A stretch of DNA of 63,992 bases, filler included, from Hausera hauseri (taxonomy: Eukaryota): the NCBI GenBank assembly GCA_046269625.1. It is 12 parts of 12 records of this genome, joined end to end, with 100 filler letters (N's around TTAATTAATTAA, not from the genome) between each part and the next. Parts side by side here need not be neighbours in the genome. Positions count along the whole stretch, not along the records: positions 9,677 to 14,332 come from JBJURY010487687.1; 11 more parts are not named here. The stretch is one strand, 5' to 3'. A program made the position numbers and the translations under genes. The notes beneath the pieces are model-generated. The model saw only the letters and a list, made by a program, of their open reading frames with translations, made no database searches and was not told the DNA's origin. Shown one piece after another: positions 1-63,992 of the stretch. Numbering within the stretch: position 1 is the first letter of the stretch; each line of letters begins with the position of its first letter.

Positions 1-2085
1 CTTACTGCAACCTTTTATCCATACAGTACGTTCATGCTATCCGTCCAGTACTGTATATCCTCTTTCTTGTTGCACAAAGTCCTTCCCACCTTTCTTCCCA
101 GCTTGACTTTTATACAAGCTGCCATTAATTCCAATATTGGTATGGCGACAGACTTTACCGGTGTTACCTTACCTTTTGAGCATATGATTACTACTTTAAT
201 TTCTCATTCCACTATAGATCTCAAATACGCGACCGCCCCATACCCCCATCTAGAAGCGTCGCAGAATATATGCACCTTACTATCGTCCATCACTTGGAAA
301 TGAAGATATCGTGGCACCTTTATTGTGCGCAAGTTCTCCATTCCTTTTACTTGTGTCCTTATTTTCTCGCTCAGTTCTATGGAGATCTTTTCATTCCAAT
401 CTACATTCATAATCCAAAGTTGTTGCAAGAGTATTTTCCCTAATAATGTGTAGCAACTGATGAAACCTAGCGGGTCGAACATTTTAGCTAATGCGCTTAA
501 TAATGTTCTTTTTGTTATTTCCGTCTCTTGTTTGTAGCGGTCCTCAAACTCAAATCTATCGTCTTCTATCTTCCACTTCATTCCTAATGTCTTGGTAACC
601 ACGTACGTTTTTTCCGATATGCTGATTTCCTTTGCTCGACTCGTGGCAGGCATTATATTCATCAATTCATTTCAATTCGACGCCCATTTGTGCGGTTCCA
701 TCCCGGCCTTTTCCCAGATCTCGTTCAGCTAATTATATAATGAAACAGCTTCCTTTTCGGTGTCGTCGTGATCGATGCAGTCGTCCATGTACGTAGAATA
801 CTCTATCGTCTCTACGACTCCAGGGAATTTATGTCTAAATTTTTCGGCATTATGTCTCGAGATCAATTGTGCTAGAAACGGGGAGGTATTAAGTCCAAAT
901 ACTAATTGATTGAACTCATAGATCTTGAGTTCCCCACCCTTATGCCACAGAAATCTCAGATATTTTTATCGCCTTGTTTAATTTTGATCTGCAGGAACAT
1001 TTCTTGTATATCATATACTACCACCCATGGTCGTTTCCTCATCCTTATTATAATATCTACGATATCTAGTTGTAGTTTTGGACCGGGATCCACAAAATCG
1101 TTTAAACACTTTCCTCGATATCTCGCAGCAGCATCGAAAACTATCTGGCATTTTGTGGTCTCCCTATCGGTTTTCGTAACCGGAAAATGTGGTAACAACC
1201 AAGCTGTCTCTTGTTCCTCTCGCTCCTCCAATACTCGTATGTACCCTTCCTTTGTGTGCGCTTCGATTACCTTCTCATAGGCTGCCTTTGTCTTCTCGTT
1301 TTATCTAACTTGTTCTTTGGAATTTCTAGCCGTCTTTTTTCCATCCATTCATTACTTTTCATTTTTGGTTGTTTCCTTCCCGTCCACAGCAGTGGCATAC
1401 AGTATGTATTTTCCTCGTAAATCGTTTCATCTAGCATACTCTTCACTGTTTTCTTGTCTTGTTCAGACCTCTCAAACTCTTTCACATCCATATCAAACTC
1501 GACCTCCCATAATCGGCTCAAATCATTTTGAATTTCTTCTGTCCTTGTCCAGAAGGCTCTCACAAAATTGTTACTTATGATTTTCCTTCCCTTTTTTATT
1601 TGCTCTACACAGGTCGAACCTAACGGGGTTAATCGCGCCACCGGCGCACGCCTTTTACCGTATACCTCTTTGATTGACCTGTTTAATTCTATAAAATTTG
1701 CACCAATGATTCCATCCACTTCCAACCTGTGTGACATCTTGGGGAATTTTAAATCCTTCAGATGTGGCCATCTTTGTCTTTCTATAAACCAATTCACTGC
1801 CCTCACCCTTCCAGTTGGATTTCTCATAGCCAACGATTCGAATTTAACTTCCACTGACCGGTCAATATTCAGCAATACCATTTTAAATATATCTATAGAC
1901 ATCCTGGTCTGTTTTCCTCCGACGATTGTTATCGTCAACCTTTCTGTTCCTTACCGACTCCCAATTCTTCACACAGTTTTAAATCGGCAAAGCCCTCGGT
2001 ACTAGCATCGTCCAACAGCATTATTGCTTTCTTCATTTTATTCCCATTGTTTAACAATACTTCCACCGTCCTTAGAGCTATCCTT
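1..2085 (-). pseudogene. pol: BEL/Pao pol (aspartic protease, RT, RNase H), disrupted
   Basis: ORF pieces 1267-1938, 956-1231 and 204-665, plus intervening frames, carry the motifs listed for the element. Confidence 0.9.
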
Positions 2086-2087
2086 TT

Positions 2088-3555
2088 TTACTGTTCACTT
2101 GCTTCCGGAGTACCTTGGGTTACGTAAGCTCTAACGCCCTTTTGTTTACTTTGTACCTTCTTGCCTTTTTCGTTTTTTGTCGTCCGTGGCATTGACTCCT
2201 CTGTTTTAATGCCTATTGTGTTCTCACATGAATTTTCCATATTTCGCCCTACGTCCCTGTTGTCATAACTGTCTTTAGCCTTTTCCTCGCTACCAATTTT
2301 TCCATGTAGGAATCTACAATTATTCCCATATTTACGCTCTTCTTTTTCGTAGTACCAACATGTCCTTTTTTGCACATTTTTACTAGGTTGATTTAAGTAT
2401 TTACAGTTTTCTGCAAATTGGCATCGACCGTTCTTTTCATAATTCCAGCATCTCTGGGGCCGATCTTCGCGTTGTATATTGGGGCTGTTAGATTTCATCC
2501 CTTTTCAACTTCTCGATCATTTGTTTCGGATTTCATGTTTTCATACTCTCTCTTTACAGCCTGTGATCCTTTTGTAAAGTACGATCTTCTATATTCTACT
2601 TATGAATATCGACCACATTGACTTGTGTTAAACGTTTCTATCCCTCTTACTCTCTCTATGGTATTCCTTCTGACCACTGCTTCTATTTCAATCCAATTCG
2701 TGAAGTATATGACTGTCCTACCCAACTTTTTTTCAATGATATGTCTTTCCCATAGTAGTACAATTGATTCCGGGAGCTTCTCCACAAGGCTTTGGTACAG
2801 TAGTCCTCCACTGAGTTCTTCATTTCTCCCCAGATTCTTCAGTCTTACAATTATCCCTTCCAACAACGCTACAAATTCGTCTAGCCCTTTAATGTCTTCC
2901 TTATATATCGCCCGGAACCTTATGACTTCGGTCATGAATGCTGCATAGTAACGTTGTTCACCTCCATAATAGGAATCTAATTTCTCCAGGGATGTCTTTT
3001 ACCCTTCTTCTGATAGGTCGAAGTCTTCTATCAGTCTTTTCGCCTCACCATACAAACGCTGATTCAGCTGCAGTAGCTTATATATTTCCGACATCGGGGT
3101 TTTGTGGATACAAAAGTCAAAGGTCCTTTTCCATTTTTCGTATTCTGTAACTACCCTCCGAATTTCGGCAACTCTAATTTTTGTAACTTTGGTAATATTA
3201 CCCTTTCCCTTCTTTCCTTTTCAGACCTTCCGTTAGCGGTCATCATTTTATTTTCTATTAAGCTTCTCTCGTAGATGATCGCATTGATTTTTTCGTTCTG
3301 CTCATCCAGCTTCTCCATATCATATTCCAGTATTGTGATGTTCTCCCTTTTCCTCAACTTTCTTGCTGCGATAGCTAATATACACAACTCCGCTTGAAGT
3401 TCGGTAAATGCCTTGTCATATTTTTGGTGATATATTTCATATTCTTGATCACACAAGTTTGCATCCATCAACTTCCTTCGAATTGTTGAGAGATCACTGA
3501 TAAACTTACGTCGCCAAGGTAGTCTATTGTCTAGTTCTTCTGCAGTTAACTCGCT
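2088..3555 (-). pseudogene. gag: BEL/Pao gag (coiled coil, DUF1759-like capsid region, two CCCH-type zinc fingers)
   Basis: LELPKFGG and EKLPESIVLLWER (ORF 2600-2935). Zinc fingers CWNYEKNGRCQFAENCKYLN and CWYYEKEERKYGNNCRFLH (ORF 2088-2498). Confidence 0.8.
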
Positions 3556-4005
3556 TCCGCCCTTTAACCGCAAATGTAAATAAATGGTCACATCTTTTTG
3601 AATATTGTATTGGCTAAGTTTTCTACCGTCCTTCAATTGTATCCGGTCAGTGACCAACTATTTTATCCATAAACGTATCAAAGCGATATGTCATTTTCAT
3701 TGAATGAAAAATGAATTAGTTTGCTCTGTAACAGGTCCCAACTTTTGTGGAATCGTGTCCCTCTTTTATAATGACCAGGTAACTGGTGACCTCGCCTATC
3801 ACATTGACCCATTTTAATAGAATAAATAAAATACATTAATAATTTGATACTTTATCAGCATACATCGCCATTACACTATAGTGGACCGATTATTTTCTTT
3901 GCCTTGTTGTTCTTGTCAGACTGTATTAAATATTTTAACTAGCCTTTCTACTGCGGTTGTTATTTCTATTATTGTTGTTCCTGTTACCTGTATTGTTCTT
4001 ACTCT
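3556..4005 (-). pseudogene. Ubiquitin domain fused upstream of BEL gag, interrupted by an insertion
   Basis: QLKDGRKLSQYNIQKDVTIYLHLRLKGG matches the ubiquitin C-terminus [28 protein letters not shown] and reads in frame into gag. A weaker N-terminal-half match (VRTIQVTGTTIIEI...LKYLIQ) lies beyond the 3662-3875 insertion. Confidence 0.8.
3662..3875 (+). mobile_element. Solo-LTR-like insertion with 4-bp target-site duplication (CTAT)
   Basis: CTAT at 3658-3661 and 3876-3879. Ends in ATTACA, with an internal TATA-like motif and AATAAA. Removing it rejoins the ubiquitin frame, leaving a TAG at the junction. The 5' end is TT rather than TG. Confidence 0.5.
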
Positions 4006-4886
4006 GTTCGAAGGCCGTTTCATTCATAATGTATGGCTCAGTATCCTTTATTATTCATTGGTGAATGGCTGTTTTTCTTCACTGTTACATTCTGGAAGTT
4101 CGTAAACGCATTGATTCCATCTCTTATTGATGATCAGATTCCGGTCGGTTTGTTGTTCTTCTCGTTTGTAACCTTGCATGCGCTAATATTCTTCAACTCT
4201 TTCACCTTTAACTTCGACGATCTTTGAGAATTCTCATGGTGTTTCACTGCTTAATTACACCACATTTTCTATATATGTTTCCAGTATTCTCCGCTAATTT
4301 CTTTCGTGGAGGGGTGTGGTCCTCTGTGGCTCAATGCTTTGGACACTCAGATTTAGTGGGGCCATCGAAACGCTGGCGTCTCTTGCCGACGCCTCAAAGC
4401 CCCACGAGGTGTATGGGTCAACTAATTCCTTTCTGTTGTGGCTATTCTGAATGTGATATAGAATTCGTGCGTATTCGACATTTTTCATATCTGAAACAAC
4501 GTCTTCTCAATATCTGATTTAAGTCTACCATCTTGTTTGGTTTTTAAACTGTCAGGTCATATGCCTCTTGTAGAATAATGAATTATAATTTACTTTTGCT
4601 GGTTTGTAAAACATGGTTGGTACGCTCGCTTTCGATTGTGTGGTCGGGGATTCAATCCCAGCTGTGGCTCCAGGGGTCCATCCAGCCTCTAGAAATTGGT
4701 ACCGGAGAAAATGTGTGGGAAAGTAAACGCGGCCTGGCGTTACGCTGACCACATACACAGTTACCTGCCGTTGGTAAAAGAAAAATATGGACACAAACTC
4801 CACGTTCCCTTATACATCTTTAAGGCATGAGTGGTGTCCCCTTATTTTACCTTGTAGTTTGTAAAACGGCTTCGTCTTGTTATCCT

Positions 4887-5201
4887 TACTGGCTGGTTCC
4901 ATGTTTCATCTAACTCTTATGTATTTGTCAGTGATTCTATGCGTCAAGTAATACGGTGTCTTCTTCTGTTCCTTCTTCCCTGTGTGCTCTAGGTTGATGC
5001 CTGCCTAGTACAGGTATTTGCGGGTTTACCCAACGTATTTCATCGAGTATCGTCTTGTAATGCCTCCTTGGACTTCGCGCTGCCAGAAGTTTGAGTAGCT
5101 GATAGTGTCAGATACGTGTCTGAGTTGCTGATATGTGTGTCATCTTTCCTGTTTGCTGTTTTTAATTCCGCATCAGTGAGCTATCAGTTCTCTTCTGGTG
5201 A
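4887..5201 (-). repeat. Possible 5' LTR end plus PBS of the BEL element
   Basis: The minus strand reads ...GAAACA|TGGAACCAGCCAGTA, i.e. CA followed by a TGG-initiated, tRNA-Arg-like but imperfect PBS. Confidence 0.35.
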
Positions 5202-5301
5202 NNNNNNNNNNNNNNNNNNNNNNNNNNNNNNNNNNNNNNNNNNNNTTAATTAATTAANNNNNNNNNNNNNNNNNNNNNNNNNNNNNNNNNNNNNNNNNNN
5301 N
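5202..5301. other. Artificial contig spacer (N44-TTAATTAATTAA-N44); the same spacer occurs at 9577, 14333, 23651, 30097, 37718, 42235, 46567, 51186, 55763 and 59874
   Basis: Identical 100-bp N blocks with a six-frame stop linker. Confidence 0.98.
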
Positions 5302-5796
5302 TGCTGTTGACCTACTTCCGAGCCATTCTTTCAAACCATCCAGACACTTTGTTCTTTGCTGACCACGGCTTCTACTTCAAAGATGTTGAATAATGAAATG
5401 TTAATGTAGAGAGCATGTAAACTGACAAGTGGTTGTCACCTTTTCGTAATCTGCTGCGGTGACTAAAGTCACACTGAATGTGCACATGATTGATGTGCTG
5501 AAGTAAGATGTGCTGACAATGATGTCGGGGATGTTGCATCTGCTGTCTACGGCTTTGATACGACAGCTAGCATCTTGAAATATGTAAGTTCCGTTAAACA
5601 GATGAACATCTGAAATTTAAAATTTCTTGTCTAAAATAAATTCATATCCTTTTATCCATGCACGCATACATCAAAATAAATAAAATATACATTACAACTA
5701 TTGTTATTTGTAGTGTCTAAAAACCATCAAACGAATATTCTGGTAAAAAAAAAATAAGACATGAGGATTTTAAAAAGAAAGAGGAGTGCTGCAGAC

Positions 5797-5830
5797 AACG
5801 TTCCCTCTAAGCTGCGCGAGTGCGCACAAA
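5797..5830 (+). repeat. Possible hAT-type terminal inverted repeat
   Basis: CAACGTTCCCTCTAAGCTGCGCGAGTGCGCA resembles the CA.YGTTCCCTCTAA termini of hAT elements. No partner end or transposase was found. Confidence 0.3.
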
Positions 5831-8229
5831 CGTTCAAAGAAGCGCACTAACTTTTTAAAGTAATGCTCACATTTTTTTTCAGTATTTGCAACTGTTTGTT
5901 GTAGTGTGCGAAAATTACGCAAGAACATGTGCGCACCTGTCAAATATTTTCTTCCCAGGCACATGACCGGTGTGTCAGTTTCTGATGGAGCTAGGACACT
6001 AGATGCTCGATTCTGTTGACTTTAGAATTAGGCGACAACATAATGTTTCACGTGTCTCAAATCGCTGAGTTTTTGCTGATCACTCATGAAAAGCTTCTCC
6101 ATCCCCAGCCCTTGTCCTTACTCCATATCTTAAATACCCACTAGTTTTTATTTTCATTAAACTGAAGTTTATTACATTAAAATAAATGATAATTTACTTA
6201 TTATTTATTTTTACTGCTTCATTACTTAAAATATTTTAATATTAAGTTAAATTAAATTTTGTTTTACCTTGAGTTAAATTTTATTTCATATTACTTTAAG
6301 TTTGATATTGAAATATTTAATAAAATGTTACAAATTATTTTTGGTCTTTTATTGAAATGTATCAATTTTATCCCAAATTCCATATGAAATATTGAAATAC
6401 TTAATCCAAATTGTTGCAATTTATTTTTGCTCTTATATTGAAATATACCAGTTTTGTCCCAAATTACATTTGAACTTTACCTTATTTGCTTCTTTACCCG
6501 GAATTGGGCAAAATGAAAAAAAATTATATATTTGCAATTATACATTTGTCTTTTAGTTTACCATTTATTTAATGTTAACTAGTTACTCAGTTACTTTGCT
6601 GTTTTTGGCTAACATATTGTGTATATTATAAAGAAATACAGGAGATACCCAGCAGGGGTTTAACACAAACAAACACAAGAAGACGTTTACATATATACAA
6701 GGGTTTATTATTTATACAGAATATTCACATGCTCATAGCCAAATTTGTTTGAGTTGCACAATTTTGAATTGAAATATTATTGCCAACACTATGTTAATTT
6801 TGAATCACATATGCTTTTATTTCGGTTCATATTTGTGGACTCGGAGTAGATTCGGATTGCATTGAAATTTCGCGCTCCACTTTGGGTTCGAATACATTGT
6901 GTCTGAAATTTTGATTTTTGTGTTTCGGCGAAGTTAATTAAGGAATCCTAACACTTCTACATCGTAAAATATTTCGAAATTCGTTCAAATATCATAATTT
7001 GTAGCAGTCATTAACTTCACATTGCTCATTAGTGTATCTACATGCATTTCTCAACTGATAAATCCCGAGAGTTATTTCCTCAATGTCACTCAGTGAAAGT
7101 TTGCGGAAGTGAGAAATTTTGTCAGCTATTACAGACGCATACTCCTTCAAGGAATGCTTTTCTTAAAGCTGATTTGTCTGCAATTTTTGAGGAATGACGT
7201 TGTCTTTTGTGCCAATTTAACAATTTTTTATATTTGTTCATCACTTACGTCGCCGCTTCTAACTAATGAAGAGCCAAACGCATTTTCGAAAGTAATCAGA
7301 TACTGACTGTGTTTCGAAACATTTTGTACTTTCATTTGAGGTGTCCATGTTTGCCTCAACTGCCCAACGAAACATAGTCATCAATCGTGATTCATTAGCT
7401 TGCTTCGTAGTATACTGGCAACCTTTCTTTGCAAAATGTCATATAAAATTTTTCATAGCTTGTTTTAAAGCTTTGCTTTACAAACAAAACCAATTTAATT
7501 TTAATTTAATAACTCAATTTAATTTTAAATAACTCAATTTAATAACTTAATTTTAAATAACTTAACTTAAAACTCAATTTAATAATTACGGATTAGCATA
7601 AAATAAATTACAAATAAAAATTAATAACAAAATATATAATTTAGTTTCTAAATACAAAATCACTCACAAATATAACATCTTTTTCCGAACAAACAAACAA
7701 ACCAATTTCAGAATCTTTTCAAAACAAATTCGCACTTTCAAAGATCATGTTCAGTGACGATATGCCTGGCAAAGAAGCCAAGAAAGCAAGTGAAACTTAA
7801 ACCAACAATTAATACAGGTTGTGAAAAATTCATACCAAAACAACAAACCGCGAAAAGAACGAAAGCGACTGCGAGATCCAATGAGCCGATCACTCAGAAG
7901 AAACGCACTACAGTCATGCCGATATATTCAGCGATGGTGTCGAAACTGGTGAGCCTATCGCCAGAGACGATGGCAAATCCCTAATTACTTCAAAAAGAAA
8001 TGCGATATATCCACGCGTATGTACCACATGATGTCGAACATATCTCCTGCAGCCTTTTACGCTGTGTCGAGTTCAAATCCACCAACGCGATCCACGACGA
8101 CAATATCGCCCCCATCGAAATGCGTTTTAAAATGTGTCTTTGAACAATAAACATTCTAACCAGGAAATTTTGTTCTCTATTACGTTTTTACCACTCATTT
8201 TATTCGACTGTCGTTTAGTACTTATACTG

Positions 8230-8750
8230 TAGAGCCTGCATGAAGCTTTCGCACAAAAGAAAATAACCAAACTTTTCCGGATAAAGACAATAATTCATCT
8301 GGAAATCCATGTCCACTAAAATTGCATCGCCAGCTTGGAAAATATAAAATATTCGAATTCGTTTTTGTATCATTGTCTTGAATATCGATGCATCGTTATT
8401 TATTCCAACGTAAGGCCCCATGCATTTACAATATAACCATCAAGCAACACTATTATCATTGGTTTAATAAGTGGTCTTGGCTTCTGAACACTATATAGTC
8501 GCTATTGTATTGTATATTTGCTGGATTTTTCGGTGTACAAGTACGTTCCATCAAATATAACAAATCAGGCTTTCATCGCTAACACCAAACAATTGCTGAC
8601 ATTGCTTTGATACATGCTGTAATAGCCTATTACGATTAATTCCAAGATATTATGGTAGGAAGTTGTCTAGAATGTACTGTCTTGTTAAGCTGAGACATCT
8701 TGACACTGCAATTCTATTTTCATATCCAAATGCTGCTGTGATGTAATTGT
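8230..8750 (-). pseudogene. ISL2EU / PIF-Harbinger-type DDE transposase remnant
   Basis: Across frameshifts: RQYILDNFLP*YLG...QLFG; FDGTYLYTEKSS; RLYSVQKPRPLIKPMIIVLLDGYIV; GPYVGINNDASI; GDAILVDMDF. This is the DDE_Tnp_4-like motif order. Confidence 0.75.
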
Positions 8751-10036
8751 TATATAATCCTTATATCATTTTGAATAAAGCATTTCAAGTTTCGTCCTTT
8801 TACTGTAGCCAAATCTGTTTCTGCTGTCAACACGGAAAACAAGTGTTAAGAAGAACGAAATTAAACTGCGCCATATTTAAGCCGGTCTTAAATGTCTTAA
8901 GCTGCTTCTCATTTCCATGTAATAAAAAGTTACAAGGATCTTTGGAATTTGCTTTGGTAAGGAATTCTTTATAGCCTCATATTTAAACATTTTTCTGCTT
9001 TTACCCAACATTCGAGCTTTGAACGCTTATTTCTCACAAGAATATGCCAACCGTAATTTTTATGTCTTTTTTGAATCAATATGTGGAATCAATTGTTTGG
9101 GTGCATAACTCCCATAGGCTTATTGTTAAATGGTGGCGTTTAAATGCTTTGTTGTTAATATTGAACGACGTTTCAACCAAATCCGAAAGACGTATTCAAT
9201 TATTTTAATGCTGATTTTATTAATTCAAACAATTTTCAATCAGTGACAGAGAAGGTATTGAACCACGTCCTTTCATTTTAAATTTTACTTCAATTGACAT
9301 TATTTCACTTCTACACCCAGACTTTGATGCAATTCTGTATAATCAAGTAATTTTGTACGCTAATTAGAAATATGCAAATTATTTTTCTTATTATGTGGAA
9401 ATTTCTGAGTTCTGAATAATAAATTTTTATTATCGTTACTACTGGTATACGTTATTACCCAATGTGAAATCAAAATATTTACAAAATTACATTGCTTCGT
9501 TTAATAGACTAATGAGCATACGACGGTCAGATATTACACACAATTTTACACAAACCATTTTATATTTGGAAAGGATNNNNNNNNNNNNNNNNNNNNNNNN
9601 NNNNNNNNNNNNNNNNNNNNTTAATTAATTAANNNNNNNNNNNNNNNNNNNNNNNNNNNNNNNNNNNNNNNNNNNNGATATGTTAACCTCTAAGACACTT
9701 GAATGAAATAATACTTATATAGAAACATCTTGTGTACCATATACAACACCCACATCATATAACTTCTATAAAGAATCATCAACAAAATAATAAGAAATCA
9801 CTAGGGAATATATCAAGGTGATAAGGAATCAGTAGGGAATATATCAGGGTAATTAGGGAATATATGTGCAATATAGGAAAGGAATATATGGGTAACATAT
9901 GAGGAATATATGTGCCGTGTGTGTTTGTCTGTATGGGTAAAATGCAGTAAAGAAAATGTATAACTAAGATATGTGACTGTGCGCATATTCATGTGTGTGT
10001 GTGAGTAAAGATGTGAGTAAGAACCCGCATTTTCCC

Positions 10037-10790
10037 CTACTTTTTGATATCGGCTTTTTCCTTGTATCCTTGCAATTCAATATTCAGTATACACTTTAAA
10101 CAATCATCATCGGATACGTGAGACATTTCGCGACCGATAAAATCAAACAGTTTCATTTTCTGCGCTGGTAAATCGACAGATTGCTGTTGCACAATCGTTT
10201 CGTTTAATTTTAAATCCACGTTTAATTGATGTAGAGCATCAGAAAGTTTATCCAAAATTTCACCCTAAAGCCGTTTTACACGATAGCTGTACTTGGGCGC
10301 ACATAGAGACACTGGATCATTCAATGAAATCATTACGGGCGTTTGCAGAAAATGCATTTCATATTTGCGAAAAATTCGTTTCGGTAAAAATGTCTCTGTT
10401 TGACACGACGGTTTTGGTTTTCGTTTACGTATTCCAATCATTGCATTTTGCCTTTTTAACTTCGGTTTTGCTGTTGCTGATTTCTGAGAAAGTTCAATTT
10501 TCGTTTTCAGACAATCGCCCTGCAGATAATAGCCATTAAAAAGTTTTTCTAATTGCTGGACAGGTTCTGTTTTCGTTTCCAGCAGTTTGACATCAGAATT
10601 GTCCTTTTTGTAGCCAAACAACCACGACCAATCTGAACTTTCATCATTCACACAAGTACCATTGAGTAGAATCGTTTTATCGCCGTCTTGAATGGCAATA
10701 ATGTCTGAATGAACATGGGAATGGTATCTATAGTTTGCTGTGCAATGTACATTATTTTGATTCACTAAAACATTTATGTGGTTTTTAATG
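10037..10790 (-). CDS. Hypothetical viral-element proteins (ORFs 10265-10816 and 10037-10255)
   Basis: Compact ORFs co-oriented with the TBP-like gene; no recognised domain. Confidence 0.35.
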
Positions 10791-11215
10791 TAACTAATAC
10801 TCGGTTCATACTTCACTGTCCGAATATCGAGTACAATTTTTCTACTGCTAAATGCATTGGCACAAAGTGGGCGAAACGATGTCAGTCACAGTGCGGGAAA
10901 CAGTTCGGATTCAAACGTACACTTAGCAGTGGCCATTGCTAATTTGTACAGATTGATTCTTTGGTAGAGTAACTGAGTCACTACCGTTATTGACTGAATT
11001 TAGTCCATGACAATTCCAAATGGTAGTAGTTTACCGTTGTCAGCTGTGATTGGTTTGCGATAACCCATAATACGACACTTTCCTGATTGAAATACGATGC
11101 ATGTAAAATCCGGTGGACACTTGAGGACATACTGCCTCGGTTTCCATTGATTAAAAGGTAGTGTGTCAATGTCATACTCGGTAACATGTCCGCGATAGTT
11201 GATATTAGCTAACAT
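10790..11215 (-). pseudogene. Divergent TATA-box-binding protein (TBP)-like gene
   Basis: One frame with two stops: ...FTCIVFQSGKCRIMG...*IQSITVVTQL..RINLYKLA...FESELFPAL*L...FSSRKIVL. It echoes both TBP repeats (IFSSGKMVCTG; IQNMV..IRLEGL..YEPELFPGL..FVSGKVVL). Confidence 0.72.
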
Positions 11216-11310
11216 TATGGAAAGTGTTTATACAATAGCTATATATGTGTGTAACACGATTATAAACAAATCATGTGAGGCAATGTTGTATGATTATTAT
11301 TATTAGTTAG

Positions 11311-11958
11311 ATGCAGCTGCAGAATGACTCAATTATCCAGATTGTAGGCTCAAGTGGAAGTGGCAAAACGCACTTTGTGTGTAAACTATTGCAGAACTAC
11401 CGTGACATGTTCCATTCACCGCGGTACAATCATATTTACTGGCATCAGTATGTTGATGATGGTGAGTCCGGTTTTACACTGGGAATTTTGTAAATTAAAA
11501 TCGATGACGGTAAATGAGGAGTTTGATGAGGACTGGTCTGAGAGATTGCATAATGTTGACGTTATTGTCATTGACGATTTATTTCAAGAGGCCCCGAAAC
11601 AAACCAGACTTCAACAACCTGTTCACGACGATTGCACGACACCATGGTGTGACGGTTATTTTCATTACGCAAAACATGTTTTATCAGGGCGGACAGCATC
11701 GAACACTATTTAGTGTTGTTCAAAAATCACCGTGATTAGACTATCATTGATTATGTTGCACGACAAGCATTTCCTCACAACCGAGCCTACATGATAGATG
11801 CATATCATGATGCTACGACCGAGCCACACGGCTACTTCTTCATTGAATTTACTACACAACAGTGTCCCGATGACATGCGTGTACGAACAGACATTTTCAA
11901 TCAGAAAGGTGTGTCTATAAACACATTCAAAAATCGACATAATTATGATAAAAATTAA
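11311..11958 (+). pseudogene. A32/FtsK-like DNA packaging ATPase of a Polinton
   Basis: Walker A GSSGSGKT, Walker B VIVIDDL, ARHHGVTVIFITQN, VLFKNHRD, HGYFFIEF, RVRTDIF. Frameshifted. Confidence 0.9.
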
Positions 11959-12159
11959 GCATTTCCGAAAAACATTTATTAAACGTAAACCTACTTAGTG
12001 GATGTCAGGCAACAAGAAACGTGTATCAAAACGAACCGCTACAGTCAAGCGATTAATCAATTCTGTGCTTCGAACAACAGCAGCAGCAACTATTACCGTC
12101 TCAGTGGCAACGGTTATAAGAAACTACGTCTCATCAGCATCAATACGTCCTAAAAATAT

Positions 12160-12477
12160 GATTCAAACGTAGTCAACCTTACTTCATTGCTTTGCTCAAG
12201 GCACCTACGAGACATAAGCGAAACATGCTACGATTATTCCCGCAATTTGTAGTAAACGATGTTATGGAAATTTTGTACGATATCGCTGTGTCACGTTGTC
12301 ATTGGTAGTGGAAAGCGGAATTTATTAAAATATCGAAAACGGCTCACTGGCCTTGCCAACGCGCGTAGCAAACGACTGAAATAAGAGGTCATGTATCAGC
12401 AAAATGGCGGATTCCTTGGTGCAATTCCACCAGTTGTCACGTCATTACTGGGTGGAGTCATTGGTGGTACAGTTTAG
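12160..12477 (+). pseudogene. Small Polinton virion/core-type protein with C-terminal QxGGFL motif
   Basis: Ends YQQNGGFLGAIPPVVTSLLGGVIGGTV* after a basic segment, and lies directly after the ATPase. Confidence 0.55.
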
Positions 12478-12539
12478 TATAATCAATGACGGTAATTATA
12501 TGACGATTACAACTCCTATCTTGCATTGGTTTTGAGACG

Positions 12540-13147
12540 GTTCGGTGTAAACCGAACAATTCGGTGTTTCACAATACAAGGTTGTACTCGTTGAACGATT
12601 TAATCAAACCCTACTCGGCCGACTGAACAAATTCTTTACCAAGCATGGCAATAAACTTGGTAGATGAACTACCGGATATTATCCATGCATACAATCATTC
12701 GACACATCGTGGCATGAATGGATTACGGCTGGTGGATGAAATCGATGATTTTTTACACGTAGTTTTATCAAAACCGAACACGACGACGACGACGACGATC
12801 ACCTAAACGTCCCAAGTATAAAATCGGTGATTTATGTACTTATTTCAAAGCTGAGTTCGACACCATTCATTAAAAATTTCAATCAGAACTGGAGCAATGA
12901 GGTTTTCCAAATTTCAGAAATCAACAAAAAACAAATACCTGCTATGTACGTTTTAGAAGATGAAAATAGTGACGAAATACGTGGCAAATTTTACGAAAGA
13001 GAACTGCACGTACTACCGGAAAAACCTGATGTGTATCGTATTCAGGAAATTCTACGTTCACGCAGCAAAGGTTCTAATAAACAATGTCTCTTCAAGTGGC
13101 ATGGATACACTACACAGAGTTGGATATTTGCATCGAAGATTGAGTGA
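12540..13147 (+). pseudogene. Polinton retroviral-like integrase C-terminal half with chromodomain
   Basis: VERFNQTL..AYNHSTHRG; KYKIGD.V.ISK..F.K...QNWSNEVF; GKFYEREL; chromodomain YRIQEILRSR...CLFKWHGY...SWI. Confidence 0.85.
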
Positions 13148-14110
13148 TGAGCATTTATTTGGTACTCGATAGTAACAGATTATTAGAACATGACAACAAT
13201 ACAGCTGAACGGTTTACCATGGTGTTGGACCAGCCGCTCGATTTACGCCAGGGAGACTGGGAAGTGGCTTTTGTGGAATTCACATTTACATTTTCACCAA
13301 TAACAATACGTGAGAACAGTGGAATATACTATACTCTACTAAGACAATCTCCTGCATGTAGTCGTTTGCAGTTAGTCCGAGACTCTAATGGAACATTTCA
13401 CGTTCACAATTACAAGCGGCAATATTTCCTGGTTTATATTTTTCATTTAAACAATCGATTGGCGCGAAAACACAAACATCCGATTGAATAGCAATTTAAA
13501 TAACTAGCCGACGCTTAGGCATGGAGTCTACAGCTCGGTGGACATAGTATAATTAGCAAAAATTCGAACTTTTCAATGAAAACCATCGATATTACAGTGA
13601 CCTGGCAAAAGACTGAATCATTCTTTTACTCTCATACAACAGGAAATGGTTTTCTTACGGAAACGGAAATAGAATTGTGCGCAACCATCAAGATTGTAGC
13701 TAAATTGGCTCTGATGGTCGTATTTCGTTTACACTATATGATAATGTAACATATTTTGACTTTGATGAACTATTGGCACGGAATCTGGGTTTTAAGGAAC
13801 GAGAATTCGGTCAAACAGGCGGCGGACGGCCCATTGTTGCTAAAAACAAACCATCTCTCTACGGAGCATTTCATCGAATTAATATTTTAACGGATCTAAC
13901 CGAACCCGTATATGTTAGCAGAGACCGAAACAACTATTGACTTTTATTGGACTGGATCCGGACACATACAAAACACCGGGCGAAACTGCTCACGTAAATG
14001 TCATCCGACCCATGTATTTATCGTTGTCTCAGAATATTGTTCATAGTATTTCCGTGTATATCGTAAACGATTTTTGGAAACCCGTTAAATTTCTGTTCTT
14101 AATTTTCGTC
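13144..14110 (+). pseudogene. Polinton minor capsid (penton)-like gene
   Basis: N-terminus IYLVLDSN...NNTAERFTMVLDQPLDL..GDWEVAFVEF. C-terminus PMYLSLSQNIVHSISVYIVND..KPVKF. Confidence 0.72.
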
Positions 14111-14172
14111 GTCGTCGTCGATAATAAACAAAATGCGTCATCACTATCATCATCAACATCATCATCGAGATC

Positions 14173-14332
14173 ATGAGTATTTACGTAGTGTTGCCGAGCA
14201 ACAGTTGTCCGACGACTCGTACTTTGGATTTATCTTGAAAATAGGAGATTGCACCGACGGAATTTAACTTTCCCTACGCACCGGTGACATTGAAAGGTAG
14301 TATGAAAATAACGTACAACAAGACTGTTACTG
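14173..14332 (+). pseudogene. Second penton-like gene start (truncated)
   Basis: MSIYVVLPSNSCP parallels the start of the 13144 gene. Confidence 0.5.
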
Positions 14333-14432
14333 NNNNNNNNNNNNNNNNNNNNNNNNNNNNNNNNNNNNNNNNNNNNTTAATTAATTAANNNNNNNNNNNN
14401 NNNNNNNNNNNNNNNNNNNNNNNNNNNNNNNN

Positions 14433-16186
14433 GGCGTAATAATAGCGGTCAAAATTTTACAGGAAAATCCAGTTAATGTGAATATCTCATACCCATTTAT
14501 GACAGCTTGAATTACTGCTTTGAATAATTGGACTAAGAAGTAGATGGCCAAAAATCCTGATGCAGCTTGTCCGAATATTAAAAACCTTCCCCACATTTTA
14601 TACAATATCTCTGAAGTTACTCTTTGATAATGGTTTGCGCCCAATAATGATTCCCATTTTGCTTGGAAGCGAGTGTCATCCATGACCATTGACATGGCCC
14701 GATTTAATTCATAAGTTCTTTGTCGTGGGAATGCTAAGAATTGCCTAAAAGCTTCTATGTCCTTTGGCCTATAAATCCCTTTACTGGCCGTATCTTCGAA
14801 TTTCTCTTCTGATAATCCTTTGATTAGATTAGTTCCAGTTAGTTTACTTGGGGCTGTAGTTGCGCCTCCATTAGGTAAACTTATCCAATTGTTTCCATTG
14901 CGGCGGAACATAGGTTCGCCTAGACTCGTTTTACATTCTTTTAATATTGTCGGTTCCGTTGAGTTTGCTAGAAGTACTCTAGTAAGTGGCATTGCTAACC
15001 TTGGTACGTTTTCATAAATTACAGGTAATTCTTGCATGCATCTCTTCTCTTCCACATTAATCGGTACGTCCTTTTTCTCACATTCGTAAGTAAGTAGAAC
15101 TTCTCCGGTAACTCGTCCGAATACGCCTTCCTTCATTGGTATGATCGGCGATGCTAGTTCTGGATTAGCGTAAATTAAGGCCAATTTAGTTCTCATGATT
15201 TCGGTATCCAATCGACAATCATTAGTGATCATCTTATGGTATAGTTCTGCTATTCCGGTTTGTCCCTTGTAATAAAAATAATCGTCTCGATTTTTGAGGT
15301 AATCTTCGATTCGTATGTCTTGTGTCTTCAAATCGTACGTTTTCATATTGATTTCGGTTTCCGCCACAAAAAATGCTTCGTAGTTTGTGGCATACATTAC
15401 TACATCGCAACGTGTTATCATATCCTTTCTAATGAATTTTAATCCATGTGCGTCAGATATTAATATCGTAGGTGTGGGTTGCTCCGCTACATCTTTCCTT
15501 GATCTTGTATCGGTATGAACTTGGTTGATATAACGTTTTCCAGTTGTCTCATTAAATGTTAACTCTTTGACTTTGATAAAGTTACAGTCCCCTTTTGATG
15601 GCGGATTCCACACCACGACTGAGCTTCGGAATGTACAGGCGCCATCTTGAAGGTGGCATTTCGGATTTTCAGTGAATAGTTTAGTGGTACTATGAAACAT
15701 TGCTTTTAAAGATCTCACCTCGGTTTCGTAAAAATCTACAACTACTACTCCTGCTTCTTTTCCTTTCCCAGTATCGTAATCTACCCCAACACAATGACCA
15801 GTATGCATATTCAACTTCCCAGCTGCTACCTTATAAGCCCGAATTATTTTTCCTTCTTGGGCTTCTAATTCCATACCATCCCAAACCATTTTATTAGTTA
15901 GCCGTGCTCCTAGACAATGTTGTCGATCTACATTCATTGGGATTAGCGGGGTAGTCGGCTTAATAATTGAAGAATGTCCGTACATGGCACCACAATGGAA
16001 TATGCTGCGCGATCTACGTATCATACATTCTGTTGCTTCCATTGCAATCAACTCTTGTTGTTGGTATAATATATATTTCTTTTCTATGGTGTCCAACTTG
16101 TGGGGCCTTGCATCTTCGCATGTTTCTAAGTCCATCAAGGAGTATTTTTGACCTACCTTAAATTTGTCACAATCGTATACAGTGAC
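14433..16186 (-). other. env: Chuvirus-like (class III-type) envelope glycoprotein domain
   Basis: VYDC..YSL.DLETC at the start; HCG; GEV...ECEKKDV...CMQELPVIY...P.TRVL; GIY...D...F.QFL.FP; membrane region WGRFLIFGQAASGFLAIYFLVQLFKAVIQAVINGYEI...GFS. This matches the chuviral G pattern as I recall it. Confidence 0.82.
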
Positions 16187-19100
16187 CGCTCCCATCTGCT
16201 TTACCAGCATAAGTATTGTTAGTAGGTTTATTAGCCAATTCGATTCGTTTCCTTTGTTTGAAGAGATTTTTCGGACCATTTCCTCTAGGTCATTAGTTCT
16301 TTTCCTATTATCTTCCTTTTCGAATAGTTTAGTCCATTTTATTTCTTTAGGTACCCTTTTCGCTGCCTTCCTTGCTAAGCCTATCGATTTTTCTATTTCA
16401 TTTTCCCGAAATGGGTTAGTTCTTACCGCCAAATATATCAATACCTTTCTTAATTCTTCCGTTGTATTATCTATCATAATCCGATCGATTACTGCTTCGT
16501 CAGGAAGAGTACTTTTGGATAATTTAAATCGTGAAGTCTTCATGGTACGTGCTATATTATATATTAGCCTTTCTTTTTCAGAAAGTGTATCCCCTTGTAG
16601 TCCGGTATAGTTGACTATTCTTATCAAGTCCTTCATTAGCTCGACTAATTCTTCATTGTCCGAACTTGGAGTTGGTACTGATAGTTGCCTTAGTTCTCTA
16701 ATTAAATCTGCATTATGATCCGCTTCTTTTATTTTTCTCGGCCTTCCAACCGGTCGTTTTGGTTTTGTTGGTGGCATAGTTTCACTTAACGGAACTAAAT
16801 TCTTATCATATTGAGGCTTGTCGTCGTCCGTTTGTAAATATTCGAAATACATCGCAGCGTCATGAATTCCCATAATTTTTCCGACACAATGTTCGGTATG
16901 TGCCTTTCTTATAGCTTCGTCTTTGGTCTGTTCGCTTGTGATTATCGCTACTATCCGGTTTGTTTCGAGTGGTATGATCCCTACATCTATTAAATACTCG
17001 GGTTCGTCCAGTATTCTACCTCTGAAATAGAGTCGATAGTTGACTCCTTCCTTACCCTCTTTATTTATTATTTGTTGTTTTATGTCTCCGACGGTGGTAT
17101 ACGTAGTACATTCGAACTCCTCGTCATCTATTCCTTCAGATGATATCTTTACCTTCATTTGCGCTTCCGGTTTGTTTTTCAACAATTTGGCGTACTCTTT
17201 TATCAAGAGTTTAGGTACGGCGCTATACGCAGTGTTCTCACTGGATAATTTAGTCAAGGTTGGAATCAACTTCCTCAATTTTTCTTCACTTGTGTTTATT
17301 CTCAACATGTTACTCAGTTCCTTTTCAGCTAGTATAGGATCTAGTAGCATTTGCGCATCAAATTTCGTCTTGTGTGTACCAACAGGCGACTCATAAATGT
17401 GTATTGGCGTTCTCGGGTTCTGTTCCGTTAAACCCTGGAGATATTCGTCCCATTCGGCTTCGTTATCAACATCCGGTAACTCCAGGTTTGCTAATGCCGC
17501 TTGTCCTACTTGGACTCTTTCCCGTAATTCGCTCAATTGTGGTTGTAGTATTTTCATGATGGACACCCTAAATCCATCTCTGCTTCCGCAGGCTTGTTGT
17601 ATCAGTTTAATTAGTCGACACATTTCCTCTGGCTGTATCAAGGCCTTATCTTGGTAATTGGTCACTTCCGCGATCCTATCAACTTGCCATTTCTGTATGA
17701 ATTCTGCTTTGTCATTCAATTCTGTTTCTGTCAAAGAATATTTATTTTTATAACTTTCTGCTTCTCTCAGTAATTCATTTATTTTCAGTTGTCTTCTCTC
17801 AGAACGTAGTCGGGTTTCTTTTATCAGACGTATGCGGTCGGTCAGTCTTTTTGCTACTGCTTCATCAATTTCTGCCATTTCGGTCAATAATAAGATTAAT
17901 TTCTGGATTTGATTAAGTACCTCAGCATCTGGATCTATCGCGTCCATTAGTCTTCTTATAAATTTTACTTCCTCGCTAGTCAGCTGCAAGTCGTTTATGA
18001 TTTCCGTTAATTCGGAATGACAAGATAAGTCAAATCCTGGTGACCATCCGGCTGAGTTTTGTATATACTGTAACGTCTGTGCTATGGCAATCCGGTGGTC
18101 CTTACACATTTCTAATGTTTCTATTTCCTGTATGGAGATTTCTTTTAGTGGTTTCTGTATCAAGTGCTGTATCCCTTCCCAACGAAGATTTACTAAACTT
18201 CGTTGGAGATCACTTAGCTTGTTTCTTTTCTTATAAAAGTCTTTTTCTTGTATGATCTCGTATATTTCTATCATCGTTACTTGCTCTTGAGCCTGATTTA
18301 TGAATTTGAGTTCTCGGTATGATTCGAATTTAATTCGTAACTTCGCTTCATCCTGCATTGTACCGATATCTAACAGCATCTCTTCCAACTGGTGTTTCAT
18401 TATTGGTTCGGCCACAGCAAATTCTCTTAACCTCTCTTTTATTACTCCTGCTATTAAAGGTAACAAATCTGTCCACTTCTGCAGTTGTTTGGTTATTAAC
18501 GGCTTCATATATATTATTTCATCTAATGCTTCAAGAGCTTCTCGTAATTTGTGGTCCGGTCCTCGTACAAATTCTATGATTTGTTTTATATAGTTGAATT
18601 CTTCTTTATATTCTTCTAACTCAAGCAGACAAGAACGTATTACTCTCTGTACCTCTGTATTTTCGGAGTCGATTATGCCGATCCTTAAATCGTTGATTTC
18701 TGCTCGCATCTCGTTTTCCTTTTGGATACGTGTCTGTACATCTGAGTATTTGTGAGGCTTATCTTTGATTAAGTTACACATTTTCAATAAAAAGAAGATA
18801 TCGGTTTGTTCTATATTCAGTATTCTCAAATCGACTTCAGTCAGTTCATATACGGCTTTATTATGTAGGTAAGAATTTATAGCTTTCTCCATCTCAATCA
18901 TTAATTCTTCTAAGTTCCGTCGTACGCGTTTTAATTTTGGGTTAGCCTTTAGTGTGTCTAACAATCGTTGTGCTTGGTTTACTTGACCGAGAAATGGTTC
19001 GTTTTTATTCCACCATATTTTCGTAAAATCGATATTATTTGTTGTCCATAGTTCTAATTTATCTTGCCAATCTTTTATTATACGTAGTTGTATTTCCAGC

Positions 19101-21037
19101 GATTCACATGGTATGGCTTCTTCGCCTTTCTGTATGCCAGTTTTAATCTTTCTATATAACTTTTCTATAAATTGTTGCTCCTTTCCGGAGATATCCAGCT
19201 GCTTACTAAATTGTTGTAGCTTTTGCAGGTTTTCGATTGATTTTTGCGGATCGTCCAGAGTATCTCTTATTTCTGCTAGCTCATCCGCATTTTTCCAAGA
19301 TTTTCTGATTTTTCCATAAGCCGTGGATTTCTCTTCTTTTGATTCCTCTTCGCTAGATGGTAGTGGACATATTTCATTAATTTCGTTGATATTTACGATA
19401 CTTGTGGACTCTGGGACTATAATAGGAGTATTTAGCTCCGTCTCATCTCGTAGATTGATAGTAAAGACATCCTCTATTACATCCTTCTTAACAGGAGATC
19501 GTGAACGGGTTCTTGACCTTCTCCTAAGAGAGGGACTTCTACCTCTATTCTTGGTTATTTTAAGTATTAATGGTCCGATGAATTCGCTCTCAACTTCATC
19601 TGCTGTTTTCTCTTTAGCTGGAGTTACGATCTCAGTATCTGCATCCAAGTCTATACTCGGAGATGCGGTCGATTTTTCTTTCTTTTCTTCCTTTGCTGGT
19701 TGATCTCTATTTTTCTTCCTAGCCATATTAGTACCTTTAGGCGCTATAGCCTTTTCATATTCCGTTTTTGGTTCTCTTAACCCATGATAAACTTCCAATT
19801 GATGCAACTTCTCTTCATACTCCTGTCTAGCCTTAATTACTTGCGGATTATTAGATTCACCCATATTCCTTACATATCGTCGTAAATCTTGCATTTCAAT
19901 AATCATACTTATATCTCCTCGCTTTCCGTAAATTCCTTCTAGATTCTCTTTTATCATACTAGCCTTACTAGTCTCTGCAAATGATACACTTCGTGGGTTA
20001 GGACATGATCTAGCTATGTGTCCTTCTTTGCCACATGAATAACAAATCAAATTCCCATCGCGTCCGATTCTTTGTCTTCCATCTTCATTTACTGGTGATT
20101 TAGGTCTACCAGTGTTTTTATTTTGAACTGATTTATCGATTCCATTATTTCGATTTTCATAATTCCGACTTCCCGTATATCGATTCTTGTTATATCGGTC
20201 ATCACTTCTGTCCGGATTATAACTTGTTTTACCATACATGTCTGTACTGTAACTTGTTTTATTATACATGTTCCTGTTATCATATCTCGTATTGCGATTG
20301 AAGGTATTTTGAGCTCTATTCTCATATCCTCGATCTCTATTACTGTCATTGAACCTTTTATTACTCCGGTTTCTATCTCGATTGTCACGGTCATTATTTC
20401 GTTCATATCTATCATTCTGTTTGGCATATCTATCCAGTGCCATTTCTAAATTTTGAGCTAATTGTAATGCCGTTTCAAAATTATCTGGCCGAGCCAAGAT
20501 TAGCTGCTTAACTAAATCTCTAGACCATATTCCGTTTATCAATTGCGTTGTCATCATAACATCTAAATCTGGTGGACTAGCCTTTTCTGCCGCTTCTCGT
20601 TCTGCATCTGTTTTCGCTTTTGCTGCATTAGCTATTCGTAACGTACTTACATAACTATTGGCCAATTTTTTTAGTGCAAATGCAAACTGAGTAACTGACT
20701 CGCCCTTTTGTTGAGTTCTATTCTGAAAAGCCATAAGCTTCTGTTGCGGCGTAACTGTCGGCAATAATTTACGATTTAAGGCTCCTACTAGGGAAGACCA
20801 TGATTTCTTCTCATCGTTAGTTAATTCGCTATATGCGTCTGCGGCTAGATTTTTCAAGTATAGAGATAATCGCTTAATCATAACTTCTGATGCGAGGCTG
20901 GCACCTTCTGCGTGCAGTTTATAAGTCCGTAAAAAGTCGTTTAATCCATCTGGATCTCCGTCATATGCGGGTAAATTTAACGAATCGAACGTAAATATAT
21001 CAAGTTTCTGAGCTACTGCTGGGTTGTCTGCTGCCAT
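14433..21037 (-). CDS. Polyprotein: Ty3/Gypsy-type Gag (CA + CCHC) - helical spacer - ubiquitin-like - AT-hook - signal peptide - chuvirus-like glycoprotein
   Basis: About 2,200 codons with no stop; first ATG at 21037 (frame open from ~21238). Gag: LPAYDG, YLKNLAADAY, W..L..AL..K, QQKGESVTQFAFALKKLA, P.NFETALQLA; CYSCGKEGHIARSC at 20003-20044. UBL at 16940-17158; KRPVGRPRK at ~16733-16760; hydrophobic signal at 16187-16237; Cys-rich glycoprotein from 16186. Confidence 0.92.
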
Positions 21038-21381
21038 TTTAGTTTTATTTAATTTGTCTACTTTAGTTTTACGAGGAACTTTGAATTCTTGAATTAGGTT
21101 TAATTCCGTATCGGATAATTGGTTTTTATCTATTGTCTGGTTTTTAATATAAAATTTATTGCGAGTTTCTCTTTGACTATCGTTTGCCAATAAGTTTTGA
21201 TAAGAATTAGCTCTATCAATGTTCGCTTTCAGCTTGAATTATTTATTACCCTCTATCAACTTATATTCCCAAATTTTAGATTCTCAAATCTTCCTATATC
21301 AATTACTTGATGTGAGTGGCGCTATTCGCCGGTGTGTCGTTATTTGATTTCTCAAAAGTAAAGTCTAGCGAGGCACAAACT

Positions 21382-21399
21382 GTCCTGCTAGGGTCGCCA
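21382..21399 (-). promoter_or_regulatory. Primer-binding site, tRNA-Arg type
   Basis: TGGCGACCCTAGCAGGAC begins 4 nt after the LTR end TGTAACA and is complementary to a ...GGUCGCCA tRNA 3' end, as in tRNA-Arg(TCG). Confidence 0.8.
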
Positions 21400-21403
21400 A
21401 ATA

Positions 21404-22162
21404 TGTTACAGTTAGGGTGGCCCTTATCCGTCCCCACTATAACAATATTATTTCTAATTTATAATTCGCTCTTTGAGCAGGTTAGGATTACTCGTTCTCG
21501 AGTAATCGACTTGTGCCTTATGATTAAGAGATTTTAGAACTGAATGCCTGTACTGCGTGCCGTAGAATCAAATGTCTCAGATTAAATACTCTAGTCTTAT
21601 CTATTTAACTTTTAGTCAGATTTTTATCCTAGGGTAGTCCAAATCAGCTTTAAGAGCCGATGAAAAACTATGTAAGGATTTTAGAACAATCAATAATATA
21701 TACCTTTATTAAAACACCCAATTTACAATAGTTTATGATCAGATACGCTTTATATCGTCAATAAGTAACCAATTGAACGTCGTCAATGAAAATGTAACTT
21801 CTCGTTTGACCGACTCTAAGTCGTGTACTGAACCTTTTTTCAAGAGAATCAATTTCGAATCGTTTTAGTTTTCGCTGCGAACCTAAGTCGCAAAATTTTG
21901 TTCCCTTCTACCTTCTCTCACATCGGTTTATATACTCTGATTTATATCGTCATAACGTTATTCTCAGATTAATTCATTTTTTTCGCATGTTGTTTCACGT
22001 CCAATTCGGCTTAAAATCAATTTTCGGCATTATAAACCTAACTTGATTTCGATAATAATAATTCAATATGTACAATTTTACAATCGCTGTATTTTCCGAC
22101 ACCAATAATCAGTAACGTATTTACAATTATTCTCTCACATTTATATCTGTCATTTTCTCACA
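21404..22162 (-). repeat. 5' LTR (~760 bp)
   Basis: Starts TGTGAGA where homology to the Tc3 TIR stops and ends TGTAACA before the PBS. TATATAAA at 21927-21934 and AATAAA at 21705-21710, both on the minus strand. Confidence 0.7.
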
Positions 22163-23617
22163 AACATATTTAATTTTTTGCATAAAACTTTTTGAAAAAT
22201 TACAGCCGATAGATGTTTTTGGCCGTGGACACGAAATTATGGACACTTTTCAAAAAATGCCAAAACATTTTATTAAAACAAAATTTTCACACAATATGTC
22301 TAACATTTCGTGGATCCTCCACTAACCTTTATCACCTCGAAAATCCTTGTGGGAAGCGACTGGTACAAGGATTTGATGTCGTTCTCACCGATCTCTTTCC
22401 ACGACTTGATTATGTCGGTTTTCAACTCATCCCGGGTCTCATACTGCTCCACAGAGATTTTCCATGATATTCAAATCAGGGCTCTTTGACGGCCAATTCA
22501 AAACGGTGATTTTATTGTCTTGAAACCACCGTTTCACAATATTCGCCATATGGACAGATGCGCGTCCCTGCTGGAAAATGTAGTTTCATCCTCCTTTCCG
22601 GACAGCATGGAAAGCGTCATGCAGTTTCAAAGTGTCATACATTATCTTAATGTAGTCCTCCGCCTTTACAGTCGTTTCAATAAATACAAGTTCAAATTCC
22701 CCTGCCGCCCAACGGCGCCCCATACTATCACAGATCCACTTCCGCTCTCTCGCTTTGAATACAATATCTGCTCCTTCGCAGGTCATGACAGTAGTGTTGA
22801 AATCCGTCGGGAGCGTCGAAGTTAAACTTTTTTTCATCACTAAAGATGATTTTTTCCCATTCCTTAGTCCAATACATCCATTCACGAGCACGTTGTAATC
22901 TGGCTTCTTCATGTTTTTTCGTTAGGGGCGGTTTACCCTAGATTTTCTTAAATTGGAGATGTGGAGATTCTTGAATCACTCGTCAAACTGTTCTGGCGTG
23001 AACTGGGTGATTATTTCGTTCTTTAATTTGAGCAGAGGAGATGTTCTGATTGCTAGCATCTCGAAGAATCGTCCGCTTATCTCGATTTAATAATTTTGAC
23101 TTTCTCTTCTTGTATTGTTTTCGCCCGTAATTAACCTAAGAACTTAAATAATGGAGCACAACAGTTGGTAACCTTTCAGTTTGTCGTCCAATTGCACGAG
23201 CACTGCATCCTGATCCATGAAATCGATCAATTTGGACCTTTTCAGCAGCAGTTAATCCTGGTTGTTTTCTCATACTTATTGTTTATGAAGTAGTAGTTAG
23301 AGTCAATTAAAAAGCAAATCGATATTGTTGTAGTTACCTACTTTACAGAATATTCATTTTCTCCAAACTATCAGTTAGCAATACTTCACAACAAGTTGGA
23401 CAAGTGGTTAACTATAAGTGTCCATAATTTCGTGTCCAGAGGTAAAAACATCTATAGGCTGATATTTTTCCAAACGTTTTATATAAATATTTAAATGTTT
23501 TACAAGCATAATTTGCTAATCTGAATCGAACTCAAATAAACCCATTTCCTCATTTTGCTATATACTTGCAAATATTGCGAAATTTGGGGTGTCCATAATT
23601 TCGTGTCCAGGGCTATA
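22163..23617 (-). mobile_element. Tc1/mariner (Tc3-like) transposon with IR/DR ends; one TIR interrupted by the LTR element
   Basis: DR GTGTCCATAATTTCGTGTCCA at ~23419 and ~23589, inverted at ~22226-22246. Terminal TA. Transposase remnant inside. Confidence 0.88.
22300..23273 (-). pseudogene. Tc3-like DDE transposase
   Basis: MRKQPGLTAAEK...; IFSDEKKFNFDAPDG; WPSKSPDLNIMEN; ends GGSTKC*. Frameshifted. Confidence 0.88.
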
Positions 23618-24029
23618 TATGAATCAAATGAAGTAATAGAAAAATTAACTNNNNNNNNNNNNNNNNNNNNNNNNNNNNNNNNNNNNNNNNNNNNTTAATT
23701 AATTAANNNNNNNNNNNNNNNNNNNNNNNNNNNNNNNNNNNNNNNNNNNNCCATGAACTCACATCAAAGATAAAATTACCGAGACTGAAAATCTGAAAGT
23801 TTAAAAAGATATCTTTTCTAAAAGTTCATCAGATCCCTTCGGTACCCCGGTAATTTGATGACACTGATTTTAGAACTAATTCAATTGTGAACATAAATTA
23901 AGTCGTGATCTGGCTACAACAGAGTCGCTCGTGAGATATACACTAAAAATTACATTCCATACATCCCACGACGATACCGGAAGTCAACACGACGAAAATC
24001 GATATCAGTCAGTGTGTCAATAACAAAAA

Positions 24030-24830
24030 TCAGAATTTCGTGTAATCGGTAAAATAATTCGGCAAACCATCACTATTTGCGGAACGATCTAGTTTCCGTC
24101 GTTTACCGAAATCCAAAGCAATCGTAATGCCAATAATCAATCCGTCAACGAGTATGATGACGAGTGCCGATAGGAATAAATACGGATTAATACGATCGAA
24201 CAAAGTGTCATTCAACGCACTCATGCATCCACGTTGCTTAATAAAAACCGTTAATAAAACAACTAATGATTTTTCCAAACCAATTTACTTTGTTCAGTCC
24301 ACCGTTCCATGTACATAATTCAGTTGGCAATTTGGCGTAATTTGATGAATTAACTTTTCCACAACATTTGAACTAATAACTAACAGACAACGAATACTCA
24401 TAAAAACTTACTGTAAATTGTAAAATATCCATCGGCCGAACTAATTGTGATGAATGAAAATCCATTTTATCGGCAACAGAATTGTCAATAAAATTACTGA
24501 TACCAGGTAAAATCAAATAACTTCCACTAATCGTTAAAATCAAAACAAACATTTTGAACAACACAAAACCGCCAACAAAACTACGGCTCAATACCAATAA
24601 CGAATTATTTCGTTTCTTCAATACATCTAGTAAAAGTGATGAGAAGATTATCATAATTATACTCAAACCGAGTGTAACACCAAATGTTCCAAATAGGTAA
24701 CTTCGACTTAGCATGTGCTCAACCAATCTAACGGATATCAATACGTATAGTGAAAATCCCATGTGAATTCCTGCGATAAACAAATTAAAGACTGAATAGG
24801 CTATAATCCCTAGAATAGCAAAATTTCATT
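24030..24830 (-). CDS. Tetraspanin-family protein with two short introns (5' end possibly frameshifted)
   Basis: Three hydrophobic segments, then LQFT|FKCCG after splicing the GT-AG intron 24373-24411 (39 nt), K|QRGC after intron 24237-24288 (52 nt), then a fourth TM segment. Confidence 0.72.
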
Positions 24831-24869
24831 TTGAATGCGATTTTTATTGCTTTTTGATTATTGTATGAT

Positions 24870-25920
24870 TCCAAATGAGTTGATTGTAAACTACACTGTA
24901 GAGCAACCATACTAAAAACTGTTGGCCTATGTTTGGAAAAAACCGAATGTTTCGCTACTAAATCCGTAATCCAATCAACAATGCGTTGTTGCAATTGCCG
25001 ACAACGCTGAATGTTATTGTGCAAACGCAATTCGACGTACACATGCAGCCATGCAATACCGAAATAGGAAATTCCATTTTGCTCATTTATAATATTGCTC
25101 GATGTTAGCAATTCCAATACCGACTCATCAAGTAATGTGACGAAGAATTCCTTCGAGATTGATTCGTGTTGCGGGAAATGGATTGTAAAACGTGCATGCA
25201 TAATCATAGAGAAAAATCATGTGAATAATTTGATCGAAATTCGAACTGGTAATCGTTGAATGACTTACTGAATTCGACGTCAACATTGCCAACTGATTAC
25301 AAGCGTGCCCGGACGTCGAGTTGATTTTAACAGCCCAATCATAATAAAATTTTGCCTGCTTTGTTAAATTCTGATATCAAAATAAATCTCCCAAATGAAC
25401 ATAACAATGTTGTAAAATATATCGCAAATCTGTTTCCGACACGTGAGAACCTTTGACACTCTCTTGTCGAATTAAAGTATTGTTCTTTGAAAAATGCTTT
25501 GGACATGGCAATTGAATATCGTAAAGCAGACTTAAAATAGCGATAAATTTTGAGTAGAAATCAACAGCTTCGTCAAGAAAAATAGAATGTTCCACTTGGG
25601 CAGATGAGGCTTCAGCTTTATCTTTACTTTTAATTTTGGTTTGCAATTCTGATATTGACTTTTTAAATAAATTGACCACATATCTTGTTCAATTTTATGA
25701 GTAATGATGTCCCTCAAGCTGTACAGATTTAAGGTAAAATAAGATTCTTCCAATTCTTGTCGAATTATAACTTTTTTGCAATTATCCGAAGTTGCAATGT
25801 ACCGCGCCAAAATCGTATTTGTTTTCTCCAGATGTGACAAAATCCGTATTATCTGACCGAGAAGTATTAGTTCCTTTAGGGATTTCCAAAAGCCCTCTTG
25901 GTAATTTGTTCATCGTCATG
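24870..25920 (-). pseudogene. SMG7: SMG7/EST1-family nonsense-mediated decay factor, N-terminal domain, disrupted
   Basis: RQELEESY...KIEQDMW; QHCYVHLGDLF*YQN...AKFYY..A...GHACNQLAML; IFLY...PFPATRINL. In-frame TGA at the conserved Arg and at least two frameshifts. Confidence 0.8.
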
Positions 25921-26042
25921 CCCTGAAAACTCGAATTATTTGTATTTTAGCTAAAAGTCATGAGTAATTAAGAAATCCAATAAAGCGCAATATCCATATT
26001 CAGAAAACATTTTCTTCGGCAGCAACTAACGATTAACGCACC

Positions 26043-26167
26043 TGCAACGGTATTGAATTCTTAAGGTGGGGAGTCGAATCCGACTATTGATCCGACGCGG
26101 CGAAAACGGACGCCTGGCCGTTTCCGACCAAATGGGCCAAAGGGCACTGGACGCTGTGGGCACCACA
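26043..26167 (-). repeat. Short 3' LTR (~125 bp)
   Basis: TGTGGTG...CCGTTGCA immediately after the PPT; homologous to 34363-34494 and 49700-49828. Confidence 0.65.
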
Positions 26168-29100
26168 TCACCCCCCGCGGAAAAGCGAAAACTATAAAGA
26201 GTAAAAGAGACAGAGGAAAAAAATTGCCAAACGAAAAAGTGTCTGTCAGTTGGTCTTAGTGTGAACAAGGCGTTGGGTGCCTTCTACTGATTTTTCCCAG
26301 CTATGCTTGCTAAATGTGACTGCATGTTTTGTCTTTATGCAATGTGTTTGCTTGCAGAGTTTGAAGTTGGGGAAAAAATTGTCGGATTTTGTTGTGAGTG
26401 ATGTGTCGTGCAAAGATGAGTCAGAATAAAGAGGAGAAGAAGGTGAAGGAGGACGAGAGGTTGTTAGAGACAGACGGTTAAAGGTGTTCAAGAAAGTGTT
26501 AGAAGACGAAGGGATGACAAAAGGTGTAGTGGCGGAAGAAGGAGGTGAGATGAATATTGGAGTAGAAGTTGGAATTGTATTAGGAGAAAGAGTGGAAGTG
26601 GAAGGTGAAACAGAGGTAGTAGTTGATCGAGAAAGAGAGATAGAAATAGACGTAAAGAGAGGAGAAAGTTGCAAAGCGGAAATGAAGGGGGTAAGGGACG
26701 ATGTGTGAGGAGAAAGGGAGAAAGAACGCGCCGAAGATGAGGAAGGTGTGGAAGGAGAAAGAGAGAGAGGACGGTGAAGAGGGACAAAACAGAAGAGAGC
26801 AAGAAGATGGAGAAGGAGAAGGAAAGTAGTTGGAAAGTGGTTTGCAAGAGGTTGGAATGATGAAAGGGTTAGATGGAGAGATTGGTGAAGACGAAGTGGT
26901 GTTTGATGGAGGAGAAATCATTTTGTTATCAGGGGACGAAAGAGGTGTGAGAAGGCTTGAAGGTGCAAAATAGGAGGGGGAAAGAAGATGACCTGTCAGA
27001 AGAAATTGAAGTAGAAGTTTTGGGAGAAAAAGTAGGGGAAAGTGGGTTGAAGAATTGAGCAGAGATGGAGGGTGGATTGCTGAATTGCTGCGCGTCGTGT
27101 AAAGATGTTTGTGGAGAAGTAGTTTCGTTTGGAGACGTTTCGTCAATGAAGATAGCCGGCTTAGCGTTGTTGATGCGGACTGTTACTTCTTTGTCGTCCT
27201 TGAGAATAATGATGTTGTGAGAATGTAAACGAATTACTTTGTAAAGGCCGACATACTGAGGTTGAAAACCACATAGCGTCTGATTTTTTAGCCATACGAA
27301 CTTGGCAGTATATAAATCGTCGAGTATGTAAGGTTTATTTCCGTGTAATAGTCTACAAAATGAGTCTTTGTTGATCTCAATGAAATGTCTCTGTGCCGCT
27401 TGTATGGTTTTGTCTGTAGGAATATTGTCCAGCTTAGCCAGCTGGAACAATGATCTGATAGATGTGCTGAATAATGCACCTGCAAGTGAACAGCCTGTAG
27501 AAGTAGATGGTGTGTTCCTCCAGCCAAGCAAAACGTACGGAAGGAGTGTGATCCAACTGCGATTGGACTCAGCAAGGATTTTGAGAGACGTTTTCATCGT
27601 TCGGTGGAAGCGTTCGAGAAGGCCATTCGATTGAGGATTATATGGTGACGTGTGAATGTGGTTAATTCCCAACTGATTGACAAGAGCTTTAAGCACGTTG
27701 GATTCAAACTGTGGACCTTGGTCCGAAATAATGTGGCGAGGTGATCCAAACCTGCTGATCCAAGTGCGGATGAAAACATCTGCGATTGTTCCTGCGTTGG
27801 TGCTCCGAAGCGGGGCAGCATCTGGCTATCGCGAGGAACGGTCCGTCATTGTGAGGATGAACTGATGGCTGTTGTCTAGGGGTAATGGGCCTACAAGGTT
27901 AATGTGAACAAATTCAAAACGAGACTTTCAGGGCCAACGATATAGTGGTGGCTTTAAGTGCTTATTAACTTTGTATTTTTGGCATACCACACACTGCCTA
28001 ACCCATGCCTGCACGTCAGATCGCACCGACGGCCATTCTACTTGGCGTTGTAAGAGTCGAAAGTAGCCTTGGTACCGGGATGATGCAACAAATGGATGTT
28101 GTTGAATACTTCTATTTGAAGCGATTGAGAAAGGATGACTTTAGGATTATTAGGTTTGGAGGTGTCAAAGGCCACGCCGTCGATGGTTTTGCTCAATTTA
28201 AAAGATTTAAGGATGTCAATGGGTGGCTGGTTTTGTTAAAGTTTGGTTTGAGGGACAAAAAGTCAGATACTAAATTGTCGACTCCGTCTAGGTGCTTAAT
28301 TTCAAAATTAAATGTGGACAAATACGATATTTGCCTCTCCTGACGTGGAGAAGGAGATTTCATGGTGAGAATTTGGAGCAAGGGCTTGTGGTCCGTTTGT
28401 ATTGTGAAGGTTCATGCGGTTAGAAGATGCTTAAAGTGTTTTACGGCAAGGACCATTGCAAGCAACTCTCTGTCAAAGGTGGAATATCTTTGCTCTTGTG
28501 CCGTGAATTTTCGAGAAAAGAATTATAATGGCTCATGGGATCCATTTTTGACTTAATGGAGGATAGCACCTGCAGCTATTGTGGATGCATCCGTGGTTAA
28601 AAAGGAGTTCTGCATGGGAGTCAGGATAGGCCAGGATGTCCACGGTTTTTAGATTATCTTTGAGGTGATCGAAAGCGTTGACTAGCTTAGCGGTCCATTG
28701 AATAGTCTGCTTTTCTTGCCAGAGCTTAGTAATGCGAATGGAGCGGCTAGAGTGGAGCGGTGTGGAACATACTTATGAATAAAATGCAAGGTTCTGAGGA
28801 AATAACACATTTCTGTTGATGTACGTGGTAGTTGCATGTTTTGAGCTGTGAGGCGCTCTGGCTGAGGTGAGTGTCCGGACAAGCTAATAACGTGTCCTAG
28901 GAAGTTGACCTTATGATGAAAAAAAGAGCATTTGGAGAAATTAATTTGCAAATTGTTTTAGTGCAAGCGCTGGAATATTAAACGTAAGTGCTCGGAGTGA
29001 TGTTTCGAGGAACTGTATCAATATGCCTTTGGAAGGTCTGGGAAGCACTACGGAGTCCAAAAGGCATAAAAAGGTATTCGAAAAGGCCGAAATGTGTAAT

Positions 29101-30096
29101 GACAGCCGTTTTCGGAATGTCTGCTGGGGCCACCGGAATTTGATTGTATGTTTTGTGCAAATCAATACAGGAAAAATGATCGAACCATGGAACCTATAAA
29201 GGATATCGTTGATTAATGGTAGAGGGTAGGCATCAATTTTTTTTTATGATGTTGAGTTGGCGGTAATCACTCATGAGAGAAAGGTACCATCTTTTTTTGA
29301 AACTACATGTAGGGGTGAAGACCACGGGAATTTGGATCTTCTGATTATTCCTTATATTTCCAGTTCGAGAGACTCAGCCTCCACTGCGGGCGGACCTTTT
29401 GACGTATTGGTCTTTGATGTGCTGTTACTATGTGATGGAAGGTAGATTTAGGTGGTACAAATGATTTGTCCTTTTGCAACATACGTGTGCAGGAAGACGA
29501 AATACATTGCTGTAAATCAGAGGGCAACGATGAAAAGTTATCAGGCGATGTCGATGCATTGTGACTGGATGCAGTTGAGGTATGAGTTGTAGACAAGGTG
29601 TTGTGATAAGGTGGTATTTAGTGCAAGATGTTCGTGTTGAAGATGGTATTGGCTGCTGTACTGTCAGTAATAGGTGCCACGCAGTTGGCAACATCGTGTT
29701 TGTTGCCGTAATAAAAATTTCCATATAATGAATGATTATAAAAATAATTTAAATCGAAAGTTGTTTACTTTAGTATTGACTTGCTGGAAGTGATCGCCCG
29801 GGTGGTAACTGAAATGTTGCTAATTTAATTAAAATTATTTCCGCTCTTTAAGGAACATCGTTTGCAGTCTACAAGTAAATTGTAGTGGGACAGGAAGTCT
29901 GAACCCAATATAAGTGTGCGTACTTTGGCTGCTGTAAATTTCCAAGTGAATGTGTTTGGAAGATTTGGAAGTGTAAAAGTTAATTTAGTAACACCAAAAG
30001 TTTGTAAAGGTTCACCGGGCGCAGTGAACAGTTGCTTTTTTGAAGTGAAATTGTTTTGGATGTGCTGTGTTGGTGGTAATAAAGAGATTGCTGCGC
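26043..30096 (-). mobile_element. Ty3/Gypsy element, family A copy 1 (PR-RT-RH-IN, pyrimidine-rich tail, PPT, short 3' LTR)
   Basis: ILGSDFL; KTAVITHFGLFEYLFMPFGL; STFDRELLA; HTSPYNPQSNGLLERFHR. G-rich PPT at ~26171-26179. Confidence 0.93.
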
Positions 30097-30426
30097 NNNN
30101 NNNNNNNNNNNNNNNNNNNNNNNNNNNNNNNNNNNNNNNNTTAATTAATTAANNNNNNNNNNNNNNNNNNNNNNNNNNNNNNNNNNNNNNNNNNNNCGGA
30201 TACGGAGATGTATGTGGAGGAAAGTGTGGCTGGAGAAAAATGGTGGGATTCCGGTTATAGGTATGATAGCGCCGTTATGGGTGACAGAAAAATCGGAAGA
30301 ATTAAGTAAGGAAGAAATAAAGGTCCGAAGGGTGGCAATGTGTGGATATGATGTAGTGAGAGTGTAAATGTGTCATTTATGAAAAGAGAAATGGAGGGGG
30401 AAGGATTATTGCGCCTGGGGACGTGA

Positions 30427-30563
30427 TGTGAAGCCGACGCGAAAGGCGCCATGAGACCGACCGGCGCAGGGTTGAAGATTGGGACCTCCGCCCCGGCAAG
30501 GCGGGTACGAAAATGCAGGGGGACTCAGTTTCCCTCAAACAGCGCAATATCGGAATGTTATCT
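30427..30563 (+). repeat. Possible short LTR of a related Gypsy
   Basis: GGGGACGTGA|TGTGAAGCCGAC, GC-rich, about 135 bp; the start resembles the family A LTRs. Confidence 0.3.
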
Positions 30564-30734
30564 TCGTATTCCGTTTTTATTGACTTGCTATAGCTTACAT
30601 TCGATAAATATGTCCGCTTATTTAATTGCTGTTTCACGTTTTGTAGTGGTAATATTCGATTGTGAAACGACTGAAATGAGCGCATCGATTTCAATAGGCG
30701 TAATTTCAGATACTTCGGAGACTCGAATCTTCCA

Positions 30735-32870
30735 ACAGCCGCCCAATATGTACCAACAATTGGTACTGCAGAAAATATGGCTGCCATAATCGAAGGTATA
30801 ACAACAAAATTGACCCCACATAATGTATAAGTTAGGCTAGTACAGAAGCTATAGAAACAAGCCATTTTGAAAGTAACGGCGAACACGAACTAATACCATT
30901 TTCGATGCTAGAATAAATATTCTGCAAAGTTGGATTATCTTCAGAATTTGATGTAAGTGCCCCGATACAATCTAATGGCAGACAACGATCTTTGCTGTAT
31001 GCCAATAAACAGTAGAGAGCCGACTAAAAAATATCAGAGACAATGAAATTTAGTACAACAGTGCCACCACAAAAAATTTCTGATATTAATCCAGTAATAA
31101 TTGATAAAGCAATATTTATTGGGTTAACGAATAATTTCGGCATTAACGATAATGTAATATTTGCCGTATCGTTCTTAAGAACAATTCTTTGGAATACTTT
31201 CTCCCATAATTCCCATGCCTGTTCTTCAAGCCTTGCCTTGTTATATGCATTCGTATGAAACAACTGATCTCTTTTTCCTAATCCATTCTCGACCAATTAT
31301 ATACGCATTGCTTGCAATTGAATTAATAGAAAATGTGATGTTTCCTTTCAGATAACCAGCCGAACATGTCAGAAGACAAAGTACTATTTAAAACGTTTGT
31401 AGTTGAAGCAAAAAGATGAAGGCTTTCATTATGAACCTGGAATGCCAAAAATATAGTCAAAAACGTCGTCACAAATATAAGTGAGGTAATAACAATCGGG
31501 CTGAGCAAACTATCCAGGCATTTAATAAGCATCTTTCGGAGTTTTTTATCCAACCGGGCCACAACTCCGAATGATCCCCGAACAAACACGGGACAAAATA
31601 ACTGCCGGTGATCCTCTAAAATTTGAGAAAGCCTCTGTAATATTAAATTAATGATCCAGCAAAGATTAGGTACGTCCAATTTGAACAGGATTTTTTTTAA
31701 CCGGGACTACCAATATGGCTGTAATCCTAAGTAAAATAATCAAAAAATGAGGCCAGAAAGAAATGATAATGACTCCATAGAAGGCACATAAGTATTCTGT
31801 TAAGAAATGTTTTATTGTGTAATCTTATAGGTTTAAAAGGATTCGAACGTCGAAAACTACTGTGCGAAATACTTTCGTAACCTTTTTTAACTTCAGCTCT
31901 ATATGGAATAAAGAGATTTAAACACCGATCAATTGCATATTTAAAGATATTAATAATAAACGTAACCTTGGTAGACTTCTCATTAACATTCGGAGGTGTT
32001 TCCAAAGTAACTCCTCTATCAATAACGTCTTCAGTAGGTTTGTCTAGAATGTCTGGTTTCTCCACCTCTGACAGCGATGTAAATTCCATTGATCTTGCCG
32101 ATGAATCTAAAGTAGCTTTGGATTCCGGATATTCAGCCTCAGAAATTGTTTCTTCCTCTTGGTCTGATAAATGATTATGATCATACATATTGTTCTGTTA
32201 AGCTATCGATCGAAAACAACGTGACCAACGACGTGACAACAAAAGGAGTCAAACTTCCAGCGAAAGTAAATGAATAAATGATTAATAAAATCCAAATAAT
32301 AGATGAAAGAACTGTCAAAAAACGAAAACCAATATTTTTCAAAAATACGCTCATAATAAAAGGAGCAATGAACATTGTAATTATTATTACCGAAACTATC
32401 CTTGACCCGAACAAAGCAATAACATTCGACGCCGAAAAGTAAATAACGGACATTGTTGCTAATACATTAGATGTCATTTCTACATTGTAGATCGAATAAA
32501 CCAACGGGACTTCAATGATGTAGAATAAGAATAATTTGAATCGTTTGACAATAACGACTCAATTTTTTGCCAAATGTAAAATATGCTTTTATTGACAAGA
32601 AAATTATTGATAGTAACAGTGGTTGACTATTTGCTTCAATGTTATTGTCAAGCTGTGATTGGACAAACTTTTGTAAATACCTCTTGAATGGAAAAATACA
32701 TGTGCCAACAGGCAAAGTCCACATTAAGGGTTTTATGAATATTTCAAATAGAAAATAACCTGAAACTGCTGGAGCCCCAATACCGATAAGCATAATAATG
32801 GCAAGAGTTATAAACTGCGGCTTTAAGCAGCTTATTTTCTGATTCTTGCATGTTCATCATATTCCAAAAT
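30735..32870 (-). pseudogene. TMEM245: TMEM245-like membrane protein, fragmented
   Basis: KAAVYN...FEIFIKPLMWTLPVGTCIFPFK; FLAFQVHNESLHL; FAVTFKMACFY..TYTLCGVNFVVIPSIMAAIFSAVPIVGTYWAAV. Several frameshifts; C-terminus missing. Confidence 0.8.
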
Positions 32871-33693
32871 AGGGTAGAAAACCTTGGAAAATCTTGACAT
32901 GCTAAAGCTTTCTGATACCAATTGTAGTTCAGGATTGTAACCGAATGAGTGTGCCAGGACATTATCTATTTTGCTCTTTGTTGAAAGCAGTAGGTTTCTT
33001 TCTGGCGTCAAGTATTCCCAGTGAGATATTGAATTGAGTTTCACCGGAAAAATTCAAGAAAGGAATTTGATATACATATAGAACACAAATAAATCCGCTG
33101 ATGAGTCAACAGAATCAGTACTGAGTTAAAAAGAAACACTGATAATAAAAGAAATCTCAGAAAAATCAAGTTTCAATCAAAATGGTTGACAAATTCAAAA
33201 GGTGAATTTTCTAAAATGGAGGCAACAAATCGAAAATTGAATAAAGGCCAAAAGAAAATCTGTTTATTAAAACAAAGTCTAGTCACGCGTTCAATATTTT
33301 ATACAAAATTTAAAAAAACAATACTTCGAGATATTCCAAACTCAAGACCGTCAAATCCTGCAAGGTCGATAAACGCACACACACTAACACAAAACGATTA
33401 TAAGTTGTTTATAATAAGAGGACCGTTTGAATAAATACAGAACAGTGATGTAACGCAGTCAGTACTGCATTTGTTACTTGAATGCACACAAAAACTGAAT
33501 CAATTGCTCAATTGGCATACAGAAAATTGAATTCTGAATTACTTGTGTACATTCTGTTGATGATATAATCTTTGGCTGTTTCTTTAAAATTTACCGCAAT
33601 CATGCCTCTATTGTTTCCCATCACACATTTCTAGATTAACTGATACGGAATGTCATAATGACGATAAGTGAAAGCGTCAATGTCGCCATGCGA

Positions 33694-34195
33694 CTAATAA
33701 ATTCCCGTTTCGTACTTCTGTCTGGTAAATTTGTCAATTTGCTCTGCACTACTTTTAATGAATTTTTGATTAGTAAGTTTATAGTATTTGACGTGTTGTC
33801 TGTTGATTTCTGTTTTTTTGTCTGAATTTCCTTTTCGATTTAATTTCGTATCCAACCCATCATCTAAATCTCTGATCATTTTGACCGATACTTCTGAATT
33901 TTCATGACGTTTCAAAATACAGGAATTTTTCTTTGGACAGTGATAAAGATAACATTTATTCGTTTTGAAACTAATTATGATCAAAGAACATTTTTTTATT
34001 TCACAACATGTCATTTGGCATTCAATAAAATTATCAAAACGATCGAGAAATTCTGCTCCTTTCATCTTACTTGCTCTACTTTTCAGAATTAAATTTTTGT
34101 ATGTTTCAAATTCGTAAGAGTCGCAACTGTCTGATGAAATTTTACCAAATACATAGTTACTAATCAGTAAAACCAAAATAAATGGAAGATTCCAT
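33694..34195 (-). CDS. Secreted/membrane protein with a MANSC domain (possibly pseudogenised)
   Basis: Hydrophobic N-terminus, then S.MKGAEFL...CQMTCCEIKKCSL...CYLYHC..NSCIL cysteine spacing. Confidence 0.7.
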
Positions 34196-34362
34196 GAAAG
34201 TAATTAATTAGCTTGAAAAGAAAGACTTGTGGTTGACAAAATATGATACGAAATTTAATGTTGCTTTATTTAAACATTCCATCATTGTATGTTGCAAAAT
34301 ACTGAATTCTTTATTGCCACGCTTTTTCAGTTTTGTCAAATAATCTTGAACAAAGGTTAACT

Positions 34363-37300
34363 TGATACGGCCATATATCGTGATTTCGAGGCGGAAAATT
34401 AGGGCCTGCCTATGCGCCCGATGCGTCGGCAGCGGTAAACCCGACCGTGCCCAACCGAATGGGCCGGAGAGAGACAATTGACGCGGGCATTACATTACCC
34501 CCCGTGGCAAAGTTAAAGCTACAAAGAATAAAAGGTAGCGAAAAACCGCAAAACGGAAAGTGTTTGTGTTAGTTGAGCTTAGTGTGTATAAGTCGTTAAA
34601 TACCTTCGACTGATTTTTCCCTACTATACTGGCTGAATGTGACTCTGCGTGTTGTGTGTTTGTGCAGTTTGCTTGTTTGCAGAGATTGAGGTTGAGGAAA
34701 AATTGGTAGATTTTGGTGTAGGTGTTGTATCGTGCGAAGATGTGTCGGAATAAAGAGAAGAGAAAGACGAAGAAGAAAGAGGGATTGTTGAAGACGGATG
34801 TTTAAAGGCGTTGAAAAGACTGTTAGAAGACGAAGGAGTAATGACAGGTGTAGTGGTGGATAAATGAAGAGAAGAAAAAGTTGGAGTAGGGATTGGAATT
34901 GTGTTCAGTAAAAAAGTGGAAGAAGATGATGATACAGAGGTAGTAGCAGAGATAGGAAGAGTGGAAGGAATAGAAGGGGGGAGAGTAGCAAATGATGGAG
35001 TAAGACCAGGCGCGGAAGAGGAAATGGTGTAGCAATAGATGTAGTGATAGCAGGGAGTGGATGAGTAAGAAAAGAGTTTGACGTGTCGGTTGGCAGGGTG
35101 TCGTCGACAAAGAAAGCAGGCTTTAAGTTGGTGATGTGTACTGTGAAGTCTTTGCCGTCTTTAGAAATAATGGCGTTATGCGAGTGTAGCTGTATAAGTT
35201 TATAGGGCCCCAGGTACCGTGGCTGGAAAACGCAAGGAGCTTGATTCTTCAGCCATACGAATTTAGCCGTGTACAAATCTTCAGGTAAGTATGTTTTATC
35301 TTTGTGAAGTATCTTGCAGAACGAATCTTTACTGACCTCGACAAAGTGATTTGGCGCCGCCCGTATCGTTTCATCTGTGGGAGTGTCGTCTAAGGCGGTT
35401 AGTTAGAATAATGAGCGGACAGGAGCTCCAAATAATGCTTCAGTAGGTGAGCATCCTGTAGAAGTGGGAGGAGTGTTCCGCCAGCCAAGCAGAACGAACG
35501 AAAGAAGATTCGTCCAACTAGTGTTGGACTCTGCCAAAATTTTTATTGTCGTTTTCAGTGTACGGTGGAAGCGTTCTAGAAGGCCATTCGATTGGGGTTG
35601 TTAAGACGTAGTATGCATGTGATGGATCCCCAATCGGATAACAAGGGATTTGAGCAGGTTAAATTCCAACTGTGTACCGCGGTCCGTGATGATGAAGCGA
35701 GGTGATCAAAACCTGCTAATCCATGTGAGAATGAAAACGTCAGCTATTGTGTCTGTGTTAGTGCTCCGCAGAGGGATGGCTTCTTGCCATCAAGAGGAAC
35801 GGTCCATCATGGTGAGAATGAATTGATGACCGTTATCTGCAGGAAAAGGGCCAACAATGTCGATATGCACGGACTCGAAACGCGATATGCAAGGAAAGTG
35901 GAAAAGTGGTGGCTTTAAATGCTTAACTGTTTTGTATTTTTGGCATGCCATACACTCCTTAACCCATGCCTGAACATCAGAACGCATTGACGGCCATATT
36001 ACTTGTCGATGGAGTAGACGAAAAGTGGCTTTAGCACCAGGATGGTGTAATGAATGCACGTGGTGAAATGCTTGCCTTTGCAAAGATGGTACTAGGATTA
36101 TTACTGAATGGCCTGATTTGGAATTGTTTAAAGCCACGCCGTCAACGATTGTGCAAGATTTAGAAGACTTAAGCATGTTTTGAGGTGGCTGGTTCTGTTG
36201 AAGTTGGTTTTGCGTAAAAATCGGAGAAAAACTAATCGAACTAACCGACCTAAATAAAAAATCAGCAACTAAATTTTTAACTCCGTTAATATGTTTAATA
36301 TCGAAGTTAAATGTCGATAAGTATGATATTTGTCGTTCTTGGCGTGTGGAAGGGAGTTTCATGGCCACGATGTTAAGTAAAGGCTCGTGATCAGATTGTA
36401 GAGTGAAATGACGAGCAACGAGCAGGTGTGAGAAGTGCTTTAAAGCGAGAACGATTGCCAACAGTTCTCGATCAAACGTGGAATATCTGGTTTTAAGTGC
36501 TGTTAGCTTGCAAGAGAAAAATTCTAAAGGTTGGTTTTCTCCCTTGTATATCTGGTGCAGTACAGCACCTACTGAAATGGTTGACGCGTCTGTGGTGAGA
36601 ATGAACTCTGCATCAGGCTTGTGAAAGGCAGAAATATCAACGGTTCTGATTTGTTTGCGTAGCTTGTCAAATTTGTCAACCAATTCAGGTGTCCACTGGA
36701 TTGGCTGATGTTTTTTGCAGCCGCTTAGGTGTGCGAATGGTGCTGTCAATTCCGAGCAGTATGGGATGCATTTATGTACAAAGTGCAGTGTGCCAAGGAA
36801 GCTACGCATTTCGGTGGTCGTACGTGGCAATTGGATGTTTTTAAAAGCTTCGACTCGGTCTGATTGCGGGGAATGGCCGTCTGGTGTGATAACGTGGCCT
36901 AAAAAGTTAATGCGCTTTTGAAAAATTGGCATTTGTTGAAATTGACTTGGAGATTATGATGGTTGAGACGTTGAAATATTGCGCGAAGGTGTTCTTCATT
37001 TTGTTTGGCCGAAGATGAAACGACTAAAATATCGTCAATATAAGGATGTGAAAAGGGAAATCTGCAAGAATTGAATCGATATGCCGCTGAAAAGTTTGTG
37101 CGGCATTCCGCAAACCGAATGGCATAAATAGATATTCGTAGAGGCCAAAAGGAGTAGTTACTGCGGTTTTTTCAATGTCTTCGGGTGCCACCGGTATTTG
37201 GTGGTATGCTTTAGCTAAATCAGTGGTTGAATAGATGGTGGTTGATCTATGGTGATGCAAAATATCCTTGATGATTGGTAAAAGATATGCGTCCATGATA

Positions 37301-37717
37301 GTCAAGTTATTTGGCTGTCGGTAGTCACCGCATAGTCTAAAGTACCATCCTTTTTTGTACAACGTGTAACGGTGATGACCAAGGAAATTTGGAACGGCGT
37401 ACTATGCCGGAACGTTTGAGCTCAAGAAATTCGGCTTCTACGGCCTGTCTACGACGAGGTGACAGAGGCCGTACTTTTTGGCGTATTGGACGTTGGTGCT
37501 GTGTGACTATGTGGTGTAAAGTGCTGTTTGCGGGAGTAAAGGAACGGTCTTTTTTAAGTATACGTGGACATGATTGATGGATGAATTGCTGTAACGTTGT
37601 AGGTAGCTGTGAGAGATTCGTTGAAAGTGGTGGAACAGTTTGAGTGGTAGCGGATGCAATGTGTGAGTTGCTAGGTGATATGTAGTCAAGTGGAATTTGG
37701 TGCAAGATGGTTGAGTT
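34363..37717 (-). mobile_element. Ty3/Gypsy element, family A copy 2 (RT-RH-IN, PPT, LTR 34363-34494)
   Basis: RLCGDYR; DLAKAYHQI; TDAS..GAVL; DRELLA; H..H...C..C; VHIDIVGP. LTR TGTAATG...CCGTATCA. Confidence 0.93.
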
Positions 37718-37817
37718 NNNNNNNNNNNNNNNNNNNNNNNNNNNNNNNNNNNNNNNNNNNNTTAATTAATTAANNNNNNNNNNNNNNNNNNNNNNNNNNN
37801 NNNNNNNNNNNNNNNNN

Positions 37818-38520
37818 TATCGGAAATTCGATATTATTGATTTTTGCACACTTTCACATATGTTTCTGCACTGCATATCATCCATTAAGGTGCATCTCGA
37901 TGTGCTCTATCTAACTGCACTTGATCCCGATCAATTCCATCAGTCCTGCGCTGCACAATTGCAAAAGTGTGTAAAGTGAAAAAGTGCACCTGCACACCGA
38001 TCGATGATCACAGCAGACTTGAATTGTACCCTGGTTGAAAGTGCATCGACTACTACACACGCCGGTACATGTGCCATTTTGATATCTTTAATTTAAAATT
38101 CATAGCGAAAAGGCCTATGTGCTTTCGGTCCCACTTGCGAATTAATCGAAAACCAATCAATCGATTTAAATTCTAACTGCACATTCATATACAAAATCAA
38201 GTGCACTTGCAATTGCACTCGGTCTCGAGCCCTAACGATCGATTTTTGAAAACTCGAAAATCCAATATTATTGATTTTTGCACACTAGCACATGTGCTGC
38301 ACAATTGCCCTGTGCACCAATCGATGCGCCGTGATGTGCTCTATCGATTAGCACTTTGTCCCGATCGATTCGATCAATAGTGCGCTGTGCAGCGATCGAT
38401 AAGTGAAAATTGCAAAAGTGCCCGTAGTAACGGTGCACTCTCGATCGGCACATGTGCAAAATGGATTTATAGATTACCCCCCCACCGGGGGTGGGACCTA
38501 AAGCACATTTTCACACTACT
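37818..38520. repeat. Internally repetitive element end, possibly a Polinton terminal inverted repeat
   Basis: Dense TGCAC and ATCGAT motifs. A 22-bp direct repeat at ~37831 and ~38265 and an 18-bp inverted repeat at 38117-38134/38491-38508. Ends in ACTACT (AGTAGT on the minus strand). Confidence 0.4.
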
Positions 38521-39949
38521 TAAGACAATGATGCTGCCTTTGTTATTTTAAGATAATTTTTTGTTGTACGATCGGCAATGGATGTTTTGACATTGGCTGT
38601 GTTGCCCACCGTGGACAGTGCCCTTCGGTCGATTTGGTAATCAACCTGACAAGACTATCATGATCTCCCTCATAAACGGTAGTCCTAGCAATGGTTTGTC
38701 AGTAGCTAGCTCACTACACAACACCATCAGCACAAATAACGGACACGGTTCACAATCCTATCGTCAACAGTTGTCCTAATCCCGCCAGACAGAGGCATTA
38801 GACAACATTCAGTTAAGTTCAGTTAACGAAACAACTCCATCAGTTTACTGTCGTATAATGCCGCCATCATGAGGTCGATGTATCTAAAGGGTGTTACCGG
38901 AGTTAATTGGATCAGTGTGGTCGTTGGTGCTGGTAACCGAGTAGCTACGTCGATCAGTTGAATGTATCAGCGTACTCCAATTATTGTAATTCAACGATAA
39001 CTGCAGCACGGAATTATTACAAATCCTCCCAATGTTGCCAATTACAACGGTCTCAACGTCATTCGTAGCGATTAACTCCAATCGCCATAGCAGCAACATG
39101 AATTTGCCCCCGATCGACGGTGCTTCCGGAAATAATTCACTAGCCAATCCGTACTCAAATTTGTTCCGGTGGACAAGTAGCCAGGATATTCCAGAAAGTA
39201 TGAATCTTGAGGGCTCATCAGAAAATGAATGGTATAAAGCCAGTTTATCAGCCATCAATAGTTTACACAGAGTTCTTGGTAATCCTATATGACCATATCA
39301 ATTATTTTACTAGACTATAAAGTGACAAATGAATATTCAATTTTTGCATACTAATTATTTGTTGTATATTAATGTTCCATTTTTTGCTGTACAAAGAAAT
39401 ACATTAGTGTCGTTCAAAAAAACGAAAGTTTATCTAAAATGTTTGTGTACAATTTGCAATTTTATCACCGTGGTGTATTTTTTATGTTTTGTAAATAAGT
39501 CCCGACTTTCCCATGTCTCTGCGTTGGAGTCGCCAAACCTTCGTCAGCTGTGTGGATAATATAATTACACACACAATATTGACAGTGTAAAAATTAATAA
39601 ATATTGAACAAAAGAATTGCAATTGTTCATATGAAAATATTAATTCAGGAGTGGTCATATTACTTTTAGTTGTGTAAAGGCGATAGAATTTTGTACTTTT
39701 GTATCAAAATATACATGTTTCGGGTATATTACATTTTGGAGGATATTTCATTTTATCGCAATAAAATGATGGATATTAATTTGGTGCCGGCGATGTTCGA
39801 TGGAGATAATCTGAGGCACCCACAAATTCTGGTCATTATTTGAATTATTACAAATTTATTTTGGACCAGAAACCCTCTGAAGTCATACCGACTATCCGAC
39901 ATACGATTTCTTTGGCATTTGAGGAAAACAGGTTTTCTGTCTGAGCGGT

Positions 39950-41366
39950 TGATGAATTGCCGTTGAATCGGCTGATATCTACTTTAGTGATATAAAGGGA
40001 ATTATGAATCAATATGAAAATTTGCTTGAATGCGCGTTATCGTTGAAATTGGAAAGGAAAGGAGAATTGTGGAGTGCCTGAATGTAGGAAATCTCTCATC
40101 GGACATGGATGTCATTATTTGGATGGATGTTATTTGTGCATTTGGTGGACTTGAAATATTGGAATCGAGTGATACAACATTTGCCTGTGAAAAACCAAAT
40201 GTATCAAAAACGTGTTTTACGGATAGTAAGATGAAAAGGCAGTCTGGTGGTTGTCTTAAACTATTTTGGTCATATTATTGTTAAGGGGGAAATTTTTCGG
40301 CTTGGTTCAGTGGTGAGTGCAATGCGGTATGGATTAGGCAGATAAATTGATAAGGAAAGGGTATTTGGTTCATTATGACACATCGGTCATGGGCCCGGTT
40401 AAGAGCTTGATTGAAGTGAAGCAGCCTGTTGTGCAGCGACCTCAGGCGCCATCGACATTTTTGGCAATCAGTCCATCATTCAATGCCATTATGCCGGTGC
40501 GTTTTCTGTCTTATCCGTCGCCCTTTTGGTTCTTGTTCGACGGGTGGTCGAATGGTCATTTAACTAGCCCAGTCAATAATTTTGTATCCGTTGTGAAAAA
40601 TAAAGACAAAGTTTATCCTGGGCTCAACAAACCAAAACAAATCTATTCAATCAAAGTTCCGAACAATGCATTTACTTTTCCCAAAAGTCTAACTAGTAAA
40701 TTACGTCCAGAAACCATAATTTCCGAAACTTCAAAGCCAATAGAGTGTATTGATGAAATAAAATTCACAAAGGTCTCTCACATCGATGTACTTGCCATCG
40801 AATGCCAAGGAAAACTGAAATCCGACCAGGGTGTTAACAAACTAATACACATCAGACTGTCATGCATAAGTGCCAGCGCTTTTTGTTAACCAGAATGAGC
40901 TTTGGATTCGGCACTGCAACAACGGTGATATCAGCATTGTTCAGAAAATTTTGGTTATGAGATACGATATCAAAGACGCTACTGTTATATACATAAATGA
41001 CATTAGAGAAAAATTATAGTCGAGGACGTTCAAAAACACCTAGGTAAATATGAACTGAAAACAATGAAATCAGAAAGGATTGTAGATGGTAGTACAGTTC
41101 GCATGACGCGAAGACCTAACTGTTTGCTAGATATGTTGGAAACTGACGAAAATCTTACCAAGCGCAAGTTATTTTCAATTTGTGGACAGCTTATTGAAAA
41201 TAATCCGTGTAATACCATTGATCTGAGTTGCACTCCAATATATCAATTTTTGTTTTTATCTGTATTTACGGATTCGTGCTTGAGAATGTTTGTGAGTTAA
41301 TGCTTGCTTGTTTCGTATGCTTGGATTTAATAAAATTGTTTGCCTGCTTTTGTTGTGGATCACACA
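39950..41366 (+). mobile_element. Highly decayed LTR-retrotransposon remnant
   Basis: Protease-like ...DMDVIIWMDVI..FGG (cf. DVILGMD). Possible short LTR TGTA...AATAAA...CACA at 41261-41366. Confidence 0.35.
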
Positions 41367-43456
41367 AAGAGATACTGAAATATCAGTAGAATAAGAGTAT
41401 CTTGTTTTGTTCAGAGGGGGATCAGCAGGATCTGATTGATTTGGCTGTACCTGCGACTACTCTGTGTCCCCCTGTGTTTTTACCCTGCATAATATTTTGA
41501 TGAATGCTGCGTATCCTGAAATCGCTCCACACAACATAAAATCGAATTAAATCACCTGGATACAATCTGTAATTGATTAGAAGCGTCTAGGAGGAGGGAA
41601 AATGTCATTAATAACTAGAAGTATTTTGTAAAAAGAGATAAATTAAGTGATTTTGTTTCATGTGTTTATTTGGTGTATAATGCCGCTCTTTAAGCTGGTT
41701 GGAGATATCAGGATGTCACATTCAAAGCATGAGTCTTGAATGTGATCCGCCGCTGTTTCACCTTGACAGATGCCTTTGTCACGGCTCCCAACAGGCCAGA
41801 TTCAGACGTTATGTTTTATCGTCGTTGGTTGCTGTGTACCAAACCAGGAGCTGGATTACTAAAGCATGAAATGAAAGCACGGTACTCTCCTCTCCACTTC
41901 ACAGTGTATGACTTTGTTTCAAATCAATACTGTAAATTACTGAAGGCGTGGGATGAGGATATGCCAAATGATATTCATTGAAGGGAATCATGTTCCCCTG
42001 GGCTGTCAATAAAGCAAAGCATGTTCCTTCACTTCAGTCCCTGGCAAGCCTATCACGGAAAGGAAATTTCTACTTTGTCAGGTTGCATTTTTCATGAATA
42101 ACAATTACAGATTTTCATAATTTCTTTCAACAGTACACTGCCTGAGTGATTGATCTTCCTAAATTTACCCATCCATTCCTAACAGCTGACAATGCACTGC
42201 ACATTGTACATACATATTTGTTTTGATTTCATGCNNNNNNNNNNNNNNNNNNNNNNNNNNNNNNNNNNNNNNNNNNNNTTAATTAATTAANNNNNNNNNN
42301 NNNNNNNNNNNNNNNNNNNNNNNNNNNNNNNNNNGGCGTGCATCCCTGTGTTTTCTACATGTGTGTGTGTGTGTGTGTGTTCCCACAGTGCCACTGGCTA
42401 CTGTCAGCTCGGCGCCTCATGCAGCTCGTTTCATGTGCCCGCCGCTGGCTAAAACAAAACATTAACATTGGCCTGGAGTTGCTTCAGTTCATTTTCAAAG
42501 AACAATGACTGAGGAGGAACGGCCTCGTTGCATGTTTATTTCATGATGCACAGTGTGGGCGTTCAGAAGTGGGAAGCGGTTTGGCTCAGCTCAGAGATCG
42601 CCTGTGTTTTGAGGACTAGTGTACACGGGTAAGTACACGTCAGAATGTTTGTACGTTTAGATATATGTCTCGGTTTGACAGCGGATAGCTTTAGGAGACT
42701 GACTTATCAGCAGAACTTTCAGTTTGTTCATCTAGAGTGGAGGATGTATATGAAAGTGGAATGTGGATGCAGGAGGAAACCTGCTGCCGGGGCTTCTCTT
42801 ACAATGCTCCACTGGCTTCATCTTGTCCAAACTGCAATGACAGAATTATGTTGAAGATATGACTAACAGCTTCATGGTTTGTTTGGGGCTGAATATTTAT
42901 TAACTTTTTTTTCCAACAAACAACAAATTAAAAACCATAAAAATATTTATTTAAAACATTTAAATTCTTTATTTATTCGATTTAATCCATTTTCGGTTAA
43001 CTCCATACAAAGAGCCGCAGCTGTGAAACTTAAGTCAGTAATTTACTCACTGTGTATTGAGTCACGTAAACTGATACATTTGAGATGGAATTCAGTCGTC
43101 ATATCTTGAAAATTAAGTCAATTAAAACCAATAAATAAAACCTTTAATATTTTCTGTATCAGTAATTCCCAATGTCGACAAATTCAACCCATTAGGTGCA
43201 ACGTTTCCCGATTTGTCTAAAATTAAATAATTATTTGCAATGGAAAGAATATTTCGTTTAATGTTAATAGATTGTAAATCGGTTATGACAACAAAATCTC
43301 TACTTGTAGAATAGCTGCACTGAAAATGTCAACTCATTGCAAAAACGAATATTAATAAATTTTCTAACGATATTATCATACAAGTCCATTCTACACCAAT
43401 CCACGAATATAGTTAATTGCAATTACCAAAATTCAGAAAGATATTTAAACAAGATA

Positions 43457-43642
43457 CTATAAAATTGTTCTGGAATCTTTTCGACAGTCATTCCCATCAA
43501 CAAGAACTTGTGGAACAATGTCGGAATATTTCCGAGCAAATTCCTTGACAACATCAATCATATGTTCACATTCTCGAACTGCCAGAAAATTGACAACGTA
43601 CGGTTCTGTTATTTGAACAATTTTTGAGTTCCTTCCTAACAT
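43457..43642 (-). pseudogene. ENDOV: Endonuclease V fragment
   Basis: VQITEPYVVNFLAVRE...PQVLVDGN resembles PYVSGFLAFRE...PQVLLVDGNG. Confidence 0.65.
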
Positions 43643-44664
43643 CTAAAAATTTGACATCAAATATTTATGACCACATGATAAACGTGAGTATATCAAATTA
43701 TGAACTACTTCATTTACTTTCATTTCTAAGCAATAAAAAATCACTTAACTGTATTAAGATTATACTATTTTGATCAAGAATTTCACCAAAACATTAGGAA
43801 GGATTTCACGATCATAAGATCATTTTATTACTTTTCAAAAAAACTGAGTTCAAAAATACAACGTACTACCATTGAATATCACGTCAGTAAAAATCAAATT
43901 AGTTCTGACAAAATTACCTTTAATGTTCTGATATCAACCGAGACAACCGTCACACATGCGACGTCTCGGCTTAATTTAGAAAAAGATATATCAATTCCAC
44001 CAACATACATTAGATCATCTGGAATTCTACCACAAAGTATAAATATTTAATTTCTGATTCGTTATAACTTCTTTAATCGTTAATCATTGTATCATCCAAA
44101 TTTCTACAAAAGATAAATTAATTATCGAACGTCTACTACACACAACGATTTATTCATAAACCATTTAGTTCAAATAATATATTTATTTCGTCAATGTCTT
44201 CTAATGTTAGGGCGCATATTGGGCACAACAATGAACAATTTTCGTCCATAATCATGATATCCAGTTTGGTAATTTCCTCACATTGACAACATTTAAACGG
44301 ATACTCTTCCTGTTCCAGGTTTCTAATAAAACTGCATAGTCGGCATGGACTCCCTTCTTCTATTTGAATCTGGTTTTGACATACAAAGCATGCTAAATTA
44401 ATATGATCAATTTACAAAATGTTCATATTTCTCTGTTAATATTTCTCTTTAATTCCTTCTAACTTCTCTTTTAGTAATGATTATTTATTTCTACCTTCTT
44501 CCAATGCATCCCTTTCAAAATCTACTAGAGCATCTAATCGTCAATAGTTCTCCAGAATATGATCATTCCTCAAAGGTGTCAGCACTCATATACATATCAA
44601 GCAATCACCAGCAATCGAATAACTACATTATTAGAGTCACAGAACTATATGCAATATTCATAAA

Positions 44665-44925
44665 TTAGTGTAGTTGATACCTAAGTCCATTTGGTCGGAG
44701 CAAATATATGCCGTCATCGTTTTCTTCATCGTCATCATGGAGCACCACTACAGTGATTTCCCGACACTGGTATGCCGTCACCTTTCTCCGACAAAAGGGG
44801 AAAGTCTGGTTCTTTCTTAACCAGTTATCGGCACAGTTGACACACGTGTGTACAGCGAAACAATGCGCATTTTCTTCCCAAAGGTCCGTAACATCTTGCA
44901 CTTGGTAGGCTTATCATCTAAATAT
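44665..44925 (-). pseudogene. Degenerate RING-finger gene
   Basis: HTCVNCADNW.....FPFCR is a RING C-terminal half with a ligand substitution, followed by an acidic tail. Confidence 0.5.
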
Positions 44926-46666
44926 TTCATCAATGTTAATATTATTTAAAATAATTATCGGCATCTACGTCTTGCTATTTTCTTTTTTTAATGGGAAGAG
45001 CGCAATTTCCTCACTCGGGGCACCAAATTATGTTAGCAAAGGGGTCATGCGCATATGTAGACGCCTAACCTTTACTTCATGCAAACATATAAACTATAAA
45101 GGAAATTGTGGATTTAGTTGGAATAAAGTTTTATGTATTCACTCTTTTTTCTCGAAATATTCATCCCATTTTTTAAGGTTTAACTATGAAGAATGGATAT
45201 GTTATCCACCTATATAACGTGATGTAAAATTTATTGAATAGAAAATAAATCGTTGTTATGTTGTATATTTTAACCTTTCCTTTAACTGTATGCTTAATTG
45301 TAAAGTCATCGAAAGAATGTCAGAATTAATGGTAATCACTTAGATTTATTTTATTATATCTTAAAACTACTTTTATTACAAAAGTTATTCGTTTGTGTGT
45401 CGTTACTTCATAAATTGGTGCATCCTATATATTGAATCTTTTATATGATATTATTTCTTTTTCAGTGACCCTTATGTATTAAATCTTTTATACGATATCA
45501 TTTCCTTTCACTATGAATATTATTTCTATTTATCACGTGCCTTTATCATAATCACAGATCACAAGTCAGCATAGACGAAGTAATTAAGTTTCTCAAAGTA
45601 ATCCAATTACTTATCTACGAAGAATAAATGTTTATTAATATAATTGTATGGTTACTATAACAATTTAAAAGTTAATCTACAATTTCTAATTAACAAGTTG
45701 CACTCAAATGGGAAACACCATTTAGTCCACTATTTAATAAACTATGTCTAATAACCAACATTGCTGACATTATAGGAGTACTGCTCTTGATTAAGTAGGT
45801 GATTTATCATAGTTAAGATAAAATTTGGTTGCCGAGGATTCATACGGATATCTGTCTTCAAGACTACACACCAACCCTGAAGCATTTATGTGAAATTAAG
45901 TGTTATTAATATATACTTAATCTAAAATATATACATAAAACATTCGTTGGTACGACCACACAGTAATTGATAATGATTATTAGTATTTATTAAACTAATC
46001 TTATAATTACTTACCAGAAAGCTCTATACCAGACGATTCGTGATCATTTGAATTTTGTTCTGACATAATGGGACTACTTCCAAGTTCTATGATTAATTTC
46101 TTTTCAGATAATTTTCTCGCTGGATCAGAATGTATAACAATTAATCGTTAAACTTGGATACCAATGAATAAATTCTGTATTCCTTTGATTCTGAAGCATT
46201 ATTTAAAGGTATCAATGATAATTAAGTCTAGTCACCTGATTACAAACCAAAATTTTTATTCAACGCTGTGCTTCTAGAATATTTCGACGAATCTGTATAA
46301 CCACTGTCGATGCAAATCTAAATCTTTTGTAAAGGTTATTATTGTGTTTTTGCGTGTCAACTTTCAAAAGTGGTTATCTTATATACTAAGCTGATGACAA
46401 TTTATTATTTTACCTGTCAATTTAAAAAATTCCATTTTTCTAACGTGATATGCTACCATATATTGATTTATTGCTAATCCTGAAATCTTTAAACGCTATC
46501 ACTAATTCTGGGAATTGGTATATGATTTATTGCCCATTATAAAATATATGTTATTTCTGAATATTANNNNNNNNNNNNNNNNNNNNNNNNNNNNNNNNNN
46601 NNNNNNNNNNTTAATTAATTAANNNNNNNNNNNNNNNNNNNNNNNNNNNNNNNNNNNNNNNNNNNN

Positions 46667-49600
46667 GTCATTACACCTTTCGGCCTTTTCGAGTACCTCT
46701 TTATGCCTTTTGGATTCCGTAGTGCTTCCCAGACCTTCCAAAGTTATATCGATACAGGTTTTCAGGTTTAGACTTTGCCTATCCCTATATTGATGACATA
46801 TTAATTGCATCATCTTCCTCGAAGCAGCACTCCGAACACCTACGTTTGATCTTCCAACGCTTGCACCAAAAACAACTTGCAAATAAATTTCTCCAAATGC
46901 TCTTTCTTTCAACATAAGGTCAACTTCCTAGGACATGTTATCAGCTCATCCGGGCACTCACCTCAGCCAGACCGCATCACATAGCTCAAAAACATACAGC
47001 TACCACGTACATCAACAGAAATGCGTTCTTTCCTCGGAACCTTGCACTTTATTCATAAGTACGTTCCACATTGCTCCAATCTAACCGCTCCATTTGCATC
47101 ACTAAGCTCTGGCAAGAAGAAACAGTCTATTCAATGGACCGCCAATTTAGTCAATGCTTCCGATCGTCTCAAAGACAATTTGATAACTGTAGAAATCCTA
47201 ACCTATTCAGACTTCCATGCGGAACTTTTCTTAACCACCGACACATCCACAACAGCTGCAAGTGCTGTCCTCCATCAAGTTAAAAATGGATCCCATGAGC
47301 CATTGGAATTCTTTTCCCGAAAATTTACAGCCCAAGAGCAAAAACATTCTACCTTTGACCGGGAGTTGCTTGCAATGGTCCTTGCTGTAAAACACTTCAA
47401 ACATTTGCGTACTGCAAGAACTTTTACAATACAAACGGACCACAAGCCCTTGCTTCAAATTCCCACTACGAAATCGCCTTCTCCACGTCAGGAGAGGCAA
47501 ATATTGTATTTGTCAAAATTTAGTTTTAAAATTAAGCACTTAAACAGAGTCGACAATTTAGTAGCTGACTTTTTGTCTCGATCGGTCAGCTCGATTGATT
47601 TTACACCAGTTTTTCCTCAGTCCAAACTTCAGCAAAACCAGTCACCTTCTGACTTCCTTAAATCTTTTAAATCTTGCAAAACCATCGACGGTGTGGTCTT
47701 TGACGCCTCCAAACCTAATAATCCCAAAATTCTTCTTTCTGAGTCGCTTCAAAAGGAAGCGTTCCACAGCATACATTCGTTGCATCATCCTGGTGCCAAA
47801 GCCACTTTTCAACTCTTACAACGCCAAGTAGTACGGCCGTCGATGCGCTCTGACGTGCAGGCATGGGTTACTCAATGTGTGGCATGCCAAAAATACAAAA
47901 TTACTAAGCATCTAAAGCCACCACTATTTCATCGAATCTGTCCACATTGACCTTGTACGCCCATTACCTTTAGACAACGGTCATCAGTTTATCCTCACAA
48001 TGATGGACCGTTTTTCGCGATGACCAGAGGCTGTTCCACTTTGGAGCACCAACACAGAAACAGTCGCAGACGTTTTCATCTTCACTTGGATCAGCAGGTT
48101 TGGATCACCTCGCCACATTATTTTGGACCAAGGTCAACAGTTCGAATCCAACCTGCTTAAAGCTCTTGTCAATCGATTGGGAATTAATCACATTCACACA
48201 TCACCATACCATCCCCAATCAAACGGCCTTTTCGAAAGCTTCCACCGAACAATGAACACGTCTCTCAAAATTCTTGCTGAGTACAATCGCAGTTGGACTA
48301 CACTACTTCCGTACGTTCTGCTTGGTTGGCGGAACACACCATCTACTTCTACAGGCTGTTCACATGCAGAAGCATTATTTGGCACTTCCATCAGATCATT
48401 ATTTAAGCTGACTGAGCTGGACAATACTCCTACAGAAGAAACCATACAAGCGGCACAGAGACATTTCGTTGAGATCAGCAAAGACTTATTTTGCAGACTG
48501 TTACATGCAAATAAACCCTACATATCTGACGATTTATATACTGCCAAGTTAGTTTGGTTAAAGAATCAAACGCCGTGTGGCTTTCAACCTAAGTATATAG
48601 GCCCTTACAAAGTAATTCGTTTACACTCCCACAACATTATCATTCTCAAAGACGACAAAAAAGTAACCGTTAACATCAATAATGCTAAACCGGCCTTCTT
48701 CATTGACGACACGTCTCACATCGAAACCACTTCTCTACCAACATCTTTACACGACGCGCAGTAATCTAACAATCCACCTTCCATCTCTGCTCAATTCTTC
48801 AACCCACTTTCGCCTACATTTTCTCTCAAAACTTTCACTTCAATTTCTTCTAACAATTCAGCTTCCTTCTCCCCATCCGATTTTGCACCTTCAAGCTTTC
48901 CACCACCTCCTTCACCTCCTCACAACCTGCTTTCTCCTTTTCAGCACTTCCTCCATGAAACACCATTTCGACTTCACCAGTCTCTCTATCTACACCTTTC
49001 ATCATTCCAACCTCTTGCACACCATCCTCCAACTACTTTCCTTCGCATAGTCTATCTTCTTGCTCTCTATCGCCTTGTAGCTCTTCGTCGCTTTCTCTTT
49101 CTCTCTATCCCTCTCGTTCCACACCTTCTTCATCTTCGACGCTTTCTTCCCCCCTTTCTCCTCACACATCATCTTTTACTCCTTTCACTTCCGCTTCACA
49201 ACTTTCTCCTTTCTTTACCTCTTTCCCTATCCCTTTTCCTCTCTCTACTACAACTTCTGTTTCATCTTCAACTTCCACTCTCTCACACAATTCAATTCCA
49301 ACCTCTACTACAACTTCTCTTTCTCTTCTTTTATCCGCCACTACACATTTTATCATCCCTCCATCTTCTAACACTTTCTTGAATACCTTTAACCACCTAT
49401 CTTCAACAATCTCTCTTTCTCCTTCACCTTCTTTTCTTCATTCTGATTCGTCTTCGCACGACACAACACTTACAACAAAATCCGATAATTTTTTCCCCAA
49501 CTTCAACCTCTGCAAACAAACACACAGAATAAAAACAAAACACGCAGAGTCACATTCAGCAAGTATGGCAGGGAAAAATCATTAGAAGGCACCCAACGTA

Positions 49601-49828
49601 TTGTCCACACTAAGACCGACTGACAGACACTTTTTTGTTTTGCGTTTTTTCTCTTACCATTTTACCCTTTATAGTTTTCACTTTGCCACGGGGGGGTGAT
49701 GTTGTGCCGACTGCGGCCGGCGTCCTCTGGCCCATTTGGTTGGGCACGGCCGGGCCCCTGTTGCCGCCGAGTCGGGCCCATAATCGAGCCCGATTTTCCA
49801 CTTCTAAAAACATTCAAAATCAAATTCA
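46667..49828 (+). mobile_element. Ty3/Gypsy element, family A copy 3 (RT-RH-IN, CT-rich tail, PPT, LTR from 49700)
   Basis: YIDD at ~46788; ORFs 47021-47950 and 48123-48764 are closely similar to copy 1; GGGGGGGTGA|TGTTGTG. Confidence 0.93.
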
Positions 49829-51285
49829 GGAAAAACAAATCAGAGAACAGGCCAAACAGCAATTAGTGAATATGAGGAGTGCTCAGATCGTGTCCGATGT
49901 GACTATTCCCAAATTTTTTTTCATTACGACAAGATTCAAACAAATTATTGAACAGCAATGAATACAACAGTCACAAAAAGCAACAACAATCAATCAATGT
50001 CAAAATTTTCCACTCATCATTACCAGATATGCCATTATCACAACCGGTACCTCACATATTTGTCGGAAGTTGTATTACCACGAATAAAATGCCATTGGTC
50101 ACATTGAAAGTTTTCCTCAAAGGCAACAAATATCCCGTCACTGTTGAGAAAGGCTACATACAAGTTCTCAAGAGAATCGAAGCACAAACACCAATATACG
50201 AAAATGGTCTATCTGTTTACCGATTTGAAAACGTTGCAATGTGTGACTACATCAGAAAATTCATGATGAAACTCAGCTTTTTGAAGAAATGACAATAACA
50301 AAATATTCGGACATTCATTATCATAATATGGAATCAGTAATTTTTTGTTCAATTCAAAAATATCGGTTTCACATTAACAATACTAAAGAAACCAATCTCT
50401 TACCGAAACTCATGGTATCAAAAGTCATTTCAAAATTAAAGGATATTTCATTCGATCCGAACTTCTTATCTGTTCAAGATTCGTACAAACGAAAGTGTGA
50501 TTAGTTAATTGACACTCGAATTACTAATAATGTTAATACTGAACCAAAATGTCCAGTCGATAAATCTCAAGTTAACAGTCAACTACAGACGTTAATCAAA
50601 CGTCGAATAGCTGCTAAATATCGACGAACGGTGAGTGAAAGTCAAATTTCAACGAAAGTAAGCAGATTATCCACCCAAGGTGATTTAAACCGATATTCCA
50701 AAAAGTCCGCGATAAGTCATCACAATTCGATTACGTTAATCATTCTAGTTCAGTGCATTTCAAACAGATGATACCAGTTATTATGTCGTTTATTTATTTT
50801 GTAAACAAATGTGTACATAGATCCTTGTATAGAAATTATAACAAATTGAGTTGTTAATTATAAAGGTAGACAAATAATATTCTTGGTCTTCTATTTCTGT
50901 ATTCAGTTGCATATGTTCTGTGAGCAAAACATTAAAATGAATTGTTTCCTTGAATGCAATGTTTTTCACAGTGTCCTTTTGGTACTGCATGATTTTCTTT
51001 AACTAATCATCCACTGTAAGAATACAGCACTTAATTGTTTACCAAGTATAACCCACACTGGGAGGAAAAGGAAGGAATGTTTGCCAAATGTGTCCAAAAT
51101 ATGGGGGCAGAGGTGAGGGAGGGAAGTGAGGATTTAAGATATGTGGGCACTTGTGCCATCTTATATTTGTGCAGGTGTCTTGAAGNNNNNNNNNNNNNNN
51201 NNNNNNNNNNNNNNNNNNNNNNNNNNNNNTTAATTAATTAANNNNNNNNNNNNNNNNNNNNNNNNNNNNNNNNNNNNNNNNNNNN

Positions 51286-54200
51286 TCTTTTATATAATTG
51301 ATAATATCTTCATTCTGTGTTATTAGCTGTTGAAAATGGTGGTTAGGTTTTGGATCTTTCGCATAAATTGCTAAGTTTAGGTAAATTGTATCGTCCAAAT
51401 TTAACCATTTTTTTGTTTAGTCACAATTCTTCATAAAAATTTCATTCTCTCGTTTATCTTCTTGTAATCTTTTTCTTTCATATTTTTCTACTTGCCGAGC
51501 TAATGATAAGTGTGGTTTTGGTACGAATTTTTGAGGTTTATTTGATTCCGTTCCTGTACAACAGTTTTTATCTGTAAGGACGATTTTCTCTTTCGTGATC
51601 CGATAATAAAGGTTCATTAATTGATATTTCCGTCATTCTCGCTAAGGTTCGGCGTTTTATATACTTGGGTTTAATAGTTGGAATTTGCTCTGTTATAGTA
51701 TGTCCTTCAGTTGGAGTAGTCACTTCATCACCATTTGATCGTTCGGATGTCTTCATGAGGTACATTAGATTGGCCAAGACTAGTATTGACAACCAAATTG
51801 ACGAACTTTCTTGAGTAGTGTTTACCGTGGTGGGAGTAGCTTCGTCTGTTCCAAATAGTATGAATGGAATAATAGGTAATATTAATGTTGAGTAGGAAAA
51901 TCCATTATTAATTGTGTTGAACTGGTTTTTGTTTAATGATATCTGTTCTTTCACTTCACTTTCCTTGTTGGCAGGTTGAGATCCGTCTAGATTGACTTTA
52001 CTACTTTCAAACATGAATGATAGATCGTCTATATTCTCATATTCTTCCATTTTTGATAATTTTCTATTACAATGTAAACATAAGATACGTTCATTGAAGG
52101 CATTCAATCGTCGGAGATTCCTTGTCATATTTATTGTTATTTCTTCATCAGTATTTAGTTTCTTCTTGCGGATGTTTATTATCCTTTTCTTTCTCCTTTA
52201 AACGGCCTTGTTATTTCTTCATTTTCATTTAATTGGCAAAATATTAGATGGTACCGTATTGCATTTAGTTTACCTGAGAATCCACTTGCATTTACCGTAT
52301 CGAATTTGTCAATATCTGTATAATCCTCATGGGTCAATAAAGTATTCACATCTCGTTCCAAATAATCGTTCCATACTATTCGTTCTCCATCTTCTGCATA
52401 AAGTTTTATGTCTTCCCAAATAAGATCATCCTTTATAGCCTTGAGTGTGTATGTCATCCAACAACTAATCACATAAGCATATGTTTTAGAACCAATGTTT
52501 AACTCTTCACCATAATATCCGAATAAATCCAGACATCGATTAACTATCTTTAATATTCTTTTGGGAGATCTATTTGCTATCAATTTTGGAGAGAGTCTTT
52601 GAAGATAATTAATTATACAGGTTATAGTAAATGGTGATGGTTCCTTTTGCAGAAAACGAGTAATTGGCATACGCTCTGTGCGACTTCCGATAAATAGGGG
52701 TTGATATTTAGTTTTATCTTCGTATAATATACTTTCTTCATATGTTAGATCATGTTTTTCTATTAACCAATCAAATCAACGAAGACAACGTATTATCTGT
52801 AGTACAGAATAAATTTCTAATCGAGCCTTTATTAACGACTGCGTTTTGTACACATGGGTTAGTTACTTGATATTTCCATCACTTTGTTCCATGTCCCTAT
52901 CATAATTTTGGTTGGTTGCAGTTATATAGGTTGTAGCCGTATTTCCATTATAATTCTTCGTAATCAACGGAATCCTTGATAATATACTCTAGTTTGAAAG
53001 TCATCTCAGCGACTGGATTGTACGTCATCTATCGGAACCTTATAGGCCACATATAAGATACTAGATATTAGAAGTAGTTGGTATTCATGAGTTGATTTCT
53101 TAAAATCTATTTCTGTTTCCTGTCTTAGTCGATTTAAATATGATTCATATAGGATCATATATAATCCCACAAAGTCTCTTCTATATTTGTGTGGTAATTG
53201 GTCTATACTGCCCTGCAGTAGCAAACAGTAAATAATATCTCTACATTGTTCACTAGGTGTTTCCCGAAATATACGGAGTTTAGTAGTGGAATAATCATAA
53301 TAGAGTAAAGTAGTGTATTCGTTTTTTGGTTCGATATCGCCTAACCATTGTTCGGTTCTGTCTGCAATAATACGCAGATTTTTTATAGTGTTTGGAATGT
53401 CTTGCTGTTCTGGACATATAGTTACTAAATTGATCGGAAAGTGTAGGGGCTGATACACTAATCTATGCAGCACTCGGTCCATTTCTTCTCTTATCGATGG
53501 AAGGTTCGCTGGGTTTATTCCTAAGGTATTTACCAATCTAAAGTATGAAATTATCTGATTAGCCATTATATAATTATATCCCTCTATGGTATTTACTGCC
53601 TTTACTATAGTGGCTAGAATTGTATTGGTCTCAAGCGTTGTCATCTTTAATGTCATATCAAGATCTTCTCGTATTTCTTCTATTAGTTCTGGTGCTATTT
53701 CCTTCTTAGTTTTATATTGTTCCCATTCACTTCCTTTTTTATTTAATTCCTCCATAGCTTATTGTACGGATTTAAGTAACTTCTTCCATTCATTGACATT
53801 AATGTAGTTTTTCTGAAATATCTCTTTAGGGCAGCTATATTTCCCTTTCTTCCAAGGAGGTTTGTATGTAGGATCAATAATTTTCCAACCTTCCCTTTGT
53901 TTTGGATATGGTATTCTTTTTCTATATGAGAAGATTATTAGTGAGATACATTTTCCATCCTATGTTTTTTCAACATATACATTAAACTAAAGAGATCCTC
54001 ATTGGATAGTGTTTGTTTGCAATATTGCTTCTCGTGTGATAGCTGGTCAAATAAAGAATTCGGAAACACATTTTGTGTGTATCCCAGTTCGTTCTCATTC
54101 ATCACTGTTTCGTTCGTCAATTCTCCTTCTTTCATTGCATGTTCTATCATTTCTAACATTTCAGAGGCCACCTTCTGTGATGGCCGGTATTCGCTTTCGT

Positions 54201-55762
54201 GCGAATTCCTTTTACGGATGAAATCTTCACGTTCCTTTTTGAACGGTTGATCGTCGATCCGATAGCGTAAAGCATTTAGATTGCCTGATAATTCTTTTGC
54301 ATTTACTTGTTCTAATTGACTATTTTATTTGTTATCTTCCTTCGTTAAGGGTGTATCTACATTTCTACATAAATAACTATTCCACAATATTCGAGCTTCT
54401 TCCTTTTCCATTTCTTCTATTTCCTCTTTTCTTAATTCATCTTTTATTGTCATTAGTGTATATGTTAACCAACAATTAATTACAAATGAATTGGGCGTTG
54501 ATTTATTTACTAACTCTCCCCCGAATTTTTTATATAGACCGATACACTTTTCTCCCAATTTCTTGGACTTTTCCTGTGTTACATAGTTATCACATAATGG
54601 GGATTTGTTGTAATAAAGTCAGTATATTTGTGACGGGAATTAGTTGTGTCTCTTCGCTCAAGATATTGGTGAGAAGAATTCGTTCTTGAGTACTACCGAC
54701 AAATAGGGGTTCATATCTTATCACATTTCCATAGTCAAAACAGTCTGATATAGTTGATGCTTCGTCGTCAATTGTTAACTGGTGCTTATGAAATTCCCAG
54801 TCATTTGTGTGCATATAATATATCAATTCTGATGGGGAAGATATTTGATTTAATTGCGTTTCGCCAATTTCCTTTAAGGTTTCCACTAATTTGTCGTAAT
54901 ATAGGTATTTTTTATCGATCGATTACTGTAAAGAAATTGGAAGGGTGATTCCATAGTATTTACATAGTGTTCACTTGGTGCTAAATTTACATTATTAGTA
55001 TTACTAGGTGTTTCAGGTTTTCATTTTCTGAAATACTTGTTCCATAGTGAGTCTGGGACTCTTATTATCTTTAGAAATCCGTTTGATTCGTCATCGTCAT
55101 TGCGATCTGATAGTTTACTTAACATAAATAATGAAAGTATTCATAATAATATCGAGGTCCATGAAGGACTATGGTACCGAGATGTAGTCTCAGCTGCATC
55201 GGCTATGTTAATCATGGACAGAAAACATATTCCCAGAAGGAATAACTTTCCTAATGAAAATGTAGAATAACTTTTTATTCCTGAGGATTCCTGTTTCTTA
55301 TCCTTTTCCTGAAAGTCTTGGATATGCATTGCTCTTGTTTCATTTGCAATTTCATCCAAATATATGATATAATTTCCAGCATATTTATACTTAATCAATT
55401 TTCATCCACTCTTCTGGAGGAAGGTTATTGTTTAAAGGTTGTCCCATTCTTCTATTCCAATCTCGGTTTACTTCTTCTACTCCGTTGATNNNNNNNNNNC
55501 TAAATAACTCAGGAATTGTATAATATACTTCTTCACAACTTATCTTAATTAGAAGTTAATCTAATGAAGTCAGCGTATTAAATCTAATTTTAAGTCTTCG
55601 CATATTACTTTTATTATAGGTCTATATTGTTCGTCTGTTATTCCGAACTTTTCGTGATGTTTACCAAGAAAGTCTCTTAGTTCCATTACACTGTTTATTT
55701 GTCCCTTGACTAATGGCTGTGCATGATTAATCCGTTCTGGGGTAGCTAATAGAAAATTCGCC
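51286..55762 (-). pseudogene. Decayed orphan polyprotein with an internal domain duplication and hydrophobic signal-like segments
   Basis: Co-oriented, A-rich ORF pieces without evident introns cover the contig. Repeat units at ~52245-52710 and ~54260-54715. Confidence 0.55.
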
Positions 55763-55862
55763 NNNNNNNNNNNNNNNNNNNNNNNNNNNNNNNNNNNNNN
55801 NNNNNNTTAATTAATTAANNNNNNNNNNNNNNNNNNNNNNNNNNNNNNNNNNNNNNNNNNNN

Positions 55863-56323
55863 TCAAAGGACATCTCAACATGTGTTCTCACTTATGTCCT
55901 GTCTAAAAGTATTTATGCTTCAACAAACTGCTGCAGCACACTGAGGACAGGTTAGAAAAACCTCACATAAATACAAACTTTACAAATATAAATAAAAACA
56001 AATATTGTTTGTCAGCTGATCTGTGTAAAAGACCAGCAACCAACAGTTGAATTGTTTTAAAGTGATAGTAGATTTAATACAAAACTAAAACATTAAGTAG
56101 TGCATTAAACATGTAGCATTCTTTTTACTTTATTCATTTCTTTAAAAATAACAAATTGATATACAATAATAATACAAATTACAAATAAAAAGAAAGGCAG
56201 TAAAAAGAAGAAAAAAATCTTATAATATCCTGCGTCTTTTTTCAAACAGATTTTAATTGGTTGTTTAAAGGTAATATGCATTTGTGAGCCTTATACATAA
56301 CCTGTAAAATATTATAATCAACC
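55863..56323. repeat. Left arm of a ~460-bp inverted duplication
   Basis: Reverse complement of 59415-59873 with scattered mismatches. Confidence 0.9.
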
Positions 56324-56860
56324 AACTCATAGAATTTCACTAATAGATAAAATAATCTATTTGATGGGTGACTGCAGTGTTTTCTGGTGATATTTCTTAC
56401 AGCTGTTTTCTGTAAAACAAAAACAGGCTTTATAACAGTTTTACACACTTTCCCCCAGACTTCAATACAATGGATTAAGTGTGGAACTATTATTGCATTA
56501 TACAACATATACAGAGCTTTATTATTGAATAACACAATTACTTTGTACAGCACTGCTATAGATTTAGCTGTTTTTGTTCTTAAATAATTTGTGATTTTTT
56601 CCATGTCAGCTTTTCATCAATAACACCCAGAAACTTCACCTCACTGACTCTACAGGTCAACACTCTACAGGTCAACACTCTACAGATCAACACTCCACAG
56701 ATCAACACATCAACTCTAAATGGAACATCAAGTTCTCTTTCTATTAACTGAATATCATGTAGTTTTCACAAGTTCTGTCTGCAGCATCTCCAATATCCAT
56801 TTTATATCTTTACCCAAACAAAAAAATGTGGTATCATCTGTAAATAGAACACATTTAAAT
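56242..56860 (-). mobile_element. Non-LTR retrotransposon (CR1/L2-group) RT C-terminal remnant
   Basis: LFTDDT; FLGVIDEKLTW; LYNAIIVPHLIHCIEVWG; LQKTAVRNI. Confidence 0.75.
56648..56715 (+). repeat. 15-bp tandem minisatellite (CTCTACAGRTCAACA, about 4 copies)
   Basis: Directly visible. Confidence 0.85.
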
Positions 56861-59414
56861 AATTTTAAAGTCTGCGAATCACAATTTTGTTGATAGTAAC
56901 GTTCTATATCTGTTTGTGTTTCTGCTGTTTTCAGTGAGAGAAGAAAATCTGTTCATCCACACAGAACCTGCAGGCAGAGCATCCTACACCTGCCACACCC
57001 TGAAGAGGTCAAAGGTCATCTGAACAGCTGCATCTTGTTCTAATACACAGTTTGAACTTTAATATCATGGTCTGTTCTTCAGCAGTCCTGACTGGCCACA
57101 CTGCACAGAGTCAATGATTTTAAGAAAGGCATTTATTGTAAAAGTTTTATATTTAGAATGTTTTTAAGTTCAGTTAGTTCAAAACTGTTTTGTTGAACAC
57201 ATCACTGAGCTTTAACCATTTATTCAAAATTATCACAACAGTAAAGGTCACCTTTTTATATCACTATGTTCAAAAGTTTTGTTTAAAATTCACATGAGCT
57301 AAACTTTAGCTTGTTTAGTCATTTACTGATTATATTTCAGACTTTGACTTTTCTGTACATCATTTCATATTCCTAACCAAACTGAAGTTAGTTTAGCTGT
57401 AAGTTCAGCTTGTTGTGTTTTTATTCCTTTCTATAAAACTTTAAAGGACTGTTATTTGTTGTTGTACAGTTGTTAATTATTTGTTTAAATTGATAGAAAT
57501 CACAGATCATGATTCTCTTTGAGAAAGACAAAATACTTCTGAACTGACTTCCTGTAACTGATATAATCTGACAAGTGTCAACATGTTTAAAGCTCTGCTG
57601 CAGACGAGGATTAATCTTCAGAAATACAGCAACATTACAGACATTTATATTGTAAATTTAACCCAAAAAACCTAAAACAAGCCTTGATCAGTATTGTCAA
57701 ATGTTAGAAGTTTCTTCATGTGAGACATTTAAAACCTTTATCAAATTATTACTGCTAACTTTTTAATAAGTGATAAATGTAAATAAAGGCTGTACAAAGT
57801 AACACTGAACAGTTCAGTTTTTGGTTTTGCTATAAAAACATGTTTAGAACAATGAAATATAAGTATAATAAAGATTAAAGATTTGTAGTACGTAGTGTAG
57901 ACCAGTGTGAATCAGACAGGTTTCACTAAATTGTTAAGAAATAAGTATTTTATCACGTGTCCGTTTACTTTATGCCTGTTCAGAACGAGATAGCAAATAC
58001 ACCAAGAACATGAATCAATCTTTGAATGTGTAAAAACCAGAGTCACACAACTGTATCAGCGCTGGACTGAAACCTGAGCTTTATTCATCACCCTGGAGTC
58101 AGTCCCTTGACCCGGAAGTCAATGCCTTTTTAACACTTTCTTCAGGATCTGACCCAGCCTCTTCCTTTTGCATCATTGGGGGCCGTCTACAGGTCAGAGC
58201 CAGATCTTCACACAGAACCTCTTATCCTAATGTTAAAATCATCAGTATGATGTGTTGAATCGTGGTCAGGCATGTAGGTAATAGCTGCACCTCCTGGTGT
58301 ATACTAAATCATTAATGAATCATGACAAAATAATCACACATTAGATATAAAAATACATCCTTCACCTAAGAAAGAATACAGATTATGTGATGCTTTTAAA
58401 GATCAGTTAGTAAACACATTTCAATAAATTTCTTCAAAATTATCCTCATCACAATTTATTCCTGTTCAGAAAAATGAACACAAGCTGCTTCTGTGTCTGA
58501 CAGTTCAAATATCACATTATAGCATCACAAATACTATAAACATGTTTGGGAAACAAGAAATGATTTATTGATTTTATATGAACAAAAACATTTTTATGAC
58601 AAACTAAAACTTTCAGTATATCTAATAATAAAGAAAACATTAAAATACATCAGAGCTCAGTTACAACAAACTCAGTCACATGTTCCATGATGGTTGTGTT
58701 CCTTCATGAGGTCGTACTTATTTAGTCCATGTTTCATACATCACTTCATACATGTAGTCACGTGTGGCACATGAACTGTGCAACTGTCAGAGGGTTGTGG
58801 GTAAATAATTATCTGCATGAAGATCTGTTGATGTTGTTAGGTCCACAGCAGCACTCAGTTTGATATCAGGACCCTGCTGATGGGCTCACTGGGGATAAAG
58901 CCACAGATTGTCCAGTCTGAGTGGAACGAGTTCATCCTGTAAGACATTTAGCCAAAGAAAAGTTACATGTCCAAATTATGTTAGCATGAAACATAAGCAA
59001 GCTTTCCTTTATTCCTATTTTATTTACAACGTATTTGACCATTTGTTTAATGTACTTCCTGAATAAAAAGTAAAAAAAAAAACTTTTTCTTGTTACGCAC
59101 TTCTTAAGAACCCATATATGTCTCCAAAAATCATAATGTTTTACTTTCACTGAAAAAACAATCTTTGAATGCAAACATGTTCTATAAAAACACAAAATCA
59201 AACTGGACCCAACATGAATTCAATGTCAAAATTAGTTCTTTATTGACTTTTAAAATTTATATAAAATATATATATATATTTTATTTTATTTTTACAGGTC
59301 TCAGTATTATTATATTAGTTCATATTAGGTTTGAGTAAATGGACATGTCCAACTTAAACAGAGGAGTCCAGACACCAATCTATTGCAGTACTGTACAAAG
59401 TAAGGGTGTTATAA

Positions 59415-59873
59415 GGTTGATTATAATATTTTACAGGTTATGTATAAAGCTCACAAATGCATATTACCTTTAAACAACCAATTACAATTTGTTTGAAAAA
59501 GGCGCAGATATAAGATGTTTTTCTTCTTTCTACTGCCTTTCATTTTATTTGTGATTTGTATTTTTATTGTATATCAATTTATTGTTATTTTTAAAGAAAT
59601 TAATAAAGTACAAAGAATGCAACATATTGAATGTACTACTTAATGTTTTAGTTTTTTATTAAATCTACTATCACTTTAAAACAATTCAACTGTTCGTTGC
59701 TGGTCTTTTACACAGACCAGCTGACAAACAATATTTGTTTTTATTTATATCTGTAAAGTTTGTATTTATGTGAGGTTTTTCTAACATGTCCTCAGAGTGC
59801 TGCAGCAGTTTGTTGAAGCATAAATACTTTTAGACAGGACATAAGTGAGAACACATGTTGAGATGTCCTTTGA
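59415..59873. repeat. Right arm of the inverted duplication
   Basis: Reverse complement of 55863-56323. Confidence 0.9.
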
Positions 59874-60104
59874 NNNNNNNNNNNNNNNNNNNNNNNNNNN
59901 NNNNNNNNNNNNNNNNNTTAATTAATTAANNNNNNNNNNNNNNNNNNNNNNNNNNNNNNNNNNNNNNNNNNNNCACAAAACTTTTCCACAGTATTAAAAT
60001 ATTCTACAGCTGAAAAAGCATTCAATTTAAATGACAAGATATCTGGTTGAAACATTTTCATAAGTGACACTTACACAGCGGTATTTATAGAAATTTAAAC
60101 AAAG

Positions 60105-60340
60105 TGTGGTGGGAATAGTGAAACCCGCTCTGCAGCAAAATGCTTTGTTCTAGGGGATAGTAATAGTGAAGCTACAATCAAGCCAGAATGCTTTGTTCCA
60201 GGGGGTGGGAATAGTAAAACCACGATCACGCCAGAAATTTCTTTGTTCGCTACCAAAATTTAAACAATAAGGGGGTGGGAATAGTGAAATCCAATCTGCT
60301 CCAGAAATCCCTTTGTTCACTACCAAAATTTAAACAAACT
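60105..60340 (+). repeat. Degenerate tandem repeat (4 units, GGTGGGAATAGTGAAA...CCAGAA..CTTTGTTC)
   Basis: Directly visible units of about 45-70 bp. Confidence 0.7.
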
Positions 60341-60489
60341 TTTTACGCGCCAAATTCAAAATTTTAAACCCGACTGTGTGTCTTCTATCTCCGCCCTATT
60401 ATTTGTGTATGTGTGTATCACTTTTTCTACACTATGACTCATCCTGAGCCACTTCTTTTCTCCTTCCTTCGGAGGGGGGTTGGTGTCAT

Positions 60490-61335
60490 ATGCTCACATC
60501 CTACTACTGTTGGTAATGGTCCAACTACTTCAACGCCTATACAGACGAATGGTAATGCTAAAACTGGTACTGGTTTTAATGGTGTTTTTCTTGCTTGAAA
60601 ATTTCCTTTTCTTTTTGAACAAACTTGACAATTTGTACACCAATCTTTCACGTGATCTGCTATCTTTGGTCAGTAAGATTTTTGCTTAAGTCTGCCTAGT
60701 GTAGCTTTATAGCCTCAATGTCCGCCGAGTTGTCCATCATAGTAATGTAGTAAAAGTTTTGCGTGCGTGTTTGGGCACAACCATGAGTAAATCTTCACTC
60801 TCCTGATAGATGTTTCCCTTATCCATTTTATATTTATTTTTGCTCCCTTCTTTTTTTGGACTATTACGGATTTTACGAATTTCTTCATCCTTTGCTTCTT
60901 CTTTAGCCATAGTTTCGTGCGTGATTGGTATAGTCAGTAATATGTGCATCTCTTTGTTGACTTCTGCATTATCCACTTCATCTATCATAGTCTGAATTAG
61001 GACAATCATTTTGTAATTCTAGTATAAGATGTATTCCACTAATGGACCTTTGTAGTCACTGTTTTATACTTCGTTGATTATCTTTGTTAAGTATTTGAAG
61101 AATCATACTTATGAGTTGGTCTGTATCCTTTGTGCGTTTCTTTCGTGTTGCTTTGAGTATACTTGGATGAACTTTCTGAAAATAATATTCCTTTAAGTAA
61201 TGTATATCATCGTAATCGGGGTTGTTGTGATCGTTATAGTCTTGATCGATGTCACTTTCCTGAAATCTTGATAGAAAGTCTGCATTAGCGTTTGCTTTTC
61301 CTTGTCGGTATTTTATTCATATTTCTAAGTCTTGG
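60490..61335 (-). mobile_element. Gypsy family B fragment (RNase H end to integrase N-terminus)
   Basis: KYRQGKANANADFLSR; WCTNCQVC; PFVCIGVEVVGPLP. Confidence 0.8.
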
Positions 61336-63992
61336 CATGCAAAGTAACTTGACAAATTAAGAAATGAACTTCGTCTAGCCTCAGAGCTAGAACAACAGTT
61401 ACAAGCCTTTATTAAGTTAACAGTGGAAGAATATCTTGTTAAATATAAATTATTAAGAAAGAAAGCCAGACAACACTTCGAGCCAGAAGCACCAACATAC
61501 TATAAACCCGAGCCTATTGATGAATTTCCAGAATATTCTGATTACACAGAAATGAAAGTCATGTCCATGCATGACCTTCCAATGGCAAGAGATTTGGATG
61601 AATATGCTTGCTTACCAAGTACTTCTTAACCACCAAATGTTATCCGACAATATAATACTACGGATACTCGACGGAATAATACAAAAATTCATTTTTATGA
61701 CTTAAACTACTATACTAACAGGAAGTAACCCCTACGTTCGAGTACGATTTAAAGGATTAAATATTATGGCAATACTATATACTGGTGCATCTGTGTCAAT
61801 GATTCGACATTCATACTTGACTGACGATCAAAAAGGAACAATCATGCCTAGCGATATATTAATAGCAGCTGCTAATTCCACACAAGTGCAATTTCTAGGA
61901 AAAATAAACATTAAAATAAGAATCAATAATAATCTACACACCATCATCTTGTTTGTGGTGGACAATAAAATATTGCTAGTATCCTTAGTAATAGGAATGG
62001 ATGTATTGTCTCAAATTGCGGGACTTTTAATGCATCTATCAACCAAAACTCTTAAATACACGATGATCAACTTGCCAATTGAGGAAATCAGCATGACCTT
62101 GACTCAAGACGTTATTATCAAACCACAATAGCAGATAGTGGTAATGCTAACAATACCACCGCAATACCACAAGCAAACTTATATGTTTGAGCCGAATTTA
62201 TATAATAATGAAAATATAAGATACTACAATATCCCTTATTTGTACCAAAATGGGTACAATGTTTAAAATTGCCAATAGAAAGCATCAATAGAAAGGCTAT
62301 CAGGTTACGGCAAAGCCTTAATTTAGGACAGTTACAACGAGCTAAAGTATGAGCTGCACGGTTTCTGGTAGAGGACGATAATATCAAGTTTAAAGAATGT
62401 GAATTAACCCCATACCAATTGAAAAAACTTGCAATTACTCCACAAATATCGCTATATTGTAGCTATAAATGATAATGACATTGGTAGATCTAACGTCATT
62501 CAGCATCACATAATAACAGAGAACACCTATCCAATTAAACAAAATCCGTACAGAATGTCTGAAGTTTAGAAGGAAGAATGTGATAGATAAATAGCACAAA
62601 TGGTCGAATACGGTACTATTAGACCTAGTTATTCATCATGGACGTCTTCAGTAGTATTAGTGCAGAAAAAAAGACGGAGCACAACCATTTTGTGTAGATT
62701 TTAGAGCATTAAATAATGTTACAAAAAAGGATAATTACCCATTACCAAAGATAGATGAGATGCTTATAACCTTGAGAAATGCCGCAATAGTCACCACCCT
62801 AGATTTACAATGTGGATTCTAGCAAGTCGAAGTAGCCGAAGAAAATAAGAATAAAACAGCCTTTTCTACTAGAACTGGATTATGGGAATTTAATGTTATG
62901 CATTTTGATTTGACAGGAGGACCCGCTACATTTCAATGGTGTATGAATTTTGTATTTCAAGGGCTAACTTGTTGTATGGTATACATAGATAACGTAATAA
63001 AATTTTACGAAAACTTCGATTAACACTTAAAAGATATTTCACAAGTATTTAAATCATTGAAACAAGCCCATTTAAAAATCAAGTTGAAAAGTTCGAATTT
63101 GCAAAAAATACTGTCGCGTGCCTTGGACACATAGTGTCAAATAAGGGAATTCAACATGATCCTAGAAACGTAGAGAAGCTCAAGAAACTAAATCCACCCA
63201 AATGTTTTAAGGAGTTACAAAGACGGTTGGGAATGGTTAATTATTATAGGAAGTTTTTATATAATTTTGCAAGTATAGGTAAACCACTAGTAGAATTAAC
63301 CAAGAAAGGAGTAACATGGAATTGGGAAGAATCACATCAGAAAGCATTCGAGGTTTTGAAACAAATTCTTACTTCACTTCCAATAATACAATTTTCTGAC
63401 CCCAAATATCCATACATAATAATGACCGATTCCAGAGGTTACGCTATAGGTCAATATTAGGACAATCGGTTCCTGACAGACCACGTAAAGGAATAATAGC
63501 ATGTCTCAGTAAAATATTAAGTGAAACACAACGCAGGTGGTCAACAATCGAGCGAGAATGCTACGCCATAGTATATGCTTTTCGATACTTCAGATATTAT
63601 ATAACCGGATGAGAAATAATCCTATACACTGATCAAAAGCTGTTACAGTGGTTGATGAAACAACGAAATACCAGCCGAAAATTAATGAAATGGGCTGTAG
63701 AAATTCAAGATTTAGAAATCTCTGTAAAATACCGACAAGGGAAAGCGAAAGCTAATGCAGACTTTTTATCAAGACTTCAGGAAAGTGACGTCGATAAAGA
63801 CTATAACAAAGTAATACGAAAGAAATGCACAAAGGATTCAGACCAACTTACAAGTATGATTATTCAAACACTTAACAAAGATAATCAACAAAATACAAAA
63901 CAAAGTAACTACAAAGATCCATTAGTGGAAGAAATCTTACACGAGTATTATAAAATGATTGACCTAATTCAGACCATGATAGATAAAGTAGA
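61336..63992 (+). mobile_element. Gypsy family B fragment (spacer, PR, RT, RNase H), decayed
   Basis: ILYTGASVS (catalytic D>Y); FCVDFRALN..TKKDNYPLP; YIDN; MTDSRGYAIG; ERECYA; ADFLSR. Confidence 0.9.

Follow-up and report, generated by a model that had tools for sequence, protein, structure and literature searches.

Viral TATA-binding proteins (TBPs) are already known from herpesviruses and giant viruses. KSHV ORF24, a vTBP of the beta/gammaherpesvirus type, is a 752-amino-acid protein that binds RNA polymerase II (Pol II) directly, does not carry the TFIIB-contacting glutamates and needs five more viral factors, and the late promoters of the herpesvirus vTBP system carry the sequence TATTWAA (as described in PMC12529657). 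In nucleocytoviruses, the TBP is in most cases accompanied by a TFIIB of viral origin, and its stirrup residues vary, with approximately 40% conservation at C.L3.2 (PMC7221094). For Polinton-like elements, the only entry that we found among the papers searched is in Starrett 2021 (PMC8502044; preprint 10.1101/697771), where the legend of Fig. 5 has a 'TBP' label in MELD viruses with an adintovirus-like PolB; one supplement of that paper contains neither 'TBP' nor 'TATA'. The MELD viruses are alike in having a TBP-like gene in a Polinton-like element, but the legend entry comes without analysis, and the gene may or may not be of the family described here.

The TBP-like gene that we describe, carried by a decayed Polinton fragment and by 56 related metagenome loci, shares with the herpesvirus system the presence of a TBP-fold protein in a virus without its own RNA polymerase (none was seen in the related loci), a short variant TATA box common to late genes, and the replacement of the residues at positions V122, T124, V161 and L205. 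Unlike the herpesvirus vTBP, the Polinton protein is a bare 150-residue core in which the glutamates are kept (in 95% of the best 120 of 366 proteins). A search of its surroundings gave no partner factor; the gene most often found next to it encodes a single-stranded DNA-binding protein (SSB). By inference, the Polinton TBP would work like the herpesvirus late system without being a member of it. The fold is also common to the nucleocytovirus proteins, and giant-virus TBPs are numerous among the 24 BFVD matches obtained at E ≤ 0.001; in contrast to these, the Polinton family keeps both glutamates in 95% of cases, and the related loci, most of which are short, revealed no gene resembling TFIIB. 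In the reading that we favor, with a probability of roughly 0.55, a Polinton lineage carries its own TBP gene, whose product would be a late transcription factor that reads a YATAAACA box and recruits host TFIIB and Pol II.

A decayed Polinton fragment in Hausera hauseri

The window analyzed here is a stretch of 63,992 nucleotides from the H. hauseri assembly GCA_046269625.1, in which separate contigs are joined by N spacers. The contig under study (9677–14332, 4.7 kb, JBJURY010487687.1) is bounded by such spacers, and tblastn searches with related intact proteins identified it as an internal fragment of a decayed Polinton/adintovirus, whose genes are all damaged by stops, frameshifts or deletion. 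It includes broken copies of two genes that characterize these elements, an integrase and an A32-type ATPase. The A32/FtsK-type packaging ATPase (11311–11919, plus strand; E = 5e-49 across three frames) carries stops and frameshifts, and its relatives match Pox_A32 above the Pfam cut-off. Of the rve integrase, the C-terminal half with its chromodomain is present with three stops (12566–13144, plus strand), and tblastn did not find the N-terminal ~170 residues on the contig; its relatives match rve and Chromo above the Pfam cut-offs. Between these two genes lies a broken core gene that is probably PW/protein-X-like (12138–12474, plus strand; E = 4e-21), a relative of which matches Adeno_PX weakly. 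The 3′ part of the contig holds a broken penton-like gene and the start of a second one (13096–14332, plus strand; E = 4e-10 and 2e-4), 'penton' being a presumptive label based on gene position, without any library match. The same tandem pair is seen at L025:5616-7687. On the minus strand, a broken gene for a T7 gp2.5-type SSB (10043–10402; E = 1e-10) lies downstream of the TBP-like gene; the model of this SSB family superposes on Enc34 SSB and T7 gp2.5 with Z values of 8.4 and 8.0 (rmsd 2.8, 103–105 aligned residues). The same tblastn searches revealed neither pPolB nor a major capsid gene on this contig.

The TBP-like gene itself occupies 10727–11215 on the minus strand, and its frame is interrupted twice, by stops at codons 72 and 110. 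Read from the ATG at 11215 with X at the stops, it matches Pfam PF00352 in two stretches with 27.5 bits (cut-off 22.9), and the five best rows of a phmmer search against the PDB are all TBPs, albeit weak (E = 0.012–0.66). The initial annotation had placed the gene at 10790–11215; the frame from 11215 stands, but homology reaches further at the 3′ side, to an approximate end at 10760–10727. Three intact relatives were found among eight candidates, two of which (P0003 and P0004) are 71–73% identical to the window copy and group with it with a support of 99 in a quick tree, where the window copy has a branch of 0.34 versus 0.05–0.08; it also retains 25 of the 31 family-conserved columns. As every gene on the contig is broken, the TBP-like gene decayed together with its neighbors, and the window copy is dead, with no present activity.

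The head-to-head arrangement with the packaging ATPase that had been described for this locus holds precisely, with start codons at 11215 (minus strand) and 11311 (plus strand) separated by a gap of 95 bp (11216–11310). In sequencing run X1, 29,475 of 15.5 million contigs map on the contig under study at ≥80% identity, most of them at 90–99%, and in run X2 1,471 do so; together they cover all 30 bins of the contig, depth in these runs not being equivalent to copy number and X1 possibly being the source sample. Since some of the X1 contigs run from the TBP 5′ end into the gap, or link the TBP gene with the ATPase, the layout is not an assembly artefact. The run search returned two runs with the sequence and listed no RNA run.

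Other contigs of the window carry LTR-retrotransposon pieces and a MANEC-domain exon, which would point to an animal genome. Among them, an open frame of 2285 codons (14381–21238, minus strand) combines a gag that has a zinc knuckle with a ubiquitin-like segment and with a fusion glycoprotein of the Monjiviricetes type (224 bits), and gave no match to a polymerase domain. A ubiquitin-like piece is also found in frame ahead of a BEL/Pao-like gag region at 3151–3657 (minus strand).

The TBP-like family, its fold and its linkage to Polinton genes

Of 2972 candidates, 366 matched a family profile built from seven intact relatives at E ≤ 0.001, and the best 120 of the 366 were analyzed. These have lengths of 125–224 residues (median 150), and none is from an NCBI or UniRef source. 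The intact relatives score 63 bits on PF00352, above the same cut-off of 22.9, and the profile matches TBPs in the PDB with E = 8e-22. The model of P0003, calculated with 120 alignment rows (pLDDT 96), displays a two-lobed saddle with a ten-stranded sheet, and gives 44 PDB matches at E ≤ 0.001; among the matches listed, all are TBP chains, aligned over both lobes, and Foldseek TM values versus full TBP cores are 0.58–0.72 over 152–184 columns. The TBP fold proposed in the initial annotation is thus borne out. Its two-repeat signature is accurate as regards the two-lobed fold, but the first repeat is not full-length, being shortened.

Family members resemble cellular TBP (PF00352) in the saddle, in the length of the C-lobe (47 versus 48 residues in the corresponding span) and in the YEPELF stirrup with both glutamates. 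They differ from it in their size of ~150 residues, an identity of 25–33%, a long tree branch and the N-lobe, where two spans of 36 and 21 residues correspond to 47 and 34 in cellular TBP and are thus 11 and 13 residues shorter. The shortened segments are those that bear helices H1 and H2 in the cellular protein, and the P0003 model has no N-lobe helix of at least four residues, in contrast to the canonical arrangement of four helices, two per lobe. Both stirrup glutamates of the C-lobe, which form the TFIIB contact according to Ravarani 2020 (PMC7221094), are retained in 114 of the best 120 sequences; the same source, in its description of TBP surfaces, assigns to the N-lobe basic patch the contacts with TFIIA, TAF1, Brf and Mot1.

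On the DNA face, we compared the family with the yeast contact list in Table 1 of PMC12529657, the mapping being by eye and least sure in the first 30 residues. Equivalents of N69, F116, F190, P191, F207 and V213 are kept. Those of V71, V122, T124, N159, V161 and L205 have given way to fixed N, R, M, S, T and N, respectively, in 90–100% of the 120 sequences. Three of the four intercalating phenylalanines are kept at 99–100%, and the fourth (F99 position) is apparently a lysine (77%), although here the positions were matched by eye where the hhalign alignment is poor. The second of the paired asparagines is a serine in 97%, and the family thus departs from the canonical set of four phenylalanines and paired asparagines. 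Polar residues that have become fixed in this way would point to an altered preference for DNA sequence rather than a loss of function.

The linkage between the TBP gene and Polinton genes extends to other copies. Among the 56 metagenome loci, a core Polinton gene is present in 22 (14/21 when only loci of at least 3 kb are considered), and a core gene or a recurrent neighbor in 50. Loci L014 and L025 hold an ATPase, an integrase, capsid-like genes and pPolB alongside the TBP gene (phrog_1907 for the L014 pPolB, E = 5e-20), and L038 additionally encodes a protease (Peptidase_C5, 32 bits); the protein-primed PolB and the C5 protease are found in relatives only, neither being on the window contig. 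Conserved genes of 403–427 and ~340–400 codons stand in the order expected for capsid and penton and gave no Pfam, PHROG or PDB match; the capsid, penton, PZ and DEDD labels used for the relatives are presumptive, being based on position. When IMG/VR was scanned with the TBP, ATPase and capsid proteins as queries, no locus of Polinton type emerged, one scan yielding two loci with near-canonical TBPs, and the family had no match in phage records.

The commonest neighbor of the TBP gene is group c1, present in 22 loci (L014:1788-2138 and 21 others, in addition to 10043–10402 of the window). It has the T7 gp2.5/Enc34-type SSB fold (Z 8.0–8.4, the Foldseek match alone being weak), and we rejected it on this basis as a candidate transcription cofactor. 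Groups c12 and c16 weakly resemble SSB as well (hhalign E = 4e-5 and 5e-4), and some TBP-bearing elements may have several SSB-like paralogues. In three loci (L014:1502-2138, L008:1140-1841, L013:2374-3085), a stretch with a GT closes the short acidic ORF c5, and an AG ~50 nt further on precedes the start of the SSB ORF, so that the two look like one spliced gene. Some elements also carry a secreted or membrane leucine-rich-repeat (LRR) gene (L035:1918-3330, L049, L032 and L043), preceded in 3/4 by the YATAAAC box described below, and a Cys/His-rich gene of ~160 codons, which gave no Pfam or PHROG match and whose start we presume to be DEDD-like, lies between the protease and TBP genes (L038:5870-6355 and 14 other loci).

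In both trees that we calculated, the family forms its own side with a support of 100 and a very long stem that joins the rest at an open fork; in the quick tree, which includes archaeal and other TBPs, this stem measures ~2.8 changes per site. Viral sampling amounted to 20 rows, with giant-virus context verified for one TBP (L002) and six other 'N' labels guessed. The phylogeny with host and viral TBPs that had been proposed for this gene therefore separates the family from other TBPs, but names no donor, given the open fork on the long stem. A much more divergent branch of this family (length 1.5–2.4) occurs at L054:1-540 and L057:747-1238, directly before an ATPase of another type. In addition, a 5.8-Mb contig entered under a bacterial MAG (L063; contig C2 of G001) contains an intron-bearing, fungus-like TBP gene and a TFIIB gene, which suggests contamination of that MAG.

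Of 946 pairs within the family, 35 have a usable synonymous distance; their dN/dS ratio has a median of 0.20 and a maximum of 0.46, the pairs not being mutually independent. These values bear on whether the window gene could be a functionless passenger derived from a piece of a host TBP gene, or a neighbor by chance. The window copy is indeed broken, but so are all genes of its contig, the related TBP gene stands in one open frame in 44/56 loci, the ratio is below 0.5 in 35/35 usable pairs and the family has its own side of the tree; we consider this possibility to be very improbable.

Two promoter classes in related elements

When 7-mers located 15–63 nt before start codons were ranked, with near-duplicates removed, the top word before ATPase, PW, integrase, penton, PZ, capsid and protease genes was ATAAACA, in 25/48 cases versus 1.2 expected; this count and those that follow are not independent, as the loci are related, and the gene classes were set after viewing the upstream sequences. 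TATAAAC precedes 21 of the 48 late-class genes, versus a mean of 0.7 and a maximum of 4 in 2000 shuffles. Gene by gene, YATAAAC is found before 10/11 ATPase, 6/9 PW, 5/7 capsid, 3/7 penton and 1/5 PZ genes, and before none of the integrase (0/6), protease (0/3) or TBP (0/32) genes. It also precedes genes that we did not class as late, namely DEDD-like (6/9), c12 (SSB-like, 3/4) and c1 (3/18) genes and the majority of c14, c17 and LRR genes. Other words, GTATATA and TATATAA, rank first upstream of TBP genes, SSB-like genes and further small genes, and an initiator-like word, TCATAAT, lies close to the ATG of TBP genes. These data show two promoter classes: packaging and capsid genes are preceded by the box, and TBP and SSB genes by TATA/initiator elements of the host type. 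A role of the TBP-like protein in late transcription would fit this pattern.

The distance from the box to the ATG clusters at 32–39 nt, and that to the upstream stop codon scatters from −60 to 191 nt. This pattern, together with the head-to-head case in the window, led us to reject the box as a poly(A) signal; in the window it is not one, because the ATPase there has no upstream gene on its strand.

The position and orientation of the box also bear on whether it is read by host factors, either host TBP, taking it as a TATA variant, or a forkhead protein, with the viral TBP doing something else. The forkhead consensus is RYAAAYA, which includes ATAAACA, the top 7-mer. TATAAAC is one base off common TATA boxes and might be read by host TBP, and the IMG/VR scans found no TBP-less Polinton for comparison. 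On the other hand, the forkhead-type GTAAACA, the box in reverse orientation and TATAAAA were each found in 0/48 cases, the box being strand-specific; its distance to the ATG is fixed, and the early genes of the same elements have the different, host-type TATA with the TCATAAT word. Reading by host factors thus appears unlikely to us, and we favor the viral TBP as the reader of the box.

In the window, a TATAAACA box of the same type as that before the relatives' ATPase genes lies 50 nt before the ATPase ATG (11261–11268, plus strand), within a stretch (11252–11271) for which no difference is listed in the deeply covered bins of X1 and X2. A second TATAAACA points toward the TBP gene, 17 nt before its ATG (11225–11232, minus strand), at a trough in depth where the copies differ most. 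A palindromic TATATA (11240–11245), whose minus-strand start is 30 nt before the TBP ATG, is a candidate host-type TATA by comparison with the relatives. A further TATAAACA box is found at the end of the ATPase gene (11916–11923, plus strand), 29 nt before the ATG of a small Lys/Arg-rich frame, which weakly matches a similar ORF of the relatives (E = 0.078).

The initial annotation had pointed to TATATA and TATAAA in this gap and spoken of a bidirectional promoter. Both words are present (at 11240 and 11261), but we rejected them alone as evidence, the gap being 74% A+T and 8% of 20,000 shuffles holding both. The complete TATAAACA occurs on the plus strand in 0.5% of shuffles, and on both strands in none of 20,000, a test that was made post hoc. 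This last result would speak for a single shared promoter, read by the viral TBP and driving both TBP and ATPase genes, as would the X1 contigs that span the TBP 5′ end and the gap or join the TBP gene to the ATPase, which indicate that the layout is real in the family. As a general feature, however, a bidirectional promoter is not supported: TBP and ATPase genes are on one strand in 13 of the 15 related loci that hold both and divergent with genes between them in the other two, and the box precedes 0/32 of the relatives' TBP genes. The head-to-head arrangement is thus local and not conserved, and with the minus-strand box only 17 nt from the TBP ATG, where the copies vary, a shared promoter seems quite improbable. 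The gap at 11216–11310 is better read as two back-to-back promoters.

The minus-strand box, which is too close to the ATG for a normal promoter, could instead indicate a decoy or repressor, in which the viral TBP would occupy TATA-like DNA or tie up TFIIB against host or early viral transcription, or would mark integration or packaging sites. A dominant-negative protein would also be suited by kept TFIIB glutamates and a lost regulator surface. Such a box is nevertheless absent before 32/32 related TBP genes, and when particle genes have a box of their own at the distance of a promoter, an activation site is the simpler reading; we regard the decoy as distinctly unlikely, and retain transcriptional activation of late genes as the favored role.

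A proposed early-to-late switch

In the mechanism that we propose from the sequence patterns, host machinery would make the TBP and the SSB early, from ordinary promoters. The viral TBP would then bind the YATAAACA box and use host TFIIB and Pol II, starting the packaging and capsid genes; use of host TFIIB is proposed because the family retains the stirrup glutamates, whereas the loci showed no TFIIB-like gene of their own. Without the N-lobe surface, the viral protein could escape control by TFIIA, TAF1, Mot1 and Brf1, and the particle genes would thereby be timed after replication. As a whole, a one-protein early-to-late switch in animal Polintons, with the smallest viral TBP, a YATAAACA box of its own and direct use of host TFIIB/Pol II, is a tentative proposal, to which we give slightly less than an even chance.

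If true, DNA viruses would have a third route to late promoters of their own, besides the routes taken by herpesviruses and by giant viruses, and a timed viral cycle in Polinton 'transposons' would be strongly indicated. A natural minimal TBP with altered DNA contacts would also be a tool for learning which TBP surfaces transcription start needs. The interest lies in the family and not in the dead window copy: it bears on whether particle production by animal Polintons is timed as in true viruses, for which one small protein and an 8-base motif would offer a direct test.

Follow-up and report, generated by a model that had tools for sequence, protein, structure and literature searches.

A probable Ty3/Gypsy LTR element in Hausera hauseri with Gag, a ubiquitin-like domain and a class III envelope glycoprotein in one frame, cut by a contig end

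Our main reading (probability about 0.9) takes the sequence described here as the 5' portion of a Ty3/Gypsy LTR element. Its Gag, ubiquitin-fold domain and class III envelope glycoprotein (Env) share one frame, which is interrupted by the contig end, and protease (PR), reverse transcriptase (RT) and integrase (IN) most likely follow in frame past that point, in the manner of Burro-type GAG-ENV-POL elements. An earlier note on this DNA had described the element as pol-less. The contig stops ahead of the point at which pol starts in related proteins, so this description is not supported.

The reading frame, the LTR and the insertion site

The window (the whole stretch of DNA analysed, 63,992 nucleotides with filler) is made up of 12 contigs, and the element lies on one of 9.2 kb. 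Position 14433 is an end of this contig, next to the spacer N44-TTAATTAATTAA-N44, and the minus-strand frame is still open there. The frame runs from 21238 to 14435, 2,268 codons without a stop; under the local base composition, such an open frame would arise by chance with a probability of ~1e-75. The contig break cuts Env, and no stop codon is reached. The summed depth of contigs increases steeply at 14433-14740, which would fit a break due to sequence shared by many copies. There was no second ORF of more than 400 aa within the whole window, in agreement with the earlier description of this frame as the only intact mobile-element ORF present. The LTR, the primer-binding site (PBS) and the approximately 2,200 stop-free codons from Gag to Env reported in that note were also confirmed (Table 1).

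Table 1. Features of the element and its insertion target, in window coordinates.
Feature	Positions	Strand	Basis or remark
Decayed, presumably Tc1-like DNA transposon, insertion target	22163..23613	(-)	right inverted repeat interrupted at 22163
5' LTR, 759 bp, TG...CA	21404..22162	(-)	outer end set by Tc1 inverted-repeat cut and contigs of two public runs
Primer-binding site	21382..21399	(-)	starts 4 nt past LTR; likely tRNA-Arg
Single ORF from first ATG	14435..21037	(-)	2,201 codons; open at contig end
Gag capsid region, aa 68-270	20429..21037	(-)	Pfam; BLASTP to relatives' Gag
Single CCHC zinc knuckle, aa 399-412	20003..20044	(-)	after R/N/D/S-rich low-complexity stretch
Spacer without detected homologue, aa 430-1289	17372..19951	(-)	charged linker and helical-looking part
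Ubiquitin-like (beta-grasp) domain, aa 1359-1438	16925..17164	(-)	AF2, VIA-align, profile
AT-hook-like GRP motif, aa 1495-1502	16733..16756	(-)	comparison with relatives
Helical region, relatives' Bcl-2-like slot	16319..16663	(-)	matching position; Bcl-2 identity not established
Internal signal-peptide-like hydrophobic stretch, aa 1668-1684	16187..16237	(-)	hydropathy; same position in relatives; cleavage site inferred
Class III (chuvirus G / herpes gB-like) Env	14433..16186	(-)	Pfam, fold search; 14 ectodomain cysteines

The LTR contains TATA-like motifs at 21946 and 21934 and an AATAAA at 21710. The decayed transposon that it interrupts was assigned to the Tc1 family from DDE-type motifs recognized by eye, an assignment that we take as presumptive. 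Contigs in two public sequencing runs (X1 and X2) depart from the window sequence exactly at 22162, and one contig in each run has 12 consecutive purines beyond that position, on the element's sense strand. A run of 12 purines before a matching LTR start is as expected for a polypurine tract (PPT) ahead of a 3' LTR, and the X2 contig with this tract matches the LTR at every position for 208 nt. The element thus has a 3' LTR, seen as a PPT-like tract and matching LTR start in two public runs, and the combination of TG...CA ends, PBS and PPT-like tract fits a Ty3/Gypsy element. The priming tRNA is likely tRNA-Arg: the 3' 8 nt of the PBS equal the tRNA ends assigned to Arg in a published supplement (PMC13524379 supp1), and the closest 12-mer, compared by eye, was Arg_CCG with 2 mismatches. 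No host tRNA genes were found in the window.

Gag, cargo region and envelope

The N-terminal part of the protein (P0001) is a retrotransposon-type Gag with a CCHC knuckle, as in Ty3/Gypsy elements. The Pfam match for the capsid was weak (Retrotrans_gag at 125-195, E 0.005, below cut-off), and BLASTP linked the region to the Gag of pol-bearing relatives (P0002, E 2e-22; P0018, E 3e-17). The knuckle was matched by zf-CCHC at 399-414 (E 6e-6). These matches bear out a Gypsy-type Gag with one CCHC, as first proposed. A search with Gag against proteins of 635-2,000 aa gave no match, which is weak evidence.

The spacer after the knuckle begins with a charged linker that has an RS-rich patch, followed by ~650 aa that are rich in E/K/L/I, poor in G/P and probably helical. 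It matched no Pfam family and no internal repeats were found in it. Searches with aa 430-1665 against proteins under 1,247 aa found no homologue, and aa 600-1679 gave no usable Atlas match. On sequence alone, the spacer would be excluded as Pol.

The ubiquitin-like domain (Ubl) that had been suggested for this region was confirmed by its modelled fold and by a profile of the relatives' domains. Its AF2 model (pLDDT ~70-80) gave a VIA-align Z of 12.0 and an rmsd of 2.2 A over 77 residues. The Pfam match to ubiquitin (1374-1421, E 4e-4) was below cut-off. The relatives' profile scored 18.7 bits, compared to at most 6.4 across 300 shuffles, in a test made partly circular by the use of P0001 in the alignment that located the slices; P0007 was matched independently. 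The domain has no C-terminal GG, and is therefore likely a binding module rather than a conjugated tag.

The GRP motif downstream, which we take to be AT-hook-like, has a similar counterpart 5' of Env in five of the eight relatives checked (P0004, P0007, P0008, P0018 and P0155) and is absent upstream of Env in the other three (P0002, P0005 and P0015). Atlas scores for aa 1495-1665 were all under 0.8. At the position of the helical region, relatives have a Bcl-2-like slot, with a Pfam Bcl-2 match in P0006 (E 1e-3) and a GGW-type motif in P0003, P0015, P0018 and L002. A Bcl-2 fold for aa 1526-1640 of P0001 was not supported: a profile scored -1.9 bits and hhalign gave a probability of 2.7%, neither significant, and the AF2 model (pLDDT under 50 in the slot, 36 for this segment) was unusable.

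The Env region matches Pfam Monjiviricetes_fusion at 1670-2267 (E 3e-66, profile positions 6-592 of 653), so that the contig end cuts Env ~60 profile positions short. Together with the fold search, this match upholds the proposed homology of 14433-16186 to chuviral or class III glycoproteins. Solved structures were matched by the fold search only; an Env sequence profile matched none of them, and no relative was found among viral contigs. A transmembrane stretch lies at aa 2218-2249 (14587-14492), and the class III Env is thus flanked by a signal-peptide-like stretch and a transmembrane helix, as in gB-type errantiviruses.

Pol in relatives and the competing readings

In Pfam searches over the ORF, none of the PR, RT, RNase H and integrase families appeared at E values up to 10. 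The ORF has no DTG or YxDD motif, and the Pol parts of five relatives, searched against the six frames of the contig, gave nothing better than E 0.99. Env therefore follows Gag with no pol between them, as in gB-type errantiviruses and as the earlier note had observed.

In a FastTree phylogeny of Env (77 sequences of 128 eligible, out of 154 examined), P0001 falls within an 18-member clade with support of 1.0. A protease motif follows Env in frame in 13 of the 18 members, two of the 13 belonging to one 90% cluster; Pfam confirmed the protease in those 13 and detected RT/RNase H in eight of them. The remaining five, including P0001, end in or just past Env. The relatives' protease motif lies 79-339 aa beyond the equivalent of P0001's last residue. 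One relative, P0002 (3,700 aa), encodes Gag-CCHC-Ubl-Env-PR-RT-RH-IN within a single frame, and its similarity to P0001 covers Gag (E 3e-23), the Ubl region (E 9e-4) and Env (E 2e-93). In loci L001 and L002, the DNA context of P0002, one ORF (3,703 and 3,426 codons) covers both Env and Pol; neither locus shows an LTR pair. Among the best 19 HMMER hits, all 11 whose sequence extends beyond Env by more than 150 aa have an in-frame protease; the other eight, of which three (P0006, P0015 and P0021) end 9-54 residues past Env and five inside it, may end at stop codons or at contig ends. The earlier note had offered two readings, of which the gag-env-pol order is favored by the 13 protease-bearing clade members and the pol-less satellite is disfavored by a contig that ends before the relatives' pol.

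We regard as improbable a gag-env-pol element in which a stop or frameshift precedes pol and makes it a separate ORF, or a copy that is broken past the contig end. One published search (PMC13524379) allowed ENV and POL to be as much as 2,000 nt apart, and P0006 and P0021 extend 21 and 54 aa past Env, but the frame continues in the 13 clade members and in L001 and L002.

It is very unlikely that the element is a non-autonomous, enveloped satellite without a pol of its own, providing capsid and fusogen and relying on another element's Pol in trans. Such an element would account for a 6.8-kb ORF without pol and for the three close relatives that end shortly after Env, among them P0015, a 1,963-aa protein without pol. 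The P0001 Env is also on a long branch (1.25, vs 0.0-0.9 for most clade members), and the distance of the 3' LTR and its PPT from Env is not fixed by the contigs. However, the LTR, the PBS and the intact 2,201-codon frame give no indication of internal deletion, the sequence ends before pol would begin, and none of the 11 longer hits lacks an in-frame protease. A more specific version, in which a young multi-copy satellite derived from a Burro-like element combines an intact Gag-cargo-Env polyprotein and an 860-residue domain of obscure origin with a helper's Pol, has in our estimate a very small chance of being correct. A literature text search for pol-less enveloped satellite elements found none, the sole match being unrelated fungal work.

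A chimeric assembly join of a Gypsy gag to a chuvirus-derived endogenous glycoprotein is largely refuted and hardly credible: none of the contigs listed spans the whole stretch and the many divergent copies (12,641 contigs at 80% in X1) could be mis-joined, but the 2,268 codons form a single stop-free frame, the listing at 98% identity showed no joints, 30/30 bins were covered in X1 and no indel was listed in the ORF, and the Gag-Ubl-Env order recurs in the independent relatives P0002, P0005, P0007 and P0018.

Elsewhere in the window, a decayed pol at 62664-63083 is 56-59% identical to the RT of core clade members, which are 68-88% alike, and it is therefore not clearly the pol of this element. 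The contig at 51286-55762, of similar composition, did not match any of 16 clade proteins.

Related elements, copies and a possible way of working

The earlier note had called the architecture unusual, but the layout is already published, both for Burro and for GAG-ENV-POL errantiviruses. Burro and GYPSM1 are giant Gypsy elements of Schmidtea mediterranea, with a relative in Dugesia tigrina, for which an in-frame Gag-Ubl-Bcl-2-Env-Pol order was described (Arkhipova & Yushenova 2019, PMC6431247). By that description rather than by direct sequence comparison, Burro resembles the present element in its single polyprotein, its Gag with CCHC, long cargo region and Ubi2/SUMO-like domain, and an in-frame Env that matches mononegavirus fusion glycoproteins. 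The Burro Env lies between gag and pol, and the BCL2 slot of Burro corresponds in position to the helical region here. P0001 likewise has Gag and Env in one frame with a ubiquitin/SUMO-like domain between them. Burro1 has ankyrin repeats, which are also present in P0155 (4,844 aa), a relative of the P0001 Env. In contrast to P0001, the Burro elements described have two or three CCHC knuckles instead of one, and a MATH or BIR domain that we did not detect here. Burro-like elements are giant (over 30 kb) and have planarian hosts; our contig covers 9.2 kb. The P0001 element also differs in its unrecognizable Bcl-2 slot, its spacer without detected homologue and its 759-bp LTR, and no pol was seen on its contig.

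Ty3/gypsy errantiviruses with an HSV/gB-type Env and GAG-ENV-POL order are known from Platyhelminthes, Nematoda and Bryozoa, for example Smed_errantivirus_1-6 of cysteine group C1a (Chary & Hayashi 2026, PMC13524379). The flatworm hosts listed there are Macrostomum, Prostheceraeus and Schmidtea. These elements resemble ours in its probable gene order, in a gB/chuvirus-like Env, and in being multi-copy and apparently recent. By eye and without alignment, the six Smed rows for Env domains I-II share motifs and an 8-cysteine pattern with P0001 aa 1738-1944. The main text of that paper does not contain the words ubiquitin, Burro or polyprotein, and none of its 9 flatworm or 10 bryozoan rows lists a tRNA-Arg PBS. 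Non-canonical nematode ERVs also have ENV ahead of POL (Sacco et al. 2022, as cited in PMC13524379), a likeness by description only.

The mosquito Anakin elements share a chuvirus-like class III glycoprotein within an LTR retroelement but are BEL/Pao (Dezordi et al. 2020, PMC7642597; 2023 follow-up, PMC10084718), whereas the P0001 element is Gypsy. The P0001 Env groups with relatives in which protease follows Env, in a clade that leaves out the BEL-linked Env P0049 (DUF5641 upstream), and the single-CCHC Gag likewise does not fit Anakin. Oikopleura Tor (PMC4402516), C. elegans Cer1 (PMC10309623) and Troyka (PMC12440569) were checked and, as described, do not fit.

The element is apparently multi-copy and recently active. 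Near-identical copies are present in runs X1 and X2, with no indel among the differences listed inside the ORF, consistent with the recent activity proposed in the earlier note. For divergent copies, 24 of 35 in-ORF differences (the best-supported 35 of >1,700) are at third codon positions, compared to 6/17 (X2) and 1/5 (X1) for the near-identical copies. Because this signal is mixed, we make no claim of selection.

Under the gag-env-pol reading, RNA driven by the LTR would be translated as one polyprotein. Synthesis of Gag and the cargo domains would take place in the cytosol. The internal signal sequence would then direct Env through the membrane into the ER lumen, and cleavage by host signal peptidase would separate Gag-cargo from it. 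At the Env transmembrane helix the chain would cross back to the cytosol, which would put a downstream protease-RT-RNase H-integrase on Gag's side of the membrane, where the element's own protease would cut it free. The particle, primed by tRNA-Arg, might then bud with the gB-like fusogen. Such elements raise the question of how capsid, a membrane-inserted fusogen and Pol can all come from a single polyprotein in workable amounts, and what role the Ubl and Bcl-2 cargo has in the host.

With this element, the in-frame gag-env-pol Gypsy elements gain a member that is fairly divergent and appears to have been active recently. Contigs of this family often end in or near Env and so look pol-less. 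Specific to this member are the longest Gag-to-Env distance among the eight proteins with both marks (1,289 aa, vs 234-825 in the others), the ~860 residues for which no homologue was detected, and what seems to be a decayed Bcl-2 slot.

The Gag-to-Env reading frame

The minus strand was free of stop codons for 2,268 codons, from position 21238 to the end of the contig. From the first ATG (21037) there were 2,201 codons, matching the approximately 2,200 claimed in the earlier note, and the probability of such a frame by chance is ~1e-75 given the local composition. The LTR and primer binding site described there were located, and the Gag with one CCHC knuckle, the ubiquitin-like domain (Ubl) and the chuvirus-like Env were each recovered by Pfam in P0001, the polyprotein of this frame. 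The element is a genuine feature that the note described accurately.

Features of the element and of its polyprotein, P0001
Feature	Position	Strand	Detail
Contig bearing the element	14433-23650		
5' LTR	22162-21404	-	Cuts right inverted repeat of decayed Tc1 element
PBS	Starts 21399	-	After LTR
Retrotrans_gag			Pfam E 0.005
Single CCHC			Pfam E 6e-6
Ubiquitin			Pfam E 4e-4
Internal signal sequence	aa 1668-1684		
Monjiviricetes_fusion	aa 1670-2267		Pfam E 3e-66; profile match stops at position 592/653

An AF2 model of aa 1290-1996 was built on a 7-sequence alignment. Its Env half matched chu-like virus glycoproteins (E 7e-18) and herpesvirus gB (E 2e-8), and aa 1359-1438 matched ubiquitin-fold proteins (Z 12.0, with an rmsd of 2.2 A over 77 residues). 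The Env ectodomain has 14 cysteines and two N-glycosylation sequons, and no furin motif was found in it.

Probable position of pol

The earlier note saw no Pol motifs in this ORF and offered two readings, a pol-less element or a gag-env-pol order. Pfam and motif searches likewise detected no Pol family or motif in the ORF, and the Pol regions of five relatives gave nothing better than E 0.99 against the contig. The frame was still open where the contig ends, 19 residues beyond the predicted transmembrane stretch. Because the first protease motif of relatives lies 79-339 residues past the equivalent of the contig's last residue, the lack of pol on this contig is uninformative.

The sole match in a word-index search among long proteins, P0002 (3,700 aa), has the order Gag-CCHC-Ubl-Env-PR-RT-RH-IN, and the two DNA loci fetched for it, L001 and L002, encode Env and Pol in single ORFs of 3,703 and 3,426 codons. 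A HMMER search of 1.84 billion representatives gave 778 matches at E up to 0.001. Among the best 19 of these, 11 extended >150 aa beyond Env, all 11 with an in-frame protease; five ended inside Env, and three ended 9-54 aa after it, at either a stop codon or a contig end. In an Env tree (FastTree, midpoint root; 77 of 128 eligible sequences, drawn from 154), P0001 nested within an 18-member clade (support 1.0). An in-frame protease was present in 13 members (two of which share one 90% cluster), RT was in the same frame as Env in eight, and the remaining five, including P0001, ended in or just after Env.

We conclude, with a probability of about 0.9, that the element is a contig-truncated, divergent member of the published gag-env-pol kind. 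It seems unlikely that its pol is separate or broken, given the single ORFs of relatives. The pol-less satellite, which the pol-free ORF had suggested, is improbable, since the contig ends before the relatives' protease; of the note's two readings, the gag-env-pol order is the one favored by the clade. A chimeric join, which the note had named as a refuter, is very improbable, as no joint was listed at 98% identity in X1 or X2, two public runs with matching contigs.

PMC6431247 describes planarian Burro elements with a single ORF containing Gag and CCHC knuckles, a Ubi2/SUMO-like domain, BCL2, Env with mononegavirus glycoprotein matches, and then PR-RT-RH-IN. In PMC13524379, gB-type Gypsy elements with GAG-ENV-POL order are reported from Nematoda, Bryozoa and Platyhelminthes, with as many as 215 copies in Schmidtea; six Schmidtea Env rows shown there appeared, by eye, similar to P0001 Env. 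Anakin is a BEL/Pao element (PMC7642597), and a BEL-linked Env falls in a different part of our tree from P0001.

Several related proteins had additional features. P0155 (4,844 aa) has seven aspartic-protease-like domains, some after integrase, together with ankyrin repeats and a C2H2 finger; P0007 has four such domains after Env, and P0004 has three. A separate DEDDh-type exonuclease ORF lies downstream at L001:12085-13470 and L002:10617-12104 (Pfam RNase_T, E 1e-3 and 1e-5). Beyond its integrase, the C-terminus of P0002 has a second stretch that by eye resembles a signal peptide plus transmembrane protein. NCBI assigns P0005 to a Flavobacteriaceae MAG; the protein itself is an Env-Pol retroelement product of animal type, and the assignment is probably a binning error.

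Cargo, topology and copies

Ubl was also present in P0002 (two copies), P0005, P0007, P0015, P0018 and L002, and in P0001 it is likely a binding module. Ahead of Env, P0006 has a Bcl-2-like domain according to Pfam (E 1e-3), and a motif points to one in P0003, P0015, P0018 and L002 as well. The corresponding slot of P0001 is helical, yet its score was no better than chance. Residues 430-1289 of P0001 had no family, homologue or repeat in the searches made. In a single polyprotein, the Gag-cargo part would lie on the cytosolic side, the internal signal sequence would place the class III Env ectodomain in the lumen, and the Env transmembrane helix would return the chain to the cytosol, where Pol would follow. 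Signal peptidase and the element's own protease would process the chain.

Parts of the stretch were present in six public runs. At 80% identity, 12,641 contigs from X1 lie on the stretch and 10,368 of them are <95% identical, indicating that the family is large and diverse; summed contig depth does not equal copy number. At 98% identity, 30/30 bins were covered in X1 and 25/30 in X2, and the three indels listed were all within the LTR. Past 22162, one contig in each run leaves the Tc1 path and enters 12 consecutive purines (element sense strand) ahead of an LTR match, which in X2 is identical to the window LTR across 208 nt. The purine run is consistent with a PPT upstream of a 3' LTR that is almost the same as the 5' LTR, and hence with a young two-LTR element, although these contigs do not give the distance from Env to the 3' LTR. 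Indications of selection on the ORF were mixed.

Other contents of the window

The window is made up of 12 contigs of 4.0-9.2 kb each, with spacers of the form N44-TTAATTAATTAA-N44. Among the other contigs, Gypsy and BEL/Pao elements occur in decayed form alongside a piece of a MANEC-domain gene, which marks the assembly as that of an animal. A decayed BEL/Pao element on contig 1-5201 (3151-3657, minus strand) has DUF1759, CCCH fingers and Peptidase_A17; the first part of its gag frame is ubiquitin-like (Pfam E 0.002) and terminates in LKGG, possibly a ubiquitin-Gag fusion. At 51286-55762 (minus strand), one contig has a signal-peptide-like stretch and several helical-looking ORF pieces of 100-250 aa, with a strand bias resembling that of the spacer within the element (aa 430-1289). 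Neither a Pfam family nor similarity to any of 16 clade proteins was detected in this region, which is perhaps a decayed cargo region from another giant element. On contig 9677-14332, ORF pieces at 11348-11713 and 12749-13147, neither with a Pfam match, by eye resemble a Polinton/Maverick ATPase and integrase C-terminus. A decayed Gypsy pol at 61706-63990 (plus strand) has an RT that shares 56-59% identity with the gag-env-pol core clade, compared to 35-46% for other Gypsy RTs in the window, but this RT does not clearly fall inside that clade. One ordinary Gypsy family is represented by three decayed copies on three contigs (25500-29500, 34500-37600 and 46700-49700) that are 67-90% alike.
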